A DNA stretch of 47,498 nucleotides, taken from a virus. Its lineage: Duplodnaviria; Heunggongvirae; Uroviricota; Caudoviricetes. How positions within the stretch are numbered: the first letter of the stretch is position 1; each line of letters opens with the position of its first letter. Below are positions 1 through 47,498 of the stretch, one piece after another. The translations under genes were made by a program, and so were the position numbers. The notes under the pieces were generated by a model, which ran no database searches, had not been told where the DNA came from, and was given only the letters and a program-made list of their open reading frames with translations. Location of the stretch: IMG/VR virus record IMGVR_UViG_2660238269_000006. One strand, written 5' to 3'.

Positions 1-1019
1 CTACTTGCTGACCACAAGTGGCAAATCCAGTGTCGGCGTGATTTTTGTTTTACGATCATAAATCAACACCTGATTTTCTGTTTTATGTCCACTGAAAATC
101 TGTTTGTCGCGACTGCTTCCTTCGTAATCTGATATTCCTTTGGCTTTTATGTCATGGAAATTGCACCCAAACGGGACGCCGGATTTTTTCTCGGCTGCGT
201 GTTTAGCCTGGTTCCACCAGTTGTTTAGCGTTTTAGCTATGACCTTCCCGCCCTTGGTTGTGTTGATCACATATTCACATGTGCCTGAAGATACATTTCT
301 GGCTAACTGGATCGCGGTTCGTAATCGTGGAGACCATTCCTTGATTTGTTTGGTGCCGGTCTTGTTTTGCTCAATGTAGATTCCTTTATCCATAATATCC
401 TGCCATTTCAGCTCGAGCACATCACCGAGTCTTGCCGCACAAAGATAGGATATCTCCATTGCAATGCGTAACTGTGGTATTGCTTCCGCATATATCGCCG
501 CATACTGTTCATCTGTGATGTAAACAGTGCGGGCTTTAAGCGTAAATTTCCTGACTCCTTTGCATGGGTTATTCTTCACATATCCACGCTCATATCCCCA
601 CCCGTATACACGACTGAGACTTGCCAGTTCATGGTTTGCCTGGGTCTTGCTCTCAATCCCCCGTTTATCCATGAAAATTCTTACCTGCTCAATTTTTACA
701 TTATCAGCCAGTACTTTTCCGAAGACTGCCAGTAACGCCCTCTGATGTTGCCGATAATCTTTTTGGGTTCTGGGGCCAGTTCTGTAAATGCGGGGGAATC
801 CATAAACATGTGCCATAATTTAGCGACGGTCATTATGTTGTGGCGTTTTGCTTTTTCCAGTTCATAATTCTGCCAGACTTTAGCTATGCTGGTTTCCCGC
901 ACTCTTCCTAGCCCTATAGTTTTTGTGCTTCCTTCGGGTTTCCATACGTAACTGTAACCATTCGATCTAACACGTGGCGGTAGTGCATTATCTTTTTTGT
1001 TTTTTCTTGGTCTTCCCAT
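1..1019 (-). pseudogene. int: Tyrosine integrase (lambda Int family), split into two ORFs by an apparent 1-nt frameshift
   Basis: ORFs 696..1019 (N-terminal, MGRPRKNKK...) and 1..816 (C-terminal catalytic part) are in different frames; the join implied by the translations lies at the GGGG run at 772-775. Stop codon at 1-3. Confidence 0.75.
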
Positions 1020-1239
1020 TGTTCAGCGCCTCAAAATCGGGGTCAGCAGAAACCAGTTCAGATACTTTCGGTATCGCAGTCAGTCCGCGCGGGACATCAC
1101 TGCGAAGAACTATTGGTTCGTTTTTAGGACCGGGTACAAATGGGATACCGTGCAACCTTAACTGTTGTTGCTGTTTTGTATACCGTTCGTATCTCGTGAT
1201 CTCTTGAATTTCTGCTGGCGATAGAGTTAATTCGTACAT
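988..1239 (-). CDS. Excisionase-like small basic protein
   Basis: 83-aa ORF directly upstream of and overlapping the integrase start, with a basic C-terminus (NGKTKKKQKR) like lambda Xis; position-based call. Confidence 0.45.
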   Translation of the reverse strand: MYELTLSPAEIQEITRYERYTKQQQQLRLHGIPFVPGPKNEPIVLRSDVPRGLTAIPKVSELVSADPDFEALNNGKTKKKQKR

Positions 1240-1305
1240 GTGGTCACGTGCCTTACAGCATGACCGCCGCCACTATAGCTTGTGGGCGGCGATATGGGTT
1301 GAACA

Positions 1306-3744
1306 TTAAAAATCAGCCTGATTCGGGAACAGTTTTTGCCAGATAGCTGAAACGTATTTTGCCTGGTAACGCGCATCGTGCAGGGCATTATGGCGTTCAC
1401 CCTCAAATGTGATGACACTTCGAGCATCGAAATCCATCACCAGCCCCAGGGCAACAATCGTTCTTACATCACGATCATTGGTGTAACGCCACGGGCAGGG
1501 GATCTCCTGCCGTTCATATGAACGGCGTAAAATCACGTTGTCGAAGTTGGCTCCATTTCCCCAGACCTGAACAAAAAACTCACCGGAGTTTTCGTCTATA
1601 AATTCCCGTAATTGTAAAAGCGCATCATCAAGCGGTATTCGATCAGCTAAAATGGCGGCACGGGCTTCGCCAGAGCGTTGAAGCCACCATTCGATGGTGC
1701 TTATGTCTACAGTGCCGCCACATGTACCCATATCAATTATTTTGCTGAATTCAGGCCCCTGCTCTCCGGTTTGTGGATCGAAAAATACAGCGCCTATTGA
1801 GGCTATTGGTGCGTCAGGATTTTTGCCCATTGTTTCAAGGTCAATCATCAGATGGTGCCACAACCTGCTGGTGGATGTGATTTCACGATGACCGTTCACC
1901 TTAATTAAGGGATTTGCTGTCTCTCCTGTTTCATTATTGCCATTGGCATGTTGATCGCCTTCGGTGCACTCCTTGTTCGGGAGTCCGGCACTTTCCATTT
2001 CCTCCGGATCTTTTTCCCGGGCTTCATCCTGGCTTTCTTCGTTGAATGTCTCCTGGTAGGTTGCGTCCCCCATCACTGCGCCACAATCAGGGCAGTTACC
2101 ACCACCAGTCTGATTGCATGCGGTACAAACTTTTTCCTCTTCCTGTTGCACTACTGGTTCAGGTTGTTTCGTTTCTGGCTCGTTTTGTAACGCATTTGGG
2201 CTGTTTTGTTCCGCTTTCTGACCGTTCTGTTCCGTTTCTTGCTGGTTCTGGTTCACAGAATCGCAGGTTTCAATCCCCTTAACCCATTTCGAATCATTCG
2301 GGTCGCTAATCCCTTCAACAAACTCACCACGAGAAGCGGCAAGCAATTTGTCGGCATCTGGTCGACTGATGTCTGCTGCCTCCATAATTTTATTTACTTC
2401 TTCAGCAGTAACTTTTACCTGTGACTTGTCATCCAGCGGCTGCGGGTCCTGATGATGTTCAACTGTATCCGCTGCCATTGTTTCAGCCGTTGCCTGTTCA
2501 TCTGCCATTGCGCCAGATGGTTGCGGGTTTTCTTCATCATTTTTTTCTTCTTCTGTTTTGCACTCAGCAGCCAGTCCGCCGTTAATTTCTTCCAGGATAT
2601 CTTTTTCCGGTGTATGCCGGGCAGCCATGAGCGTTTCAGCTGTGGGATTCTCGTGATCAGTTTCTGTCAGGTTGGCATTGATATACCCCTGAAGGCGTCC
2701 CGGGTAGTGATAAAACTCAGGGTGGGCGCTCCGGATAAGTGCAAAAATAGCTGCGCGGGAATAGTCCAGGATACCAGGGGTTGCGCGAAGTGCTGCGGAC
2801 CATTCCCTGAACGGACTTTCTTTTTTCAGGACGATTTCTTTTGCGCGACGATAAACGCTCACGGGTATTTCATAAATATTAAAATCCATCGGAAGTGTGG
2901 CTGCTGCAGCCTCCACATCCAGAGTATCGAGGGTGTGTACTAAGTCAGGATTACGATCGGTTTTATTTCCGCCACCGGCATTTGCACCGGAAGCCGTGCG
3001 GGTGATGCGAGAAACACGATTTCCTTTCATCCACTCTTTTGTCAGCAGACCTCGATCGGTATAGTCAGCGTCCAGGTATGCTTCGAAAAAAGCAGTCATT
3101 AACCCCAGACTGGAATTAACGGGATTAGGGAAAACTTTGTCTGTGTCGCGTACCAGTTTGTGAAGGTCGCGAATCTCCAGCGGGTCGAGCAGCTTTGTGT
3201 TGTGGGAAATAGCCAGGGCAGTAACAGCCGGCAGTTCTTCAGCTCGTGCGATATGTAATGCCTGAAGTTCTTCCCGTGAAACGTGCGTTACCGGTTTTTC
3301 GCTGCCATGTTGCGCAAGCCAGCGAATGGGCAGTTCCTGACCGGAAATCGGCAGGAGCATATTATCCTCAATCTCAGCCATGTCTTCGCCATTGACGTTG
3401 GTATTGTCAGTGCTGGCTGGTTTGTCCTGAACTGAGGGGGAAGGCGCTATAAATATCATTGTGATGCCATCTTCCCCGCCTTTTTCATAGCGGTTGCAGA
3501 ATTCGGTATCAAACACGCCTTCCGGTGGAAGGTCATTCACAACGGGGAAATGGACGCGGACAGGTTTTTTGAAATCATCAGCGTCGTAGCCTGCCTCGTC
3601 CATTGCAACAACGCACCGTGAGATGGCAACAGATAATTTTTTTGCTGTAGTCCAGTAAAAACCTCCTTTAATCCCAAGGCGTTTTCTGACCTTGTCATTT
3701 TTTGCTTCGCAATATAGCGAAAATTCTTCTTTATCAGTGCTCAT
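1306..3744 (-). CDS. Large prophage exonuclease (812 aa) with a C-terminal DEDDh-type 3'-5' exonuclease domain
   Basis: C-terminal motifs [20 protein letters not shown] and [13 protein letters not shown] match DnaQ-like Exo I/II/III motifs; the N-terminal part is acidic with a CxxC...CxxC cluster. It sits where exo/recE lies in Rac-like prophages. Confidence 0.6.
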
Positions 3745-3836
3745 GGATAAACCTCATAACTATTTTAAGGTTGTACGAACCCCTGCCATTGCTGGCATGC
3801 TTAATCAACGGGTATGGCGTTAATATGGCTGGTGGA

Positions 3837-4025
3837 TTATCCAGCCGGTATTTCGTTATTCAGGTACAGCGATACTTTTTTTAACGGGAGGCATTCGCCA
3901 GAAATTTTTTGCTCGTCTCTTGCACGGAGGCATGATTCTTTACTGGCATAAATTCCGGTAATCACATTCTGTGGCTCACCCGTTATAAGAAAAACCGTCA
4001 TCACCAGTGCAAATGCAGAAGTCAC
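3837..4025 (-). CDS. Hypothetical small protein (62 aa) with hydrophobic N-terminus
   Basis: ORF with start overlapping the stop of the upstream ORF (ATGA at 4022-4025); AT-rich; no recognisable family. Confidence 0.35.
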   Translation of the reverse strand: MTSAFALVMTVFLITGEPQNVITGIYASKESCLRARDEQKISGECLPLKKVSLYLNNEIPAG

Positions 4026-4210
4026 TGCTGCCCTCCGAAAATACCAAGTTTAAGAAGGGCAATTCTGGAGAGTATGGAATTATCATTGAGAAGATAAGGC
4101 TCATATTTTCTCATCTTAATGGCATCTTCAGTAAACTCCCGGTTACTGAGCAGAATACCAATATCAAAACACCCTTCAGACGTATTAACGTTTGGTAATA
4201 ACGTTTCCAT
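4022..4210 (-). CDS. Hypothetical small protein (62 aa)
   Basis: ORF immediately downstream of the Rha gene, translationally coupled to 3837..4025; no recognisable family. Confidence 0.35.
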   Translation of the reverse strand: METLLPNVNTSEGCFDIGILLSNREFTEDAIKMRKYEPYLLNDNSILSRIALLKLGIFGGQQ

Positions 4211-4220
4211 TATCGCGTCC

Positions 4221-4805
4221 TCAACAATGAATTTTTAGTAATTGCTCCACAGTCATATTTTTAATTGCGCTCCGGTTTACAAGAGTCCAGCCTTGTTTCT
4301 CCAGATAAAACTGGAAGGTATCCAGGGTGCAGACCATTGCACCATCAGGAACGGTTTCAGTGAATTTGATATTGCCGTGTTCGTCGAGACGGATAACCAG
4401 GGTACGTCCGTCCCCGTGAATCATTTTGTCGGGAGACGGGGCGTTATTCTGGCGCAGTTCTTTCTCCATGCGATCGAACTCAGCGATGTAGGCTTCTTTA
4501 AATGCAGCGGCTTTTTTGCCGGTGAAGCCCATCACCAGGAAAACGAAGCCGTTTTTGGTGATTTGGTACATAGGGAGTTTGCGCCCGGTTGAGTCGGTAT
4601 ATTCACTGGGCGAAAAATTTCGCTCAGTGAATTCTGCTGAACAGTCTAGACGTGAAATTTTTGCCAGTACATCTTTGTGTGGTTTCCGGAAATACTCGGC
4701 AACAGCTAAAGAGGATGTAACAGCACGCCCATTGGCGATAGTAATTTCAGGGTGAGAAAGGGCAGGGATAGTAGCCATGATGGCAGCCTCCATGATGAAT
4801 TTCAT
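4221..4805 (-). CDS. Rha-family phage regulatory protein
   Basis: Rha-like N-terminal motif ITIANGRAVTSSLAVAEYFRKPHKDVLAKI. The ORF is open up to 5072, but the likely start is the ATG at 4803-4805 (MKFIMEAAIMATIP...). Confidence 0.55.
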   Translation of the reverse strand: MKFIMEAAIMATIPALSHPEITIANGRAVTSSLAVAEYFRKPHKDVLAKISRLDCSAEFTERNFSPSEYTDSTGRKLPMYQITKNGFVFLVMGFTGKKAAAFKEAYIAEFDRMEKELRQNNAPSPDKMIHGDGRTLVIRLDEHGNIKFTETVPDGAMVCTLDTFQFYLEKQGWTLVNRSAIKNMTVEQLLKIHC

Positions 4806-5590
4806 TAACTCACCACCGGAGGTAGCAATCTCATGGGTGGTGAGACGCACAGGGTTGCTACAACCGGTCATCATGGAACCCGGCCAGCCTTGCGGCTGCC
4901 CTGCACGCCCCACCATAATCTGAATGTGGCTGTGCATTACGCATAAAAAAACCGCCTGAGCGCGGTTATGCGCCATGATGAACATCGGGGTAGCAATCCC
5001 GGCACCCGCTTTATGAGGTGCAGGTGCACTATAATTCCACCCGTTCTGGTTTTCAATAGCTACATTCAACATTTTCTCTTACCTTTCATCACCGAAGTGA
5101 ACTTTGTCGATGCAGTGCCTGGTGCCTCCAGGTGACGTTAACCAGTTAACAATTAACGCCGGAATACAGAAGTATGCCCGTTACGCCCCGTAAAAGACCA
5201 CTTTACGGTTTTAACTGTTCCGCGTGCGCTTAGCCGCATTCACCGCATCACAAAATTCACTTTAAAAAGGGCGGACATCAGAAAGCTAATAAACTGATGC
5301 CGCCAAAGGTACCACTGCCATTGAAACATGGAGATGTTGTGGCGGGGTTGTCACTCAGGCATATGGTCAACCTGACAACCCGGTGTCCTCAATGAGGGGA
5401 AAAGAAATAAAAACCCCCAGCCATATTTACCGCCGCGCCATTTCGCGGATTGCCACAACCGGAAGCACACGGTCGAAGAAATCTAACGACAAGCCTTCTA
5501 AGGAAAAGACGCCTTCGCCGTGTGCTTTCTGTTGTGCCCTGACTTTTCAGGGTAAATTAACCAGTGGCAACCTGTTTTTACTGGTGCTAA

Positions 5591-5743
5591 TCAGTTAGTG
5601 TTTCTGGCTAACCAGCGACGCGCGCCAGCTTCGGTTTTAAACTTTTTACTTTTGGTATACGTCATCGCGGTAAACGTGCCGTCCTGGTTAGGGAACACAC
5701 CGCATACCAGAGATTCGTTGTTGCCAAGATTGAGCGTATCCAT
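5591..5743 (-). CDS. YdaF-like small protein
   Basis: MDTLNLGNNESLVCGVFPNQDGTFTAMTYTKSKKFKTEAGARRWLARNTN resembles the Rac prophage YdaF family as I recall it; RBS GAGG upstream of the ATG at 5741-5743. Confidence 0.5.
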   Translation of the reverse strand: MDTLNLGNNESLVCGVFPNQDGTFTAMTYTKSKKFKTEAGARRWLARNTN

Positions 5744-5920
5744 GTTGACCTCATTTCCCCTTAACGCCGGGGTAGCGGAACAAAAAACCTGCTGCATAGT
5801 TAAACGTAATCCCCGCCGTCATGTTCATACGCCTCAGGCTGGCTACTTAACCCCTGACCACTGCCGGGTAACTCGAAGTATTGCCCTGCGTTCTGTGGGG
5901 CGGGGTGGGTTTATGGATAC

Positions 5921-6017
5921 AATTTACAAATTAAAATTTAACTGGTCAACATGTTTATTATTAAATTTGTAATTGCGAGCTGTTGCATCAGTCCCAAAAT
6001 GGGACTACTATACAGTT
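5921..6017 (+). promoter_or_regulatory. higBA promoter/operator region with inverted repeat TTACAAAT...ATTTGTAA
   Basis: Inverted half-sites ttacaaatt (5924-5932) and aatttgtaa (5964-5972) with AAATTT-rich spacer directly upstream of higB. Confidence 0.4.
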
Positions 6018-6320
6018 ATGAAGATTATCTCAGTTAAAACACTCAGGGATTTTTGGGCGGAGAATCCTGATGCAGAACAACCGCTAAGGGCATGGGTGGA
6101 TGAGGCGGCAAAAGCTGACTGGAAAAGCCCAGCAGACATTAAGGCACAATACCGAACGGCCAGTATATTGAAAAACCGGCGCGTGGTATTCAACATAAAA
6201 GGTAATCATTACCGTTTAATTGTTGCAATTGCGTATCAGCGAGGATGGGTATTTGTTAAATTCATCGGAAACCACAAGGAATACGATGCTATTGATGCTG
6301 ATACCATCGAACTGGAGTAA
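6018..6320 (+). CDS. higB: Type II toxin HigB (RelE/ParE superfamily mRNA interferase)
   Basis: 100-aa protein MKIISVKTLRDFWAENPD...NIKGNHYRLIVAIAYQRGWVFVKFIGNHKEYD matches the HigB family pattern and is followed 3 nt later by an HTH antitoxin. Confidence 0.7.
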   Translation: MKIISVKTLRDFWAENPDAEQPLRAWVDEAAKADWKSPADIKAQYRTASILKNRRVVFNIKGNHYRLIVAIAYQRGWVFVKFIGNHKEYDAIDADTIELE

Positions 6321-6322
6321 GC

Positions 6323-6682
6323 ATGAACATCAAACCTATTCGTACAGAGCAAGATTATGAAGCCGCGTTGCGTGCTGTTGAACCCATGTTCGACAATGAG
6401 CCCGAAATTGACACGCCTGAGGGGGATTTTTTTGAGGTGATGTGTTTGCTAATAGAGGAATATGAAAAAAAACATTATCCCATTGAGCCACCATCCCCAA
6501 TTGAAGCTATAAGATTTCGCATGGAACAGCAGGGGCTGACTGTGAAAGATTTGGAACCCGCAATTGGGAAAAAAAATCGGGTTTATGAGGTGTTGAATGG
6601 TACCAGAAGCCTTACGTTACCAATGATTCGCCGTCTTCATAATCAATTTGGTATCCCCCTGGAAAGCCTGGTTGGATTATAA
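6323..6682 (+). CDS. higA: Antitoxin HigA (HTH-XRE)
   Basis: C-terminal HTH (LTVKDLEPAIGKKNRVYEVLNGTRSLTLPMIRRLHNQFGIPLESL) typical of HigA; gene order toxin then antitoxin is the HigBA arrangement. Confidence 0.7.
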   Translation: MNIKPIRTEQDYEAALRAVEPMFDNEPEIDTPEGDFFEVMCLLIEEYEKKHYPIEPPSPIEAIRFRMEQQGLTVKDLEPAIGKKNRVYEVLNGTRSLTLPMIRRLHNQFGIPLESLVGL

Positions 6683-6728
6683 AATCTGCTAGTCATTTGC
6701 CTGATGCTCGTTCCAGAAAAGGAATGCA

Positions 6729-7121
6729 TCAGGCAGTTTTGTTTTTCTGCCGCAGTAACTCTTCAAGTTTCCGTTTATAGAAATCGCGTTTTTGCTCCAT
6801 ATCACGAATGATCTGCTCTGCGTCGCTTTGAGGTAACTCATCTAAAAGCGATATGATTTTTCGTTGTTGTTCTGTAAGTTGCGGTTGGTTGTCATTACTG
6901 GATACAGCCATTTTATCGCCGAGAGTTTCTTCTTCCATAAAGAACCAATGGACGGGATGTTGTGAGAGCTCTGCTAATTTTTCCAGTTTATCCATTCTTG
7001 GCATCACGCCTTTCAACCAACCTTGCACGGATTGGGGTTTTACACCAAGACGTCTTCCCAGCTCTGACTGGTTTATATTCAATTCCTGCAACACCTGCTG
7101 AAGGCGTTTTACAAAGATCAT
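6729..7121 (-). CDS. CI-like prophage repressor (HTH-XRE, no peptidase domain)
   Basis: HTH motif NQSELGRRLGVKPQSVQGWLKG; divergently transcribed from a Cro-like gene across an operator-rich intergenic region. ATG at 7119-7121; the ORF track extends to the GTG at 7127. Confidence 0.65.
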   Translation of the reverse strand: MIFVKRLQQVLQELNINQSELGRRLGVKPQSVQGWLKGVMPRMDKLEKLAELSQHPVHWFFMEEETLGDKMAVSSNDNQPQLTEQQRKIISLLDELPQSDAEQIIRDMEQKRDFYKRKLEELLRQKNKTA

Positions 7122-7127
7122 CACCAC

Positions 7128-7247
7128 CCCTCGTAAACTAGTTCCGCGATCCTACAGAAAAAATTGATAAGTGGCATTACAAATAGAAGTTGAAATTTAA
7201 ATTTAAATTTGTAATCATCGGTGTCATCGTAAAGTTCGGAGGGAAAC
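7128..7247. promoter_or_regulatory. Immunity switch: divergent promoter/operator region
   Basis: Inverted repeat attacaaat (7176-7184) / atttgtaat (7207-7215) flanking three tandem AAATTT repeats, between the divergent repressor and Cro-like genes. Confidence 0.5.
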
Positions 7248-7508
7248 ATGCAAAAAAGTACTCAAGTGAAAATCCTGTCAATAATGAGCCAATCAGAATT
7301 AGGGCGTCGTCTTGGTAAAACACCGCAAACCATAAGTGGGTGGTTTAAAAAACGAGTGCCAGCGGAGGAGGTTATACCAGCATGTGAGGCGCTTGACTGG
7401 GGAGTAACTCCGCATGAATTGCGCCCTGATAAATACCCTAATCCAACCGATGGTTTACCTGTTGAGTATCAGGCTAACGCACAAGCAGCGGCGGGAGTTG
7501 ATTCATGA
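7248..7508 (+). CDS. Cro-like / YdaS-like HTH regulator
   Basis: HTH motif SQSELGRRLGKTPQTISGWFKK; RBS GGAGGG upstream; divergent from the repressor. Confidence 0.6.
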   Translation: MQKSTQVKILSIMSQSELGRRLGKTPQTISGWFKKRVPAEEVIPACEALDWGVTPHELRPDKYPNPTDGLPVEYQANAQAAAGVDS

Positions 7509-7942
7509 AAATCAAGCATGAGCACATCCGCATGGCGATGAATGCGTGGCTGCTTTATCCGAGGGTAGGGCGCAAAAAAATCGCTGATGATATAGCGACA
7601 GCATATTTTGAGCTTGAAATGACTTATCCACCAATGCATGACACCTCTACGACAGAGGGTATTGGATTGAATATACAAAATATTTTTCGCTGGCTTGAAA
7701 AGGATACGCCTGATGCTGTTGAAAAAATTCAGGCACTAATTCCGGCTATCCTGACTGTTCTTCCGCGTGAACTGCGTTATCACCTCAGTATTTTTGACAC
7801 TGTTGAGCGCCGTGCATTACTGGCGGCGCAGGAAGCGTTGAGCACGGCAATTGATGCACATGATGATGCTGTCCAGGCCGTTTACCGGAAAGCGTATTTC
7901 AGCGACGGCGGGTCATCCGGCGAGTCTGTTGTGGTGCATTGA
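7505..7942 (+). CDS. YdaT-like protein (Rac-type regulatory/toxin-like protein)
   Basis: Begins MKIKHEHI... and ends ...LLAAQEALSTAIDAHDDAVQAVYRKAYFSDGGSSGESVVVH, as I recall for Rac YdaT; start overlaps the Cro-like stop (ATGA). Confidence 0.55.
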   Translation: MKIKHEHIRMAMNAWLLYPRVGRKKIADDIATAYFELEMTYPPMHDTSTTEGIGLNIQNIFRWLEKDTPDAVEKIQALIPAILTVLPRELRYHLSIFDTVERRALLAAQEALSTAIDAHDDAVQAVYRKAYFSDGGSSGESVVVH

Positions 7943-8028
7943 TATTTATGCCAGCCCCCTGCTGATTCTGTTGATTGGGGAATCACAGAATATCACCAGA
8001 GGATGGTTCGTCACAAGATGAGGCAATT

Positions 8029-9039
8029 ATGGCCGCATTACCATACATGCAACTGTACATAGCTGATTACCTGGCTGACACCATGCATTTGTCCGCAGAG
8101 GAGCACGGTGCGTATTTGTTGCTGATGTTCAATTACTGGCAAACAGGGAAACCAATACCTAAAAACAGGCTGGCAAAAATTTCCCGTCTGACTAACGAGC
8201 GATGGGCTGATGTGGAACCATCCTTGCGGGAGTTTTTTTGCGATAACGGCGATGAATGGGTGCATCTTCGGATTGAGGAAGATCTGGCATCAGTCAGGGA
8301 AAAATTAACCAAAAAATCAGCCGCCGGAAAAGCATCTGTTCAGGCCAGAAGAAGCAGAAAGGAAGCATATGTTCAAACAAAACAAGAGAGAGATTTAACA
8401 GGCGTTCAAACAAATGTTGGTGTTGTGTTTGAACATGACGCAAACACAAAAGCAACTAATAAAGATACAGATCTAAAAGAATTAAACCCCACACATAACG
8501 TGCGTGAACGCGAGAGTATTCCGACCAGTGAGTCGCATGGTGCGCCGTTGCAGACAGCCGAACCTGAATACCTGGACGGCCTGAGCGAACCGATCGGGAA
8601 ATTTTCGATGACCACTGTCTGGCAGCCGTCGCCGGATTTTCGACAACGGGCAGCAGTGTGGGGTATGGCTCTGCCTGAGCCGGAATTTACACCTGCTGAG
8701 CTTGCCGCATTCCGGGATTACTGGATGGCGGAGGGGAAGGTTTTCACACAGGTTCAGTGGGAGCAGAAATTTGCCCGCCACGTGCAGCACGTCAGGGCAC
8801 AGGTAAAACCAGTCAGCAAGGGGGGAAGCCATGCAGCATCAGGTGGCACGGCATCACGGGCAATTCAGGAAATCCGGGCAGCACGCGAACAGTGGGAACG
8901 AGACAACGGATTTATCAGCAACGGAAACGGCCTGGAAGCTGTGGGAGCTTATGGGGGAGGTGTATTCGAACCGCTGGACTCAGAAGAACGGGGCCGCACC
9001 TTCGAAGCTCTGGATTGCCCAGATTGGTGCGATGACTGA
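8029..9039 (+). CDS. Replication initiation protein (DUF1376-like N-terminus plus DnaT-like C-terminal domain)
   Basis: N-terminal MAALPYMQLYIADYLADTMHLSAEEHGAYLLLMFNYWQTGKPIP; central/C-terminal WQPSPDFRQRAAVWGMALPEPEFTPAELAAFRDYW (DnaT-like). Start chosen at ATG 8029 with RBS GAGG; the ORF is open from 7975. Confidence 0.55.
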   Translation: MAALPYMQLYIADYLADTMHLSAEEHGAYLLLMFNYWQTGKPIPKNRLAKISRLTNERWADVEPSLREFFCDNGDEWVHLRIEEDLASVREKLTKKSAAGKASVQARRSRKEAYVQTKQERDLTGVQTNVGVVFEHDANTKATNKDTDLKELNPTHNVRERESIPTSESHGAPLQTAEPEYLDGLSEPIGKFSMTTVWQPSPDFRQRAAVWGMALPEPEFTPAELAAFRDYWMAEGKVFTQVQWEQKFARHVQHVRAQVKPVSKGGSHAASGGTASRAIQEIRAAREQWERDNGFISNGNGLEAVGAYGGGVFEPLDSEERGRTFEALDCPDWCDD

Positions 9040-9493
9040 ACAGCAAATCCGGCAGGTCTGTCGTCAGTGCATGGACCGCTGCCGGGCGGGTGAAACGTGG
9101 CCACCGGACCTGGCTGAGTTTGTTGCGCTGATTTCGGAGAGTGGGGCAAATCCATTTGGTCTTACGGTGGATGCCGTGATGGAAGAGTACCGGCGCTGGC
9201 GCAATGAATCCTGGCGATACGACGGGAGTGATAAATACCCGTGGCCACAGCCTGTGCTGTACCACATCTGCCTCGAAATGCGTACCAGAGGGATTGAGCG
9301 CCAGATGACGCAGGGTGAGTTAAAACGACTTGCGGAACGGCAACTGACGAAATGGGCAAAGCATGTTGGTAACGGGATGAGTGTTCCGCCAGTGCGACGA
9401 CAACTGGAAGGGGCGAAACACCCGAAAGGGCCAACGCCAATTGAATGGCTGAAACAGGAATACGAACGCCGGAAGGCAGCTGGTTTTATTTGA
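9032..9493 (+). CDS. Lambda P-like replication protein (helicase loader)
   Basis: Segment ETWPPDLAEFVALISESGANPFGLTVDAVMEEYRRWRNESWRYDGSDKYPWPQP parallels the lambda P C-terminal region; start ATGA overlaps the stop of the upstream gene. Confidence 0.55.
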   Translation: MTEQQIRQVCRQCMDRCRAGETWPPDLAEFVALISESGANPFGLTVDAVMEEYRRWRNESWRYDGSDKYPWPQPVLYHICLEMRTRGIERQMTQGELKRLAERQLTKWAKHVGNGMSVPPVRRQLEGAKHPKGPTPIEWLKQEYERRKAAGFI

Positions 9494-9526
9494 ATCTGAG
9501 AAGCGATTTTGTAGGAGGAAATTTTA

Positions 9527-10288
9527 ATGGAAACCGTTTTTGACGCACTGAAAGCAATGGGAAAAGCCAGCTCTGTTGGACTGGCTGAGCGGCTTGATAT
9601 CAGTCGTGAAGAGGTTCTCAACGAACTGTGGGAACTCAAAAGAAATGGCGTTGTTGATAAAGCGGGTCACATCTGGTTTCTGGCTGGCGAAGGTGAATCC
9701 GGGGTAACCGAAGAGCAGCCAGAACAGTCTGAAGTACCGGATGTGCTGACCGGGGAGGTCGAACAAAAAGTTACCGCAGACATGATGATTGAGTTTATCG
9801 GTCAGGAGGGGGCTAAAACGTGTGAGGAACTGGCGGATAAGTTCGGTGTTAGCATTCGCAAGGTTGCTTCCACGTTGGCGGTGGTAACCGCAACGGGACG
9901 CCTGGCACGCGTAAATCAGAACGGTAAATTTCGTTACTGCATGCCGGGCGATAATTTACCAGCAGAGCCGAAAGCCGTGCCGGTAACGGAAAATGATGGT
10001 AAGGCCTTTCCTCAGCCAGCAGGTGTTGCGTTACCAGTACAGGAATCTGCAACACAGGAAGATATTAAAACAGAAACAGTGGCGGACATTGTGCAGTCGT
10101 TGCCATCGTTTACCGAAACGCAAGCAGATGAGCTGATTTTTCTGTCCCTGTGCAGGGCAAACCTGGCGCTGCGCAGGGCGAAAAGTGATGTTCAGAAGTG
10201 GGAGCGAGTCTGTGCCGCGCTGCGGGAACTGAACAAACACAGGGATATTCTCCGGGATATTACCGCCACCAGAGAGCTGCTGCGGTGA
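9527..10288 (+). CDS. Hypothetical prophage protein (253 aa, DUF1627-like)
   Basis: ORF with RBS TAGGAGG; acidic, probable winged-helix N-terminal region; family assignment tentative. Confidence 0.45.
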
Positions 10289-10602
10289 GTGGCTGGAAGA
10301 AGTGGCGCTGGGCGGAAATTATGATACTCCGGCAGTGTGCGGGAACGATGACAGTCGAAAGCATCGGCAGTCTGATTGGCCGTAGTGGGGCTGCCGTCAG
10401 GACGAAAGCGCGGGAACTGGGTATCTGCATGATGTTACGGGGTGATTATCACCAGTCAGCCAAATGTTCACAGCGTGATATTGAGCTGGCGCGGCAACTG
10501 CATCAGCGTGGCGTACCCCGACGGGAAATTGCCGAAAAGTTTGGGATGAAGTTGGGCGCAGTGAATAACTACGTTTATTTCGACAGGAGGGTTCAGGCGT
10601 GA
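10285..10602 (+). CDS. Hypothetical HTH-containing protein (about 105 aa)
   Basis: GTG start overlapping the upstream stop (GTGA at 10285-10288); C-terminal [20 protein letters not shown] is HTH-like. Confidence 0.4.
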
Positions 10603-10904
10603 GGGTGAGAATTTATATCGCCGGTCCGATGACGGGATATGAAAATTTCAACCGTGAGGCGTTTCACAGGGCGGAAGAAGCACTGAAACGGGAAGGGCAT
10701 ACCGTTTTAAACCCGGCAGTACTTCCGGACGGACTGACACAGCCACACTACATGGATATTTGCATGGCGATGATACGCTGCGTGGATGCGATTTACATGC
10801 TGAAAGGCTGGCAGCGGTCGGCAGGCGCTAAGGCAGAACTGGCACTGGCGGAGAAACTGGGACATGCGGTTATTTTCCAGGAGGCAACCAGTGAGAAAAA
10901 TTAA
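10599..10904 (+). CDS. DUF4406-like protein (nucleoside 2-deoxyribosyltransferase-like fold)
   Basis: [40 protein letters not shown] pattern; GTG start with AGGAGG RBS, overlapping the upstream stop. Confidence 0.5.
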   Translation: MRVRIYIAGPMTGYENFNREAFHRAEEALKREGHTVLNPAVLPDGLTQPHYMDICMAMIRCVDAIYMLKGWQRSAGAKAELALAEKLGHAVIFQEATSEKN

Positions 10905-11454
10905 TTATCAGACGCTACGTGAGATAGCAAAACTGGCAACCCAGGGCGAATGGGTCGCATTCATTTCGCCGGGCACTGATACATATGCGGTGCATACGCC
11001 GGGGGATGAACGTTGCGGAGACATTATCAAATGGCCTGGCTTTGATGACCAGAAAAATGCAGAGAACAACGCAGAATTTATTGCAGCTTTCAACCCTGAA
11101 GTAGTACAGGCACTGCTGGATGAACGGGAAGCCCAAAGCAAACGTATTGCAGAGCTGGAAGCTAATCTTGTGGCGCTGGCGGCGGAGAATGCACTTGCTC
11201 GTAAAGCAGTTCAGGCATTCTGCGATGTTGTTGGCGACAACACCGAGGTTATCTGCGAGGAGGTTGGGAGAGATGGCGTTCTGGTTATTTTGGAGGCCAT
11301 GAAGGCAACAGGAAATATGCCTGCCACCGATGCTTTCCTGGCTGAAGTACGAGCGCAGGGCGTGGAGATGTTTGCGGAGTGTGCATACACACTTGAACAT
11401 CATGATCACGCAGTAGCCTTCGCCGCTGAGCTTCGCAAAGGAGGCAACCAGTGA
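10891..11454 (+). CDS. Ead/Ea22-like protein
   Basis: INYQTLREIAKLATQGEW... with central coiled-coil; GTG start in the context GGAGGCAACCAGTGAG, identical to the start context of the next gene. Confidence 0.5.
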   Translation: MRKINYQTLREIAKLATQGEWVAFISPGTDTYAVHTPGDERCGDIIKWPGFDDQKNAENNAEFIAAFNPEVVQALLDEREAQSKRIAELEANLVALAAENALARKAVQAFCDVVGDNTEVICEEVGRDGVLVILEAMKATGNMPATDAFLAEVRAQGVEMFAECAYTLEHHDHAVAFAAELRKGGNQ

Positions 11455-12128
11455 GCAAGATTGACTATCAGGCATTGCGTGCTAAGGCAGAAAAAGCAAC
11501 GTGTGGCGAGTGGTCGCTCGAATATGGAGAGGGACGATTTGATGGTGATGATGCGCTAATTCATCGTGAAGTTGCTGGATATATTCCCATTTGCAGAATT
11601 GAAGGAGCGCATCCTGAAAGCGGTTTCGATGAAGATTTCCAAATGGAACAGCAGGCCAATGCTGAATTCATCGCCGCAGCCAATCCAGCTACCGTGCTGG
11701 CGCTGCTGGATGAACGGGAAAGAAACCAGCAATACATCAAACGCCGCGACCAGGAGAACGAGGATATTGCGCTAACGGTAGGGAAGCTGCGTGTTGAGCT
11801 GGAAGCAGCAGAGAAGCGGATTGCTGAGCTGCAGGCGCGGGACGTTAAGCCAGTTGCATGGATGAGGAATGCTAACGTCACATCATTCATGTCGAGGTTC
11901 ACAACCGATGAGAAATATGCAGTTGAGCAATGGGGTGATGATGCAGTTGCCCTCTATCCACTCCCTGTAGCTTTCATCCCTGCATGCTTTACAGACGAAA
12001 GAAATCTCATGCATATCAACGAGCGCGGGCGAGAAACGTCACTTATCTGGAGTAAGCAGAACTCAGACAGCGGCGACATTAAACTTTTTCGTATCGCCGC
12101 CGCAGCCGGTAAAGGAGAGGAATCATGA
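11451..12128 (+). CDS. Ead/Ea22-like protein (paralog)
   Basis: IDYQALRAKAEKATCGEW...AEFIAAANPATVLALLDERE parallels the previous gene (AEFIAAFNPEVVQALLDERE); same RBS/GTG start context. Confidence 0.5.
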   Translation: MSKIDYQALRAKAEKATCGEWSLEYGEGRFDGDDALIHREVAGYIPICRIEGAHPESGFDEDFQMEQQANAEFIAAANPATVLALLDERERNQQYIKRRDQENEDIALTVGKLRVELEAAEKRIAELQARDVKPVAWMRNANVTSFMSRFTTDEKYAVEQWGDDAVALYPLPVAFIPACFTDERNLMHINERGRETSLIWSKQNSDSGDIKLFRIAAAAGKGEES

Positions 12129-12655
12129 GCACTATCACAAGAGAATGGCTGCAGCAGGCTATCAACGATTATGAAAGCGTTCGTGATGAGCTTCCTTTCG
12201 GGCTTGATGATTACCAGGGGAATATCCTGGCTTCCCTGCGTATCGCACTGGCATCTCTGGAAGCAGAGCCGGTGGCGTGGAAGGTAACATTCACGCAAAT
12301 TGACCGTGAATATAACACGTTCACTGGTATGTATTCTGACAAAGCAGAAGTCGAACGGTGGGTGCGGCTGCATAAAGCATGTAATTTTCGGGCAGATATA
12401 ACACCGCTTTATACCGCCAAGCCAGTGCCGGTAACTCCGGATGGTTGGATAAGCTGTAGTGAGCGAATGCCGGATACCAAAACAGCCGTTCTTGTTGCCA
12501 GGGAGTTTGACAGGAAAGGTGACTGGCGAATGAAATGGGCGACTTACATCCCGGGGCATCCTGACGCTAATGATGGGTGGGTAGTACCTGGTGCGTCGTG
12601 GATACCATCACACTGGATGCCGCTACCAGAACCGCCGCAGGAGGTGCGCCAATGA
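12125..12655 (+). CDS. DUF551-like protein
   Basis: C-terminal WISCSERMPDTKTAVLV...WIPSHWMPLPEPP motif; ATGA overlap with the upstream gene. Confidence 0.5.
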   Translation: MSTITREWLQQAINDYESVRDELPFGLDDYQGNILASLRIALASLEAEPVAWKVTFTQIDREYNTFTGMYSDKAEVERWVRLHKACNFRADITPLYTAKPVPVTPDGWISCSERMPDTKTAVLVAREFDRKGDWRMKWATYIPGHPDANDGWVVPGASWIPSHWMPLPEPPQEVRQ

Positions 12656-12735
12656 GCTGGCCTGAGGCCTTCTCAAATGTTGGTATTGCAATGGCGGTGG
12701 CGCTGGTGGTGTATTCGATTTGCCGCTGGGGATAA
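12652..12735 (+). CDS. Small hydrophobic peptide (27 aa)
   Basis: ATG overlapping the upstream stop (ATGA); MSWPEAFSNVGIAMAVALVVYSICRWG; followed by a hairpin. Confidence 0.3.
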   Translation: MSWPEAFSNVGIAMAVALVVYSICRWG

Positions 12736-12745
12736 ATCGCCGAAA

Positions 12746-12779
12746 AAAGATCCCGCCACAAACATGAGCCGGGATCTTT
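12746..12779. terminator. Hairpin between convergent genes (bidirectional terminator candidate)
   Basis: aaagatcccg (12746-12755) pairs with cgggatcttt (12770-12779); A-run before and T-rich after. Confidence 0.4.
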
Positions 12780-12857
12780 GATTTATATAGCCTACGAATC
12801 CGCAGTAAGAGAGGGGCAGACGGTTTATTCTAACACCGGAATGATGTGGGTAAAAGT

Positions 12858-13157
12858 TTATAAGAAATCGGTTTCATAACTTTGCCCACCATGATAGATA
12901 CCGACAATAAAGACTTTTCTGCCATCAACGGCAAAAGCAATAATCGTTCTGTGGCGGAAATGAGTTACCCGCATCCCCTGGCGAATATCATCGCGTTTAT
13001 TGCCCCGATGCGGGAATGTAGAAAACCCATCAAGATAATCAAGAAGCGCATTGGCATAATTGTCAGCAATGATGTTCCCTGCTTTCTCCGTTATATATCT
13101 GTGCAGGTTGATTATTTGTTGTTCGGCCTCAGGAGTAATGATGACTTCATATGTCAT
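12858..13157 (-). CDS. parE: ParE/RelE-family type II toxin
   Basis: 99-aa protein MTYEVIITPEAEQQIINLHRYI...RVTHFRHRTIIAFAVDGRKVFIVGIYHGGQSYETDF, typical ParE; immediately downstream of an RHH antitoxin gene. Confidence 0.65.
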   Translation of the reverse strand: MTYEVIITPEAEQQIINLHRYITEKAGNIIADNYANALLDYLDGFSTFPHRGNKRDDIRQGMRVTHFRHRTIIAFAVDGRKVFIVGIYHGGQSYETDFL

Positions 13158-13162
13158 GCAGA

Positions 13163-13420
13163 TTACTTCCCGGATCGAATCGCGACGCGAACCTGTGAAA
13201 TGGAGCGTCCGTTGTTTGGGTTTTCGCGGATAGAATCAAGAGAGGGGGCGGCTGAATGCGTTAACCACGCTTCGATTGCTTTATCGCGCTCATTCAGTGC
13301 GCGAAGCCCTTCACGAATGACCTCGCTTTCTGAAGCATAGGCGCCGGAAGCCACACGGGCGCGCACCATGTCAGCCATCTCGTTAGTTAATGTAATGCTG
13401 AATTGTTGGGTTGTACGCAT
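13163..13420 (-). CDS. parD: ParD/CopG-type ribbon-helix-helix antitoxin
   Basis: MRTTQQFSITLTNEMADMVRARVASGAYASESEVIREGLRALNERDKAIEAWL; ATG at 13418-13420 with RBS GAGG; 5-nt gap to parE. Confidence 0.6.
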   Translation of the reverse strand: MRTTQQFSITLTNEMADMVRARVASGAYASESEVIREGLRALNERDKAIEAWLTHSAAPSLDSIRENPNNGRSISQVRVAIRSGK

Positions 13421-13555
13421 GGTAAACCTCACGGAGTAGGATAGAACACTATTCGATGATAGCACGCTGCCTGTTGACGACAACAGAAATCAGAGACAAT
13501 ATTGCCGCACGCCAGCCTGAACAACTGGCACCTGCTGCGCCAGCAGAGACAACCG

Positions 13556-13834
13556 ATGGCGCAAGATACCAAATTACACAATTCGGATAACTCCACCGCC
13601 CCTGCCAGCAGGCACGGGCGGCGTTCTCATGCATTCAAATCTGACTGGTTCCAGCATGACCCATGCACTGAAGAACAGGCCGAATGGCTGATCCAGTGCT
13701 ACCGCAGACGTGGTTACGAGTTTCAGAAAGATCTCAGCTTCGATCGTCGTCACTGGATAATCTCCGTCAGGCTCCCTTATTCCGAACGCCCACCGCGTCC
13801 GTCCCGCACATTCCAGCAGCGCATCTGGAGGTAA
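13556..13834 (+). CDS. Hypothetical protein (92 aa)
   Basis: ORF divergent from parDE and upstream of the DUF968 gene; no recognisable family. Position resembles the small gene between ydfU and relBE in Qin. Confidence 0.3.
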   Translation: MAQDTKLHNSDNSTAPASRHGRRSHAFKSDWFQHDPCTEEQAEWLIQCYRRRGYEFQKDLSFDRRHWIISVRLPYSERPPRPSRTFQQRIWR

Positions 13835-13835
13835 C

Positions 13836-14885
13836 GTGCGGGTATTACTTCGACCTGTTCTGGTACCGGAACTCGGGATGGTGCTCCTTAAGCCGGGCCG
13901 TGAATCAATGTCAGCATTCCATAACGGCAGAATATTGGTGGAACCGGAACCGAAAAACATGCGCGGTCTGCCGTCCGGAGTCGTTCCTGCCGTTCGCCAG
14001 CCGCTGGCAGAGGATAAAACATTACTGCCATTTTTCAGCGATGAGCGGGTTATTCGTGCAGCAGGTGGTGCAGGTGCACTGTCTGACTGGTTATTACGTC
14101 ACGTGAAATCCTGCCAGTGGCCACACGGCGATTATCATCACAGCGAAACCGTCATTCACCGTTACGGTACCGGCGCGATGGTGTTGTGCTGGCACTGTGA
14201 CAACCAGCTGCGCGACCAGACATCAGAATCACTCGATCAACTTGCTCAGCAGAATCTGGCAGTCTGGATGATTGATGTTATACGTCACGCAATAAGCGGT
14301 ACGCAGGAGAGGGAGTTATCGCTGGCCGAATTATCCTGGTGGGCGGCCTGCAATCAGGTGGTGGATGCACTACCTGAGGCAGTAGCGCGTCGTTCGCTGG
14401 GATTACCGGTGGAAAAAATCCGCTCCGTATACCGTGAGAGTGACATCGTACCGGGAGAACAGACAGCCATCAGCATACTGAAGCAGCGCACAAAAAATAT
14501 TGCGCTGCCACTTCACGTCCACCAGCAACAAAATCCACCACAGAAAAAAACGGTTGTCAGTATCGCCGTTGATCCGGAGTCTCCTGAATCGTTTATGAAG
14601 CGGCCTAAACATCGCCGTTGGGTTAATGAGAAATACACGCGCTGGGTAAAGACACAGCCGTGTGCGTGTTGTGGTAAGCCAGCTGACGATCCGCATCACC
14701 TGATTGGTCATGGTCAGGGGGGAATGGGAACAAAAGCCCACGATATTTTCACGCTACCGCTGTGTCGGGAGCATCATAACGAGCTTCATGCGGATCCGCT
14801 GGCGTTCGAAGAAAAGCATGGTTCTCAGGTTGATTTAATTTTTCGTTTTCTTGATCACGCCTTTGCAACCGGTGTGCTTGGGTAA
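13836..14885 (+). CDS. DUF968 / YdfU-like protein with C-terminal HNH-like Cys/His motif
   Basis: 349-aa ORF from a GTG start; C-terminal CACCGKPADDPHHLIGHGQGGMGTKAHDIFTLPLCREHHNELH. Confidence 0.55.
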   Translation: MRVLLRPVLVPELGMVLLKPGRESMSAFHNGRILVEPEPKNMRGLPSGVVPAVRQPLAEDKTLLPFFSDERVIRAAGGAGALSDWLLRHVKSCQWPHGDYHHSETVIHRYGTGAMVLCWHCDNQLRDQTSESLDQLAQQNLAVWMIDVIRHAISGTQERELSLAELSWWAACNQVVDALPEAVARRSLGLPVEKIRSVYRESDIVPGEQTAISILKQRTKNIALPLHVHQQQNPPQKKTVVSIAVDPESPESFMKRPKHRRWVNEKYTRWVKTQPCACCGKPADDPHHLIGHGQGGMGTKAHDIFTLPLCREHHNELHADPLAFEEKHGSQVDLIFRFLDHAFATGVLG

Positions 14886-14894
14886 AAGGGGGTA

Positions 14895-15230
14895 TTGATG
14901 TGTATAGAGTTTGTTTTGCCTTACCCGCCGACGGTGAATACTTACTGGCGACGTCGTGGCAGCACATATTTTGTATCAAAAGCCGGGGAGCGTTATCGCC
15001 GGGCAGTGGCGTTTATTGTTCGCCAGCAGCGACTGAAATTAAGCCTGTCCGGACGGCTGGCAATAAAAATTATTGCAGAGCCACCGGATAAGCGTCGTCG
15101 TGACCTGGACAACATTCTGAAAGCACCGCTGGATGCGCTGACGCATGCGGGACTGCTTATCGACGATGAACAGTTTGATGAAATCAATATTGTACGTGGT
15201 CAGCCAGTATCTGGTGGACGTCTGGGGTGA
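14895..15230 (+). CDS. rusA: RusA Holliday-junction resolvase
   Basis: LPYPPTVNTYWRRRG...PDKRRRDLDNILKAPLDALTHAGLLIDDEQ matches the RusA signature including the RRRDLDN acidic motif. Confidence 0.75.
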   Translation: MMCIEFVLPYPPTVNTYWRRRGSTYFVSKAGERYRRAVAFIVRQQRLKLSLSGRLAIKIIAEPPDKRRRDLDNILKAPLDALTHAGLLIDDEQFDEINIVRGQPVSGGRLG

Positions 15231-15267
15231 AGATTTACCCCATAATGCTTGAAGGGCAGGTCAAAAA

Positions 15268-16089
15268 ATGAAACTGGAAGATTTACCGAAATACTACTCC
15301 CCAAAATCCCCCGGCCTGACTGATGCATCGGCCTCAACGTCAAAAGATGCGCTGAGTATCACTGATGTGATGGCCGCGCAGGGCATGACACAGAATCGGG
15401 CTGAGATGGGGTTTTCTGCGTTCCTTGGGAAAATGGGCATTAGTATGAATGACAGAGAGCGGGCAACAGAATTGCTGACAGAATATGCACTCAGTCGGTG
15501 TGATCGCGTGGCGGCGTTAAGAAAACTCCCGGCAGAAATAAAACCGGCAGTGATGCGTATTATGGCTTCGTATGCGTTTGAAGATTATGCCCGTAGCGCG
15601 GCGAGCAAAAAACAGTGCCCCTGCTGTCACGGAAAAAAATTTATTGAAAGCGAGGTTTTTACAAACAAGATCCAGTATCCGGATGGTAAGCCGCCAGTGT
15701 GGGCAAAGTGCACAAAAGGCGTGTATCCGTCTTACTGGGAGGAATGGAAAAAAGTCAGGGAGGTGGTAAAAGTTGCCTGTCCGGAGTGTGGCGGAAAGGG
15801 GGAGGTTTCCACCGCCTGTAAAGATTGTCGTGGGCGCGGTGTTGCCATTCATCGTGAAGAGTCGGAAAAACAGGGTGTGCCGGTTTTCAGAAACTGCCAG
15901 CGTTGTGGTGGGCGTGGCTATGAAAGATTACCTTCAACGGAGGCATTTAATGCCATATGTAATGTAACCGATGCCATATCTCTTGATACATGGAAAAAAA
16001 CAGTTAAACGTTTTTACGATACGCTGGTGGTGCAGTTTGATATTGAAGAAGCATGGGCAGAACAACAACTGAAAAAGGTGACCAGATAG
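15268..16089 (+). CDS. Late-gene antiterminator Q
   Basis: 273-aa protein with zinc-binding CPCCHGKK...CPECGGKG...CKDCRGRG...CQRCGGRG motifs, located just upstream of a promoter/terminator pair and late genes. Confidence 0.65.
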   Translation: MKLEDLPKYYSPKSPGLTDASASTSKDALSITDVMAAQGMTQNRAEMGFSAFLGKMGISMNDRERATELLTEYALSRCDRVAALRKLPAEIKPAVMRIMASYAFEDYARSAASKKQCPCCHGKKFIESEVFTNKIQYPDGKPPVWAKCTKGVYPSYWEEWKKVREVVKVACPECGGKGEVSTACKDCRGRGVAIHREESEKQGVPVFRNCQRCGGRGYERLPSTEAFNAICNVTDAISLDTWKKTVKRFYDTLVVQFDIEEAWAEQQLKKVTR

Positions 16090-16168
16090 CTTTGTTGATT
16101 TTTCCCGAATCTGTGGTAAATTTGCCCTAACGATGGGCGTTTTATGCCTGACGTTAGAAGATTTTTAC

Positions 16169-16192
16169 ACCCGTCGCCAGGCGGGTTTTTTT
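16169..16192 (+). terminator. tR'-like intrinsic terminator downstream of Q
   Basis: Stem acccg (16169-16173) / cgggt (16182-16186) followed by a run of seven T; candidate -35/-10 (ttgatt ... tggtaaatt) lies upstream around 16096-16125. Confidence 0.5.
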
Positions 16193-16314
16193 ATGACTGA
16201 AATCACGCCAGTACAGTAAACGCGCTGGTGGCGGTGAATACCGGTCTTTCAGCTTGCTGGCTTTTTTGACAAGAGTTATTGGTGTGTCACGTTAACCGGA
16301 AAAGGGAAAAAGAC

Positions 16315-16512
16315 ATGCTAAAACAGCAGGATATGACCGAAACCGCCAGAGTGGTGTTTAATGAGTTAAGCGTCACCGAACCGGCGACAGTCGGGGAGAT
16401 TGCGCAGAATACTTACCTTTCACGCGAACGCTGTCAGTTAATACTGACCCAGCTGGTTATGGCGGGTCTGGCAGACTATCAGTTTGGTTGTTACAGACGC
16501 CTTCAGTCCTGA
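16315..16512 (+). CDS. Hypothetical small protein (65 aa), first late-region ORF
   Basis: ATG at 16315 with purine-rich RBS (aaagggaaaaagac); stop lies inside a strong terminator hairpin. Confidence 0.4.
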   Translation: MLKQQDMTETARVVFNELSVTEPATVGEIAQNTYLSRERCQLILTQLVMAGLADYQFGCYRRLQS

Positions 16513-16524
16513 AGGCTTTTTTAT
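16499..16524 (+). terminator. Intrinsic terminator
   Basis: gccttcag (16499-16506) / ctgaaggc (16509-16516), followed by TTTTTTATTT. Confidence 0.55.
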
Positions 16525-16662
16525 TTGTGGTAAATGGGCGGCTGGTGGGTGTTAGGGGCACTCACCAGCCATCTGCTCATGCGTCTGGATCACAAGCAAA
16601 CCTCAGGCCCACTGCTTTGCGCAAAAGCAGAATGAGCCTATCAGAGACAGGCTTAATGATCC

Positions 16663-17721
16663 ATGCTTAATACTGTAAAAATATCCAGTTGTGAGTTAAT
16701 CAACGCCGACTGCCTGGAATTTATCCGGTCGTTACCCGAAAATTCTGTTGACCTGATAGTCACGGACCCGCCGTACTTTAAAGTGAAGCCTGAGGGCTGG
16801 GATAACCAGTGGAAGGGCGACGATGATTACCTGAAGTGGCTGGACCAGTGTCTTGCGCAGTTCTGGCGGGTGCTGAAACCTGCCGGAAGTCTTTACCTGT
16901 TCTGTGGCCATCGCCTGGCATCTGATATCGAAATCATGATGCGTGAACGCTTCAGTGTGCTGAACCATATTATCTGGGCAAAGCCGTCCGGACGCTGGAA
17001 CGGGTGCAACAAGGAAAGCCTGAGGGCGTATTTCCCCGCCACAGAGCGCATTCTGTTCGCGGAACATTATCAGGGGCCGTATCGTCCGAAAGATGCCGGG
17101 TATGAGGCGAAGGGCAGGGCACTGAAACAGCATGTGATGGCACCGCTGATTGCTTACTTTCGTGATGCGCGCGCTGCCCTGGGGATAACGGCAAAACAGA
17201 TTGTGGATGCCACAGGAAAGAAAAACATGGTGTCGCACTGGTTCAGTGCCAGTCAGTGGCAGCTACCGAACGAAAGCGATTATCTGAAATTACAGGCGCT
17301 GTTTGCCCGGGTGGCAGAAGAGAAGCATCAGCGGGGTGAACTGGAAAAGCCCCACCACCAGCTGCTGGAGACGTATACTTCACTGAACCGGCAGTATGCG
17401 GAACTGCAGAGTGAATATAAGCATCTGCGGCGGTATTTTGGCGTGACGGCGCAGGTGCCGTACACGGATGTGTGGACGCATAAACCGGTGCAGTACTATC
17501 CCGGGAAACATCCGTGCGAAAAACCGGCAGAAATGCTGCAGCAGATAATCAGCGCGAGCAGTCGTCCGGGGGACCTGGTTGCAGATTTTTTCATGGGGTC
17601 GGGTTCGACAGTCAAAGCCGCGATGGCGCTGGGGCGTCGTGCAACTGGCGTTGAGCTGGAGACTGAACGTTTTGAGCAGACGGTCAGGGAAGTTCAGGAT
17701 TTAGCCAGTCAGAACGGATGA
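16663..17721 (+). CDS. Orphan DNA methyltransferase (N6-adenine/N4-cytosine class, DPPY motif)
   Basis: Motif IV DLIVTDPPYF near the N-terminus and motif I LVADFFMGSGSTVKAA near the C-terminus; no adjacent restriction endonuclease gene. Confidence 0.7.
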   Translation: MLNTVKISSCELINADCLEFIRSLPENSVDLIVTDPPYFKVKPEGWDNQWKGDDDYLKWLDQCLAQFWRVLKPAGSLYLFCGHRLASDIEIMMRERFSVLNHIIWAKPSGRWNGCNKESLRAYFPATERILFAEHYQGPYRPKDAGYEAKGRALKQHVMAPLIAYFRDARAALGITAKQIVDATGKKNMVSHWFSASQWQLPNESDYLKLQALFARVAEEKHQRGELEKPHHQLLETYTSLNRQYAELQSEYKHLRRYFGVTAQVPYTDVWTHKPVQYYPGKHPCEKPAEMLQQIISASSRPGDLVADFFMGSGSTVKAAMALGRRATGVELETERFEQTVREVQDLASQNG

Positions 17722-17761
17722 TATTGCAGTATTAGTTACGTACCGTTATTATCCTGCACCC

Positions 17762-17837
17762 GGCCCTTTAGCTCAGTGGTGAGAGCGAGCGACTCATAAT
17801 CGCCAGGTCGCTGGTTCAAATCCAGCAAGGGCCACCA
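17762..17837 (+). tRNA. ileZ: tRNA with anticodon CAU, Ile2(LAU)-like
   Basis: 76-nt cloverleaf: acceptor ggccctt/aagggcc, anticodon loop cuCAUaa, T-loop ttcaaat, encoded CCA. Closely resembles E. coli tRNA-Ile2 as recalled; gene name follows the Stx-phage tRNA cluster. Confidence 0.7.
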
Positions 17838-17846
17838 TATCACATA

Positions 17847-17923
17847 CCGCCATTAGCTCATCGGGACAGAGCGTCAGCCTTCGAAGCTGGTTGCGCGGGG
17901 TTCGAGTCCTCGATGGCGGTCCA
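17847..17923 (+). tRNA. argN: tRNA-Arg (anticodon UCG)
   Basis: 77-nt cloverleaf: acceptor ccgccat/atggcgg, anticodon stem tcagc/gctgg, loop cuUCGaa, T-loop ttcgagt, encoded CCA. Symbol assigned by position. Confidence 0.6.
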
Positions 17924-17936
17924 TTATCGGTATTCA

Positions 17937-18013
17937 GCGTTGTTAGCTCAGCCGGACAGAGCAATTGCCTTCTAAGCAATCGGTCACTGGTTCGAATCCA
18001 GTACAACGCGCCA
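17937..18013 (+). tRNA. argO: tRNA-Arg (anticodon UCU)
   Basis: 77-nt cloverleaf: acceptor gcgttgt/acaacgc, anticodon stem attgc/gcaat, loop cuUCUaa, T-loop ttcgaat, encoded CCA. Symbol assigned by position. Confidence 0.6.
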
Positions 18014-18025
18014 TATTTATTTACC

Positions 18026-18050
18026 AGGCTCGCTTTTGCGGGCCTTTTTT
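18026..18050 (+). terminator. Intrinsic terminator after the tRNA cluster
   Basis: aggctcgc / gcgggcct stem (one G-U pair) followed by TTTTTT; shares the GGCCTTTTTTGTAT tail with the hairpin at 18623. Confidence 0.5.
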
Positions 18051-18102
18051 GTATCTGCGTTACACCATTAACTAATAAATCGAGTGCTTATCAGGAGGCT
18101 AT

Positions 18103-18327
18103 GTGAAAAAACTGATGGTGACGATTGGTCCGTTCGAAACAGAAGTTAGTTTTCGTGTTGTTCAGGGGGAGAGTGTACTTGTTGAAGATGTATTTCATGG
18201 AAAATCAACAGGTCCTTATGTAAAAGAATATCTTATCGACGCCACGGATGAAAATATTGAGGTGGTGTACGATTCCGTCAATCACCCTGATTTGATCATT
18301 AAGGCAAAATTGAAGCCACTTTATTGA
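18103..18327 (+). CDS. Hypothetical small protein (74 aa), cargo gene in the stx slot
   Basis: GTG start 4 nt after AGGAGG (alternative ATG at 18115); AT-rich relative to flanks; no recognisable family. Confidence 0.45.
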   Translation: MKKLMVTIGPFETEVSFRVVQGESVLVEDVFHGKSTGPYVKEYLIDATDENIEVVYDSVNHPDLIIKAKLKPLY

Positions 18328-25620: not shown

Positions 25621-27520
25621 TATGATGGCTGCCGTTTCGGTTGCGCTGCAGCCTCTGGTCAGAGTTGTACCGATGACGGCAGTTGAATGGGCTGATCAAA
25701 ATTATTATTTGCCTAAAGACTCCTCATACGGTGACGGAGAATGGAAAACGCTGCCATTCCAGATCGCCATCATGAACAGCATGGGGAATGATCAGATCCG
25801 CACTGTTAATCTGATTAAATCTGCCCGTGTTGGCTATACAAAGATGTTGCTGGGGGTGGTCGGGTATTTTATTGAGCATAAATCCCGAAACAGTCTGCTT
25901 TTTCAGCCCACGGATTCTGCCGCTGAAGATTTTATGAAGTCTCACGTGGAGGCGACGATTCGGGACGTGCCATGCCTGAAAGATCTTTCCCCGTGGCTGG
26001 GTCGTAAACATCGTGACAATACTCTCACGCTGAAACGCTTTTCATCGGGTGTGGGTTTCTGGTGCCTGGGCGGCGCTGCCGCCAAAAACTACCGTGAAAA
26101 ATCCGTGGATGTGGTCTGCTATGACGAACTTTCCTCGTTCGAGCCGGATGTTGAAAAAGAGGGCTCGCCAACCCTGCTGGGGGATAAGCGTATTGAGGGC
26201 TCTGTATGGCCAAAATCCATTCGCGGCTCGACGCCTAAAATAAAAGGTTCCTGCCAGATCGAAAAAGCGGCCAACGAGTCGGCGCATTTCATGCGTTTTT
26301 ATGTGCCCTGCCCGCACTGTGGGGAGGAGCAGTATCTGAAATTTGGCGATGAATCCACGCCTTTTGGCCTTAAATGGGAGAAGGACAGCCCCGAAAGCGT
26401 TTTCTACCTCTGTGAACATCATGGCTGCGTGATCCATCAGTCTGAGCTTGACCAGAGCAACGGGCGGTGGATCTGTGAAAACACGGGGATGTGGACCCGT
26501 GACGGTCTGACGTTTTTCAGCGCTGCGGGTAATGAAATTCCGCCGCCGCGCTCCATCACATTCCATATCTGGACGGCGTACAGTCCGTTCACCACCTGGG
26601 TACAGATAGTCTATGACTGGCTGGATGCACTGAAAGATCCCAACGGCCTGAAAACTTTTGTGAACACCACGCTGGGCGAGACCTGGGAAGAGGCCGTGGG
26701 CGAAAAACTCGATCACCAGGTACTGATGGATAAGGTTGTGCGTTACACGGCGGCGGTGCCTGCCCGGGTGGTTTATCTGACGGCGGGCATTGACTCGCAG
26801 CGAAACCGTTTTGAGATGTATGTCTGGGGATGGGCTCCGGGAGAGGAAGCCTTTCTGGTGGATAAAATCATCATTATGGGACGTCCAGATGAGGAAGAGA
26901 CGCTGTTACGTGTGGATGCGGCGATCAACAAAAAATATCGCCATGCGGATGGCACCGAAATGACCATTTCCCGTGTCTGCTGGGACACCGGGGGGATCGA
27001 TGGCGAAATCGTTTATCAGAGATCAAAAAAACACGGTGTTTTCCGTGTGCTGCCGGTAAAAGGCGCGTCTGTCTATGGCAAGCCGGTGATCACCATGCCA
27101 AAAACCCGCAATCAGCGGGGCGTGTATCTGTGTGAAGTGGGGACGGACACCGCAAAAGAAATTCTCTATGCCCGTATGAAAGCCGATCCCACGCCTGCGG
27201 ATGAAGCCACGTCGTATGCCATCCGTTTTCCTGATGATCCGGAGGTTTTTTCGCAGACAGAGGCGCAGCAACTGGTGGCGGAAGAGCTGGTGGAGAAGTG
27301 GGAAAAAGGAAAGATGCGTCTGCTGTGGGATAACAAAAAGCGGCGTAACGAAGCGCTGGACTGCCTGGTGTATGCCTACGCGGCATTACGTGTGTCCGTG
27401 CAACGCTGGCAGCTTGATCTGGCTGTACTGGCAAAATCCCGGGAAGAAGAGACGACCCGGCCAACCCTGAAAGAACTGGCAGCGAAGCTGTCCGGAGGAG
27501 TGAATGGTTACAGTCGCTGA
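25592..27520 (+). CDS. Terminase large subunit (gpA-like)
   Basis: Strong collinear similarity to lambda gpA (TAVEWADQNYYLPKDSSY..., KSARVGYTKMLLGV..., CPHCGEEQYLKFGD..., TAGIDSQ...). Start MNISEQQ at 25592; the ORF is open from 25535. Confidence 0.85.
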   Translation: MNISEQQLNNMMAAVSVALQPLVRVVPMTAVEWADQNYYLPKDSSYGDGEWKTLPFQIAIMNSMGNDQIRTVNLIKSARVGYTKMLLGVVGYFIEHKSRNSLLFQPTDSAAEDFMKSHVEATIRDVPCLKDLSPWLGRKHRDNTLTLKRFSSGVGFWCLGGAAAKNYREKSVDVVCYDELSSFEPDVEKEGSPTLLGDKRIEGSVWPKSIRGSTPKIKGSCQIEKAANESAHFMRFYVPCPHCGEEQYLKFGDESTPFGLKWEKDSPESVFYLCEHHGCVIHQSELDQSNGRWICENTGMWTRDGLTFFSAAGNEIPPPRSITFHIWTAYSPFTTWVQIVYDWLDALKDPNGLKTFVNTTLGETWEEAVGEKLDHQVLMDKVVRYTAAVPARVVYLTAGIDSQRNRFEMYVWGWAPGEEAFLVDKIIIMGRPDEEETLLRVDAAINKKYRHADGTEMTISRVCWDTGGIDGEIVYQRSKKHGVFRVLPVKGASVYGKPVITMPKTRNQRGVYLCEVGTDTAKEILYARMKADPTPADEATSYAIRFPDDPEVFSQTEAQQLVAEELVEKWEKGKMRLLWDNKKRRNEALDCLVYAYAALRVSVQRWQLDLAVLAKSREEETTRPTLKELAAKLSGGVNGYSR

Positions 27521-27710
27521 ACTGCAGGCGCTGCGTCAGGCGCGCCTTGATTTATTAACCGGTAAACGGGTGGTGTCTGTCCAGAAAGATGGTCGCAGAA
27601 TTGAATATACGGCGGCTTCTCTGGATGAGCTTAACCGTGCGATCAATGATGCGGAGTCGGTACTGGGGACAACCCGACGTCGCCGTCGTCCGCTGGGAGT
27701 GAGGTTATGA
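27504..27710 (+). CDS. Head-tail joining protein gpW-like
   Basis: LTGKRVVSVQKDGRRIEYTAASLDEL matches the lambda gpW core. Confidence 0.7.
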   Translation: MVTVAELQALRQARLDLLTGKRVVSVQKDGRRIEYTAASLDELNRAINDAESVLGTTRRRRRPLGVRL

Positions 27711-29299
27711 AACGAACGCCTGTCCTGATTGATGTGAACGGCGTTCCGCTTCGGGAGAGCCTCAGCTACCACGGGGGCGGTGCAGGATTTGGCGGGCAAA
27801 TGGCGGAGTGGTTGCCACCGGCGCAGAGTGCCGATGCGGCCCTGCTGCCCGCGTTGCGTCTGGGGAATGCCCGTGCAGATGATCTGGTACGCAATAACGG
27901 GATAGCGGCTAATGCGGTGGCCCTGCATAAGGATCATATTGTCGGGCATATGTTTCTTATCAGCTACCGTCCGAACTGGCGCTGGCTGGGGATGCGGGAG
28001 ACTGCGGCAAAAAGTTTTGTCGATGAGGTGGAGGCGGCCTGGTCGGAATACGCAGAAGGGATGTTTGGCGAGATCGACGTGGAAGGGAAACGCACGTTCA
28101 CGGAATTTATCCGTGAAGGTGTGGGCGTTCATGCCTTTAACGGCGAAATCTTTGTGCAGCCGGTCTGGGATACGGAAACCACGCAGTTATTCCGCACGCG
28201 TTTTAAAGCCGTGAGTCCGAAACGGGTGGACACGCCAGGACACGGTATCGGGAATCGTTTTCTGCGGGCCGGGGTGGAGGTCGATCGATATGGCCGTGCC
28301 GTTGCGTACCATATCTGTGAGGATGATTTTCCTCGCTCCGGGAGTGGACGATGGGAACGGATCCCGCGTGAACTTCCCACCGGGCGTCCGGCCATGCTGC
28401 ATATTTTCGAGCCGGTGGAGGACGGGCAGACCCGTGGGGCCAATCAGTTTTACAGCGTCATGGAACGGCTGAAGATGCTCGATTCCCTGCAGGCAACACA
28501 GCTTCAGTCGGCCATAGTGAAGGCGATGTATGCAGCGACGATTGAAAGTGAACTTGATACCGAAAAGGCCTTTGAATATATCGCGGGGGCACCACAGGGT
28601 CAGCAGGATAATCCGCTCATTAATATTCTGGAGAAGTTCTCCAGCTGGTATGACACGAATCACGTGACGCTGGGTGGTGTCAAAATTCCGCACCTTTTCC
28701 CCGGGGATGATCTGAAACTGCAGACCGCGCAGGATTCAGACAATGGATTTTCGGCGCTTGAACAGGCGCTGCTGCGGTATATCGCCGCCGGTCTTGGCGT
28801 TTCCTACGAACAGTTGTCCCGTGATTACTCGAAGGTCAGTTATTCAAGTGCCCGCGCCTCTGCCAATGAGTCGTGGCGCTATTTTATGGGACGACGAAAA
28901 TTTATTGCGGCCCGGCTGGCCACGCAGATGTTTTCCTGCTGGCTGGAAGAGGCACTTCTTCGGGGGATTATCCGTCCGCCACGGGCACGTTTTGATTTTT
29001 ATCAGGCGCGATCAGCCTGGTCACGGGCAGAGTGGATTGGTGCCGGAAGAATGGCCATTGACGGGCTCAAGGAGGTCCAGGAATCGGTGATGCGTATTGA
29101 TTCCGGACTGAGCACGTATGAGAAAGAGCTGGCGCTGATGGGTGAGGATTATCAGGACATTTTCCGCCAGCAGGTCAGGGAATCCGCAGAGCGGGAAAAA
29201 GCCGGACTCTCACGTCCGGTGTGGATAGCGCAGGCGTATCAGCAGCAGATAGCGGAGAGCCGCAGGCCGGAAGAGGAGACAACACCACGTGAGACGTAA
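27707..29299 (+). CDS. Portal protein (gpB-like)
   Basis: 530 aa, in the lambda gpB position and of similar size. Confidence 0.75.
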   Translation: MKRTPVLIDVNGVPLRESLSYHGGGAGFGGQMAEWLPPAQSADAALLPALRLGNARADDLVRNNGIAANAVALHKDHIVGHMFLISYRPNWRWLGMRETAAKSFVDEVEAAWSEYAEGMFGEIDVEGKRTFTEFIREGVGVHAFNGEIFVQPVWDTETTQLFRTRFKAVSPKRVDTPGHGIGNRFLRAGVEVDRYGRAVAYHICEDDFPRSGSGRWERIPRELPTGRPAMLHIFEPVEDGQTRGANQFYSVMERLKMLDSLQATQLQSAIVKAMYAATIESELDTEKAFEYIAGAPQGQQDNPLINILEKFSSWYDTNHVTLGGVKIPHLFPGDDLKLQTAQDSDNGFSALEQALLRYIAAGLGVSYEQLSRDYSKVSYSSARASANESWRYFMGRRKFIAARLATQMFSCWLEEALLRGIIRPPRARFDFYQARSAWSRAEWIGAGRMAIDGLKEVQESVMRIDSGLSTYEKELALMGEDYQDIFRQQVRESAEREKAGLSRPVWIAQAYQQQIAESRRPEEETTPRET

Positions 29300-30794
29300 T
29301 CTTTCACACATTATTGCCGCAGCATTCAATGAACCGCTGCTTCTGGAGCCCGCCTATGCGCGGGTTTTCTTTTGCGCGCTGGGGCGCGAGATGGGGGCAG
29401 CAAGTCTTTCGTTACCACAACAGCAGGTACAGCTTGATGCTCCCGGGATGCTGGCTGAAACGGACGAGTACATGGCCGGAGGTAAACGACCGGCCCGTGT
29501 TTACCGGGTGGTGAACGGTATTGCGGTACTGCCGGTGACCGGCACGCTGGTGCACCGGCTGGGTGGTATGCGGCCATTTTCCGGAATGACAGGCTATGAC
29601 GGCATTGTTGCCTGTCTTCAGCAGGCAATGGCGGACACCTCTGTCCGGGGCGTACTGCTGGATATTGACAGTCCGGGCGGGCAGGCCGCCGGTGCGTTTG
29701 ACTGCGCTGACATGATTTACCGCCTCCGGCAGCAGAAGCCGGTCTGGGCACTGTGTAATGACACGGCCTGTTCTGCGGCCATGCTGCTGGCGTCGGCCTG
29801 CTCCCGACGGCTGGTTACCCAGACATCCCGTATCGGCTCCATTGGCGTGATGATGGGCCATGTCAGCTATGCCGGTCATCTGGCGCAGGCCGGAGTGGAT
29901 ATCACGCTGATTTATGCCGGGGCGCATAAGGTGGATGGCAATCAGTTTGAAGCGTTGCCGTCAGAGGTTCGCCAGGACATGCAGCAGCGGATTGATGCGG
30001 CGCACCGGATGTTTGCCGAAAAAGTGGCGATGTATACGGGGCTGTCTGTGGAAGCTGTCACGGGGACAGAGGCTGCCGTTTTTGAAGGTCAGTCCGGTAT
30101 TGAGGCCGGGCTGGCGGATGAATTAATCAATGCGTCGGATGCCATCAGCGTGATGGCTGCGGCGCTGAACACACATGATACAGGAGGCACTATGCCGCAA
30201 TTAACTGCAACGGAAGCCGCCGCGCAGGAGAACCAGCGAGTGATGGGGATCCTGACGTGTCAGGAAGCGAAAGGACGTGAACAGCTTGCCACGATGCTGG
30301 CAGGACAACAGGGCATGAGCGTTGAACAGGCCCGGGCGATTCTGGCCGCGGCAGCACCGCAGCAGCCGGTGGCATCCGCGCAGAGTGAAGCCGATCGCAT
30401 TATGGCGTGTGAAGAAGCTAAAGGTCGTGAACAACTGGCGGCAACGCTGGCGGCGATGCCGGATATGGCGGTGGAAAAAGCCCGCCCGATCCTGGCTGCT
30501 TCACCGCAGGCGGATGCCGGACCCTCACTCCGTGATCAGATTATGGCTCTGGATGAGGCAAAAGGGGCTGAGGCGCAGGCTGAAAAACTGGCGGCCTGCC
30601 CGGGAATGACCGTGGAGAACGCCCGGGCTGTGCTGGCTGCGGGATCAGGTAAGGCAGAACCGGTTTCTGCATCCACAACCGCCCTGTTTGAACATTTCAT
30701 GGCGAACCATTCACCGGCAGCGGTACAGGGTGGTGTGCCACAGACGTCAGCAGACGGTGATGCGGACGTGAAAATGCTCATGGCCATGCCATGA
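29289..30794 (+). CDS. Head protease/scaffold (gpC-like with in-frame Nu3-like C-terminal region)
   Basis: ClpP/S49-like N-terminal region; the C-terminal region carries three tandem roughly 40-aa repeats (EAKGREQLA...). The nested scaffold start is not resolved. Confidence 0.65.
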   Translation: MRRNLSHIIAAAFNEPLLLEPAYARVFFCALGREMGAASLSLPQQQVQLDAPGMLAETDEYMAGGKRPARVYRVVNGIAVLPVTGTLVHRLGGMRPFSGMTGYDGIVACLQQAMADTSVRGVLLDIDSPGGQAAGAFDCADMIYRLRQQKPVWALCNDTACSAAMLLASACSRRLVTQTSRIGSIGVMMGHVSYAGHLAQAGVDITLIYAGAHKVDGNQFEALPSEVRQDMQQRIDAAHRMFAEKVAMYTGLSVEAVTGTEAAVFEGQSGIEAGLADELINASDAISVMAAALNTHDTGGTMPQLTATEAAAQENQRVMGILTCQEAKGREQLATMLAGQQGMSVEQARAILAAAAPQQPVASAQSEADRIMACEEAKGREQLAATLAAMPDMAVEKARPILAASPQADAGPSLRDQIMALDEAKGAEAQAEKLAACPGMTVENARAVLAAGSGKAEPVSASTTALFEHFMANHSPAAVQGGVPQTSADGDADVKMLMAMP

Positions 30795-30830
30795 AGCCAG
30801 TGCTGACCATCAATAGGAGGTTTTAACAAT

Positions 30831-31178
30831 ATGGTGACGAAAACCATCACTGAACAACGTGCAGAAGTACGTATTTTTGCCGGTAATGATCCGGCTCATA
30901 CCGCCACAGGCAGCAGCGGGATTTCTCAGGCAACACCGGCACTGACGCCCCTGATGCTGGATGAAGCCAGCGGGAAACTGGTGGTCTGGGACGGACAGAA
31001 AGCCGGTAGTGCGGCTGGCATACTGGTACTGCCGCTTGAAGGCACAGAGACGGTGCTGACGTATTACAAGTCGGGGACCTTTGCGACGGAGGCAATCCGC
31101 TGGCCTGAAAGTGTGGATGAACACAAAAAGGCCAACGCCTTTGTCGGCACAGCCCTGAGTCACGCGGCGCTGCCGTAA
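30831..31178 (+). CDS. Head decoration protein (gpD-like)
   Basis: DPAHTATG...TPLMLDEASGKLVVWDG...YYKSGTF parallels lambda gpD. Confidence 0.75.
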   Translation: MVTKTITEQRAEVRIFAGNDPAHTATGSSGISQATPALTPLMLDEASGKLVVWDGQKAGSAAGILVLPLEGTETVLTYYKSGTFATEAIRWPESVDEHKKANAFVGTALSHAALP

Positions 31179-31235
31179 CACGTTATCAGGCCACCGCGTT
31201 GGCCTGACTGATTTCTGAATGAAAGGAACTGATTT

Positions 31236-32264
31236 ATGGGATTGTTTACGACCCGCCAGTTACTCGGTTATACCGAACAAAAAGTGAAATTTCGTGCGTT
31301 GTTTCTGGAACTGTTTTTCCGCCGTACGGTGAATTTCCACACCGAAGAGGTGATGCTGGACAAAATTACCGGAAAAACGCCGGTGGCAGCCTATGTCTCC
31401 CCGGTTGTTGAAGGAAAAGTGCTGCGTCATCGTGGTGGTGAAACCCGCGTGTTGCGTCCGGGCTACGTCAAGCCGAAACACGAATTTAATTACCAGCAGG
31501 CGGTGGAGCGCCTTCCCGGTGAAGATCCGGCGCAACTGAACGACCCGGCCTACCGTCGTCTGCGTATCATCACTGATAACCTCAAACAGGAAGAGCATGC
31601 CATTGTCCAGGTGGAGGAAATGCAGGCGGTGAATGCCGTGCTGTATGGCAAATACACCATGGAAGGGGAGCAGTTTGATACTGTCGAGGTGGATTTCGGG
31701 CGCTCTGAAGGAAATAACATTGAGCAGGCTGACGGTAAAAAATGGTCTGAGCAGGACCGTGATACGTTTGATCCGACGCATGATATTGACCTCTACTGCG
31801 ATCAGGCCAGCGGTCTTGTGAATATCGCCATTATGGACGGTACGGTCTGGCGTCTGCTGAATGGCTTTAAGCTGTTCCGCGAAAAACTGGATACCCGTCG
31901 CGGCTCAAATTCACAACTCGAAACGGCAGTGAAAGATCTGGGCGCAGTGGTGTCCTTCAAGGGGTATTACGGCGATCTGGCCATTGTGGTGGCGAAAACG
32001 TCTTATGTGGCAGAGGACGGTACCGAAAAACGTTATCTGCCGGAGGGTACGCTGGTCCTGGGAAATACGGCTGCTGATGGCATCCGTTGCTATGGTGCCA
32101 TTCAGGATGCGCAGGCGTTGTCCGAAGGTGTGGTGGCCTCTTCCCGTTATCCGAAACACTGGCTGACCGTTGGCGATCCGGCCCGTGAATTCACCATGAC
32201 GCAGTCCGCTCCGCTGATGGTGCTGCCGGATCCGGATGAGTTTGTGGTGGTTCAGGTGAAATAA
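31236..32264 (+). CDS. Major capsid protein (gpE-like)
   Basis: 342 aa; extensive collinear similarity to lambda gpE (YVSPVVEGKVLRHRGG..., TGDPAREFTMTQSAPLMVLPDPDEFV). Confidence 0.85.
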   Translation: MGLFTTRQLLGYTEQKVKFRALFLELFFRRTVNFHTEEVMLDKITGKTPVAAYVSPVVEGKVLRHRGGETRVLRPGYVKPKHEFNYQQAVERLPGEDPAQLNDPAYRRLRIITDNLKQEEHAIVQVEEMQAVNAVLYGKYTMEGEQFDTVEVDFGRSEGNNIEQADGKKWSEQDRDTFDPTHDIDLYCDQASGLVNIAIMDGTVWRLLNGFKLFREKLDTRRGSNSQLETAVKDLGAVVSFKGYYGDLAIVVAKTSYVAEDGTEKRYLPEGTLVLGNTAADGIRCYGAIQDAQALSEGVVASSRYPKHWLTVGDPAREFTMTQSAPLMVLPDPDEFVVVQVK

Positions 32265-32271
32265 TCCGGGA

Positions 32272-32301
32272 GCGGGGGCGAAATGCCCCCGTGTCTTTTT
32301 T
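32272..32301 (+). terminator. Hairpin plus T-tract downstream of the major capsid gene (partial terminator/attenuator)
   Basis: gcgggggc / gcccccgt stem with loop gaaat, followed by a run of six T. Confidence 0.45.
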
Positions 32302-32315
32302 CACAGGGGGCTGAG

Positions 32316-32699
32316 ATGGCAACAAAAGAAGAAAATCTGAATCGTCTTCGTCAACTGGCTGGTCTGCTGGGGCGCGAGGTGGATATGTCGGGGAGTGCTG
32401 CGGATATTGCTCTGCGTGTGTCTGAGTGGGAAGAGGAGCTTGCAGCTTCCCGGGAGGGCATTATGCACTCTGATGAGAGCGGGTCTGATCAAAATGACAC
32501 AGACGATGGTGAGCAGTTGAACAACACGGATTCTCCGGATGATGTTAAAGCCGTCCGGGTACGGAAGTGCCTGCAAGTAATGGGGTATTGCCCGGAGACA
32601 GGTCGTCCCGTTGAGCTGGCGTTACGGGGTATGCGTGTTCTGGTGCCATCATCACTGGCAACGGCCATGATACAGCACGGAACGGCTGAATATGCGTGA
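32316..32699 (+). CDS. DNA packaging protein gpFI-like
   Basis: 127 aa in the FI position; acidic central region; RBS AGGGGG. Confidence 0.55.
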   Translation: MATKEENLNRLRQLAGLLGREVDMSGSAADIALRVSEWEEELAASREGIMHSDESGSDQNDTDDGEQLNNTDSPDDVKAVRVRKCLQVMGYCPETGRPVELALRGMRVLVPSSLATAMIQHGTAEYA

Positions 32700-33045
32700 T
32701 TTTCAGAATGCCTTTGATGCTGCCCTCGCCGGGGTGGACAGTACGATCGTTGAAGTGATGGGGATCCGTGCGCAGTTCACCTCCGGTGCACAGCGTGGCG
32801 GCGAAGTTCAGGGGGTTTTTGACGATCCGGAGTCGCTGGGTTTTGCCGGTGGCGGGGTCCGTATTGAAGGAAGCAGCCCGTCATTATTTGTGCGGACGGA
32901 TACGGTGCGTGCTGTGCGGCGTGGTGACACGCTGACCATTAACGGCGAGATGTTCTGGGTGGATCGTGTTTCTCCGGATGACGGGGGCAGCTGTTATCTC
33001 TGGCTCAACCGTGGGCAACCACCCGCAGTTAACCGGCGACGATAA
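32692..33045 (+). CDS. Head-tail connector gpFII-like
   Basis: GVFDDPESLGFAGGGVRIEGSSPSLFVRTD...FWVDRVSPDDGGSCYLWL...PPAVNRRR parallels lambda gpFII. Confidence 0.8.
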   Translation: MRDFQNAFDAALAGVDSTIVEVMGIRAQFTSGAQRGGEVQGVFDDPESLGFAGGGVRIEGSSPSLFVRTDTVRAVRRGDTLTINGEMFWVDRVSPDDGGSCYLWLNRGQPPAVNRRR

Positions 33046-33060
33046 ACGCAGGGTGAAATT

Positions 33061-33639
33061 ATGGTGATAAAAGGACTTGATCAGGCGATTGACAATCTGA
33101 GCCGGGTTCGTAAAAACGCCATTCCTGCTGCTTCAGCAATGGCCATTAACCGTGTGGCCACAACGGCAATAAATCAGTCGGCGTCACAGGTTGCCCGTGA
33201 GACAAAGGTACGCCGGAAACTGGTAAAGGAAAGAGCCAGGCTGAAAAGGGCCACGGTTAAAAATCCGCAGGTCAGAATCAAAGTTAACCGGGGGGATTTG
33301 CCCGTAATCAGGCTGGGTAATGCGCGGGTTGTTCTGTCCCGACGAAGGCGACGTAAAAAGGGGCAGCGTTCATCCCTGAAAGGTGGCGGCAGTGTGCTTG
33401 TGGTGGGTAACCGTCGCATTCCCGGCGCGTTTATTCAGCAACTGAAAAATGGGCGGTGGCATGTCATGCAGCGTGTGGCCGGGAAAAACCGTTACCCCAT
33501 TGATGTGGTGAAAATCCCGATGGCGGTGCCGCTGACCACAGCATTTAAACAGAATATTGAACGTATCCGGCGTGAACGCCTGCCAGAAGAACTGGCATAC
33601 GCGCTGAAACAACAACTGAGGATTGCGATAAAACGATGA
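33061..33639 (+). CDS. Tail completion protein gpZ-like
   Basis: 192 aa in the Z position in a lambda-collinear module. Confidence 0.6.
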   Translation: MVIKGLDQAIDNLSRVRKNAIPAASAMAINRVATTAINQSASQVARETKVRRKLVKERARLKRATVKNPQVRIKVNRGDLPVIRLGNARVVLSRRRRRKKGQRSSLKGGGSVLVVGNRRIPGAFIQQLKNGRWHVMQRVAGKNRYPIDVVKIPMAVPLTTAFKQNIERIRRERLPEELAYALKQQLRIAIKR

Positions 33640-34031
33640 AACATACTGATATCCGTGCAGCCGTACTGGATACACTGGAGAAGCATGACACCGGGGCGAC
33701 GCTGTTTGATGGTCGCCCCGCTGTTTTTGAGGAGGCGGATTTTCCGGCGGTCGCGGTTTATCTGACGGATGCAGAGTATACCGGTGAAGAGCTGGATGCA
33801 GATACCTGGCGGGCCACACTGCATATTGAGGTGTTTTTACCGGCACAGGTACCGGATTCAGAGCTTGATCAGTGGATGGAAAGCCGGATTTACCCGGCGA
33901 TGGCGGCGATCCCTGCACTGGCAGGCATGATTACCACGATGGTTACGCAGGGCTATGAGTATCATCGTGATGACGATATGGCATTGTGGAGCTCTGCAGA
34001 TCTGACTTATTCCATTACATACGAGATGTGA
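33636..34031 (+). CDS. Tail terminator gpU-like
   Basis: 131 aa in the U position; ATGA overlap with Z. Confidence 0.6.
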
Positions 34032-34038
34032 GGATGAT

Positions 34039-34788
34039 ATGGCAACACCAAATCCCCTGGCGCCGGTAAAAGGTTCCGGCACCACGCTCTGGGTTTACAC
34101 CGGTAAGGGCGATGCTTATGCAAACCCGCTGTCAGATGATGAGTGGACGCGTCTGGCAAAAATAAAGGATCTGACCCCCGGCGAGATGACGGCGGAATCC
34201 TACGACGATAGCTATCTGGATGATGAGGATGCTGACTGGGTATCCACCGGGCAGGGGCAGAAATCCGCCGGTGACACCAGTTTTACGCTGGCCTGGAAGC
34301 CCGGCGAGAAAGGGCAGCGCGATTTGATTGCCTGGTTTGACAGCAGCGAGACCCGGGCCTACAAAATCCGCTTCCCGAACGGCACGGTGGATGTGTTCCG
34401 TGGCTGGGTGAGCGCCATTGGTAAAGCGGTGACCGCCAAAGAAGTGATCACCCGTACGGTAAAAATCACCAATATTGGTCGTCCGTCACTGGCGGAGGAT
34501 CGGGGAGAAATCACACCGGTCACCGGTATTACCGTGACGCCACTAACGGGGAATGTGGCAAAAGGTCAGAGCACCACCCTGACTGTGGCCGTTCAGCCGG
34601 AAGGCGCGACGGATAAAACGTTCCGCGCCACGTCGGCAAATCAGAATTTCGCCACTATTACCGTGAAAGGGAACACGATCACCGTGAAAGGTGTTGCGGC
34701 AGGTAAAGCGCAGATCCCTGTTGTCACCGGCAATGGTGAGTTTGCGGCGGTGGCGGAGATCACCGTCACGGATGGCGCTGCAGGCTGA
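34039..34788 (+). CDS. Major tail protein gpV-like with C-terminal Ig-like domain
   Basis: 249 aa; the C-terminal region ([29 protein letters not shown]...) is Big_2/Ig-like. Confidence 0.7.
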
Positions 34789-34803
34789 GGGGGGAGATAA
34801 AGC

Positions 34804-35235
34804 ATGTTTCTGAAAACAGAACAATTTGAATATAACGGCGTGTCCGTCACCCTTTCCGAACTGTCTGCGCTGCAGCGTATTGAGCATCTTGCCCTCCTGA
34901 AACGGCGGGCAGAAGAGGCTGAAGCCAGCGGCAACCTGCAGGTGAGCGTGGAAGACCTTGTCAGAACCGGGGCGTTTCTGGTGGCGATGTCCCTGTGGCA
35001 TAACCATCCACAGAAAACGCAGTCACCGTCAATGAATGAGGCCGTGATGAAGATAGAGCAGGAAGTGCTCACCACCTGGCCTGCCGATGCCATTGCCCGG
35101 GCGGAAGAAGTGGTGTTGTGCCTGTCCGGGATGATCGAAGCTGTTCGTCCGGATACTGATATCACCGAAGTGGCGAAAAATAACGTGCTGACTGATGATG
35201 ATTTTTCTGCGGGAAAGTCTTCGACGGCGAGCTGA
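34804..35235 (+). CDS. Tail assembly chaperone gpG-like
   Basis: 143 aa; contains the slippery heptamer G GGA AAG near its 3' end. Confidence 0.65.
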   Translation: MFLKTEQFEYNGVSVTLSELSALQRIEHLALLKRRAEEAEASGNLQVSVEDLVRTGAFLVAMSLWHNHPQKTQSPSMNEAVMKIEQEVLTTWPADAIARAEEVVLCLSGMIEAVRPDTDITEVAKNNVLTDDDFSAGKSSTAS

Positions 35236-35618
35236 ATTTTGCCCTCAGACTGGCGCGTGAGATGGGGAGACCCGACTGGCGCGCCATGCTTGCCGGGATG
35301 ACATCCACCGAATATGCCGACTGGCACCGTTTTTACCGCACGCATTATTTTCAGGATACCCAACTGGATATGCATTTTTCCGGGCTGACGTACGCCGTAC
35401 TCAGCCTGTTTTTTTGCGATCCGTATATGCATCCGGCGGATTTCAGTCTGCTGGCTCCCCGGCGAGAGGAAGAGCAGACGGAGATGCCGGATGAGGAAGA
35501 CATGCTGATGCAGAAAGCGGCAGGACTTGCCGGAGGCGTCCGGTTCGGCGAGGAGGGAGGGGCGATATTTCACCTTCTGCGGATGTGGTGGATGTCAGCG
35601 AGGATGATGTCGCATTAA
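34804..35618 (+). CDS. gpGT-like fusion produced by programmed -1 ribosomal frameshift
   Basis: Slippery sequence GGGAAAG at 35211-35217 (the same heptamer as lambda G/GT); the -1 frame stays open to 35618. Confidence 0.55.
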
Positions 35619-35654
35619 TGATGGCTTCAGCGGGGATTTCCGGAGGTGTGAGAT

Positions 35655-38219
35655 ATGTCCCAGCCGGTTGGTGATCTTGTTATTGACCTGAGTCTGGATG
35701 CGGTTCGTTTCGATGAGCAGATGACCCGCGTAAGGCGTCATTTTTCAGGACTGGAGACTGACGCCAGAAAGACCGCCAGTGCTGTTGAGCAGGGGCTGAG
35801 CCGCCAGGCGCTGGCTGCACAAAAAGCCGGGATATCAGTCGGGCAGTATAAAGCCGCCATGCGTATGCTACCCATGCAGTTCACCGACGTGGCCACGCAG
35901 CTTGCCGGTGGTCAGAATCCCTTCCTTATCATGCTGCAGCAGGGCGGTCAGGTGAAGGACTCCTTCGGCGGGATGATCCCCATGTTCCGGGGGCTTGCTG
36001 GTGCGATCAGCCTGCCAATGGCCGGTGTCACCTCGCTGGCGGTGGCGACCGGTGCGCTGGCGTACGCCTGGTACCAGGGGGATTCCACGCTTTCAGCGTT
36101 TAATAAAACCCTGGTTCTTTCCGGTAATCAGTCAGGACTGACGGCAGAGCGCATGCTTACGCTCTCCAGAGCCGGACAGGCAGCAGGGCTGACGTTTAAC
36201 CAGGCGAGTGAGTCACTGGCAGCCCTGGTGAATGCCGGTGTGCGTGGTGGTGAACAGTTTGATTCCATCAACCAGAGTGTCGCGCGTTTTGCGTCTGCCT
36301 CCGGTGTGGAAGTGGACAGGGTTGCAGAGGCTTTCGGAAAGCTGACCACCGACCCGACGTCGGGACTGATGGCGATGGCGCGCCAGTTCCGTAACGTGAC
36401 GGCAGAGCAGGTTGCGTATGTTGCACAACTGCAGCGTTCCGGAGACGAGGCCGGGGCATTGCAGGCGGCGAACGAGGCTGCCACGAAAGGCTTTGATGAC
36501 CAGACCCGCCGCCTGAAAGAGAACATGGGGACGCTGGAAACCTGGGCGGATAAAACAGGGAAGGCGTTCAAATCGATGTGGGATGCCATTCTGGATATTG
36601 GTCGTCCTGATACCGCGCAGGAGATGCTGATTAAGGCAGAGACTGCGTTTAAGAAAGCAGACGACATCTGGAATCTCCGCAAGGATGATTATTTTGTTAA
36701 CGATGAAGCGCGGGCGCGTTACTGGGATGATCGTGAAAAGGCCCGTCTTGCGCTTGAAGCCGCCCGAAAGAAGGCTGAGCAGCAGACTCAACAGGACAAA
36801 AATGCGCAGCAGCAGAGCGATACCGAAGCGTCACGGCTGAAATATACCGAAGAGGCGCAGAAGGCTTACGAACGCCTGCAGACACCGCTGGAGAAATATA
36901 CCGCCCGTCAGGCAGAACTGAACAAGGCTCTGAGAGACGGGAAAATCCTGCAGGCGGATTACAACACGCTGATGGCGTCGGCGAAAAAGGATTATGAATC
37001 AACGCAGAAAAAACCGAAGTCGTCAGGTGTCAGAGTGTCAGCCGGGGAGCGTCAGGAAGACCGGGCGCATGCAGCCCTGCTGGCGCTTGAAACTGAGCTC
37101 CGGACGCTGGAGAAGCACAGCGGTGCGAATGAGAAAATCAGCCAGCAGCGCCGTGATTTATGGAAAGCGGAAAGTCAGTATGCGGTCCTGAAAGAGGCTG
37201 CCACGAAACGACAGTTATCCGGGCAGGAAAAATCCCTGCTGGCCCATGAGAAAGAGACACTGGAGTACAAACGCCAGCTGGCTGAGCTGGGCGACAAGGT
37301 TGAATACCAGAAACGGCTGAATGAGCTGGCACAGCAGGCGGTGCGGTTTGAAGAGCAGCAGAGCGCGAAGCAGGCCGCCATCAGCGCAAAAGCCCGTGGT
37401 CTCACTGACCGTCAGGCGCAGCGGGAGTCTGAAGCGCAGCGTCTTCGTGACGTGTACGGCGATAATCCGCAGGCGCTGGCACAGGTCACCGGGGCACTGA
37501 AACAGACATGGGCGGATGAAGACATGCTGCGCGGTGACTGGCTGGCCGGGCTGAAGTCCGGCTGGGGCGAGTGGGCGGAAAGTGCGACGGACAGTTTTTC
37601 GCAGGTTAAAAGTGCTGCCACGCAGACCTTTGATGGTATTGCACAGAATATGGCGGCGATGCTGACCGGCAGCGAACAGAACTGGCGGGGATTCACCCGT
37701 TCGGTGCTGTCCATGATGACAGAAATCCTGCTTAAACAGGCCATGGTGGGCATTGTCGGGCGTATCGGCAGCGCCATCGGGGGAGCCATTGGTGGTGCTG
37801 GCGCATCCGCTTCCACGGGGACAGCCATTCAGGCTGCGGCAGCGAACTTTCATTTTGCGACCGGCGGATTTACGGGCACGGGCGGCAAATATGAGCCTGC
37901 GGGGATAGTTCACCGCGGGGAGTTTGTCTTCACGAAGGAGGCAACCAGCCGGATAGGTGTGGGGAATCTTTACCGCCTGATGCGCGGCTATGCGGAAGGG
38001 GGGTATGTGGGTGGTGCCGGAAGTCCGGCGCAGATGCGGCGGGCGGAAGGTATTAATTTTAATCAGAACAATCACGTGGTGATTCAGAACGACGGTATCA
38101 ACGGACAGGCGGGGCCGCAGTTGCTGAAGGCGGTGTATGACATGGCCCGCAAGGGGGCGCGGGATGAGATTCAGGCACAGATGCGTGACGGTGGCGTATT
38201 TTCCGGAGGCGGGCGATGA
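35655..38219 (+). CDS. Tail tape measure protein (gpH-like)
   Basis: 854 aa, coiled-coil-rich, Gly-rich C-terminus; position and size match lambda gpH. Confidence 0.8.
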   Translation: MSQPVGDLVIDLSLDAVRFDEQMTRVRRHFSGLETDARKTASAVEQGLSRQALAAQKAGISVGQYKAAMRMLPMQFTDVATQLAGGQNPFLIMLQQGGQVKDSFGGMIPMFRGLAGAISLPMAGVTSLAVATGALAYAWYQGDSTLSAFNKTLVLSGNQSGLTAERMLTLSRAGQAAGLTFNQASESLAALVNAGVRGGEQFDSINQSVARFASASGVEVDRVAEAFGKLTTDPTSGLMAMARQFRNVTAEQVAYVAQLQRSGDEAGALQAANEAATKGFDDQTRRLKENMGTLETWADKTGKAFKSMWDAILDIGRPDTAQEMLIKAETAFKKADDIWNLRKDDYFVNDEARARYWDDREKARLALEAARKKAEQQTQQDKNAQQQSDTEASRLKYTEEAQKAYERLQTPLEKYTARQAELNKALRDGKILQADYNTLMASAKKDYESTQKKPKSSGVRVSAGERQEDRAHAALLALETELRTLEKHSGANEKISQQRRDLWKAESQYAVLKEAATKRQLSGQEKSLLAHEKETLEYKRQLAELGDKVEYQKRLNELAQQAVRFEEQQSAKQAAISAKARGLTDRQAQRESEAQRLRDVYGDNPQALAQVTGALKQTWADEDMLRGDWLAGLKSGWGEWAESATDSFSQVKSAATQTFDGIAQNMAAMLTGSEQNWRGFTRSVLSMMTEILLKQAMVGIVGRIGSAIGGAIGGAGASASTGTAIQAAAANFHFATGGFTGTGGKYEPAGIVHRGEFVFTKEATSRIGVGNLYRLMRGYAEGGYVGGAGSPAQMRRAEGINFNQNNHVVIQNDGINGQAGPQLLKAVYDMARKGARDEIQAQMRDGGVFSGGGR

Positions 38220-38545
38220 AAACCTTTCGCTGGAAAGTGAAGCCGGATATGGAGGTGAACTCGCAGCCGTCGGTGCGTGAAGTGCGTTTTGGTGACGGGT
38301 ATTCGCAGCGAACGGCGGCAGGGCTGAATGCAGACCTGAAGACGTACAGGGTGATGCTTTCCGTGACCCGGGAGGAGGCCCGGCATCTGGAAGCGTTCCT
38401 GGCAGAGCACGGGGGCTGGAAGGCATTTTTGTGGAAGCCACCCTATGCATACCGGCAGATAAAGGTGACCTGTGCCGGGTGGTCTGCGCGGGTCGGGATG
38501 TTGCGCGTTGAGTTCAGCGCGGAGTTTAAGCAGGTGGTGAACTGA
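38216..38545 (+). CDS. Minor tail protein gpM-like
   Basis: 109 aa in the M position; ATGA overlap with H. Confidence 0.65.
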   Translation: MKTFRWKVKPDMEVNSQPSVREVRFGDGYSQRTAAGLNADLKTYRVMLSVTREEARHLEAFLAEHGGWKAFLWKPPYAYRQIKVTCAGWSARVGMLRVEFSAEFKQVVN

Positions 38546-39243
38546 TGCAGGATATTCACGAAGAAAGCCTGAACGAGTCGGTTAAATCAGAGCAGTCACC
38601 GCGGGTGGTGCTCTGGGAAATCGACCTGACGGTGCAGGGCGGTGAGCGGTATTTTTTCTGCAATGAGCTGAATGAAAAAGGGGAGCCGGTGACCTGGCAG
38701 GGGCGTGAATATCAGGCGTACCCGATTGAGGGCAGCGGCTTTGAGATGAACGGAAAGGGCAGCAGTGCCCGCCCGTCGCTGACAGTGTCCAATCTTTTCG
38801 GGCTGGTCACCGGGATGGCGGAGGATTTGCAGAGCCTGGTGGGTGCCACGGTGGTCCGTCGCCGGGTGTATGCGCGTTTTCTGGATGCGGTGAATTTTGT
38901 GGCAGGCAATCCTGAGGCCGACCCGGAGCAGGAGCTGACGGACCGGTGGGTGGTGGAGCAGATGTCATCGCTGACGGCCATGACGGCCTCGTTTGTGCTG
39001 GCGACACCGACGGAGACGGACGGTGCGCTGTTTCCCGGTCGCATCATGCTGGCGAACACCTGTATGTGGGATTACCGGGGCGATGAGTGCGGGTATAACG
39101 GTCCGGCAGTGGCGGATGAGTTCGACAACCCCACCACGGATATCCGGAAGGACAGATGCAGTAAATGCATGCGCGGGTGTGAGATGCGCGGCATGGCGGT
39201 CAATTTTGGCGGTTTCCTTTCCATTAATAAACTTTCGCAGTAA
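38545..39243 (+). CDS. Minor tail protein gpL-like
   Basis: 232 aa with a C-terminal Cys cluster (CMWDYRGDECGYNG...CSKCMRGCEMRG). Confidence 0.7.
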   Translation: MQDIHEESLNESVKSEQSPRVVLWEIDLTVQGGERYFFCNELNEKGEPVTWQGREYQAYPIEGSGFEMNGKGSSARPSLTVSNLFGLVTGMAEDLQSLVGATVVRRRVYARFLDAVNFVAGNPEADPEQELTDRWVVEQMSSLTAMTASFVLATPTETDGALFPGRIMLANTCMWDYRGDECGYNGPAVADEFDNPTTDIRKDRCSKCMRGCEMRGMAVNFGGFLSINKLSQ

Positions 39244-39253
39244 ATCCCGTTTT

Positions 39254-39997
39254 ATGACACAGACTGAATCAGCGATTCTGGCGCATGCCCGGCGGTGTGC
39301 GCCAGCGGAGTCGTGCGGCTTCGTGATAAGCACACCGGAGGGTGAACGGTACCAGCCCTGCGTGAATATCTCCGCAGAGCCGGAGGCGTATTTTCGTATT
39401 ACACCGGAAGACTGGCTGCAGGCACAGATGCAGGGGGAGATTGTGGCGCTGGTCCACAGTCATCCCGGTGGTCTGCCCTGGCTGAGCGAGGCGGACCGGA
39501 GGCTGCAGATAAAGAGTGCCCTGCCCTGGTGGCTGGTCTGCCGGGGTGAAATTCACCGGTTCCGCTGTGTGCCGCACCTGACCGGACGGCGCTTTGAACA
39601 CGGTGTGACGGACTGTTACACCCTGTTCCGGGATGCTTACCATCTGGCGGGGATAACGCTGCCGGATTTTGTGCGTGAGGATGACTGGTGGCGCAACGGT
39701 CAGAACCTGTACCTGGACAACCTGGCGGAAAACGGCTTTTACCGGGTGTCTCCGTCCCGTGCACAGGCAGGCGATATTCTGCTGTGCTGCTTTGGCGCAT
39801 CGGTGCCGAATCATGCCGCCATTTACTGTGGCAACGGTGAACTGCTTCACCATATACCTGAACAACTGAGTAAACGGGAGAGGTATTCAGAGAAATGGCA
39901 ACGACGAACGCATTCTGTCTGGCGTCACCGCCACTGGTCCGCATCTGCCTTCACGGGGATTTACAACGATTTGGTCGCCGCATCAGCCTGTATGTGA
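39254..39997 (+). CDS. Tail tip protein gpK-like (JAB/MPN plus NlpC/P60 domains)
   Basis: HARRCAPAESCGFV...ALVHSHPGG (MPN-like) and VTDCYTLFRDAYHLAGITLPDF (NlpC/P60-like); start ATG at 39254. Confidence 0.7.
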   Translation: MTQTESAILAHARRCAPAESCGFVISTPEGERYQPCVNISAEPEAYFRITPEDWLQAQMQGEIVALVHSHPGGLPWLSEADRRLQIKSALPWWLVCRGEIHRFRCVPHLTGRRFEHGVTDCYTLFRDAYHLAGITLPDFVREDDWWRNGQNLYLDNLAENGFYRVSPSRAQAGDILLCCFGASVPNHAAIYCGNGELLHHIPEQLSKRERYSEKWQRRTHSVWRHRHWSASAFTGIYNDLVAASACM

Positions 39998-40574
39998 ACA
40001 CGGCAGCGGAGGCCATCCGTGCCCTGTCGCTGCAGGTGCCGGGATTCCGCTGTCAGATGAACGAAGGCTGGTATCAGATACGTATTGCCGGTGAGGATAC
40101 CGCGCCGGAGGCGGTGTATGCCCGTCTTCATGAGCCACTGAGCGGGAGGGCCGTGATTCATATTGTACCGCGGCTGGCCGGAGCCGGGGGAAATGGTGTT
40201 TTTCAGGTGGTGCTGGGGCTGCAGCCATCGTGGGCTCTTTCTTCACCGGCGGCGCAACGATGGCGTTGTGGGGCGCAGCCCTGAGTGCCGGAGGGCTGAC
40301 TGCCACCACGATGCTGTTCTCACTGGGGGTCAGCATGATACTGGGTGGCGTGGCACAGATGCTGGCCCCGAAGGCAAAGACGCCGGAGTACAAAAGTACG
40401 GATAACGGTAAACAGAACACGTATTTTTCGTCACTGGACAACATGATTGCCCAGGGTAACCCGATGCCGGTGCCTTACGGTGAAATGCTGGTTGGTTCAC
40501 GACGGATATCCCAGGACATCAGCACCCGTGATGAGGGCGGTGACGGGAAAGTGGTGGTTATCGGGCGGGGATAA
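39895..40574 (+). pseudogene. Tail assembly protein gpI-like, interrupted by an apparent 1-nt frameshift
   Basis: ORFs 39895..40284 and 40230..40574 together cover a lambda gpI-like protein; the frame changes at the GGGG run at 40215-40218. Confidence 0.65.
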
Positions 40575-40943
40575 AAATAAAAAAATCCCGCAGAGTTAGC
40601 GGAGCTGCGGGAAATAACGATGAAGATTAACGTTATGGAGTTATTTTTTTGGGCAGAAAAACAGTAACGCAGCGTCATTATTGCGGCTACAGGCAATTGC
40701 CGGAAGTGTGAAGAATTTCAGAAATTTTCTGTGGCGGGGCTGAAATAAAAAACGCTCCCGCAATACACCTGGATATTAACGGGAGGAACGAATAGTCACC
40801 TTAAGGAGTTGCGATTAATTGCTTTTATTGACCGCAGGTAATCTACCCATCCGGCAAGGTTTCCTCCACGGGAATTTGCCGGAAATGTGAAGAATTTCAG
40901 AAATTTTATTCTGTCATGACACAGGCACCCTCCGGGGTGCCTG
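40575..40943. repeat. Tandemly duplicated non-coding element in the I-J intergenic region
   Basis: Two units, each with an identical 22-mer tgtgaagaatttcagaaatttt (40707-40728 and 40886-40907) containing the palindrome AATTTC-a-GAAATT, plus a hairpin with a flanking A/T run (40587-40611 and 40755-40785). Confidence 0.5.
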
Positions 40944-40994
40944 TTGTTTTCTGGCATAAACAGATTCAGACATCAGACAGGAGAGGGGGACAGA

Positions 40995-43900
40995 GTGGGT
41001 AAAGGGGGCGGCAAGGGGCACACACCGCGTGAGGCGAAGGACAATCTCAAATCCACGCAGATGATGAGCGTGATTGATGCCATTGGTGAGGGACCGGTGG
41101 AAGGTCCGGTGAAGGGACTGCAGAGTATTCTGGTGAACAAAACCCCGCTGACGGACACGGACGGTAATCCCGTGATACACGGTGTGACCGCCGTCTGGCG
41201 TGCCGGGGAGCAGGAGCAGACACCGCCGGAAGGCTTTGAGTCCTCCGGGGCGGAAACCGCACTGGGCGTGGAGGTGACGAAGGCAAAGCCGGTGACGCGC
41301 ACCATCACGTCAGCGAACATTGACCGTCTGCGGGTCACCTTCGGGGTGCAGTCACTGGTGGAGACCACCTCAAAGGGTGACCGTAATCCCTCTTCTGTCC
41401 GGCTGCTGATTCAGCTTGAGCGTAACGGTAACTGGGTGACGGAGAAGGATATCACCATTAACGGCAAGACCACCTCGCAGTACCTGACGTCGGTGATTCT
41501 GAATAATCTCCCTGAGCGCCCCTTTAACATCCGGATGGTCAGGGAGACGGCGGACAGCACCACGGACCAGCTGCAGAACAGAACGCTGTGGTCGTCATAC
41601 ACCGAAATCATCGATGTGAAACAGTGCTACCCGAACACGGCGATTGTGGGGCTGCAGGTGGATGCGGAGCAGTTTGGTGGCCAGCAGCTGACGGTGAACT
41701 ACCATATCCGTGGTCGCATCATTCAGGTGCCGTCAAACTATGACCCGGAAAAACGCACCTACAGCGGTATCTGGGACGGGAGTCTGAAACCGGCATACAG
41801 CAATAACCCGGCCTGGTGCCTGTGGGACATGCTGACCCACCCGCGCTACGGGATGGGAAAACGCCTGGGGGCGGCGGATGTGGACAAGTGGGCTCTGTAT
41901 GCCATCGGGCAGTACTGCGACCAGACGGTCCCGGATGGTTTCGGGGGAACAGAGCCGCGGATGACCTTTAATGCGTACCTGTCACAGCAGCGTAAGGTCT
42001 GGGATGTCCTGGGGGATTTCTGCTCGGCGATGCGCTGTATGCCGGTATGGAACGGCCAGACGCTGACGTTCGTTCAGGACCGTCCGTCGGATGTGGTGTG
42101 GCCGTACACCAACAGCGATGTGGTGGTGGATGATAACGGCGTGGGGTTCCGCTACAGCTTCAGTGCCCTGAAGGACCGGCACACGGCGGTGGAGGTGAAT
42201 TACACCGACCCGCAGAACGGCTGGCAGACTTCCACGGAACTGGTGGAAGACCCGGACGCCATCCTGCGCTACGGGCGCAATCTGCTGAAGATGGATGCGT
42301 TTGGCTGTACCAGCCGCGGTCAGGCCCACCGTGCCGGACTGTGGGTGATAAAGACAGAACTGCTGGAAACGCAGACGGTGGATTTCACGCTCGGGTCACA
42401 GGGGCTGCGGCACACGCCCGGTGACATTATTGAAATCTGTGATAACGACTACGCCGGGACCCTGACCGGCGGACGCATCCTGTCCATCGATGCTGCCAGC
42501 CGCACACTGACGCTGGACCGTGAGGTGACACTGCCTGAGACAGGTACATCGACGGTGAACCTGATTAACGGCAGCGGTAAGCCGGTGCGCGTGGACATCA
42601 CTGCACACCCCGCCCCGGACCGGATACAGGTCAGCGCCCTGCCGGATGGCGTGGAGACATACGGTGTGTGGGGACTCTCCCTGCCGTCACTGCGTCGTCG
42701 CCTGTTCCGCTGTGTTTCCATCCGGGAAAACACGGACGGCACCTTTGCCATCACGGCAGTGCAGCACGTACCGGAAAAAGAAGCCATTGTGGATAACGGG
42801 GCCCGCTTTGAGCCGCTCTCCGGCTCACTGAACAGCGTCATCCCGCCGGCAGTGCAGCACCTCACGGTGGAGGTGAGTGCCTCAGACGGCCAGTATCTGG
42901 CGCTGGCGAAATGGGACACGCCGCGGGTGGTGAAGGGCGTGCGCTTCAGTCTGCGCCTGACCAGTGGCAGTGGTGAGAACAGCCGCCTGGTGACCAGCGC
43001 CCTCACGGCGGACACGGAGTACCGTTTCAGTGGCCTGCCGCCCGGGGAATACACCCTGACGGTCAGGGCGATAAACAGCTACGGCCAGCAGGGCGAACCT
43101 GCCACCACTACATTCCGGATTAATGCGCCTGCAGCACCGGCCAGCATTGAGCTGACGCCGGGGTATTATCAGATAACAGCAGTACCGGTGCTGGCGGTGT
43201 ATGACCCGACGGTACAGTATGAATTCTGGTTCTCAGAAAAACGCATCACGGACATGGCACAGGTGGAAACCTCTGCCCGTTATCTGGGGACAGGCAGCCA
43301 GTGGAGTGTCTCCGGCCCGCACATTAAGCCGGGGAAGGATTTCTGGTTTTATGTGCGCAGCGTCAACCTGGTGGGGAAATCTGCGTTTGTGGAAGCCAGT
43401 GGCCGGGCGAGCAATGATGCGGAAGGGTATCTGGACTTTTTCAGAGGAGAAATCGGGAAGACACATCTGGCACAGGGGATGTGGGAGCTGATTGATAACA
43501 GCCAGCTTGACGATGAGATGGCGGAGATGAAGACCACCATCACCGAAACCCGCAATGAAATCACGCAGACGGTCAGTAAAACTCTGGAAGACCAGAGTGC
43601 CACCATACAGCAGATACAGCGGGTGCAGACAGACACAAATAACGACCTGGCTGCGCTGTACATGCTGAAGGTGCAGAAAACGAAAAACGGCATTCCGTAT
43701 GTTGCCGGTATAGGTGCGGGGATTGAGGATGCTGATGGCCAGCCCCTGAGCAATATTCTGCTGCAGGCGGACCGTATCGCGATGATTAACCCGGAGAACG
43801 GCAACACCACGCCGCTGTTTGTGGCGCAGGGGAATCAGCTGTTCATGAACGATGTGTTCCTGAAACGACTGTTTGCGGTGAGTATTACCTCATCAGGTGA

Positions 43901-44543
43901 GCCTCCGACGTTTTCCCTGACGCCGGACGGGAAACTGACAGCCCGTAATGCGGATATCAGCGGACATATCAGTGCGAACTCGGGCACGCTGAATAACGTG
44001 ACCATTGCAGAAAACTGCGTTGTTAAAGGAACCATTAGCGCAGACAGAATCATCGGTGATATCGTCAAGGGCTATTCCTTCGAACCTCGTGATGGCACGC
44101 TCCATATTACGAACCACAAGTATGGAGAGGGTTATGTCATCTTTAAGGCGGAGGTATCTCTTGCTGATGATGTTTCGTTTGATCGCAAGCTGATACTCCT
44201 TCCCTTCTTTTTCTATTCAGGAACACTGACGATAGCGATTAACGGAAGAGTTGTCATTAAGGCAGAACCGAGAATTGCTGATACGGGTTTTTCAGGTCGT
44301 TTTGACAGAAATGGCAATGCTGTTAACACGTACACCAACCTCGGGGACACCGTTTCAGGAGTATGGGATGTGGTGGCAGGAGGGGGAGATACACGGATTA
44401 CAGTGACAATGAGAGTTGAAGGTGGTCCTGGCAATATGGGGGATGTGGAAGGGAGAAAGAGAGAGCTGGTGCGATGGAGATATGACGCCTTTACTCTCAT
44501 GGTGGCGAAATCGACAGATTCCGGTTTTACCCGGAGATCGTGA
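40995..44543 (+). CDS. Central tail fibre / host-specificity protein (gpJ-like)
   Basis: N-terminal [21 protein letters not shown] and long collinear similarity to lambda gpJ; GTG start at 40995 with RBS AGGAGAGGGGG; the C-terminal roughly 150 aa diverge from lambda. Confidence 0.8.
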
Positions 44544-44744
44544 CAGGCAGCCGGAATACGGATTGCCGGAAGGAGACAAAAACCGTACATTATGCGCGGG
44601 TGCCTTTGGCTGATGGCCGGAGGGAACACCTGAAGGCCGGAAAGACGAAGGCCCCGGACAAACATTCATGTTTAACCCGAGGCCTGACTTTCGATCTTCA
44701 GCAAATTGAAGGTTAGCGCCTCTCCGTAAAAGGAGCAAGCGTTT

Positions 44745-44885
44745 ATGTCGCAAAAACCGTTAAAAACCACCGTGATTTGTATCACGGTAGTGCTCATTAT
44801 CTGGATCACCCACAGTTCACTGTGCGAGTTCCGGTTCCGGATAGCGGGCGCGGAGATTGCGGCGTTCTTACAGTGTAAGCAGTAA
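44745..44885 (+). CDS. Hok/Gef-family type I toxin (46 aa)
   Basis: MSQKPLKTTVICITVVLIIWITHSSLCEFRFRIAGAEIAAFLQCKQ: transmembrane helix followed by the SLCE-R-R...E-AAF motif of Hok family peptides; RBS AAAGGAG; GC-rich hairpin at 44894-44916 immediately downstream. Confidence 0.6.
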   Translation: MSQKPLKTTVICITVVLIIWITHSSLCEFRFRIAGAEIAAFLQCKQ

Positions 44886-44980
44886 GAAACCGTGGCGGGG
44901 GAGAATATCCCCCGCCGACCGGTTGCTGAGGGTGGTCAGCCGGACGGCACCGTTTTAACACCAACAAACCACAAATATTA

Positions 44981-45014
44981 CCGCAGGCCGGGAAACCGGT
45001 CCTGCGGTTTTTTT
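44981..45014 (+). terminator. Intrinsic terminator between hok and stf
   Basis: ccgcagg / cctgcgg stem with inner ccgg-gaaa-ccgg, followed by TTTTTTT. Confidence 0.55.
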
Positions 45015-45027
45015 ATGGGGGAAATCC

Positions 45028-46763
45028 ATGACAGTCAGAATATCGGGTGTGCTGAAGGATGGTACGGGAAAAGCGGTACCGGGATGCACGATAGAGCTGA
45101 AAGCGCGACGCACAACGGAGACGGTGATTGTCACCACGGTGGCGTATGGTCAGCCGGGGGAAACCGGCAGTTACAGTATGGATGTTGAGCCGGGGTTGTA
45201 CCGGGTGACGCTGAACACGGAAGGGTACGCGCCGTCATATGTGGGTGACATTCTGGTTAAGGCGGACTCTGCACCGGGAACGCTGAATAAATTTCTGATG
45301 GACCTGGAGGACGCACAGTATTACCCGAAAGCCCTTGCAGAGCTGGAAGCGGTGGCCGCGGAAATCCTGAAACGTGCGGAAGCGTCAGCGGCGAGTGCAG
45401 AGGAAGCGAAGAAACGGGCAGAGAATGCGAGGGGACCGAAGGGGGATAAGGGAGACACGGGGCCACAGGGTATTCCCGGGCCAAAAGGCGATACCGGCGA
45501 GCGGGGCCAAAGGGTGAGCGTGGTGAGACAGGACCACAGGGGCTTCAGGGTGTGAAAGGTGAACGGGGAGAGAAGGGCGAAAAAGGCGAGCCGGGAGGAC
45601 CGGATGCGACGACGGCACAGAAGGGAATTGTGCAGTTAAGCAGCACAACGGACAGTGATGATGAAACGAAGGCAGCCACCCCGAAAGCGGTGAAAGCGGC
45701 AATGGACAAAGCGGACGGATGCCTGGAGAAAGCGAAAAACGGTGACGATATCCCGGATAAGGTGAAGTTTCTGAACACCGTGGGAGCAGCCAGAGTATAC
45801 GGGCGGGACATTCATACGGGGGCCGGTGAATGGACCACGAGTGAGTTTGTGGCCTGGCTGAAAGAAAAGGGGGCATTTGACCAGCCTTACTGGATGATGA
45901 AGGCATCACTGCCTGCGGAATTTAATAAGGTCATCACGGATGTCGGACCGGGAAAACTCAATCTGGGAGGCTGCGCCATTGAGGTGATGGGGACGTATAA
46001 CGCAGCCATAGTCCGGGTCACCATCGGCGAATACGGTGGCGATGGTTTTCTGAACGGCACGGTCTGTACCTGTACAGTTTACGGAGACACACAACGTTTT
46101 CACTGGCGGGTGGATTACAGCACAAAAAACAAACCGGATACGGTCAGCCAGCGGGATGCCAGCACGACGCAGAAAGGTGTGGTGCAGTTAAGCAGTGATA
46201 CTGACAGTAATGACGAAACAAAGGCAGCCACGCCGAAGGCCGTGAAGGCGGCAATGGATGTGGCAAATGAAGCGAAAACAAAGGCAGAAGAGGCTGCAGC
46301 AGGAGGTGGTGTTCCCGGTCCGAAAGGAGAGAAAGGGGACACGGGGCCAGCAGGTCCTGCAGGACCGCAGGGACCTGAAGGGGATACGGGAGCTGCAGGC
46401 CCGGCAGGCGCACAGGGGCCAAAAGGTGACAAAGGCGATCCGGGAGAAGCAGGTCCAGCAGGTCCGGCAGGTCCCAAAGGTGAGCGCGGTGAACCGGGAC
46501 CGATGGGGCCTCCGGGGAAAGATGGCGCAACTTCGCTGGTTAGTGGGCTGCGTATCGGAGGGAAGAAAGAAGTCGCACACCATGAGGTGATTACTTTCCC
46601 GTCACTGGATGGAGCACAACCAACGATTCCCGGCATGAATATAGTCCCTGATGGTGCTGTAATTCTGAATATCCGGTCACAGGCTTACAAAATTACTGCT
46701 GTAACTTATGGCTTTCTTCAGGTTCACAATGGAAGCCAGTGGGTAACGATTAAAACGGAATAA
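45028..46763 (+). pseudogene. Side tail fibre (Stf-like, collagen-like Gly-X-Y repeats), interrupted by an apparent 1-nt frameshift
   Basis: ORFs 45028..45555 and 45552..46763; N-terminus MTVRISGVLKDGTGKAVPGCTIELKARR parallels lambda Stf; the frame changes inside Gly-X-Y repeats at the G/C run around 45503-45508. A KGIVQLSS-type motif occurs twice downstream. Confidence 0.7.
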
Positions 46764-46826
46764 CGTGACTCACACTGGTTGTTGCGTTCCATTATGCCCA
46801 ACCGGGCATTAAATACGGAGAATAAT

Positions 46827-47498: not shown

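Follow-up and report, generated by a model that had tools for sequence, protein, structure and literature searches.

A Probable Homopolymer Under-Call behind the Split Integrase Gene of a Lambdoid Prophage

1. Integrase Gene at the Prophage End

The window (i.e., the whole stretch of 47,498 nucleotides analysed here, IMG/VR record IMGVR_UViG_2660238269_000006) opens directly with the stop codon (3..1) of int, an integrase gene on the minus strand. As written in the record, int lies in two open reading frames (ORFs) of different frames: 696..1019, the N-terminal part of 107 aa, and 1..816, the C-terminal part of 271 aa. A previous reading of the letters and their ORFs, hereafter the sequence-only reading, had described this split and placed the shift at the GGGG run at 772–775, where a fifth G would restore one ORF; both points are borne out by the ORFs and by the alignments, and the ORF obtained after adding one G to the run is 339 aa long. 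The features of the locus are as follows.

1..771, minus strand: 3′ part of int, residues 84–339, core-binding and catalytic domains (PF00589, alignment to lambda Int, catalytic residues)
772..775, plus strand: GGGG run, CCCC in the mRNA sense, within codons Ala82-Pro83; site of the 1-nt deletion (GGGGG in every relative checked)
776..1019, minus strand: 5′ part of int, codons 1 to about 82, arm-type DNA-binding N-domain and linker (identical to WP_001380353.1, alignment to lambda Int)
988..1239, minus strand: xis-like gene (DUF4224, 83 aa), overlapping the start of int by 32 nt (PF13986, E=2e-10; phrog_1266 excisionase, E=1.1e-19)

First of all, the deletion can be located by nucleotide alignment. 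Positions 1–1300 of the window differ from E. coli strain 48 (NZ_CP166879.1) only by G4 in place of G5 at 772–775 (Gn being a run of n G), and strain RM10466 shows the same gap together with six substitutions. The N-terminal fragment is genuine up to residue 83 and then runs through 24 out-of-frame residues to the stop at 696. In the C-terminal ORF the last 257 residues are genuine and the first 14 are out of frame, and its start is an out-of-frame ATG without an evident Shine-Dalgarno sequence. That is to say, the ORF at 1..816 exists as the sequence-only reading had it, but its homologous part begins at about 774 and not at 816. The break at codons 82–83 falls in the linker between the arm-binding and the core-binding domains, so that in the record as written the arm-binding domain stands on a separate 107-aa ORF and does not form one polypeptide with the core-binding and catalytic domains, while the restoration of one G brings all three domains onto a single polypeptide.

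As for the identity of the product, residues 168–323 of the repaired Int matched PF00589 in a profile search (34.3 bits against a cut-off of 27.1), a match also found in the 271-aa C-terminal fragment, and the repaired protein matched the PHROG integrase families phrog_7244 and phrog_1. The sequence-only reading had suggested aligning the conceptually repaired protein to integrase homologs; this gave 100% identity to WP_001380353.1, a distance of 1 aa from WP_001367167.1, and a full-length match with lambda Int, in which residues 1–318 align to the lambda Int structures (1z1b, E=3.6e-19). The arm-binding N-domain is included in this alignment, residues 1 to about 60 of Int aligning with residues 1 to about 60 of lambda Int. 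The catalytic residues R197, K220, H289, H312 and Y321 are present in the repaired Int by alignment to lambda Int, Y321 being assigned by spacing, as that alignment stopped at residue 318. The product of int is predicted to be a tyrosine recombinase of the lambda (heterobivalent) type; the assignment to the lambda-type family made in the sequence-only reading holds on the strength of PF00589 and the lambda Int alignment. The DUF4224 protein encoded just upstream is the excisionase partner of Int.

The HxxR box II (window 139–153, minus strand; codons 289–293) reads H-D-I-K, with Lys292 at the position of the catalytic Arg311 of lambda Int. The motif H-D-[IL]-K also occurs in the 56%-identical integrase of another prophage integrated at a tRNA-Ser gene (L005:762-1787). 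Since Lys292 is conserved in this paralogous integrase, it is to be regarded as a family trait and not as damage; judged from these sequences, the Lys292-bearing group of integrases is evidently widespread and functional.

2. Prophage Context and Known Relatives

The gene complement of the window indicates a complete lambdoid prophage of the Stx-phage type, which is stx-negative. The ends of the window coincide with gene boundaries, the int stop on one side and the tfa stop on the other, so that both att sites fall outside it. They can be seen in the assembly JWSO02000007.1, where the 3′ part of a tRNA-Ser gene forms a 62-bp direct repeat on either side of the prophage, representing attL and attR (L057:1769-1830 and L038:22478-22539). 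No tRNA was found by ARAGORN at the junction next to int, in keeping with a partial copy there. In relatives, yccA adjoins int. The integrases WP_001380353.1 and WP_001367167.1 of these yccA/tRNA-Ser lambdoid prophages occur in about 740 of 5,426 complete E. coli genomes (about 14%); the prophages that carry them have the same neighbours as the window, namely the yccA side, int, DUF4224 and an 812-aa exonuclease, and their int genes differ in that the copy of the window is one G short in the G5 run. Int and its excisionase, like the prophage itself, are ordinary representatives of a known family.

Compared with phage lambda itself, the repaired Int resembles lambda Int (PDB 1z1b, 1z1g and 5j0n) in its full-length alignment and in the order of arm-binding, core-binding and PF00589 domains, and the two loci are alike in having int at the prophage end with an overlapping upstream excisionase gene. 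The relationship is a distant one, as the E value of 3.6e-19 over the full-length alignment indicates, and several differences are found: lambda integrates at attB between gal and bio, whereas the prophage of the window lies at a tRNA-Ser gene adjoining yccA; lambda Int has Arg311, whereas the repaired Int has Lys in its HxxR box; and lambda has lambda Xis, whereas the window has a DUF4224 excisionase.

Some other features of the prophage are recorded here. The segment at 17762–21839 has the Stx-phage layout, with Q, a DNA methylase, three tRNAs (Met/Ile-CAT, Arg-TCG and Arg-TCT) and a nanS-p-like esterase, and at the place where strain 2012EL-2448 carries stxAB the window has small ORFs together with a TerB-family and a DUF3927 gene. 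Two toxin–antitoxin modules are present, HigB/HigA (5973–6682) beside the immunity region and ParE/ParD (12858–13483) upstream of the DUF968-rusA-Q block. In JWSO02000007.1 a YkgJ-like CxxCxxCC gene, apparently cargo, separates the tail fibre assembly gene from attR.

3. Five Differences from the Clonal Assembly

Alignment of the window with relatives brought out additional single 1-nt deletions, every one of them in a G run. Exact-protein look-ups led to the assembly JWSO02000007.1 (GCA_001188105.2), three overlapping stretches of which (L057, L046 and L038) tile the entire window. Over the 47.5 kb there are no substitutions between the two sequences and five differences, all of which are a G5 run given as G4 in the window (G5→G4). 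When one G is re-inserted at each of 772, 15224, 35559, 40215 and 45503, the sequence becomes 47,503 nt long and matches JWSO02000007.1 exactly. Each of the five sites disrupts an ORF that is unbroken in the clonal assembly, as listed below.

Site 1, 772: int; unbroken in JWSO02000007.1 (339 aa)
Site 2, 15224..15227, plus strand: rusA, truncated; 124 aa in JWSO02000007.1
Site 3, 35559..35562, plus strand: tail assembly protein T (gpT), split; 137 aa in JWSO02000007.1
Site 4, 40215..40218, plus strand: tail assembly protein I (gpI), split into 39895..40284 and 40230..40574; unbroken in JWSO02000007.1
Site 5, 45503..45506, plus strand: side tail fibre gene stf, split into 45028..45555 and 45552..46763; 578 aa in JWSO02000007.1

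The sequence-only reading had noticed the same kind of lesion in gpI and stf, and G5→G4 is indeed what is found there; the lesions in rusA and gpT had escaped it, so that the lesions number five and not three. In addition to JWSO02000007.1, three more assemblies match the window with zero mismatches over 3.5–12.9 kb and have G5 wherever one of the sites is covered. A sixth lesion at 14888 (G6→G5 relative to strain CFIAFB20190167) was considered and rejected, JWSO02000007.1 having G5 there too and the site being intergenic. Likewise, T4→T3 at 24822 and A8→A7 at 40579, which appear against more distant relatives, are common to JWSO02000007.1 and are not private to the window.

4. Distribution over Homopolymer Runs

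The repaired prophage contains 51 G5 runs, seven G6, one G9, 12 C5 and 215 A/T runs of at least 5 bases. Five of the 51 G5 runs differ from the clonal assembly, and no difference from it occurs in the 215 A/T runs, the 12 C5, the seven G6 or the G9. If five positions were drawn at random, all would lie inside runs of at least 5 bases with P=3e-8, and if the changes were random among such runs, all five would be in G/C runs with P=8.5e-4. The strand bias, with five G runs on the plus strand and never C, is not significant (P=0.38), 59 of the 71 G/C runs being G on the plus strand. As regards the neighbouring base, the affected run is followed by C in four of five cases and by A in none (P=0.03). 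The absence of change in the eight longer G runs is not significant at that number; these unaffected longer runs suggest a context-specific systematic error, and an error of this kind fits the small-number preference for a following C over a following A.

The longest homopolymer of the window is the G9 run at 24931–24939, upstream of the small terminase gene, which is free of under-calling; the clonal assembly has the same G9, and relatives have GGGGGTGG.

Assemblies of other, nearly identical prophages show differences of a similar nature. JPQG01000002.1 has a private C4→C3 change (at window 4412–4415) that breaks the Rha gene, and AFDW01000011.1 has a private A8→A7 change together with T- and G-run changes (at window 6465 and 18574–18577). 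Among the assemblies of this prophage, homopolymer length is the main difference. It has been reported that AFDW01 is STEC EH250, which was sequenced by 454 (PMC3491183), and that the main residual error of long-read assemblies is homopolymer deletions which pseudogenise genes and are commonest after runs of 4–5 bases (PMC12007338).

5. Searches for the G4 Alleles and Frameshifted Products

The G4 allele of int was found in none of the 5,426 complete E. coli genomes, all 33 near-identical matches being 1 nt longer. Nor was it found in IMG/VR, where seven contigs have the G5 allele, in GTDB representative genomes or in JGI metagenomes. The G4 alleles of rusA and stf were likewise not found in the complete genomes checked, and for gpI and gpT the best matches listed were all 1 nt longer than the window. 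At the protein level, an exact look-up in 15 billion proteins returned no match for the frameshifted int N-terminal, int C-terminal, gpI N-terminal and gpT products.

The frameshifted N-terminal fragment of stf, on the other hand, has an exact match of 175 aa in the read-based Logan contig SRR9619715_232 (L021, 471–998; window 45028–45555). This contig was considered as a carrier of the allele of the window and rejected: it holds a different, 96%-identical stf allele with a private 1-nt deletion of its own. The deletion falls in the same stf codon as in the window and changes GCGTGGGCC of strain 2012EL-2448 into GCGTGGCC of the contig. Either this is a second, independent error or a coincidence, or the collagen-like region of stf contains a site at which real frameshifts recur.

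6. Origin of the Frameshifts

The differences between the window and the clonal assembly are homopolymer-length changes only, in the single direction G5→G4, private to the window, breaking conserved ORFs, and not accompanied by any substitution, which is the signature of systematic homopolymer under-calling. Based on the sequence comparisons, the int frameshift at 772–775 is considered, with a probability of about 90%, to be a homopolymer consensus error that is absent from the DNA of the organism. A five-G run would have been called as four, as one of five identical under-calls in 47.5 kb, and the error would sit in the base-calling or the assembly of the source of the window and not in the cell. 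Of the two alternatives offered by the sequence-only reading, the artefact gains support from the same facts, that is, five G5→G4 changes with zero substitutions against the clonal assembly, G4 alleles of int, rusA and stf that none of the complete genomes checked contains, and best listed gpI and gpT matches that are 1 nt longer. The window shares with the known under-call errors of long-read, 454 and Ion Torrent sequencing the private single-base homopolymer deletions that disrupt conserved ORFs without substitutions, and it differs from them in that only G5 runs are hit. This difference counts against an artefact, since on most platforms prone to homopolymer errors the rate of miscalls rises with run length, yet the G6, G9 and long A/T runs are unaffected here. 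A second point against it is the independent 1-nt deletion of SRR9619715_232 at the same stf codon, which may be a real or recurrent event.

The other alternative of the sequence-only reading, a prophage that can no longer excise, would follow from a true 1-bp deletion by replication slippage in the G5 run, with no full-length Int and a prophage locked in place; on that reading the frameshifts of rusA, gpT, gpI and stf would be real as well, and the prophage doubly defective. E. coli commonly harbours cryptic lambdoid prophages in which int and tail genes are inactivated, and slippage occurs readily in G:C runs. Moreover, the sequence as given encodes no unbroken Int, and the Logan contig shows that a 1-nt deletion in the same stf codon has been recorded independently. 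A comparable case is phage lambda PaPa, whose stf is split into two ORFs by a 1-bp deletion, as at 45503, a deletion reportedly verified by experiment as a real mutation of the laboratory strain (Hendrix and Duda 1992); the lesion of the window differs in being one of five same-class differences from a clonal assembly.

This uniformity speaks against real deletions, which would have to be five independent events of one class without any substitution in 47.5 kb relative to the clonal assembly. In E. coli mutation spectra substitutions should outnumber indels; if they do so by 4:1 to 10:1, the probability of obtaining nothing but indels among the first five differences is 3e-4 to 6e-6. The substitutions and mixed indel types of an ordinary neutral spectrum are not seen alongside the lesions, and selection does not explain five of them, since one is enough to inactivate the prophage. 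At an equal density over a genome of 5 Mb such frameshifts would number in the hundreds, which would not be viable. In terms of distribution, none of the complete genomes checked has the G4 alleles of int, rusA or stf, and the best matches listed for gpI and gpT are 1 nt longer; the G4 allele of int is not common to the related isolates or independent assemblies searched, and the clonal assemblies have G5. The excision-dead prophage is therefore disfavoured by the same evidence that supports the artefact, and real slippage in a pseudogene must be rated as improbable; only if the lesions were real would it hold.

A variant of this explanation accepts that all five deletions are real in one clone without any substitution, and attributes them to a targeted or strongly biased process that inactivates the prophage at short G runs. 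Such a process might be, for example, a transient slippage-prone replication state in abortive prophage induction, which would leave the prophage locked in and tail-defective. This reading is very doubtful, and slightly more so than ordinary slippage.

It can also be asked whether the split is functional: full-length Int would then arise at the C4 tract through programmed −1 ribosomal frameshifting or through slippage of transcription, or the tract would serve as a phase-variable switch of excision. As read from the sequence, the frame would be restored if the P-site tRNA-Pro moved by −1 on C_CCA; however, a slippery heptamer of the form X_XXY_YYZ is absent, and the tract has a length of only 4 nt. 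Phase-variable and slippage tracts typically have roughly 8 or more bases, and a run of 4–5 is far below this. Furthermore, the arrangement is present in no relative, all of which have the uninterrupted 339-aa ORF and G5, the G4 allele is not conserved in independent lineages, and the same change strikes four unrelated genes. Programmed frameshifting and phase variation were rejected for want of motif and conservation, and the chance that they operate here is negligible. Formally, the G4 of the window could be correct and the run over-called as G5 in the other assemblies, which is just as hard to credit, given that int has G5 and an unbroken, conserved ORF in over 30 assemblies made independently by different laboratories, and that G5 and unbroken ORFs are also found at the other four sites, both in the clonal assembly and in those close relatives that were checked.

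7. Consequences for the Use of the Record

Taking the consensus error as the preferred explanation, the record is best read as a data-quality flag for an apparent systematic G5→G4 under-call. Pseudogenes of this record at G/C runs, here int, rusA, gpT, gpI and stf, are to be distrusted, and the prophage is not to be scored as cryptic or excision-defective on the present evidence. The biological importance of the split is little. Should the lesions be real, the prophage would be locked in, capable of neither excision nor reintegration, because a lambda-type Int must bridge arm and core sites by one polypeptide, as known from the structures of lambda Int; since gpT, gpI and stf would be broken as well, its tails or particles would be defective.

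Two PHROG families annotated as ‘unknown function’ also touch on this integrase: phrog_22903 (a 107-aa profile) corresponds to Int residues 1–107, and phrog_14425 (161 aa) to Int residues 188–332. Since these two families simply represent the N-terminal and the C-terminal portion of integrases of this kind, copies of int that were split or truncated have entered phage protein databases earlier and seeded spurious families there.

What the first reader, a model, noticed from the sequence alone, without database searches (positions are those of the whole stretch)
5924..7215. Same 8-bp inverted half-sites upstream of higBA and in the immunity operator
The higBA upstream region has TTACAAAT (5924-5931) and ATTTGTAA (5965-5972). 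The repressor/Cro intergenic region has the same pair (7177-7184 and 7207-7214), in both cases around AAATTT-rich spacers. This suggests one DNA-binding protein (the CI-like repressor, Cro-like protein or HigA) recognises both, coupling the toxin-antitoxin module to the lysogeny switch. Because both regions are AT-rich, chance similarity is possible.
Basis: seen in the sequence. Interest (0 to 1): 0.55.

Follow-up and report, generated by a model that had tools for sequence, protein, structure and literature searches.

The report
Prophage left and right operators (OL/OR)
The repeated TTACAAAT/ATTTGTAA pairs are real and not chance, but they are the ordinary left and right operators of a lambda-like E. 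coli prophage's repressor/Cro switch; the HigBA toxin-antitoxin cassette merely sits between them and carries its own, different operator.

Summary
Observation confirmed: TTACAAAT occurs exactly four times in 47.5 kb, as two inverted pairs at 5924-5972 and 7177-7214. In a local AT-rich null model such a shared pair arose in at most 2 of 20,000 trials.

Interpretation only partly right. The window is an E. coli lambdoid prophage of the Qin/Rac/CP-933P type. Site 7177-7214 is OR, between a short PaaR2/DicA-like repressor and a YdaS/Cro-like gene. Site 5924-5972 is OL, wrapped around the leftward early promoter PL (the dicBp equivalent) that drives ydfA-Rha-dicB-exo.

Relatives of the repressor in Arsenophonus, Sodalis and Serratia have no higBA. 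They still carry almost the same OL palindrome at the same place.

Conversely, none of 76 higBA loci outside this prophage type has the motif upstream of higB. Most of the closer relatives carry GTCCC-N5-GGGAC between the -35 and -10 elements, and the window has it at 5990-6006. More distant loci carry a related GACC-N5-GGTC.

Three other immunity types each share their own type-specific repeats between PL and OR. Repressor and Cro have near-identical helix-turn-helix motifs; HigA's is unrelated.

Verdict: standard OL/OR of a not yet characterised immunity specificity, with higBA as a cargo gene in the rexAB/paaA2-parE2 slot. Residual possibility: the right OL arm lies 10 bp from the higBA -35 and might modulate it.

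The parts
5924..5972 (.). OL: inverted pair TTACAAAT (5924-5931) / ATTTGTAA (5965-5972) flanking the PL -35
   Evidence: Searches confirm the sequence. The TACAAAT core, the GTCAA (-35) and the right arm are conserved from E. coli to Arsenophonus, Sodalis and Serratia, including loci without higBA. Homology with other immunity types breaks at about 5911, just left of it.
5921..5949 (-). PL (dicBp equivalent): -35 TTGACC 5949-5944, 17-nt spacer, -10 TAAATT 5926-5921, overlapping the left OL arm
   Evidence: Promoter scan, 9 of 12 matches. The -35 is invariant in alignment A3. Position and role match dicBp in Qin (PMC10448788) and PL933P (PMC8630535).
5744..5915 (-). Conserved leader of the PL transcript, upstream of ydfA
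   Evidence: Conserved in about 3000 E. coli genomes, and its core is conserved in Sodalis and Arsenophonus. No Rfam match. No structural support.
5591..5743 (-). ydfA (DUF1391), first gene of the leftward early operon
   Evidence: Pfam DUF1391, E=1.5e-29. RefSeq annotation.
5983..6011 (+). Predicted higBA promoter: -35 TTGCAT 5983-5988, 17-nt spacer, -10 TACTAT 6006-6011. The start site would be about 6018, which is the higB ATG, so the mRNA would be leaderless. This is inferred.
   Evidence: Read from the sequence. It falls below the scan threshold. The same TTG...-palindrome-TAnnAT layout recurs, about 26 nt before the ATG, in unrelated contexts.
5990..6006 (.). Candidate HigA operator AGTCCCAAAATGGGACT
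   Evidence: It travels with higBA in viral loci L029, L041 and L042 and in many of the 76 genome loci. The arms are conserved and the spacer varies. In alphaproteobacteria it changes to GACC-N5-GGTC together with HigA divergence. It is the only exact copy in the window.
6018..6320 (+). higB toxin
   Evidence: Pfam HigB_toxin, E=4.8e-33. RefSeq annotation.
6323..6682 (+). higA antitoxin (C-terminal HTH)
   Evidence: Pfam HTH_3. Homologous to the solved E. coli/Shigella HigA structures 5ifg and 5ycl, E about 3e-9.
6697..6746 (+). Intrinsic terminator of higBA: hairpin 6697-6736 plus U-tract 6737-6746. It overlaps the 3' end of the convergent repressor gene.
   Evidence: Free energy -23.5 kcal/mol, z = -3.5. 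There is no U-tract on the minus strand.
6729..7121 (-). Prophage repressor: 130 aa, N-terminal HTH, no S24 peptidase domain. PaaR2/DicA/RacR type.
   Evidence: Pfam finds HTH_3 and the related HTH_26 only. 31% identity over its full length to the repressor of a paaR-relB-parE type prophage. The HTH is identical in homologues down to 52% overall identity.
7152..7170 (.). Possible third, weaker OR element CTACAGAAAAAATTGATAA next to the repressor start (inferred)
   Evidence: CTACA(G/A)AA is conserved in all 8 OR regions aligned.
7177..7214 (.). OR: TTACAAAT (7177-7184) / ATTTGTAA (7207-7214). It can be read as two abutting 19-bp pseudo-dyads of the form TTRCAA-N7-TTGYAA (7177-7195 and 7196-7214).
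   Evidence: repeat I5. The positions are conserved in 8 homologous OR regions, and Sodalis has a perfect TTGCAA-N7-TTGCAA.
7190..7218 (+). pR: -35 TTGAAA, 17-nt spacer, TG-extended -10 AATCAT, overlapped by the right OR arm
   Evidence: Promoter scan, 9 of 12 matches with TG. TTGAAATTT is conserved in alignment A4.
7248..7508 (+). Cro-like YdaS-family regulator
   Evidence: Pfam YdaS_toxin and HTH_3. Its HTH is 58% identical and 77% similar to the repressor's over 26 residues, E=2e-9.
7498..7515 (+). YdaT box TTGATTcatgaaAATCAA spanning the ydaT start codon
   Evidence: Exact match to the published TTGATT-N6-AATCAA consensus, and the only one in the window. Consensus from PMC9986795 and PMC11879457.
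7505..7942 (+). YdaT (CII analogue)
   Evidence: Pfam YdaT_toxin, E=1.2e-10.

Best explanation
The two inverted TTACAAAT/ATTTGTAA pairs are the left (OL, 5924-5972) and right (OR, 7177-7214) operators of a lambdoid E. coli prophage of the Qin/Rac/CP-933P kind.

The 130-aa PaaR2/DicA-like repressor (6729-7121) and the YdaS/Cro-like protein (7248-7508) carry nearly the same helix-turn-helix. I infer that both bind these sites.

At each site one arm overlaps the -10 region of an early lytic promoter, and the other arm lies upstream of its -35. At OL the promoter is PL, which fires leftward into ydfA-Rha-dicB-exo. At OR it is pR, which fires rightward into cro-ydaT-replication. Occupancy by repressor would therefore shut both early operons, as in lambda.

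higBA is a self-contained cargo cassette (a moron) lodged between OL and the repressor gene. This is the slot used by rexAB in lambda and by paaA2-parE2 in CP-933P. The cassette has its own promoter, its own HigA operator (GTCCC-N5-GGGAC, 5990-6006) and its own terminator.

Shown here: sequence, statistics, gene identities, and the comparative dissociation of the two motifs. Inferred: actual binding, promoter activity and operator boundaries.
For: (1) The window is 100% identical to an E. coli chromosome. The gene order there is exo-dicB-Rha-ydfA | higB-higA | HTH repressor | YdaS-like | YdaT | replication.

(2) A sigma-70-like promoter faces ydfA. Its -35 lies between the two arms and its -10 overlaps the left arm. 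A mirror-image layout is found at pR.

(3) The module boundary fits OL. Similarity to about 3000 other E. coli prophages ends at about 5911, just left of the palindrome. Each of three searches (the combined region, higBA alone, the immunity region alone) found 148 genomes with at least 80% coverage, and the combined query needed both parts in one place.

(4) Repressor without higBA. Arsenophonus (52% identity) has CTACAAATTAAAATTTAA-ACTGTCAACATG-ATTTATAATTTAATTTGTAAT directly after the conserved leader. Sodalis (71%) and Serratia (58%) have the same architecture.

(5) higBA without this repressor. None of 76 genome loci, and none of the viral loci L029-34, L041 and L042, has TACAAAT/ATTTGTA upstream of higB. 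They carry GTCCC-N5-GGGAC, or GACC-N5-GGTC in more distant HigA lineages.

(6) The rule is general. A CP-933P-like type, the Tritos/Rac-like type (two loci) and a Qin-like type each share their own type-specific repeats of 8 nt or more between the PL region and OR.

(7) The repressor HTH (QSELGRRLGVKPQSVQGWLKG) is invariant across homologues that keep the TACAAAT-type sites. It differs in the PaaR2-type repressor, whose operators differ. The Cro HTH resembles the repressor's. HigA's does not.

(8) Experimental precedent in homologous systems. PaaR2 and YdaS footprint OR and repress a PL with OL1-3 in CP-933P (PMC8630535). DicA represses dicBp upstream of ydfA through operators like those of dicA-dicC (PMC10448788).

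(9) The match is not chance.
Against: No binding or expression data exist for this immunity type. Everything rests on sequence and on analogy.

The exact operator unit is unresolved. The 8-mers are 30 and 41 bp apart centre to centre, too far for one HTH dimer. Each arm must therefore belong to its own operator, and the inner half-sites of those operators are weak, especially at OL.

In every E. coli and Salmonella locus with a repressor of at least 74% identity, higBA is also present. The separation of OL from higBA therefore depends on more distant relatives (52-71% identity).

Two Salmonella homologue loci that carry other cargo (L082, L084) did not show a clear OL within the 3 kb fetched.
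Confidence: 0.85

Rival explanations
1. Extension rather than strict rival. The sites are OL/OR, but repressor or Cro bound at the right OL arm also modulates the divergent higBA promoter. TA expression would then track the lysogenic or lytic state.
For: The right arm (5965-5972) ends 10 bp upstream of the predicted higBA -35 (5983-5988), at about -53 to -46. The same 10-bp gap is kept in the Salmonella version although the spacer sequence differs.

Free-standing higBA cassettes usually carry a second, distal HigA palindrome starting about 56 nt before the ATG. That is the position the OL arm occupies here.

In CP-933P a TA pair in the same slot is under switch control, because it is co-transcribed with paaR2.
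Against: The OL arm is at the same place in relatives that lack higBA, so it was not shaped for higBA. Single-operator higBA loci without a distal palindrome exist elsewhere, for example L096 and L100. A centre near -50 is not a classical activator or repressor position. There are no expression data.
Confidence: 0.2
2. HigA, or the HigBA complex, recognises TTACAAAT at both loci and so ties the switch to the TA module.
For: HigA has an HTH and the left site is upstream of higB.
Against: None of 76 higBA loci in other genomes has the motif. A different palindrome travels with HigA and co-varies with it. The motif persists in prophages without higBA. The HigA HTH is unrelated to the repressor and Cro HTH.
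Confidence: 0.03
3. Chance resemblance of two AT-rich promoter regions.
For: Both regions are 75-78% AT. A degenerate version of the motif (YTRCARWT) is not enriched in the window, with 22 matches against 27 expected.
Against: The shared inverted 8-mer arose in at most 2 of 20,000 AT-matched simulations. The arms match over 17 of 18 nt. The cores are conserved islands among diverged relatives.
Confidence: 0.02
4. The repeats are promoter elements or sites for a host nucleoid protein (-35-like TTACAA, UP elements, IHF or Fis), not repressor operators.
For: TTACAA resembles TTGACA. Part of the left OL arm overlaps the PL -10, so some of its conservation could be promoter-driven.
Against: No hexamer partner sits at the right spacing for these to be -35 elements. 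The motifs are immunity-type specific and change together at PL and OR in four types. Host-factor sites would not do this.
Confidence: 0.03

Closest known systems
CP-933P immunity region of E. coli O157:H7 (PaaR2 repressor, YdaS Cro-like, YdaT CII-like; PR/PRM with operators, PL933P with OL1-3; paaA2-parE2 TA) - PMC8630535
   Same: The repressor is homologous over its full length to the repressor of a paaR-relB-parE type prophage (31% identity), and both are short with no S24 domain. The YdaS-like and YdaT-like neighbours are the same. The YdaT box is the same. A TA pair sits between the repressor gene and PL. The repeats at PL resemble those at OR. The PL -35 is flanked by inverted arms.
   Different: The operator sequence and the recognition helix differ. 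The TA here is higBA, on the opposite strand, convergent with the repressor, and has its own promoter, operator and terminator. It is not co-transcribed from PRM. No experimental data exist for this type.
Qin prophage dicA-dicC / dicBp (E. coli K-12) - PMC10448788 and references therein
   Same: The left operon is the same (ydfA-ydfB-ydfC-dicF-dicB). It is driven by a promoter upstream of ydfA that the CI-like repressor controls through operators resembling those of the repressor-cro intergenic region. The leader is conserved.
   Different: In Qin nothing is inserted between dicA and dicBp. The operator sequences are different.
Phage lambda OL/OR with rexAB between OL and cI
   Same: Two operator clusters share one motif. 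They overlap the two divergent early promoters. Cargo genes sit between OL and the repressor gene. Repressor and Cro use the same sites.
   Different: The repressor lacks the RecA-cleavable S24 domain. Each site shows two strong arms 30 or 41 bp apart rather than three evenly spaced 17-mers. A CII analogue of the YdaT family is present. No N gene is seen next to PL.
HigBA of E. coli K-12 / Shigella (PDB 5ifg, 5ycl) and type II TA autoregulation
   Same: HigA is homologous. HigB belongs to Pfam HigB_toxin. A palindrome lies inside the TA promoter, as expected for autoregulation by the antitoxin.
   Different: The palindrome assigned here (GTCCC-N5-GGGAC) is inferred from comparison only. This copy lacks the distal palindrome seen in most free-standing enterobacterial copies.

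Membership tests
Lambdoid bistable switch with OL/OR operators (Qin/Rac/CP-933P subtype) | Divergent repressor and cro-like genes separated by a short regulatory region that contains repeated sites | tested here: met
   Repressor 6729-7121 (-), cro-like gene 7248-7508 (+), with a 126-bp intergenic region carrying the inverted pair.
Lambdoid bistable switch with OL/OR operators (Qin/Rac/CP-933P subtype) | The same motif recurs at a second site overlapping the leftward early promoter, beyond the repressor gene | tested here: met
   The 5924-5972 pair flanks the -35 and overlaps the -10 of a predicted promoter facing ydfA.
Lambdoid bistable switch with OL/OR operators (Qin/Rac/CP-933P subtype) | Operator sequences are immunity-specific and change together at OL and OR in heteroimmune relatives | tested here: met
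   Four immunity types each have their own shared repeats at the PL region and OR. The homology break at about 5911 places OL inside the immunity module.
Lambdoid bistable switch with OL/OR operators (Qin/Rac/CP-933P subtype) | OL is independent of whatever cargo lies between it and the repressor gene | tested here: met
   Arsenophonus, Sodalis and Serratia loci without higBA keep the OL architecture.
Lambdoid bistable switch with OL/OR operators (Qin/Rac/CP-933P subtype) | Repressor and Cro physically bind the sites and repress PL and pR | not testable with these tools
   Indirect support only: the two HTH motifs are similar, and homologous systems have been tested experimentally.
Lambda CI / LexA-like cleavable repressors | C-terminal S24 peptidase domain that allows RecA-stimulated autocleavage | tested here: not met
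   The protein is 130 aa. Pfam finds only HTH_3 and HTH_26 at residues 6-51. It is therefore not filed as a lambda CI family member, although it works like one.
PaaR2/DicA/RacR-type short prophage repressors | Protein of about 130 aa with an N-terminal XRE-type HTH and a helical C-terminal part, encoded next to ydaS/ydaT-like genes | tested here: met
   Full-length alignment to a PaaR-type repressor, 31% identity, E=2e-21. Neighbours are YdaS_toxin and YdaT_toxin. One homologue is named DicA by its source.
YdaT (CII analogue) regulon | TTGATT-N6-AATCAA box over the ydaT start codon | tested here: met
   Exact match at 7498-7515 with the ATG in the spacer. Consensus taken.
HigA-autoregulated higBA operon | An antitoxin-specific palindrome overlaps the TA promoter and travels with the TA genes | tested here: met
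   GTCCC-N5-GGGAC lies at 5990-6006 between the predicted -35 and -10. It is present upstream of higB in other genomic contexts and co-varies with HigA divergence.
HigA-autoregulated higBA operon | TTACAAAT/ATTTGTAA is part of the HigA operator | tested here: not met
   None of 76 higBA loci has TACAAAT or ATTTGTA within 130 nt upstream of higB. It is also absent from viral loci that lack this repressor.

The most novel reading that the evidence does not exclude
In this immunity module the right OL arm has taken the place of the distal HigA operator of free-standing higBA cassettes. It sits about 56 nt before the higB ATG and 10 bp upstream of the -35. Under this reading, occupancy of OL by the prophage repressor in lysogens, or by Cro after induction, co-regulates the higBA promoter. 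TA expression would then report the state of the lysogeny switch. This would be a second, architecturally different way of wiring a TA pair into a prophage switch, besides co-transcription with the repressor as in paaR2-paaA2-parE2.
Probability: 0.18. Interest if true: 0.5.

Novelty: new member of a known kind. Interest (0 to 1): 0.2.

Why it matters
The result assigns the regulatory DNA of an immunity type found in 148 of 5,426 complete E. coli genomes (2.7%). Many of the listed carriers are human or bovine isolates. No record in the phage collection searched holds most of this region.

It defines testable OL, OR, PL, pR and HigA-operator coordinates.

It also shows that a TA cassette in the classical cargo slot between OL and the repressor gene is regulated by its own antitoxin site, not by the switch proteins. 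This corrects an attractive but unsupported cross-talk idea.

It does not change how lambdoid switches are understood.

Tried and rejected
(1) A genome-contig scan with the repressor found no confirmed relative. Distant homologues came from the protein search plus contig look-ups instead.

(2) Rfam at a permissive threshold over 5300-7600 gave no match.

(3) I tested whether the conserved PL leader (5744-5915) is a structured element such as a put- or nut-like RNA. The single-sequence fold is no better than shuffles (z = +0.88). The alignment fold gives only 9 weak pairs. The idea is not supported and was left open.

(4) The degenerate half-site YTRCARWT is not enriched in the window (22 matches against 27 expected). 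The degenerate consensus is useless for genome scanning; only the exact cores cluster.

(5) I tried to define the operator unit as the 19-bp dyad TTRCAA-N7-TTGYAA. It fits OR well, and Sodalis has a perfect copy. The inner halves at OL are poor, so this remains a tentative reading.

(6) No clear OL was found within 3 kb in two Salmonella loci that carry PLD or PaaA2/TM2 cargo.

(7) A literature search found no paper describing higBA in a lambdoid immunity region, and no open-access operator for E. coli K-12 HigA.

(8) The pRM position is unresolved. The scan offers ATGACA-16-TAAATT at 7227-7200. A weaker TATCAA -10 at 7169-7164 would fit a lambda-like OR3/PRM layout.
Full report
**Observation**

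An exact search finds no other copy on either strand of the 47.5-kb window. Shuffles expect 1.31 copies.

- The similarity is longer than reported. TTAAATTTGTAAT is identical at 5961-5973 and 7203-7215.
- The 18-nt arms 5924-5941 and 7197-7214 are 94% complementary.
- I modelled each region with its own first-order Markov chain. An 8-mer forming an inverted pair in both regions appeared in 0 of 20,000 trials for the full intergenic regions. It appeared in 2 of 20,000 trials when only the 75-78% AT cores were modelled.
This is not chance.

**What the locus is**

The region is 100% identical to the chromosome of E. coli strain 48. RefSeq annotation and Pfam give the gene order, left to right:

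- On the minus strand: exonuclease, DUF1482, dicB, a Rha-family protein and ydfA (DUF1391, 5591-5743).
- On the plus strand: higB (6018-6320) and higA (6323-6682).
- On the minus strand: a 130-aa HTH protein (6729-7121).
- On the plus strand: a YdaS-family HTH protein (7248-7508), YdaT (7505-7942) and replication genes.

This is the immunity region of a lambdoid prophage of the Qin/Rac/CP-933P kind. The 130-aa protein aligns over its whole length (31% identity, E=2e-21) with the repressor of a paaR-relB-parE type prophage. It has no S24 peptidase domain.

**The left site is OL/PL, not a higBA element**

Position and promoter:

- In lambda, OL/PL lies beyond the repressor gene, with cargo (rexAB) in between. 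It drives the leftward early operon.
- Here a sigma-70-like promoter points leftward toward ydfA. Its -35 is TTGACC (5949-5944), its spacer is 17 nt, and its -10 is TAAATT (5926-5921).
- The two arms flank the -35, and the left arm overlaps the -10.
- pR has the mirror arrangement. Its -35 is TTGAAA (7190-7195) and its TG-extended -10 is at 7213-7218. The right OR arm overlaps the -10 and the left arm lies 5 bp upstream of the -35.
- Relative to OR, OL has 11 extra base pairs between the -35 and the upstream arm. That is one helical turn.

Module boundary:

- Similarity to about 3000 other E. coli prophages covers the ydfA leader and stops at about 5911, just left of the palindrome.
- On the right, similarity to other immunity types resumes near 7400.
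- The block from OL to cro therefore behaves as one immunity cassette.
- Three separate searches (the combined 5400-7600 region, higBA with its upstream region, the immunity region) each found 148 genomes with at least 80% coverage. The combined query needs both parts in one place.
- No record in the phage collection covers most of the region.

**Dissociating the two candidate readers**

higBA without this repressor:

- A viral-contig scan found 49 loci with HigA relatives but only 23 with the repressor.
- Where higBA sits in unrelated phage contexts (HigA 94%, 86% and 75% identical; L029-34, L041, L042), the upstream region has no TACAAAT or ATTTGTA. It keeps a (A)GTCCC-N5-GGGAC(T) palindrome between a TTG... 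-35 and a TAnnAT -10.
- A genome scan added 80 loci from many bacterial orders, 76 of them with a higB homologue. None of the 76 has TACAAAT or ATTTGTA within 130 nt upstream of higB.
- Enterobacterial and betaproteobacterial loci have GTCCC-N5-GGGAC starting about 26 nt before the ATG. Many have a second copy at about -56.
- Alphaproteobacterial loci (HigA 55-59% identical) have GACC-N5-GGTC at the same place. The arms are conserved, the spacers vary, and the motif co-varies with the protein.
- The window has this palindrome at 5990-6006, between TTGCAT (5983-5988) and TACTAT (6006-6011). It is the only exact copy in the window. This, not TTACAAAT, is the likely HigA operator.

Repressor without higBA:

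- Homologues were found by protein search and their contigs fetched.
- The Arsenophonus locus (repressor 52% identical) has no TA genes. Directly after the conserved PL leader it carries AATCTACAAATTAAAATTTAAACTGTCAACATGATTTATAATTTAATTTGTAATT. This is almost the window's OL.
- Sodalis (71%) and Serratia (58%) have the same layout with small changes in the right arm.
- In alignment A3 the TACAAAT core and the GTCAA of the PL -35 are invariant in all seven sequences. To the right of the right arm, only the higBA-bearing loci remain alike.
- The OR regions of eight homologues align with conserved YTRCAAWT, TTGAAATTT (the pR -35), YTGYAAT and a further CTACA(G/A)AA element near the repressor start.

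**Generality and precedent**

- Three other immunity types of the same prophage family each share their own type-specific words of 8 nt or more between the PL region and OR. They are a CP-933P-like type, the Tritos/Rac-like type (seen in two loci) and a Qin-like type. In each case the repeats sit as inverted arms around a TTGAC -35.
- In CP-933P, PaaR2 and YdaS footprint the intergenic operators and repress a PL933P promoter that has OL1-3. There the TA pair paaA2-parE2 lies between the repressor gene and PL (PMC8630535).
- In Qin, DicA represses dicBp, the promoter upstream of ydfA, through operators like those between dicA and dicC (PMC10448788).
- The published YdaT box TTGATT-N6-AATCAA occurs exactly once in the window, at 7498-7515, across the ydaT start codon as in Rac and CP-933P.

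**Proteins**

- The repressor HTH (QSELGRRLGVKPQSVQGWLKG) is invariant from E. coli to Arsenophonus, in step with the conserved operator cores. It differs in the PaaR-type repressor, whose operators differ.
- The Cro-like protein has a closely similar HTH: 58% identity and 77% similarity over 26 residues. This fits both proteins using the same sites.
- HigA shows no HTH similarity to either. It is homologous to the solved E. coli and Shigella HigA structures.

**Mechanism proposed**

- Repressor bound at OL and OR occludes PL and pR.
- Cro-like protein competes for the same sites after induction.
- YdaT acts as the CII analogue at its own box.
- higBA is an autonomous unit. It has a promoter at 5983-6011, an operator at 5990-6006 and a probably leaderless higB start at 6018.
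- higBA ends at a strong terminator: a hairpin at 6697-6736 (-23.5 kcal/mol) followed by a U-tract that runs into the 3' end of the convergent repressor gene.

Binding, promoter activity, transcription starts and the exact operator unit are all inferred. The arms are too far apart (30 and 41 bp) for a single dimer. A 19-bp TTRCAA-N7-TTGYAA dyad fits OR, and Sodalis has a perfect copy, but it fits OL poorly.

**What is left of the coupling idea**

- The right OL arm ends 10 bp upstream of the predicted higBA -35. It occupies the position where free-standing cassettes usually have their distal HigA palindrome.
- Repressor or Cro at OL could therefore influence higBA.
- However, the arm is at the same place in prophages without higBA, so it was not built for that purpose. 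I give this reading about 0.2.

**Verdict**

This is a real and well-spotted repeat, with an ordinary explanation. It is the OL/OR pair of a not yet characterised immunity specificity within a known family, with higBA as cargo. The interest is low.

Noticed in passing
window 7498-7515: A perfect YdaT box, TTGATTcatgaaAATCAA, spans the ydaT start codon (ATG 7505-7507). It matches the consensus published for CP-933P and Rac YdaT and is the only match in the window.
   Followed up: yes
window 5983-6020; loci L094-L173, L029, L041, L042: Across the HigB/HigA family the promoter palindrome starts about 26 nt before the higB ATG, and the -10 ends 6-8 nt before it. This implies leaderless or nearly leaderless higB mRNAs. 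The palindrome changes from GTCCC-N5-GGGAC to GACC-N5-GGTC in alphaproteobacterial lineages, which is operator-antitoxin covariation.
   Followed up: partly
window 6697-6746: A strong hairpin (-23.5 kcal/mol) plus a U-tract terminates higBA inside the last codons of the convergent repressor gene. On the minus strand the hairpin has no U-tract, so repressor transcripts may read antisense into higA.
   Followed up: partly
window 5744-5915 (minus-strand RNA); L086, L093, L002, L003: The roughly 170-nt leader between PL and ydfA is conserved in about 3000 E. coli genomes. Its core, AAGTAGCCAGCCYGAGGCGTANGAACATGACGGC, is kept in Sodalis and Arsenophonus. There is no Rfam match and no convincing conserved fold, so its function is unknown. 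A protein-binding or antitermination role is not excluded.
   Followed up: partly
L035-L040, L044-L052, L054 (viral contigs), about 2230-3360: An orphan HigA homologue (about 93% identical to the window's) lies downstream of a different RelE/HigB-like toxin and VapI-type HigA pair, with no cognate higB. This suggests cassette replacement that left the antitoxin behind.
   Followed up: no
L175 3430-3480 and 3941-4040; L002 3002-3045 and 4035-4080: Other immunity types of the same prophage family have long inverted arms around the PL -35 that match their own OR. Examples are GGTTACCCATAGGTATTTA/TAAATACCCATGGGTAAC and CTACAATAAAAAACTGT/ACAGTTTTTAATTGTTG. These are ready-made operator predictions for those types.
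   Followed up: partly
L082/L083 3506-4780; L084 3454-4049; L091 3414-4038: The slot downstream of the repressor gene holds different cargo in different relatives: a PLD-domain protein, a lone PaaA2-like antitoxin next to a TM2-domain gene, and two small unknown genes. It is a variable cargo hotspot.
   Followed up: no
window 1306-3744 (-): An 812-aa ORF in the early-left operon. RefSeq splits the corresponding region in the identical genome into an exonuclease and a partial RecE-family pseudogene.
   Followed up: no

What the first reader, a model, noticed from the sequence alone, without database searches (positions are those of the whole stretch)
40575..40943. Tandem repeat element with palindromic motif inserted between tail genes I and J
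In lambda, I is followed almost directly by J; here about 370 bp intervene. It holds two roughly 170-bp units, each with an identical 22-mer tgtgaagaatttcagaaatttt centred on the perfect palindrome AATTTC-a-GAAATT. Each unit also has a hairpin whose T-run falls on the minus strand, that is, terminators oriented against the tail operon. This looks like two small minus-strand transcription units or a regulator-binding array.
Basis: seen in the sequence. Interest (0 to 1): 0.55.

Follow-up and report, generated by a model that had tools for sequence, protein, structure and literature searches.

The report
Tandem PasB-family prophage small-RNA genes
The ~370 bp between tail genes I and J hold two side-by-side copies of a known, Hfq-dependent prophage small-RNA gene (PasB in EPEC, probably EcOnc22-24 in EHEC), read against the tail operon; the first copy is an ordinary family member and the second is a divergent copy with a damaged promoter.

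Summary
There are two 179-bp units, each with the identical 22-mer and a minus-strand terminator.

Unit 1 is an orthologue of PasB, an 83-nt Hfq-dependent sRNA validated by Northern blot in EPEC E2348/69. PasB occupies the same I-J slot on the same antisense strand. Unit 1 is 90% identical to the Sakai Sp15 copy, which very probably is EcOnc22 (~85 nt, destabilised without Hfq).

Unit 2 is a divergent paralogue, about 55% identical to unit 1 at the RNA level. It keeps the upstream 22-mer, the AACUCCUUAA block and a terminator, but has lost the family's -10 box. Whether it is expressed is uncertain.

Related prophages carry one to four such units in this slot. The held PasB literature does not describe tandem copies.

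What is conserved is a dyad, TGTGA-N6-TCAGA, about 44 bp upstream of the predicted start. It resembles a CRP site but sits at a non-canonical distance.

A plus-strand small ORF was tested and rejected.

Verdict: a known kind of element with a new divergent member and a new tandem arrangement. Interest is modest.

The parts
39895..40574 (+). Tail assembly gene I, upstream flank; frameshifted in this window
   Evidence: tblastn with VT1-Sakai protein I: residues 1-107 lie in frame 1 and 107-226 in frame 3. The near-identical locus L096 has one intact frame.
40579..40670 (-). Unit 1: predicted 92-nt PasB/EcOnc22-type sRNA (5' GCGUUACUG...; AACUCCAUAAC and GUUAAUCUUCAU blocks; terminator)
   Evidence: 90% identical to the Sakai Sp15 copy and 78% to E2348/69 PasB. 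nhmmer with a family model that excludes this copy gives E = 5.4e-25. The PasB Northern probe AATCCCGCAGTGATCGCGGAGCT matches 40584-40606 except in the loop.
40579..40612 (-). Unit 1 Rho-independent terminator: stem CCCGCAG/CUGCGGG plus U7
   Evidence: Across relatives the stem is invariant, the loop has at least 12 variants, and one variant is compensatory (CCCACAG/CUGUGGG).
40677..40682 (-). Unit 1 -10 hexamer AATAAT; the predicted start is G at 40670
   Evidence: It aligns with TATAAT of the E2348/69 PasB promoter, TTCACA-16-TATAAT, which scores 11/12 in the scan tool. The start site is inferred, not measured.
40704..40728 (.). Unit 1 conserved upstream element: the 22-mer, with dyad TGTGA (40707-40711) - N6 - TCAGA (40718-40722)
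   Evidence: It lies a fixed 24 nt upstream of the -10 in all canonical units.
40747..40832 (-). Unit 2: divergent PasB-like sRNA body (AACUCCUUAAGGUGACUAUUCGU plus terminator). The 5' end is uncertain.
   Evidence: A family model built without this type gives E = 5.6e-22 for the whole unit and E = 0.0037 for the RNA part alone. The same 3' module with an intact promoter occurs in L023 unit 3 and L029 unit 3.
40747..40786 (-). Unit 2 terminator: bulged stem CUCCCGU..ACGGGAG-type, plus U6
   Evidence: Fold. Relatives differ in the inner part of the stem, the E, F and L029u3 types; whether each difference keeps pairing was not counted.
40840..40845 (-). Possible substitute -10 (TAGATT) for unit 2
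   Evidence: Read from the sequence only. The canonical -10 position holds AACCTT. No consensus-like promoter was found by the scan.
40883..40907 (.). Unit 2 conserved upstream element: the 22-mer, with dyad TGTGA 40886-40890 / TCAGA 40897-40901
40921..40954 (+). Plus-strand terminator-like hairpin with T-run between the last sRNA promoter and J
   Evidence: Energy -27.9 kcal/mol, z = -5.6. Conserved in E2348/69 with a different loop, and with a compensatory stem change in L127.
40995..44543 (+). Tail tip / host specificity gene J, downstream flank
   Evidence: ORF list. Homologous loci are annotated as J or gpJ.

Best explanation
The I-J intergenic region carries two tandem, independently terminated small-RNA genes of the PasB/EcOnc22 family. 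They are transcribed on the minus strand, antisense to the tail operon.

**Architecture of a unit, read on the minus strand.**
- A conserved AT-rich 22-mer containing the dyad TCTGA-N6-TCACA.
- A 24-nt spacer.
- A sigma-70 -10 box.
- An RNA of about 90 nt: it starts GCGUUAC, has a variable 5' hairpin, two conserved blocks predicted to be largely unpaired (AACUCC(A/U)UAA, which resembles the anti-Shine-Dalgarno sequence, and GUUAAUCUUCAU), and ends in a terminator with a U-tract.

**Unit 1** is a normal family member. By homology it most likely makes an Hfq-bound, trans-acting sRNA in the lysogen. That sRNA would base-pair with host and prophage mRNAs; PasB has 37 recorded Hfq-dependent partners in EPEC.

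**Unit 2** is a divergent paralogue, and its second block differs (GUGACUAUUCGU). It arose by recombination: its upstream 40 nt are like unit 1, its 3' module matches units found in 3- and 4-unit arrays, and a 44-nt replacement removed the canonical -10 and the 5' end. It is either weakly expressed from a substitute -10 (TAGATT) or silent.

**The dyad** is most likely the binding site of a dimeric transcription factor, or an UP-like element, that drives or co-regulates every unit. CRP is the best sequence match, but the position does not fit.

**What is shown and what is inferred.**
- Shown: homology, position, strand, terminators, unit architecture and variation in copy number.
- Inferred: expression in this host, the start sites, Hfq dependence here, and any role of the dyad.
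For: **Homology to PasB.**
- PasB is on record at NC_011601.1 1466343..1466261, minus strand, 83 nt, prophage PP6. It was validated by Northern blot with probe AATCCCGCAGTGATCGCGGAGCT.
- Its level is strongly lower in the hfq mutant (log2 fold changes -6.8 and -2.4). It is higher in overnight static LB. It has 37 RIL-seq interactions.
- That position lies between the tail assembly gene and gpJ of E2348/69.
- The E2348/69, VT1-Sakai and window sequences align over promoter, RNA and terminator.

**Link to EcOnc22-24 in Sakai.**
- EcOnc22, 23 and 24 are Hfq-CRAC peaks. EcOnc22 gave a Northern band of about 85 nt and was destabilised in the hfq mutant.
- All three lie in the I-J gaps of Sp15, Sp14 and Sp11, on the strand antisense to the tail genes.
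- The published coordinates come from an older genome version. With the offset of about +140 nt calibrated on AgvB1, the peaks fall on the PasB-like RNA.

**Family membership of the two units.**
- Identities for unit 1: 90% to the Sp15 copy and 78% to PasB.
- Models built without the window copies still hit both units.

**Architecture and copy number.**
- 79 unique units from 123 sequences (122 fetched loci plus the window) share the same architecture.
- Copies per locus: one in 103, two in 10, three in 2 and four in 8.
- The E2348/69 promoter TTCACA-16-TATAAT scores 11/12.
- The terminator stem is invariant while its loops vary, and there is one compensatory variant.
Against: - No expression data exist for this window.
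- Unit 2 lacks the canonical -10 (AACCTT), and no consensus-like promoter was found anywhere in 40200-41300.
- Unit 1's own promoter has a poor -35 (TCCGGC).
- Predicted RNA lengths (92 nt here, 98 nt for E2348/69) exceed the measured 83-85 nt, so the start site may lie further downstream or the RNA may be processed.
- The EcOnc22 assignment rests on a coordinate offset calibrated about 1 Mb away.
- Apart from the terminator, no secondary structure is conserved, and covariation support is thin because the relatives are close.
- The loci were collected using the 22-mer as the search pattern, so its apparent invariance is partly by construction.
- No Rfam family matches.
Confidence: 0.85

Rival explanations
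1. Unit 2 is a recombination scar or pseudogene. On this reading only unit 1 is a working sRNA gene, and the tandem arrangement is an accident of unequal recombination between prophages at the conserved 22-mer.
For: - The canonical -10 is replaced by AACCTT and the conserved 5' end GCGTTAC is lost.
- Each extra unit carries a remnant of the 3' end of gene I (GGCGGGGCTGAAATAA against GGCGGGGATAAAAATAA). That points to recombination between whole I-J regions.
- This unit type is rare, in 27 of 5,426 complete genomes, and all copies are at least 96.8% identical. Conservation therefore says nothing about function.
Against: - The terminator, both conserved RNA blocks and the complete upstream dyad are intact.
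- A plausible -10, TAGATT (A at position 2, T at position 6), lies 16 nt further downstream.
- Units with the same 3' module and an intact promoter exist (L023 unit 3, L029 unit 3), so the module itself belongs to a real gene type.
Confidence: 0.4
2. The units encode small proteins of about 40 aa on the plus strand, MKINV(M/K)ELF...NVKxFRNFIPS. These would be late-operon morons, or type I toxins with the antisense RNA as antitoxin. The 22-mer would then be conserved because it encodes the C-terminus.
For: Three diverged alleles have open frames of 39-41 codons that begin after a GGGAGAG-like ribosome-binding site and run in frame through the 22-mer. One phage record annotates a hypothetical protein here (H38).
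Against: - 25 of 79 unique units have no ATG at this position.
- Many others are cut short by stop codons or frameshifts: 15 aa in window unit 1 and 22 aa in E2348/69. Window unit 2 has no start codon.
- Differences between intact alleles are spread evenly over codon positions ([7,12,12], [12,12,9], [6,11,14]). Nonsynonymous codon changes far outnumber synonymous ones (15:5, 23:2, 17:5).
- The peptides are not hydrophobic in the way type I toxins are (judged by eye).
- An open frame of 40 codons has about a 15% chance of arising by chance.
Confidence: 0.04
3. The region acts mainly in cis on the tail operon. Its hairpins and the terminator-like structure before J would attenuate or process the I-to-J late transcript. 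The antisense RNAs would pair with that transcript and tune J expression, rather than acting in trans.
For: - A very stable, conserved plus-strand hairpin with a T-run sits just before J.
- Each sRNA is perfectly complementary to the late mRNA.
- The slot expands up to about 1 kb in other prophages without displacing J.
Against: - PasB is abundant on Hfq in lysogens, with 37 trans partners and no induction.
- The sRNA terminators have no U-run in the plus sense.
- Q-modified polymerase is expected to read through intrinsic terminators (established lambda biology).
- This could be an additional function rather than a replacement.
Confidence: 0.1
4. The repeated 22-mers form a free-standing array of regulator or recombinase binding sites, unrelated to any RNA.
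For: The 22-mer is the best-conserved block, and the boundaries of the repeat units coincide with it.
Against: In every unit it sits a fixed 24 nt upstream of a -10 box, and this is followed by an sRNA body and a terminator. It is never found apart from such a unit in the real hits.
Confidence: 0.03

Closest known systems
PasB sRNA of EPEC E2348/69 (Pearl Mizrahi et al. 2021, PMC8550237; surveyed by Zhu, Shabalina and Storz 2026, doi 10.64898/2026.05.13.724894)
   Same: - Same slot, between tail assembly gene I and J of a lambdoid prophage.
- Same antisense strand.
- Same promoter-upstream 22-mer, same spacing to the -10, and the same conserved blocks and terminator stem.
- Unit 1 is 78% identical over the RNA.
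   Different: - E2348/69 has one copy with a near-consensus promoter, TTCACA-16-TATAAT. The window has two copies, unit 1 with a weak -35 and unit 2 without the canonical -10.
- The 2026 survey reports a minimum distance of 28 kb between pasB copies and no tandem duplication. Arrays of one to four units are therefore not described there.
EcOnc22 / EcOnc23 / EcOnc24 of EHEC O157:H7 Sakai (Tree et al. 2014, PMC4104026, Table S2)
   Same: - Hfq-CRAC peaks in the I-J gaps of Sp15, Sp14 and Sp11, on the strand antisense to the tail genes.
- Northern band of about 85 nt, destabilised without Hfq.
- The Sp15 sequence is 90% identical to window unit 1.
   Different: - The identity of the peaks with the PasB-like RNA rests on a version offset of about +140 nt that I calibrated on AgvB1.
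- Neither paper links EcOnc22 to PasB (one search lists no EHEC homologue for PasB).
- The function is listed as unknown.
- Each of the three Sakai prophages examined (Sp15, Sp14, Sp11) has a gap of single-unit size.
Tandem paralogous sRNA genes: OmrA/OmrB in E. coli, PrrF1/PrrF2 in Pseudomonas (from established knowledge; cited)
   Same: Adjacent, independently transcribed and terminated sRNA genes. They share promoter elements and conserved ends but have divergent internal or seed regions.
   Different: - There is no sequence relationship.
- Those pairs are chromosomal and have known regulators (OmpR, Fur).
- Here the copies sit in a prophage tail operon, their number varies from 1 to 4, and they appear to have been assembled by recombination between different phages rather than by local duplication.
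Prophage anti-sRNAs AgvB/AsxR at the PR' moron site (Tree et al. 2014)
   Same: Short Hfq-binding sRNAs carried as cargo at fixed slots of EHEC lambdoid prophages, with conserved 3' modules and variable target-recognition parts.
   Different: - Different slot (late-promoter moron site against the I-J gap).
- Different sequence and size (51-60 nt against about 85-92 nt).
- No Rfam AgvB or AsxR match in the window.
- No evidence here of sRNA mimicry.

Membership tests
PasB / EcOnc22 sRNA family | Located between tail genes I and J of a lambdoid prophage, on the strand antisense to the tail operon | tested here: met
   Window. E2348/69. VT1-Sakai. Sakai Sp15, Sp14 and Sp11.
PasB / EcOnc22 sRNA family | Sequence homology of the RNA to the validated members (unit 1) | tested here: met
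   78% identity to PasB and 90% to the Sp15 copy. nhmmer with the RNA-only model built without this copy gives E = 5.4e-25.
PasB / EcOnc22 sRNA family | Sequence homology of the RNA to the validated members (unit 2) | tested here: inconclusive
   52-56% identity. The RNA-only model gives E = 0.0037, 13 bits. The whole-unit model gives E = 5.6e-22, but most of that comes from the promoter-upstream part, which alone gives E = 2.3e-15.
PasB / EcOnc22 sRNA family | Rho-independent terminator with a U-tract of at least 4 (a criterion used to call PasB) | tested here: met
   Unit 1 has U7. Unit 2 has U6.
PasB / EcOnc22 sRNA family | -10 box 24 nt downstream of the conserved TTCACA of the 22-mer | tested here: met
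   Unit 1 has AATAAT at 40682-40677 and meets the feature. Unit 2 has AACCTT at the equivalent place and does not.
PasB / EcOnc22 sRNA family | Expressed as an RNA of about 83-85 nt whose stability depends on Hfq | not testable with these tools
   Known only for E2348/69 and Sakai.
CRP-dependent promoter (considered for the 22-mer) | Match to TGTGA-N6-TCACA | tested here: met
   TGTGAAGAATTTCAGA matches 9 of 10 core positions plus the AAA flank. At up to 1 mismatch, 1.46 such sites are expected per window by chance and 4 are found. Across alleles the two pentamers are fixed and the 6-nt spacer varies. That invariance is partly imposed by the search pattern.
CRP-dependent promoter (considered for the 22-mer) | Site centred at -41.5 (class II) or at -61.5 and further positions in helical phase (class I) | tested here: not met
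   The centre is about -44.5 from the start predicted from the -10 in canonical units. It would be about -60.5 to -61.5 only for the hypothetical TAGATT promoter of unit 2. The start sites are predicted, not measured.
Type I toxin-antitoxin or small-protein gene | Conserved open reading frame under purifying selection | tested here: not met
   start codon missing in 25 of 79 units, frames broken, no bias towards third-position changes.
Any Rfam family | Covariance-model match | tested here: not met
   No match at gathering scores. Only noise with E above 1 in 40400-41100.

The most novel reading that the evidence does not exclude
The I-J gap of Escherichia lambdoid prophages may be an expandable cassette site for sRNA genes. 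One to four divergent PasB-type genes accumulate there by recombination at a shared 22-bp operator. On this reading all copies answer to one still-unidentified dimeric regulator binding TGTGA-N6-TCAGA. A single signal would then release a set of sRNAs with different seeds, forming a phage-borne, co-regulated sRNA battery.
Probability: 0.3. Interest if true: 0.5.

Novelty: new member of a known kind. Interest (0 to 1): 0.3.

Why it matters
- **Annotation gap.** This sRNA family is carried by many pathogenic E. coli. Megablast of the gap finds matches in 801 of 5,426 complete genomes, with a median of 3 places per genome. Yet the family has no Rfam model, and none of the records I looked at annotates an RNA there.
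- **Two literatures joined.** If the coordinate offset holds, PasB (EPEC, 2021) and EcOnc22-24 (EHEC, 2014) are the same family.
- **A testable model of diversification.** The slot holds arrays of one to four diverged copies that share one upstream operator. That gives a concrete way to test how prophage sRNA repertoires diversify, and a defined DNA site with which to look for the regulator.
- **Limits.** It does not change what is known about how such sRNAs work.

Tried and rejected
- **Rfam.** Nothing at gathering or permissive thresholds in the region.
- **Tandem Repeats Finder.** The units are too diverged to be reported.
- **RNAalifold on 29 family members.** Only 3 terminator pairs were predicted, partly because the E/F-type terminators misalign. 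No conserved 5' structure emerged. Single-sequence folds differ between alleles.
- **AgvB/AsxR anti-sRNA identity.** My first lead, rejected: these sit in a different slot and have a different sequence.
- **Plus-strand small ORF or type I toxin.** Rejected.
- **Other readings of the 22-mer, checked by eye.** Sigma-54, sigma-28, sigma-E, FNR, Cra, Fur, IHF, Fis and the UvrY/GacA box. Each fits worse than the CRP-like dyad, or its matching positions are not the conserved ones. CRP itself fails on position.
- **Plus-strand promoter that would use the hairpin before J as its terminator.** None found.
- **Trans targets inside the window, by duplex energy.** Only the trivial cis complement stands out.
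- **Scan of one genome per species.** The real hits are E. albertii plus three short contigs that look like E. coli prophage contamination. The remaining hits are chance matches.

Full report
**1. What is in the sequence**

Gene I ends with TAA at 40572-40574. J begins at GTG 40995. The gap between them holds a 40-nt direct repeat at 40689-40728 and 40868-40907, 90% identical and 179 bp apart. The repeat includes the identical 22-mer tgtgaagaatttcagaaatttt. The 25-mer around it occurs nowhere else in the window, even at three mismatches, where none is expected by chance.

The two 179-bp periods are only 63% identical, which is why Tandem Repeats Finder does not report them.

Each period ends, on the minus strand, in a hairpin followed by a U-run:
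- Unit 1: CCCGCAG/CUGCGGG plus U7, at 40612-40579.
- Unit 2: a longer bulged stem plus U6, at 40786-40747.

The observation as a whole is confirmed.

**2. Identity**

No Rfam family matches. The literature gave the answer. Pearl Mizrahi et al. 2021 (PMC8550237, Table S6) list PasB with these properties:
- NC_011601.1 1466343..1466261, minus strand, 83 nt, prophage PP6, with the Northern probe AATCCCGCAGTGATCGCGGAGCT.
- Much lower levels in the hfq mutant (log2 fold changes -6.8 and -2.4) and 37 RIL-seq interactions.
- Higher expression in overnight static LB than in DMEM.

In E2348/69 this position is the gap between the tail assembly gene and gpJ. The probe equals window 40584-40606 except in the terminator loop.

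Alignment of the window, VT1-Sakai and E2348/69 shows homology through promoter, RNA body and terminator. Window unit 1 is 78% identical to PasB and 90% identical to the Sakai Sp15 copy.

**3. A second experimental link**

Tree et al. 2014 (PMC4104026, Table S2) list EcOnc22, 23 and 24 in Sp15, Sp14 and Sp11. EcOnc22 gave a Northern band of about 85 nt and was destabilised in the hfq mutant.

In NC_002695.2 all three peaks lie in the I-J gaps, on the strand antisense to the tail genes, and at the same relative position. The published coordinates belong to an older genome version. AgvB1, whose sequence is known, sits about 140 nt further along in the current version. With that offset the peaks fall on the seed-and-terminator part of the PasB-like RNA.

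I consider EcOnc22-24 and PasB one family, with a probability of about 0.85. Neither paper makes the link, and EcOnc22 is still listed as having unknown function.

**4. Comparative anatomy**

A scan of viral contigs with the 22-mer returned 120 loci. Together with the window and the two reference loci they give 79 unique units. Read on the minus strand, every canonical unit has:
- AAAAnTyCTGA-N6-TCACAyTT.
- Exactly 24 nt of spacer.
- A -10 box (TATAAT, AATAAT, TATCAT or CATAAT).
- About 6 nt, then GCGUUAC.
- A variable U-run/A-run hairpin.
- AACUCC(A/U)UAA, which shares CUCCUUA with the 3' end of 16S rRNA (my own knowledge).
- GUUAAUCUUCAU.
- The terminator.

The E2348/69 promoter TTCACA-16-TATAAT scores 11/12. 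Unit 1 has AATAAT with a weak -35.

The terminator stem is invariant while its loop has at least 12 variants. One variant is compensatory, CCCACAG/CUGUGGG. Nothing else in the structure is conserved.

**5. Copy number**

Of the 123 sequences examined (122 loci plus the window):
- 103 have one unit.
- 10 have two units: nine with 179-bp spacing, the window among them, and one with 226-bp spacing.
- 2 have three units.
- 8 have four units.

Extra units carry a remnant of the 3' end of gene I (repeat D2). The arrays were therefore built by recombination between whole I-J regions at the conserved 22-mer, not by simple local duplication.

The 2026 survey of Pas sRNAs reports a minimum distance of 28 kb between pasB copies and states that Pas copies are not tandem. 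The divergent units would escape a BLAST search with PasB. The arrays therefore appear to be undescribed in the literature I could search.

**6. Unit 2**

Its upstream 40 nt are like unit 1. Its 3' module (AACUCCUUAAGGUGACUAUUCGU plus a bulged terminator) is the one found in L023 unit 3 and L029 unit 3, where it follows a normal promoter.

Between these two parts, 44 nt have been replaced. As a result the canonical -10 position reads AACCTT and the GCGUUAC 5' end is gone. A possible substitute -10, TAGATT, lies at 40845-40840.

A family model built without this type, and without the window copy, still finds unit 2. The whole unit gives E = 5.6e-22 and the RNA part alone gives E = 0.0037.

This unit type occurs in 27 of 5,426 complete E. 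coli genomes, all at least 96.8% identical. Conservation therefore cannot tell whether it functions. I put expression at about even odds.

**7. The 22-mer**

One caveat applies: the primary hits were selected with this motif. The informative cases are the internal units, found at up to four mismatches, and their mismatches all avoid the pentamers.

The element matches the CRP consensus at 9 of 10 core positions plus the AAA flank. PasB is high in the same condition where the CRP-repressed Spot 42 is low.

However, the dyad centre is about -44.5 from the start predicted from the -10. That is neither a class II nor a class I position. CRP is therefore a lead, not a conclusion. An unknown dimeric factor or an UP-like element remain open.

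**8. Rivals**

- **Plus-strand ORF of about 40 codons.** It is open in three diverged alleles and runs through the 22-mer. But 25 of 79 units lack the start codon, many are truncated, substitutions are spread evenly over codon positions, and nonsynonymous changes dominate. Rejected.
- **A cis role on the late transcript.** The hairpin before J and full complementarity to the I-J mRNA make this possible. It cannot be excluded as an extra function, but it does not explain the Hfq-bound trans interactome of PasB.
- **Free-standing binding-site array.** Excluded by the fixed architecture of every unit.

**9. Range**

The family is found in Stx-converting and other lambdoid phages of E. coli: 147 phage records, all single-unit-like. 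It is also in E. albertii. It is absent from representative genomes of other species, apart from three contigs that look like contamination. This agrees with the 2026 survey.

**10. Verdict**

This is a known kind of element. Unit 1 is an already-known sRNA family that simply lacks annotation. Unit 2 and the tandem arrangement are new details. The mechanism (an Hfq-dependent, trans-acting sRNA made in the lysogen) is inferred by homology, and expression here is untested.

Noticed in passing
window 39895-40574: Tail assembly gene I is split between two reading frames near 40215: residues 1-107 in frame 1 and 107-226 in frame 3. The otherwise identical locus L096 has an intact gene. This is either a real inactivating frameshift, which would make the prophage defective, or an assembly error.
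   Followed up: partly
window 40921-40954 (+); also L002 1631-1664, L127: A strong terminator-like hairpin with a T-run on the tail-operon strand, immediately upstream of J. It is conserved in relatives with different loops and with one compensatory stem change (GGCACCC/GGGTGCC against GGCATCC/GGATGCC). No plus-strand promoter was found that would use it as a terminator, and its role is unexplained.
   Followed up: partly
window 19646-19690 (-): A minus-strand hairpin CUGCCCGCAU..AUGCGGGC followed by U7, convergent with and abutting the STnc100 gene (19437-19645 +). It gives a weak nhmmer hit to the PasB unit model (E = 0.006). It looks like another unannotated convergent prophage sRNA. It does not match the PasA or PasC probes by eye.
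   Followed up: partly
L029, L052, L056, L057, L071, L101, L107, L111, L113 (four units); L023, L051 (three units): The I-J gaps of other prophage contigs hold three or four diverged PasB-like units spaced 216-240 bp apart. Each has its own variant of the dyad, its own -10 and its own terminator. Some carry a different middle block, for example AACGCCAACAGGUUAGUCAAC.
   Followed up: partly
alignment of 79 units, about -24 to -18 relative to the predicted start (window 40687-40693 and 40866-40872): A short block C-n-G-T-(G/A)-G in the promoter spacer is nearly invariant in all unit types, including unit 2. No known promoter element explains it.
   Followed up: no
L133 (Streptomyces flavalbus contig), L129 (Parendozoicomonas haliclonae contig), L127 (Asaia platycodi contig): Short contigs in assemblies of unrelated bacteria carry E. 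coli-type I-J/PasB sequence. Most likely these assemblies are contaminated with E. coli prophage DNA.
   Followed up: no
L130 (E. albertii) and L133: In these loci the 22-mer is followed not by the hairpin and J but by different sequence (atgccattaccggttttaacc...ATGAAAGAAAACCCC). This suggests that another gene is inserted between the sRNA and J.
   Followed up: no
window 4833-5021 (-), 17762-18010 (+), 44598-44756 (+): Other Rfam matches in the window: C4 antisense RNA and isrK side by side, three tRNA genes, and a sok-type antitoxin RNA just after J. This is the usual RNA cargo of EHEC-type lambdoid prophages.
   Followed up: no
Tree et al. 2014 Table S2 against NC_002695.2: The published EcOnc coordinates are shifted by about 140 nt relative to the current Sakai RefSeq version. 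AgvB1 is listed at 1941783-1941835 and found at 1941922-1941978. Anyone reusing that table needs to correct for this.
   Followed up: partly

What the first reader, a model, noticed from the sequence alone, without database searches (positions are those of the whole stretch)
44600..45014. hok-like type I toxin locus between J and stf
A 46-aa Hok/Gef-type membrane toxin ORF with a strong RBS is followed by a GC-rich hairpin (44894-44916) and a terminator (44981-45014). An antisense Sok-like RNA and an overlapping mok-like leader would be expected in 44600-44760 but cannot be confirmed by eye.
Basis: partly seen in the sequence, partly recalled or inferred. Interest (0 to 1): 0.5.

Follow-up and report, generated by a model that had tools for sequence, protein, structure and literature searches.

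The report
Prophage hok/sok toxin–antitoxin locus
This is an ordinary, already catalogued hok/sok-type RNA-controlled toxin–antitoxin cassette sitting between the tail genes J and stf of an E. coli lambdoid prophage, a close relative of the experimentally studied hokW-sokW locus of Shiga-toxin phages.

Summary
The ORF at 44745-44885 encodes a 46-aa Hok/Gef peptide (Pfam HOK_GEF E=2.4e-11; PHROG_251 E=1.8e-21). It has an AAGGAG ribosome-binding site. A conserved GC hairpin and an intrinsic terminator follow it.

Rfam's 'sok' model (RF01794) matches 44598-44756 above its gathering score. A control on an R1-type plasmid locus shows that this model describes the sense hok leader, so Sok lies on the minus strand, about 44703 to 44635.

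Folding closes the mRNA 5' end (44599-44614) onto 44935-44951, the tac/fbi lock of R1 hok mRNA. Across 21 relatives 96% of these pairs hold, and one helix changes by compensatory substitutions. Removing the 3' end refolds the leader into the Rfam structure.

The locus is 77% identical to hokW-sokW of Stx phages, a proven type I TA. The identical protein is annotated 'Hok/Gef family protein' in RefSeq. 119 complete E. coli genomes hold at least 80% of the locus.

One expectation fails: no mok-like ORF reads into hok here, in Sp5 hokW, or in most relatives.

Verdict: a known kind, low interest. The missing mok and a hypervariable Sok-target loop are the only mildly new points.

The parts
44562..44590 (+). 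hok promoter: -35 TTGCCG (44562-44567), 17-nt spacer, -10 TACATT (44585-44590). It begins 19 nt after the J stop codon.
   Evidence: Read from the sequence. In every relative a TA-A-T-type hexamer sits at the same distance (7 nt) from the conserved GGGTGCC start. The R1-type locus has TATGAT at the same place. No transcript data.
44598..45014 (+). Full-length hok mRNA (predicted, about 417 nt). An alternative 3' end lies just after fbi, near 44955.
   Evidence: The 5' end is set by Rfam model position 1 and by the promoter spacing. The 3' end is set by the only + strand intrinsic terminator found. MFE -191.8 kcal/mol, z=-9.3 against shuffles. Homology with hokW ends at about 44955.
44598..44614 (+). 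tac element (mRNA 5' end). It pairs either with fbi (full-length form) or with 44646-44655 (3'-truncated form).
   Evidence: Full-length MFE: 44599-44614 pairs with 44935-44951, 16 bp. After removal of the 3' end it forms the 5' hairpin 44598-44655, the same as the Rfam consensus.
44635..44703 (-). Predicted Sok antisense RNA (about 63-71 nt). It has a single-stranded 5' part, then the terminator hairpin 44685->44650, then the tail CCUUCGUCUUU.
   Evidence: Placed by homology to R1 Sok and to sokW. The minus strand folds into this hairpin (-25.7 kcal/mol, z=-3.7). Takada 2021 reports 71 nt of sokW complementarity to the hokW 5' UTR. The ends were not mapped.
44710..44738 (-). Sok promoter: -35 TTGCTC (44738->44733, overlapping the hok SD), 17-nt spacer, -10 TAACCT (44715->44710).
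   Evidence: It has the same layout as the R1 Sok promoter, which I recalled as TTGCGC-17-TATCCT; the R1 sequence itself was checked. The -10 region AGGTTAGCGCCTCTC is nearly invariant in 21 relatives, including hokW. Only 6 of 12 positions match the consensus, so the generic scan did not report it.
44679..44722 (+). Sok-target stem-loop of the hok leader. Its upper stem and loop (44689-44709) are hypervariable among relatives.
   Evidence: It forms in the truncated and leader folds. Nine different haplotypes all fold into the same hairpin. Nucleotide diversity is 0.37 at 44689-44700 against 0.05 or less in most other bins.
44720..44735 (+). Anti-SD CUCUCC (44720-44725) and hok Shine-Dalgarno AAGGAG (44730-44735).
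   Evidence: Sequence. CUCC/GGAG pair in the predicted folds. Both are conserved in the alignment.
44745..44885 (+). hok CDS: 46-aa membrane toxin of the Hok/Gef family.
   Evidence: Pfam HOK_GEF E=2.4e-11. PHROG_251 E=1.8e-21 over the full length. Identical to RefSeq WP_000078852.1 'Hok/Gef family protein'. dN/dS is 0.15-0.58 against relatives. The seven family-conserved residues are present: M1, C12, T14, L26, C27, E28, E37 (logo).
44888..44924 (+). Conserved 3'-UTR stem-loop: AACCG/CGGUU plus the GC hairpin 44893-44917. It is the likely protective 3' end of the processed, active mRNA.
   Evidence: MFE helices. Compensatory changes occur at five pairs. It has a counterpart in the R1-type locus. 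The role is inferred from R1.
44935..44951 (+). fbi (fold-back inhibition) element. It is complementary to the mRNA 5' end.
   Evidence: On 21 relatives 96.1% of cells pair, against 30-46% when the partners are slid. All 4 pairs of the inner helix show changes on both sides, and 0 of 500 shuffles reach the observed score.
44980..45014 (+). Intrinsic terminator: 12-bp interrupted stem, GAAA loop, T7. It lies 14 nt before the stf start codon.
   Evidence: Conserved in the J-hok-stf type loci.

Best explanation
The stretch 44562-45014 is a complete hok/sok-family type I toxin-antitoxin cassette of the hokW-sokW subgroup. It sits as a moron between tail genes J and stf of an E. coli lambdoid prophage.

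Shown by sequence or computation:
- A weak promoter would start a roughly 360-417-nt mRNA at 44598. This mRNA encodes a 46-aa Hok membrane toxin.
- The mRNA 5' end (tac) pairs with 44935-44951 (fbi), which closes the molecule.
- Without the 3' end, the leader refolds. It then forms a 5' tac hairpin and presents a stem-loop at 44679-44722.
- That stem-loop lies on the sequence from which a minus-strand RNA of about 65-70 nt (Sok) would be made, from a promoter overlapping the hok SD.

Inferred from R1 hok/sok and from Sp5 hokW-sokW:
- The full-length mRNA is inert.
- Slow 3' trimming back to the stable stem-loop 44888-44924 activates it.
- Abundant but unstable Sok pairs with the activated leader. 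This causes RNase III cleavage and blocks translation.
- When Sok synthesis stops, Hok is made, enters the inner membrane and collapses the membrane potential.

The cassette is co-directional with the late operon (Q, lysis, head, tail, J). The most likely trigger is therefore prophage induction, as shown for hokW. Late read-through transcription running against the Sok promoter is a plausible cause of Sok loss. The effect would be earlier growth arrest and lysis and better phage release.

Unlike R1, there is no mok reading frame. Hok must be translated from its own SD, and Sok probably acts through mRNA cleavage, through blocking a ribosome standby site (the conserved GAGG at 44679-44682), or both. 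This last step is speculative.
For: - Protein: Pfam HOK_GEF at 43.5 bits against a cut-off of 22. PHROG_251 E=1.8e-21. 39% identity to R1 Hok over the TM-to-C-terminal core. 65% identity to HokW. Purifying selection on the Hok frame.
- RNA family: RF01794 at 63.5 bits against a gathering score of 59 on the + strand. The same model hits the sense leader of an R1-type locus at 88.9 bits.
- tac/fbi: predicted by MFE with z=-9.3, kept by RNAalifold, and covarying. The same folding procedure reproduces the known closure on the 398-nt R1 mRNA.
- Refolding after 3' truncation.
- Homology and annotation.
- Experimental basis for the subgroup (PMC8621323): HokW is toxic; sokW made from its own promoter neutralises it; the effect depends partly on RNase III and Hfq; sokW disappears after mitomycin C; HokW appears in a RecA-dependent manner; phage release is halved in the deletion mutant.
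- Orientation: co-oriented with flanking late genes in 33 J-hok-stf loci and 34 lom-hok loci.
- Absence of mok.
Against: - There are no transcript, toxicity or processing data for this allele. Everything functional is transferred from relatives that are 65% (HokW) or 39% (R1 Hok) identical at protein level.
- The Sok promoter matches the sigma-70 consensus at only 6 of 12 positions, and the generic promoter scan found nothing.
- The Rfam score is only 4.5 bits above the gathering score.
- The NCBIfam Hok models are matched below their curated cut-offs: 37-38 bits against 73-89.
- In R1, mok translation is essential for hok expression. Without mok the translation-control step is unexplained here.
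- The true 3' end of the mRNA is undecided (about 44955 or 45014).
Confidence: 0.9

Rival explanations
1. Classical R1-type control. A mok-like leader ORF exists after all, using an unrecognised start, and Sok acts by blocking its translation, to which hok translation is coupled.
For: The frame equivalent to mok (one base ahead of hok) stays open from 44717 to 44878 and ends 7 nt before the hok stop, as in R1. In three relatives (L017, L027, L066) an ATG at -76 gives a 70-codon ORF, the same length as R1 mok. The GAGG that I recall as the mok SD in R1 is conserved here.
Against: In the window, in Sp5 hokW and in most of 21 relatives, no ATG, GTG, TTG, CTG, ATT, ATC or ATA in either alternative frame reads from the leader into hok. 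TAG at 44714-44716 closes the frame. The site homologous to the R1 mok AUG lies in the hypervariable block, which shows no coding constraint. The sporadic 70-codon ORFs depend on a 1-nt indel and have no SD.
Confidence: 0.08
2. The cassette is an inactive relic, as many chromosomal hok loci are. It is carried passively and has no toxin or antitoxin activity.
For: There are no expression data. The Sok promoter is weak by consensus. The NCBIfam subfamily cut-offs are not reached. The neighbouring stf gene is frameshifted in this window, so the prophage may be decaying.
Against: The ORF is intact, with all seven family-conserved residues, in all 80 loci examined. dN/dS is below 1. The promoters, tac, fbi, SD and 3' stem-loop are conserved and the helices covary. 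The nearest characterised relative is active.
Confidence: 0.05
3. The molecular mechanism is the same, but the main biological role is different. Instead of helping lysis, the cassette would either stabilise the prophage (killing cells that lose it) or exclude superinfecting phages by abortive infection.
For: R1 hok/sok mediates post-segregational killing and reduces T4 plating (cited in PMC8621323). Hok genes are about four times enriched in prophages (bioRxiv 10.1101/2025.08.07.668861).
Against: The only direct test in a prophage (Sp5) found a positive effect on the phage's own release and no growth effect in the uninduced lysogen. hok is not enriched near defence systems.
Confidence: 0.3

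Closest known systems
hokW-sokW of Stx2 phages Sp5 / 933W (Takada et al. 2021, PMC8621323)
   Same: The whole module, from promoter to fbi (window 44577-44955), is 76.6-77.1% identical at nucleotide level. Both encode a 46-aa Hok (65% identical). The Sok -10 region, tac GGGUGCC, fbi GGCACC and 3' stem-loop are the same. Both are co-oriented with late genes in the lom/tail-fibre moron region. Both lack a mok ORF.
   Different: The neighbours differ: J and stf of a long-tailed lambdoid phage, against lom and orf L0129 of the short-tailed 933W type. The upper stem and loop of the Sok target differ, and so does the Sok 3' tail. The window has its own canonical terminator 30 nt after fbi, where homology with hokW has already ended. 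The window passes the Rfam gathering score and Sp5 hokW does not.
hok/sok (with mok) of plasmid R1 / IncF plasmids
   Same: The order of elements is the same: weak hok promoter, tac, Sok gene antisense to the leader with its -35 over the hok SD, hok, GC-rich 3' stem-loop, fbi. The 5'-3' closure and the alternative tac hairpin are shared (feature definitions in PMC9841398).
   Different: The proteins are 39% identical over 33 aa, and the lengths are 46 against 52 aa. There is no mok ORF, whereas mok translation is required in R1. One is carried by a prophage and the other by a plasmid.
Chromosomal hokA-E loci of E. coli K-12
   Same: They belong to the same Pfam family. The best NCBIfam hit is the HokA equivalog.
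   Different: The score is far below the equivalog cut-off (38 against 89 bits), so this is not an orthologue of any K-12 hok.
tisB/istR-1 (ribosome standby control)
   Same: This is a resemblance of proposed mechanism only. The antisense RNA pairs well upstream of the toxin's own structured ribosome-binding site. This rests on my own knowledge of Darfeuille et al. 2007 and was not tested here.
   Different: The sequences and toxin family are unrelated. In tisB/istR-1 the antisense RNA is encoded in trans and divergently, whereas Sok fully overlaps the hok leader in cis.

Membership tests
hok/sok type I TA family | Small (about 50 aa) hydrophobic Hok/Gef peptide matching the family profile. 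| tested here: met
   Pfam PF01848 at 43.5 bits against 22. PHROG_251 E=1.8e-21. The conserved residues M1, C, T, LCE and E are present (logo compared with the sequence).
hok/sok type I TA family | Leader RNA with the family's sequence and structure, encoding Sok on the opposite strand. | tested here: met
   RF01794 at 63.5 bits against a gathering score of 59, model positions 1-157 of 157. Control on an R1-type locus: 88.9 bits on the sense strand. On 21 relatives 74.6% of cells pair, against 29-51% when slid.
hok/sok type I TA family | Antisense promoter and terminator that would give a Sok RNA of about 65 nt. | tested here: inconclusive
   The positional homologues of the R1 Sok promoter and terminator are present and conserved. 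The consensus match is only 6 of 12, and the generic scan found no promoter. No transcript data.
hok/sok type I TA family | Long-range tac/fbi pairing of the mRNA 5' and 3' ends. | tested here: met
   16 bp in the MFE. 96.1% of cells pair, against 30-46% when slid. All 4 inner pairs are compensatory, and 0 of 500 shuffles reach the score.
hok/sok type I TA family | Alternative tac stem and exposure of the Sok-target hairpin after 3' truncation. | tested here: met
   Thermodynamic prediction only: reproduce the Rfam consensus structure. The target hairpin is kept in 9 haplotypes.
hok/sok type I TA family | Overlapping mok leader ORF to which hok translation is coupled. | tested here: not met
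   No start codon in either alternative frame reads into hok. TAG at 44714-44716 closes the mok-equivalent frame. The same holds for Sp5 hokW.
hok/sok type I TA family | Toxicity of Hok, neutralisation by Sok, and RNase III-dependent decay. | not testable with these tools
   Shown for hokW-sokW (PMC8621323) and for R1 (PMC9841398), but not for this allele.
hokW-sokW subgroup (prophage hok of Stx-type and lambdoid phages) | Nucleotide homology over the whole module, a 46-aa Hok starting MSQK and ending AAFLQCKQ, and location among late or tail moron genes on the same strand. | tested here: met
NCBIfam HokA equivalog / Hok subfamily (NF007290, NF007279) | Score above the curated cut-off. | tested here: not met
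   38.2 bits against 89, and 37.2 bits against 73. PGAP therefore names the protein only 'Hok/Gef family protein'.

The most novel reading that the evidence does not exclude
The hokW-type prophage cassettes, this one included, may form a mok-less branch of the hok/sok family. In this branch Hok would be translated directly from its own SD. Sok would act by mRNA cleavage or by blocking a standby site, not by stopping a leader ORF. The upper stem and loop of the Sok-target hairpin, and with them the 5' end of Sok, would be under diversifying selection or cassette exchange. That would let the several hok/sok copies in the many lambdoid prophages of one STEC cell keep separate specificities.
Probability: 0.4. 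Interest if true: 0.35.

Novelty: already known. Interest (0 to 1): 0.15.

Why it matters
This finding mainly matters as annotation. It adds the Sok RNA, the promoters and the tac/fbi elements to a gene that RefSeq lists only as 'Hok/Gef family protein'. It also shows that the J-stf junction of these prophages carries the same kind of cassette that helps Stx2 phage Sp5 lyse its host.

If the missing mok and the hypervariable recognition loop are real functional features, they would give a natural set of hok/sok alleles. These could be used to study how a type I toxin is controlled without a leader ORF, and how co-resident copies avoid cross-talk. That would refine a well-understood paradigm. 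It would not be a new system.

Tried and rejected
- Generic sigma-70 scan of 44300-45200. It found no promoter on either strand. I rejected it as uninformative, because the R1 Sok promoter, as I recall it, matches the consensus about as weakly. I used positional homology and conservation instead.
- Search for mok. I examined both alternative frames in 21 relatives and allowed near-cognate starts. There is no conserved ORF. A 7-codon TTG ORF (44706-44729) that ends at the hok SD is not conserved either.
- Test of whether the two hypervariable blocks (44641-44652 and 44689-44712) covary as a ucb/dcb pair. Duplex energies of co-occurring and non-co-occurring haplotype combinations do not separate, and the haplotypes recombine freely. 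Rejected.
- Test of whether co-resident copies always differ in the variable loop. They often differ, but two genomes carry identical loops. The insulation idea therefore remains only suggestive.
- A second long-range helix, 44696-44704 with 44923-44931, which would hide the Sok-target loop in the full-length RNA. Pairing potential is conserved (85% against 25-56% when slid), but it is not beyond the shuffle control (148 of 500). I keep it only as a possibility.
- The GC hairpin 44894-44916 as a terminator. On the + strand no T-run follows it. The minus-strand terminator call simply reflects the palindrome.
I repeated it with an alignment.
- Supplementary primer data for the sokW promoter mutant are not held, so the exact mutated hexamer could not be compared.

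Full report
**What is there**

The window region 44300-45300 was read directly and its ORFs listed.
- The 46-codon ORF at 44745-44885 (+) encodes MSQKPLKTTVICITVVLIIWITHSSLCEFRFRIAGAEIAAFLQCKQ.
- AAGGAG (44730-44735) lies 9 nt upstream of the ATG.
- The ORF matches Pfam HOK_GEF at 43.5 bits (cut-off 22, E=2.4e-11). It matches PHROG_251 over its full length (E=1.8e-21).
- That PHROG is labelled 'MokW-like host killing'. The label is a misnomer, because the profile covers the Hok ORF itself.
- The NCBIfam HokA and Hok-subfamily models are hit only below their curated cut-offs. This explains why PGAP uses the generic name 'Hok/Gef family protein'.
- The upstream ORF (40944-44543) is the tail tip protein J. 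The downstream ORF (45028-45555) has the prophage tail-fibre N-terminal domain.
- The GC hairpin 44894-44916 and the terminator 44980-45014 are both present.

**The leader and Sok**

A gathering-threshold Rfam scan of the whole window gives RF01794 'sok' at 44598-44756 on the + strand (63.5 bits, gathering score 59). The hit is on the hok strand, so I ran a control. On an R1-type IncF plasmid locus (retrieved) the same model hits the sense strand, from the mRNA start to the hok ATG (88.9 bits). The model therefore describes the sense leader, and Sok is its complement.

Alignment with the R1-type locus and with hokW places the Sok elements on the minus strand:
- -35 TTGCTC at 44738->44733, overlapping the hok SD
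- a 17-nt spacer
- -10 TAACCT at 44715->44710
- a start near 44703
- the hairpin 44685->44650, followed by CCUUCGUCUUU. I recall the R1 Sok 3' end as a similar hairpin followed by CUAUCUUCUUU.

The minus strand folds this way. The -10 region is almost invariant in 21 relatives. The promoter matches the consensus at only 6 of 12 positions, and the generic scan missed it. The Sok gene is thus placed by homology and has not been demonstrated.

The hok promoter is TTGCCG-17-TACATT, with 7 nt before the first G of GGGTGCC. It is conserved in position in all relatives and in R1. It begins 19 nt after the J stop codon.

**The mRNA lock**

- Folding 44598-45014 gives an MFE of -191.8 kcal/mol (z=-9.3). 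In it, 44599-44614 pairs with 44935-44951.
- The same procedure reproduces the known tac/fbi closure on the 398-nt R1 mRNA.
- I collected relatives from IMG/VR, GTDB genomes and GenBank phages. I aligned 21 diverse modules.
- RNAalifold keeps the 5'-3' closure.
- In a targeted count, 96.1% of cells pair, against 30-46% with slid partners. All four pairs of the inner helix show changes on both sides (for example GC:13/AU:8 and GC:15/CG:6). None of 500 shuffles reaches the observed score.
- Removing the 3' end (44598-44932) refolds the 5' end into the tac hairpin 44598-44655, which is the Rfam consensus. It also forms the stem-loop 44679-44722 that presents the Sok target.
- The conserved stem-loop 44888-44924, which shows compensatory changes, lies just upstream of fbi. 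It is the obvious stop for 3' trimming.

These are the structural features that define R1 hok mRNA, as summarised in PMC9841398.

**What is missing**

In R1, translation of the overlapping mok frame is required for hok expression. Here the equivalent frame is open across hok (44717-44878). However, it is closed upstream by TAG at 44714-44716 and has no start codon before hok.
- The same holds for the other alternative frame, even when CTG, ATT, ATC and ATA starts are allowed.
- The same holds for Sp5 hokW and for most of the 21 relatives.
- Three relatives have a fortuitous 70-codon ORF that depends on a 1-nt indel.
- The position homologous to the R1 mok AUG falls in a hypervariable block.

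This subgroup therefore appears to lack mok. How Hok is translated, and how Sok blocks it, is inferred only. Sok pairs with 44635-44703, at least 27 nt from the SD. The candidate routes are RNase III cleavage (partly supported for sokW), occlusion of a standby site at the conserved GAGG 44679-44682, or both.

**Relatives and literature**

- The module is 76.6-77.1% identical to the hokW locus of 933W, Sp5 and other Stx phages. It is 95% identical to an unannotated locus in phage 1720a-02.
- 119 of 5426 complete E. coli genomes hold at least 80% of it, and in the listed hits it lies between gpJ and the tail-fibre gene. The CDS is annotated 'Hok/Gef family protein', WP_000078852.1, which is identical to the window's protein.
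- Among 87 fetched loci, 33 have J-hok-stf and 34 have lom-hok-orf. hok is always on the same strand as its neighbours.
- Takada et al. 2021 showed the following for hokW-sokW. HokW is toxic and locates to the inner membrane. sokW expressed from its own promoter neutralises it, partly through RNase III and Hfq. sokW vanishes after mitomycin C, and HokW appears in a RecA-dependent manner before endolysin. Deletion delays growth arrest and halves phage release.
- A 2026 preprint catalogues more than 44,000 Hok homologues. It finds them enriched in prophages and notes that mok is hard to predict.

**Context and likely role**

The window is a lambdoid prophage with the late operon on the + strand. 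It holds Q, three tRNAs, endolysin, terminase, major head protein, tape measure and J. No + strand terminator lies between J and hok. Late, antiterminated transcription therefore runs through the cassette and against the Sok promoter.

That is a plausible cause of Sok loss on induction, but it is an inference. It fits the hokW data. I take the main role to be help with host killing and lysis after induction. Prophage stabilisation or phage exclusion remain alternatives that I could not test.

**Variation**

Among 21 near-identical (at least 90%) modules, variation is concentrated in two blocks:
- 44689-44712, nucleotide diversity 0.37 and 0.16 in its two bins
- 44641-44652, nucleotide diversity 0.22

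Most other bins are at 0.05 or less. These blocks are the 5' and 3' ends of the predicted Sok. All nine loop haplotypes keep the same hairpin. Copies in one genome often differ there, but not always.

**Verdict**

This is a real, complete member of a known family. It is already annotated at the protein level and closely related to a characterised locus. Interest is low. The lack of mok and the hypervariable recognition loop are the only points that go beyond what I found described.

Noticed in passing
window 45028-46763: The stf tail-fibre gene is split into a 175-aa and a 403-aa ORF that overlap by 4 nt. The homologue in phage 1720a-02 is one 569-aa ORF. The frame changes near 45500-45515, inside collagen-like G-X-Y repeats. 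This could be a frameshift mutation, a sequencing error or phase variation. The RefSeq relative is annotated as a pseudogene.
   Followed up: partly
window 17762-19645: The backbone resembles a Stx phage: Q, DNA methyltransferase, three tRNAs, then sRNA STnc100 and the 655-aa phrog_143 protein. No stx genes are present. The slot holds small ORFs and a TerB-like 'tellurite resistance' moron at 18707-19210.
   Followed up: partly
window 4833-5021 (-): Rfam C4 antisense RNA (77.9 bits) and isrK (64.7 bits) lie side by side within the antirepressor/Rha-like regulator ORF 4221-5072 on the same strand. This resembles a P1/P7-type C4-ant immunity arrangement.
   Followed up: no
L041 (hok ATGs at 1508, 2002, 2501); L043 and L047 (two modules each): Some IMG/VR prophage contigs carry tandem arrays of two or three complete hok/sok modules about 495 nt apart. 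Where the Sok-target loops could be extracted (the two modules each of L043 and L047) they differ.
   Followed up: partly
L069:2349-2400: This is a hybrid locus (J upstream, 933W-type orf downstream). Its first 50 nt or so of the hok leader (tac and the first hairpin) are replaced by unrelated sequence. A recombination junction therefore lies inside the cassette, and the copy has no tac.
   Followed up: no
window 44641-44652 and 44689-44712: Variation among 21 near-identical modules is concentrated at the two ends of the predicted Sok RNA, with five loop haplotypes and two tail haplotypes that recombine freely. The hairpin shape is kept.
   Followed up: yes
L090 (VT2-Sakai / Sp5 hokW locus): The experimentally validated hokW-sokW leader does not reach the Rfam RF01794 gathering score, while the window and R1 do. 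The paper gives HokW as 51 aa, but the ORF in the deposited sequence is 46 aa.
   Followed up: partly
window 44745-44753 with 44857-44865: The hok start codon region AUGUCGCAA can pair with UUGCGGCGU inside the hok coding region. Both sides are invariant in 21 relatives, so the pairing can be neither supported nor refuted by covariation.
   Followed up: partly
L006:9-1007 and 2034-2825: In the Salmonella enterica locus L006, a member of the same hok subgroup lies between a 332-aa ORF that I judge by eye to resemble the P2 gpD tail protein and a 263-aa ORF that looks like a DNA methyltransferase. If that is right, the cassette also occurs outside lambdoid phages. No profile search was run on these ORFs.
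   Followed up: no

Follow-up and report, generated by a model that had tools for sequence, protein, structure and literature searches.

Loss of the side tail fibre (Stf) through a frameshift is known and tolerated in phage lambda (PMC12617516). In lambda PaPa, stf, which is located between J and tfa, is split by a single base into an N-terminal and a C-terminal ORF (orf-401 and orf-314; Hendrix and Duda, 1992, in PMC12617516). Experiments have verified this mutation, which is not accompanied by similar lesions, and the phage is viable and still able to use J. Intact genes of the same kind are found in the lambdoid prophages of STEC, which encode Stf proteins such as WP_106913339.1 and P0093 (EFI9788124.1) in the order hok, stf, DUF4376 gene.

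A different kind of split gene has been described for long-read assemblies. Outside AT-rich genomes, PacBio consensus errors are mostly single-base deletions of G or C in homopolymers; in the two GC-rich genomes examined the homopolymers hit were 4-6 nt long, the errors concern a small fraction of the runs, in E. coli insertions of A/T were found as well as deletions of G/C, and predicted proteins were truncated by such deletions (ARAMIS; PMC8574707). Homopolymer errors are also the commonest residual error in long-read bacterial assemblies, and after short-read polishing they remain mainly in repeats (Polypolish; PMC8812927).

The window analysed here is the whole stretch of 47,498 nt recorded as IMGVR_UViG_2660238269_000006, and it carries a lambdoid E. 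coli prophage with a split stf. As in lambda PaPa, the gene has J before it and tfa behind it and is divided by a single base into N- and C-terminal ORFs. Unlike the lambda PaPa mutation, however, the lesion of the window has counterparts of the same kind in int, rusA, T and I, and the sequence shows no divergence beyond these, a pattern that speaks for an artefact. The fibre protein of the window is of the collagen-repeat type and, beyond the N-terminal domain, is only distantly related to lambda Stf. It shares the hok, stf, DUF4376 gene order with the STEC lambdoid records, which differ from it by having a single 1737-nt CDS, and once one G is restored its protein is identical to P0093. The lesions also resemble the published long-read errors (PMC8574707; PMC8812927) in being single-base deletions in short G/C runs that affect a minority of the runs, in splitting genes, in their concentration in repeats such as multi-copy prophages, and in the lack of accompanying substitutions; they depart from the published profile in that the window has no C-run deletion and no A/T-run insertion, while it contains just 12 C5 runs in 47.5 kb. 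On the basis of the sequence comparisons presented below, we consider that the stf split is most likely a sequencing or assembly artefact, with a probability of about 0.85.

Anatomy of the split stf gene

The two ORFs that follow the hok/gef gene are two halves of one lambdoid stf (Table 1). The missing base was placed by aligning the window with seven E. coli prophages and phage 1720a-02; among these eight relatives the G run reads GGGGG in seven and GTGGG in phage 1720a-02, while the window has GGGG. The correct frame of the C-terminal 418 residues restarts directly past position 45506, and the ORF2 frame contains the remainder of the first collagen-like block, two Phage_fiber_2 repeats, the second collagen-like block and the C-terminal tip. 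As given, the window holds no single uninterrupted CDS for Stf; addition of one G yields an ORF of 1737 nt (578 aa) in which the first block runs unbroken over 19 triplets. The preliminary description had placed a 1-nt frameshift of Stf inside collagen-like repeats and had proposed that one base added to the G run would restore the Gly-X-Y periodicity and a protein of roughly 580 aa, and all of these structural details are borne out by the ORFs and by the alignment of the relatives.

Residues 1-134 of the restored Stf match the Pfam family phage_tail_N (PF08400; E=2.6e-40; 138 bits, where the cut-off is 26.6), the other Pfam matches being Collagen and two copies of Phage_fiber_2, and the protein matches phrog_366 (tail fiber) with E=1.7e-121. 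Its last ~75 aa form a C-terminal domain. The order J, hok/gef, stf, DUF4376 gene is the one expected for a lambdoid Stf, and it is found likewise in the annotated relatives. The real stf is most likely a single side tail fibre gene of 578 codons with its assembly chaperone gene downstream. The predicted protein would attach to the tail by its N-terminal domain and bind the receptor with its C-terminal tip, and it would contain two segments of collagen-like triple helix and two repeats of the phage-fibre type.

Table 1. Positions of stf, of its neighbours and of the five shortened G runs in the 47,498-nt window.
Feature	Position	Strand	Remarks
int, shortened run	772..775	- (gene); G5->G4 on +	split into ORFs 1..816 and 696..1019; restored 339 aa
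rusA, shortened run	15224..15227	+	G5->G4 near 3' end; restored 124 aa
gpT, shortened run	35559..35562	+	G5->G4 cuts T to 118 aa; restored 137 aa
gpI (tail assembly protein), shortened run	40215..40218	+	G5->G4 gives ORFs 39895..40284 and 40230..40574; restored 226 aa
J	40944..44543		
hok/gef toxin gene	44745..44885		46 aa, PF01848; between J and stf
Whole stf	45028..46763	+	578 aa after restoring one G
stf ORF1	45028..45555	+	175 aa: PF08400 domain, 8 Gly-X-Y triplets, 15 out-of-frame codons, TGA
Collagen-like block 1	45433..45602	+	restored aa 136-192, 19 Gly-X-Y triplets; broken by the frameshift
stf frameshift site	45503..45506	+	GGGG, GGGGG in relatives; one G missing
stf ORF2	45552..46763	+	403 aa, listed from the first GTG; -1 frame relative to ORF1
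Collagen-like block 2	46308..46532	+	restored aa 428-502, 25 triplets
Tail fibre assembly/chaperone-like gene	46827..47498	+	DUF4376 / Caudo_TAP-like, phrog_11571; intact

The same deletion at five places in one prophage

A whole-window megablast against 5,426 complete RefSeq E. coli genomes and the INPHARED phages yielded nothing identical to it, and its best matches there are mosaic sequences of about 97% identity. Closer comparators were found for the two halves of the window, namely JAOWNM010000001.1 for the left half and JWSO02000007.1 (GCA_001188105.2) for the right half. JWSO02000007.1 shows no mismatch to positions 35030-47498 (12,469 nt), and the three gaps of this alignment are all G5->G4 in the window (35559, 40215 and 45503); to positions 17707-39298 it again shows 0 mismatches, with one gap (35559). 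Hence, over the combined 17707-47498 (29.8 kb), the window differs from this contig by a G5->G4 deletion in each of gpT, gpI and stf, and by no substitution. JAOWNM010000001.1 aligns with positions 1-20287 with two gaps, both G5->G4 (772 in int and 15224 in rusA), and with eight mismatches, every one of which lies at or beyond 16671, so that positions 1-16670 are free of substitutions. Taken together, over 1-16670 and 17707-47498 (~46 kb) the comparators differ from the window by five G5->G4 deletions and 0 substitutions. Further assemblies agree with single parts of this pattern: the gap in int is also seen relative to E. coli strain 48, and two more independent assemblies, aligned across stf over 5,857 nt (L052) and 2,100 nt (L055), differ from the window there by the one G alone. 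Thus, without the five deletions, the prophage is base-identical to one recorded with all five genes intact in other public assemblies. It had been noted before that stf is the third homopolymer-associated frameshift of the prophage; others indeed exist, and the contig comparisons bring the total to five rather than three.

All five restored proteins (Int, RusA, T, I and Stf) are exact matches to public proteins. The restored Int is identical to a protein on at least 1000 contigs and the restored RusA to one on about 1000 contigs, while the restored gpI (PNP06084.1) has its match on the JWSO02 contig only, which indicates that the window belongs to the same prophage lineage. The broken products behave differently: stf ORF2, both int fragments, the broken RusA, the T fragment and both gpI fragments have no exact match in a collection of 15 billion proteins or in its called-gene index. 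The stf ORF1 product is the sole broken product with a match, on a Logan contig (L011, discussed below); we discarded this match as a record of the allele of the window, since the contig carries a different allele.

The window contains 46 G5 runs, 8 longer G runs, 12 C5 runs and 215 A/T runs of at least 5 nt. As 46 G5 runs remain, five of about 51 were shortened, while the runs of the three other classes are all unaltered. If all runs of at least 5 nt were at equal risk, the chance that five of five changes fall in G runs would be (59/286)^5, or ~4e-4. Two sets of further candidates were rejected. A G6/G5 difference at 14888-14892, between the DUF968 gene and rusA, was dropped as a sixth window-specific deletion because JAOWNM010000001.1 also has G5; the run is G6 in two other relatives (L010 and L074), and it may be an intergenic length polymorphism or a poorly resolved run. 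Three indels that appear in comparison with more distant relatives (34793, 24929 and 40653) were not counted as errors either, because none of them is present against JWSO02000007.1.

Five identical G-run deletions with zero substitutions over ~46 kb argue for a technical under-call rather than for a fixed pseudogene or a switch, and since four more genes are broken in the same way, without other differences from the intact copies, a sequencing error is the most likely origin. Assembly error, which the preliminary description had named as an outcome that would refute it, is favoured by this same pattern. In stf the consensus would have called a run of five G as four, and the same systematic error would have occurred at four more G5 runs, in int, rusA, gpT and gpI; as to the cause, we infer a homopolymer under-call on a long-read-type platform. 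As is typical of consensus errors, the window differs from the independent assemblies by indels only, and the corrected runs give known proteins. Moreover, STEC genomes contain up to 7 stf-like places each, which makes their lambdoid prophages multi-copy repeats of the kind that retains errors. Natural slippage likewise prefers G:C runs, which counts against a technical origin.

Intact and split stf in related genomes

The restored 578-aa Stf is identical to protein P0093 (accessions EFI9788124.1, EIH9514414.1, EPB5641393.1 and EPB5665349.1), which is present on 8 public contigs. In the six closest complete STEC genomes the stf DNA is 97.5-99.6% identical to that of the window and forms one 1737-nt CDS, annotated as "prophage tail fiber N-terminal domain-containing protein"; the two-ORF arrangement was found in none of the close homologues examined, all of which have the single 1737-nt CDS. 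We ran a 71-nt probe centred on the frameshift site against the 5,426 complete RefSeq E. coli genomes and obtained 279 matching places in 123 of them. The exact G4 71-mer occurs in 0 of these 279 copies, and among the matches listed 30 of 30 copies span 72 nt, that is, they have the extra base. In IMG/VR the in-frame form is present on 36 contigs and the short form on one (L012). The tract was also counted in the fetched loci (n=47), where it reads G5 in 29, GTGGG in 16 and the short GTGG in two (L011 and L012); none of these 47 copies has a G6 allele at the site. The single-CDS homologues, together with the probe and tract counts, thus argue that the split form is not conserved and that the length of the tract is not variable among the relatives.

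Other frameshifted copies of stf were nevertheless recorded. Contig L011 (Logan SRR9619715_232, 471-998) encodes the same 175-aa ORF1 product in DNA that is about 98% identical to the window, the differences inside ORF1 being all synonymous. Its sequence at the frameshift site is CGTGGCC, against CGTGGGCC in intact T-type alleles, so that one base is lost at the same codon; its nearest intact relative among the fetched loci is 98.7-99.0% identical at best. The missing base of L011 is either one more technical error or a true frameshift that arose naturally at this codon, and if SRR9619715 is Illumina data, then real frameshifts do occur at this codon of stf. In either case L011 leaves the reading of the window unchanged, as it is the pattern of five sites that decides. 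L012 (IMGVR_UViG_2534681673_000004, ~4610-5711) has GTGG with a loss at the same codon (CGTGGCC, where intact alleles have CGTGGGCC), and several further frameshifts in stf mark it plainly as poor sequence or wreckage.

Five N-terminal stf fragments (P0002, P0011, P0012, P0022 and P0038) lie on chromosome-sized NCBI contigs and are frameshifted elsewhere in the collagen-like region, for example by A4->A3 in CCAAAAGGC or by G4->G3 where the block begins. These observations suggest that the collagen-like region of stf is a general trap for homopolymer indels. A complementary homopolymer symptom is seen in J of CP027340 (NZ_CP027340.1), which has A6 at the place that corresponds to window position 43683, where the window and the other relatives have A5; this J is annotated as "frameshifted".

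Alternative explanations of the split

A technical under-call has to be weighed first against the possibility that the frameshift is real and fixed, i.e., that the prophage is decaying and that stf is a pseudogene in the manner of lambda PaPa; in such a case the N-terminal fragment could be made, while the part that binds the receptor would lack its link to the tail. The base is indeed absent from the sequence as given, a single-base frameshift leaving two ORFs is the form of a natural stf pseudogene and also the form that stf has in the window, and Stf loss of this kind is tolerated in lambda (PMC12617516). Moreover, the comparison assemblies are perhaps from another isolate than the window, and both the five stf fragments frameshifted elsewhere in the collagen region and the 1-nt loss at the same codon in the other allele of L011 can be taken as examples of such events. 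The pattern as a whole, however, speaks against it. Relative to the nearest intact copies, the changes of the window over ~46 kb are five G5->G4 deletions without a single substitution; nonsense mutations, IS insertions and larger deletions are all absent, and ORF2 and the other broken genes match intact alleles apart from the missing G. In E. coli mutation accumulation, indels make up about 10% of mutations in the wild type and less than about 20-25% in mismatch-repair mutants. With so low a share of indels, the probability of five indels out of five is below ~1e-3, and natural divergence becomes very unlikely. Hence, we regard real, fixed mutations as an unlikely explanation. If the lesion were real nonetheless, stf would be an ordinary pseudogene of the lambda PaPa type in a dead prophage.

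A second way for all five deletions to be real would be a process of the strain that shortens G5 tracts, for example a slippage mutator or reversible ON/OFF switching. Such a process would silence genes of integration, recombination, tail assembly and the side fibre together in a prophage that otherwise equals an active one; we consider it very improbable.

The preliminary description was right about the anatomy of the split and about the presence of several homopolymer frameshifts; its suggestion of phase variation, in which slipped-strand changes of the G tract would turn the expression of the side fibre on and off as at a contingency locus, is not supported. In favour of a switch, the homopolymer change lies within a surface-recognition gene, in a class of genes where switching would be common. 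Mononucleotide contingency tracts, however, are typically at least 7-8 nt long, while the tract of the window has merely 4-5 G. The extra base is present in 30 of the 30 matches listed, 45 further public loci have G5 or GTGGG, and both frameshifted 71-mers are exact in 0 of the 279 matching copies; hence, of the two marks of a contingency locus, a long tract and length variation among close genomes, neither is seen here. Moreover, the GTGGG variant is common, which implies that no selection keeps a slippery tract at this place, and a fibre switch would give no sensible account of the G5->G4 changes in int, rusA, T and I, none of which has a part in host recognition. Given this, slipped-strand phase variation is to be considered highly doubtful.

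The prospect that ORF1 and ORF2 are joined in expression, whether through programmed -1 ribosomal frameshifting or through transcriptional slippage, is close to nil: ORF2 does lie in the -1 frame of ORF1 and the same phage has a real G-T -1 frameshift site (GGGAAAG, 35211-35217), but a search of positions 45400-45555 in the ORF1 frame found no X XXY YYZ heptamer, RNA polymerase slippage requires runs much longer than G4, and every close homologue examined is a single ORF, so that the split form is not conserved, which argues against recoding. The GGGAAAG motif is the canonical lambda G-T slippery heptamer and is located near the end of gpG; the downstream gpT is itself among the genes hit by G5->G4.

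Consequences for the annotation of prophages

If a homopolymer under-call is the origin of the five deletions, the prophage is probably an intact lambdoid prophage, possibly an inducible one. Taken at face value, the same sequence would be scored as a defective prophage, with int, rusA, T, I and stf all listed as "pseudogenes", and its tail fibre would be scored as phase-variable or decayed. Thus, G-rich collagen-repeat fibre genes in multi-copy prophages may be error hot spots that mimic pseudogenisation or phase variation, and since frameshifted stf fragments are present in several chromosome-scale assemblies, surveys of tail-fibre pseudogenes or phase variation in STEC should check the reads. 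In itself the locus indicates nothing new, as the split is either an artefact or, if real, an event of a known kind.

Genomic surroundings of the prophage genes

The window extends exactly from the stop codon of int to the stop codon of tfa. Prophages of the same type in two relatives (L050 and L086) have yccA on the int side and, on the tfa side, a ykgJ-like gene, beyond which lie the hya and appCB operons. Three tRNA genes (17762-18013) lie downstream of a DNA methyltransferase gene, with a CAT anticodon, Arg-TCG and Arg-TCT, respectively; the counterpart of the first is annotated as tRNA-Ile in one relative. Beyond the tRNA genes, some relatives (L056, L076 and L081) carry Shiga-toxin genes (RIP and SLT_beta), while the window has TerB and DUF3927 genes at this place (~18100-19400), which makes its prophage an Stx-less member of the group. 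Closer to stf, a GC-rich hairpin followed by a run of seven T (~44980-45014) resembles a terminator and ends 14 nt upstream of the stf start codon.
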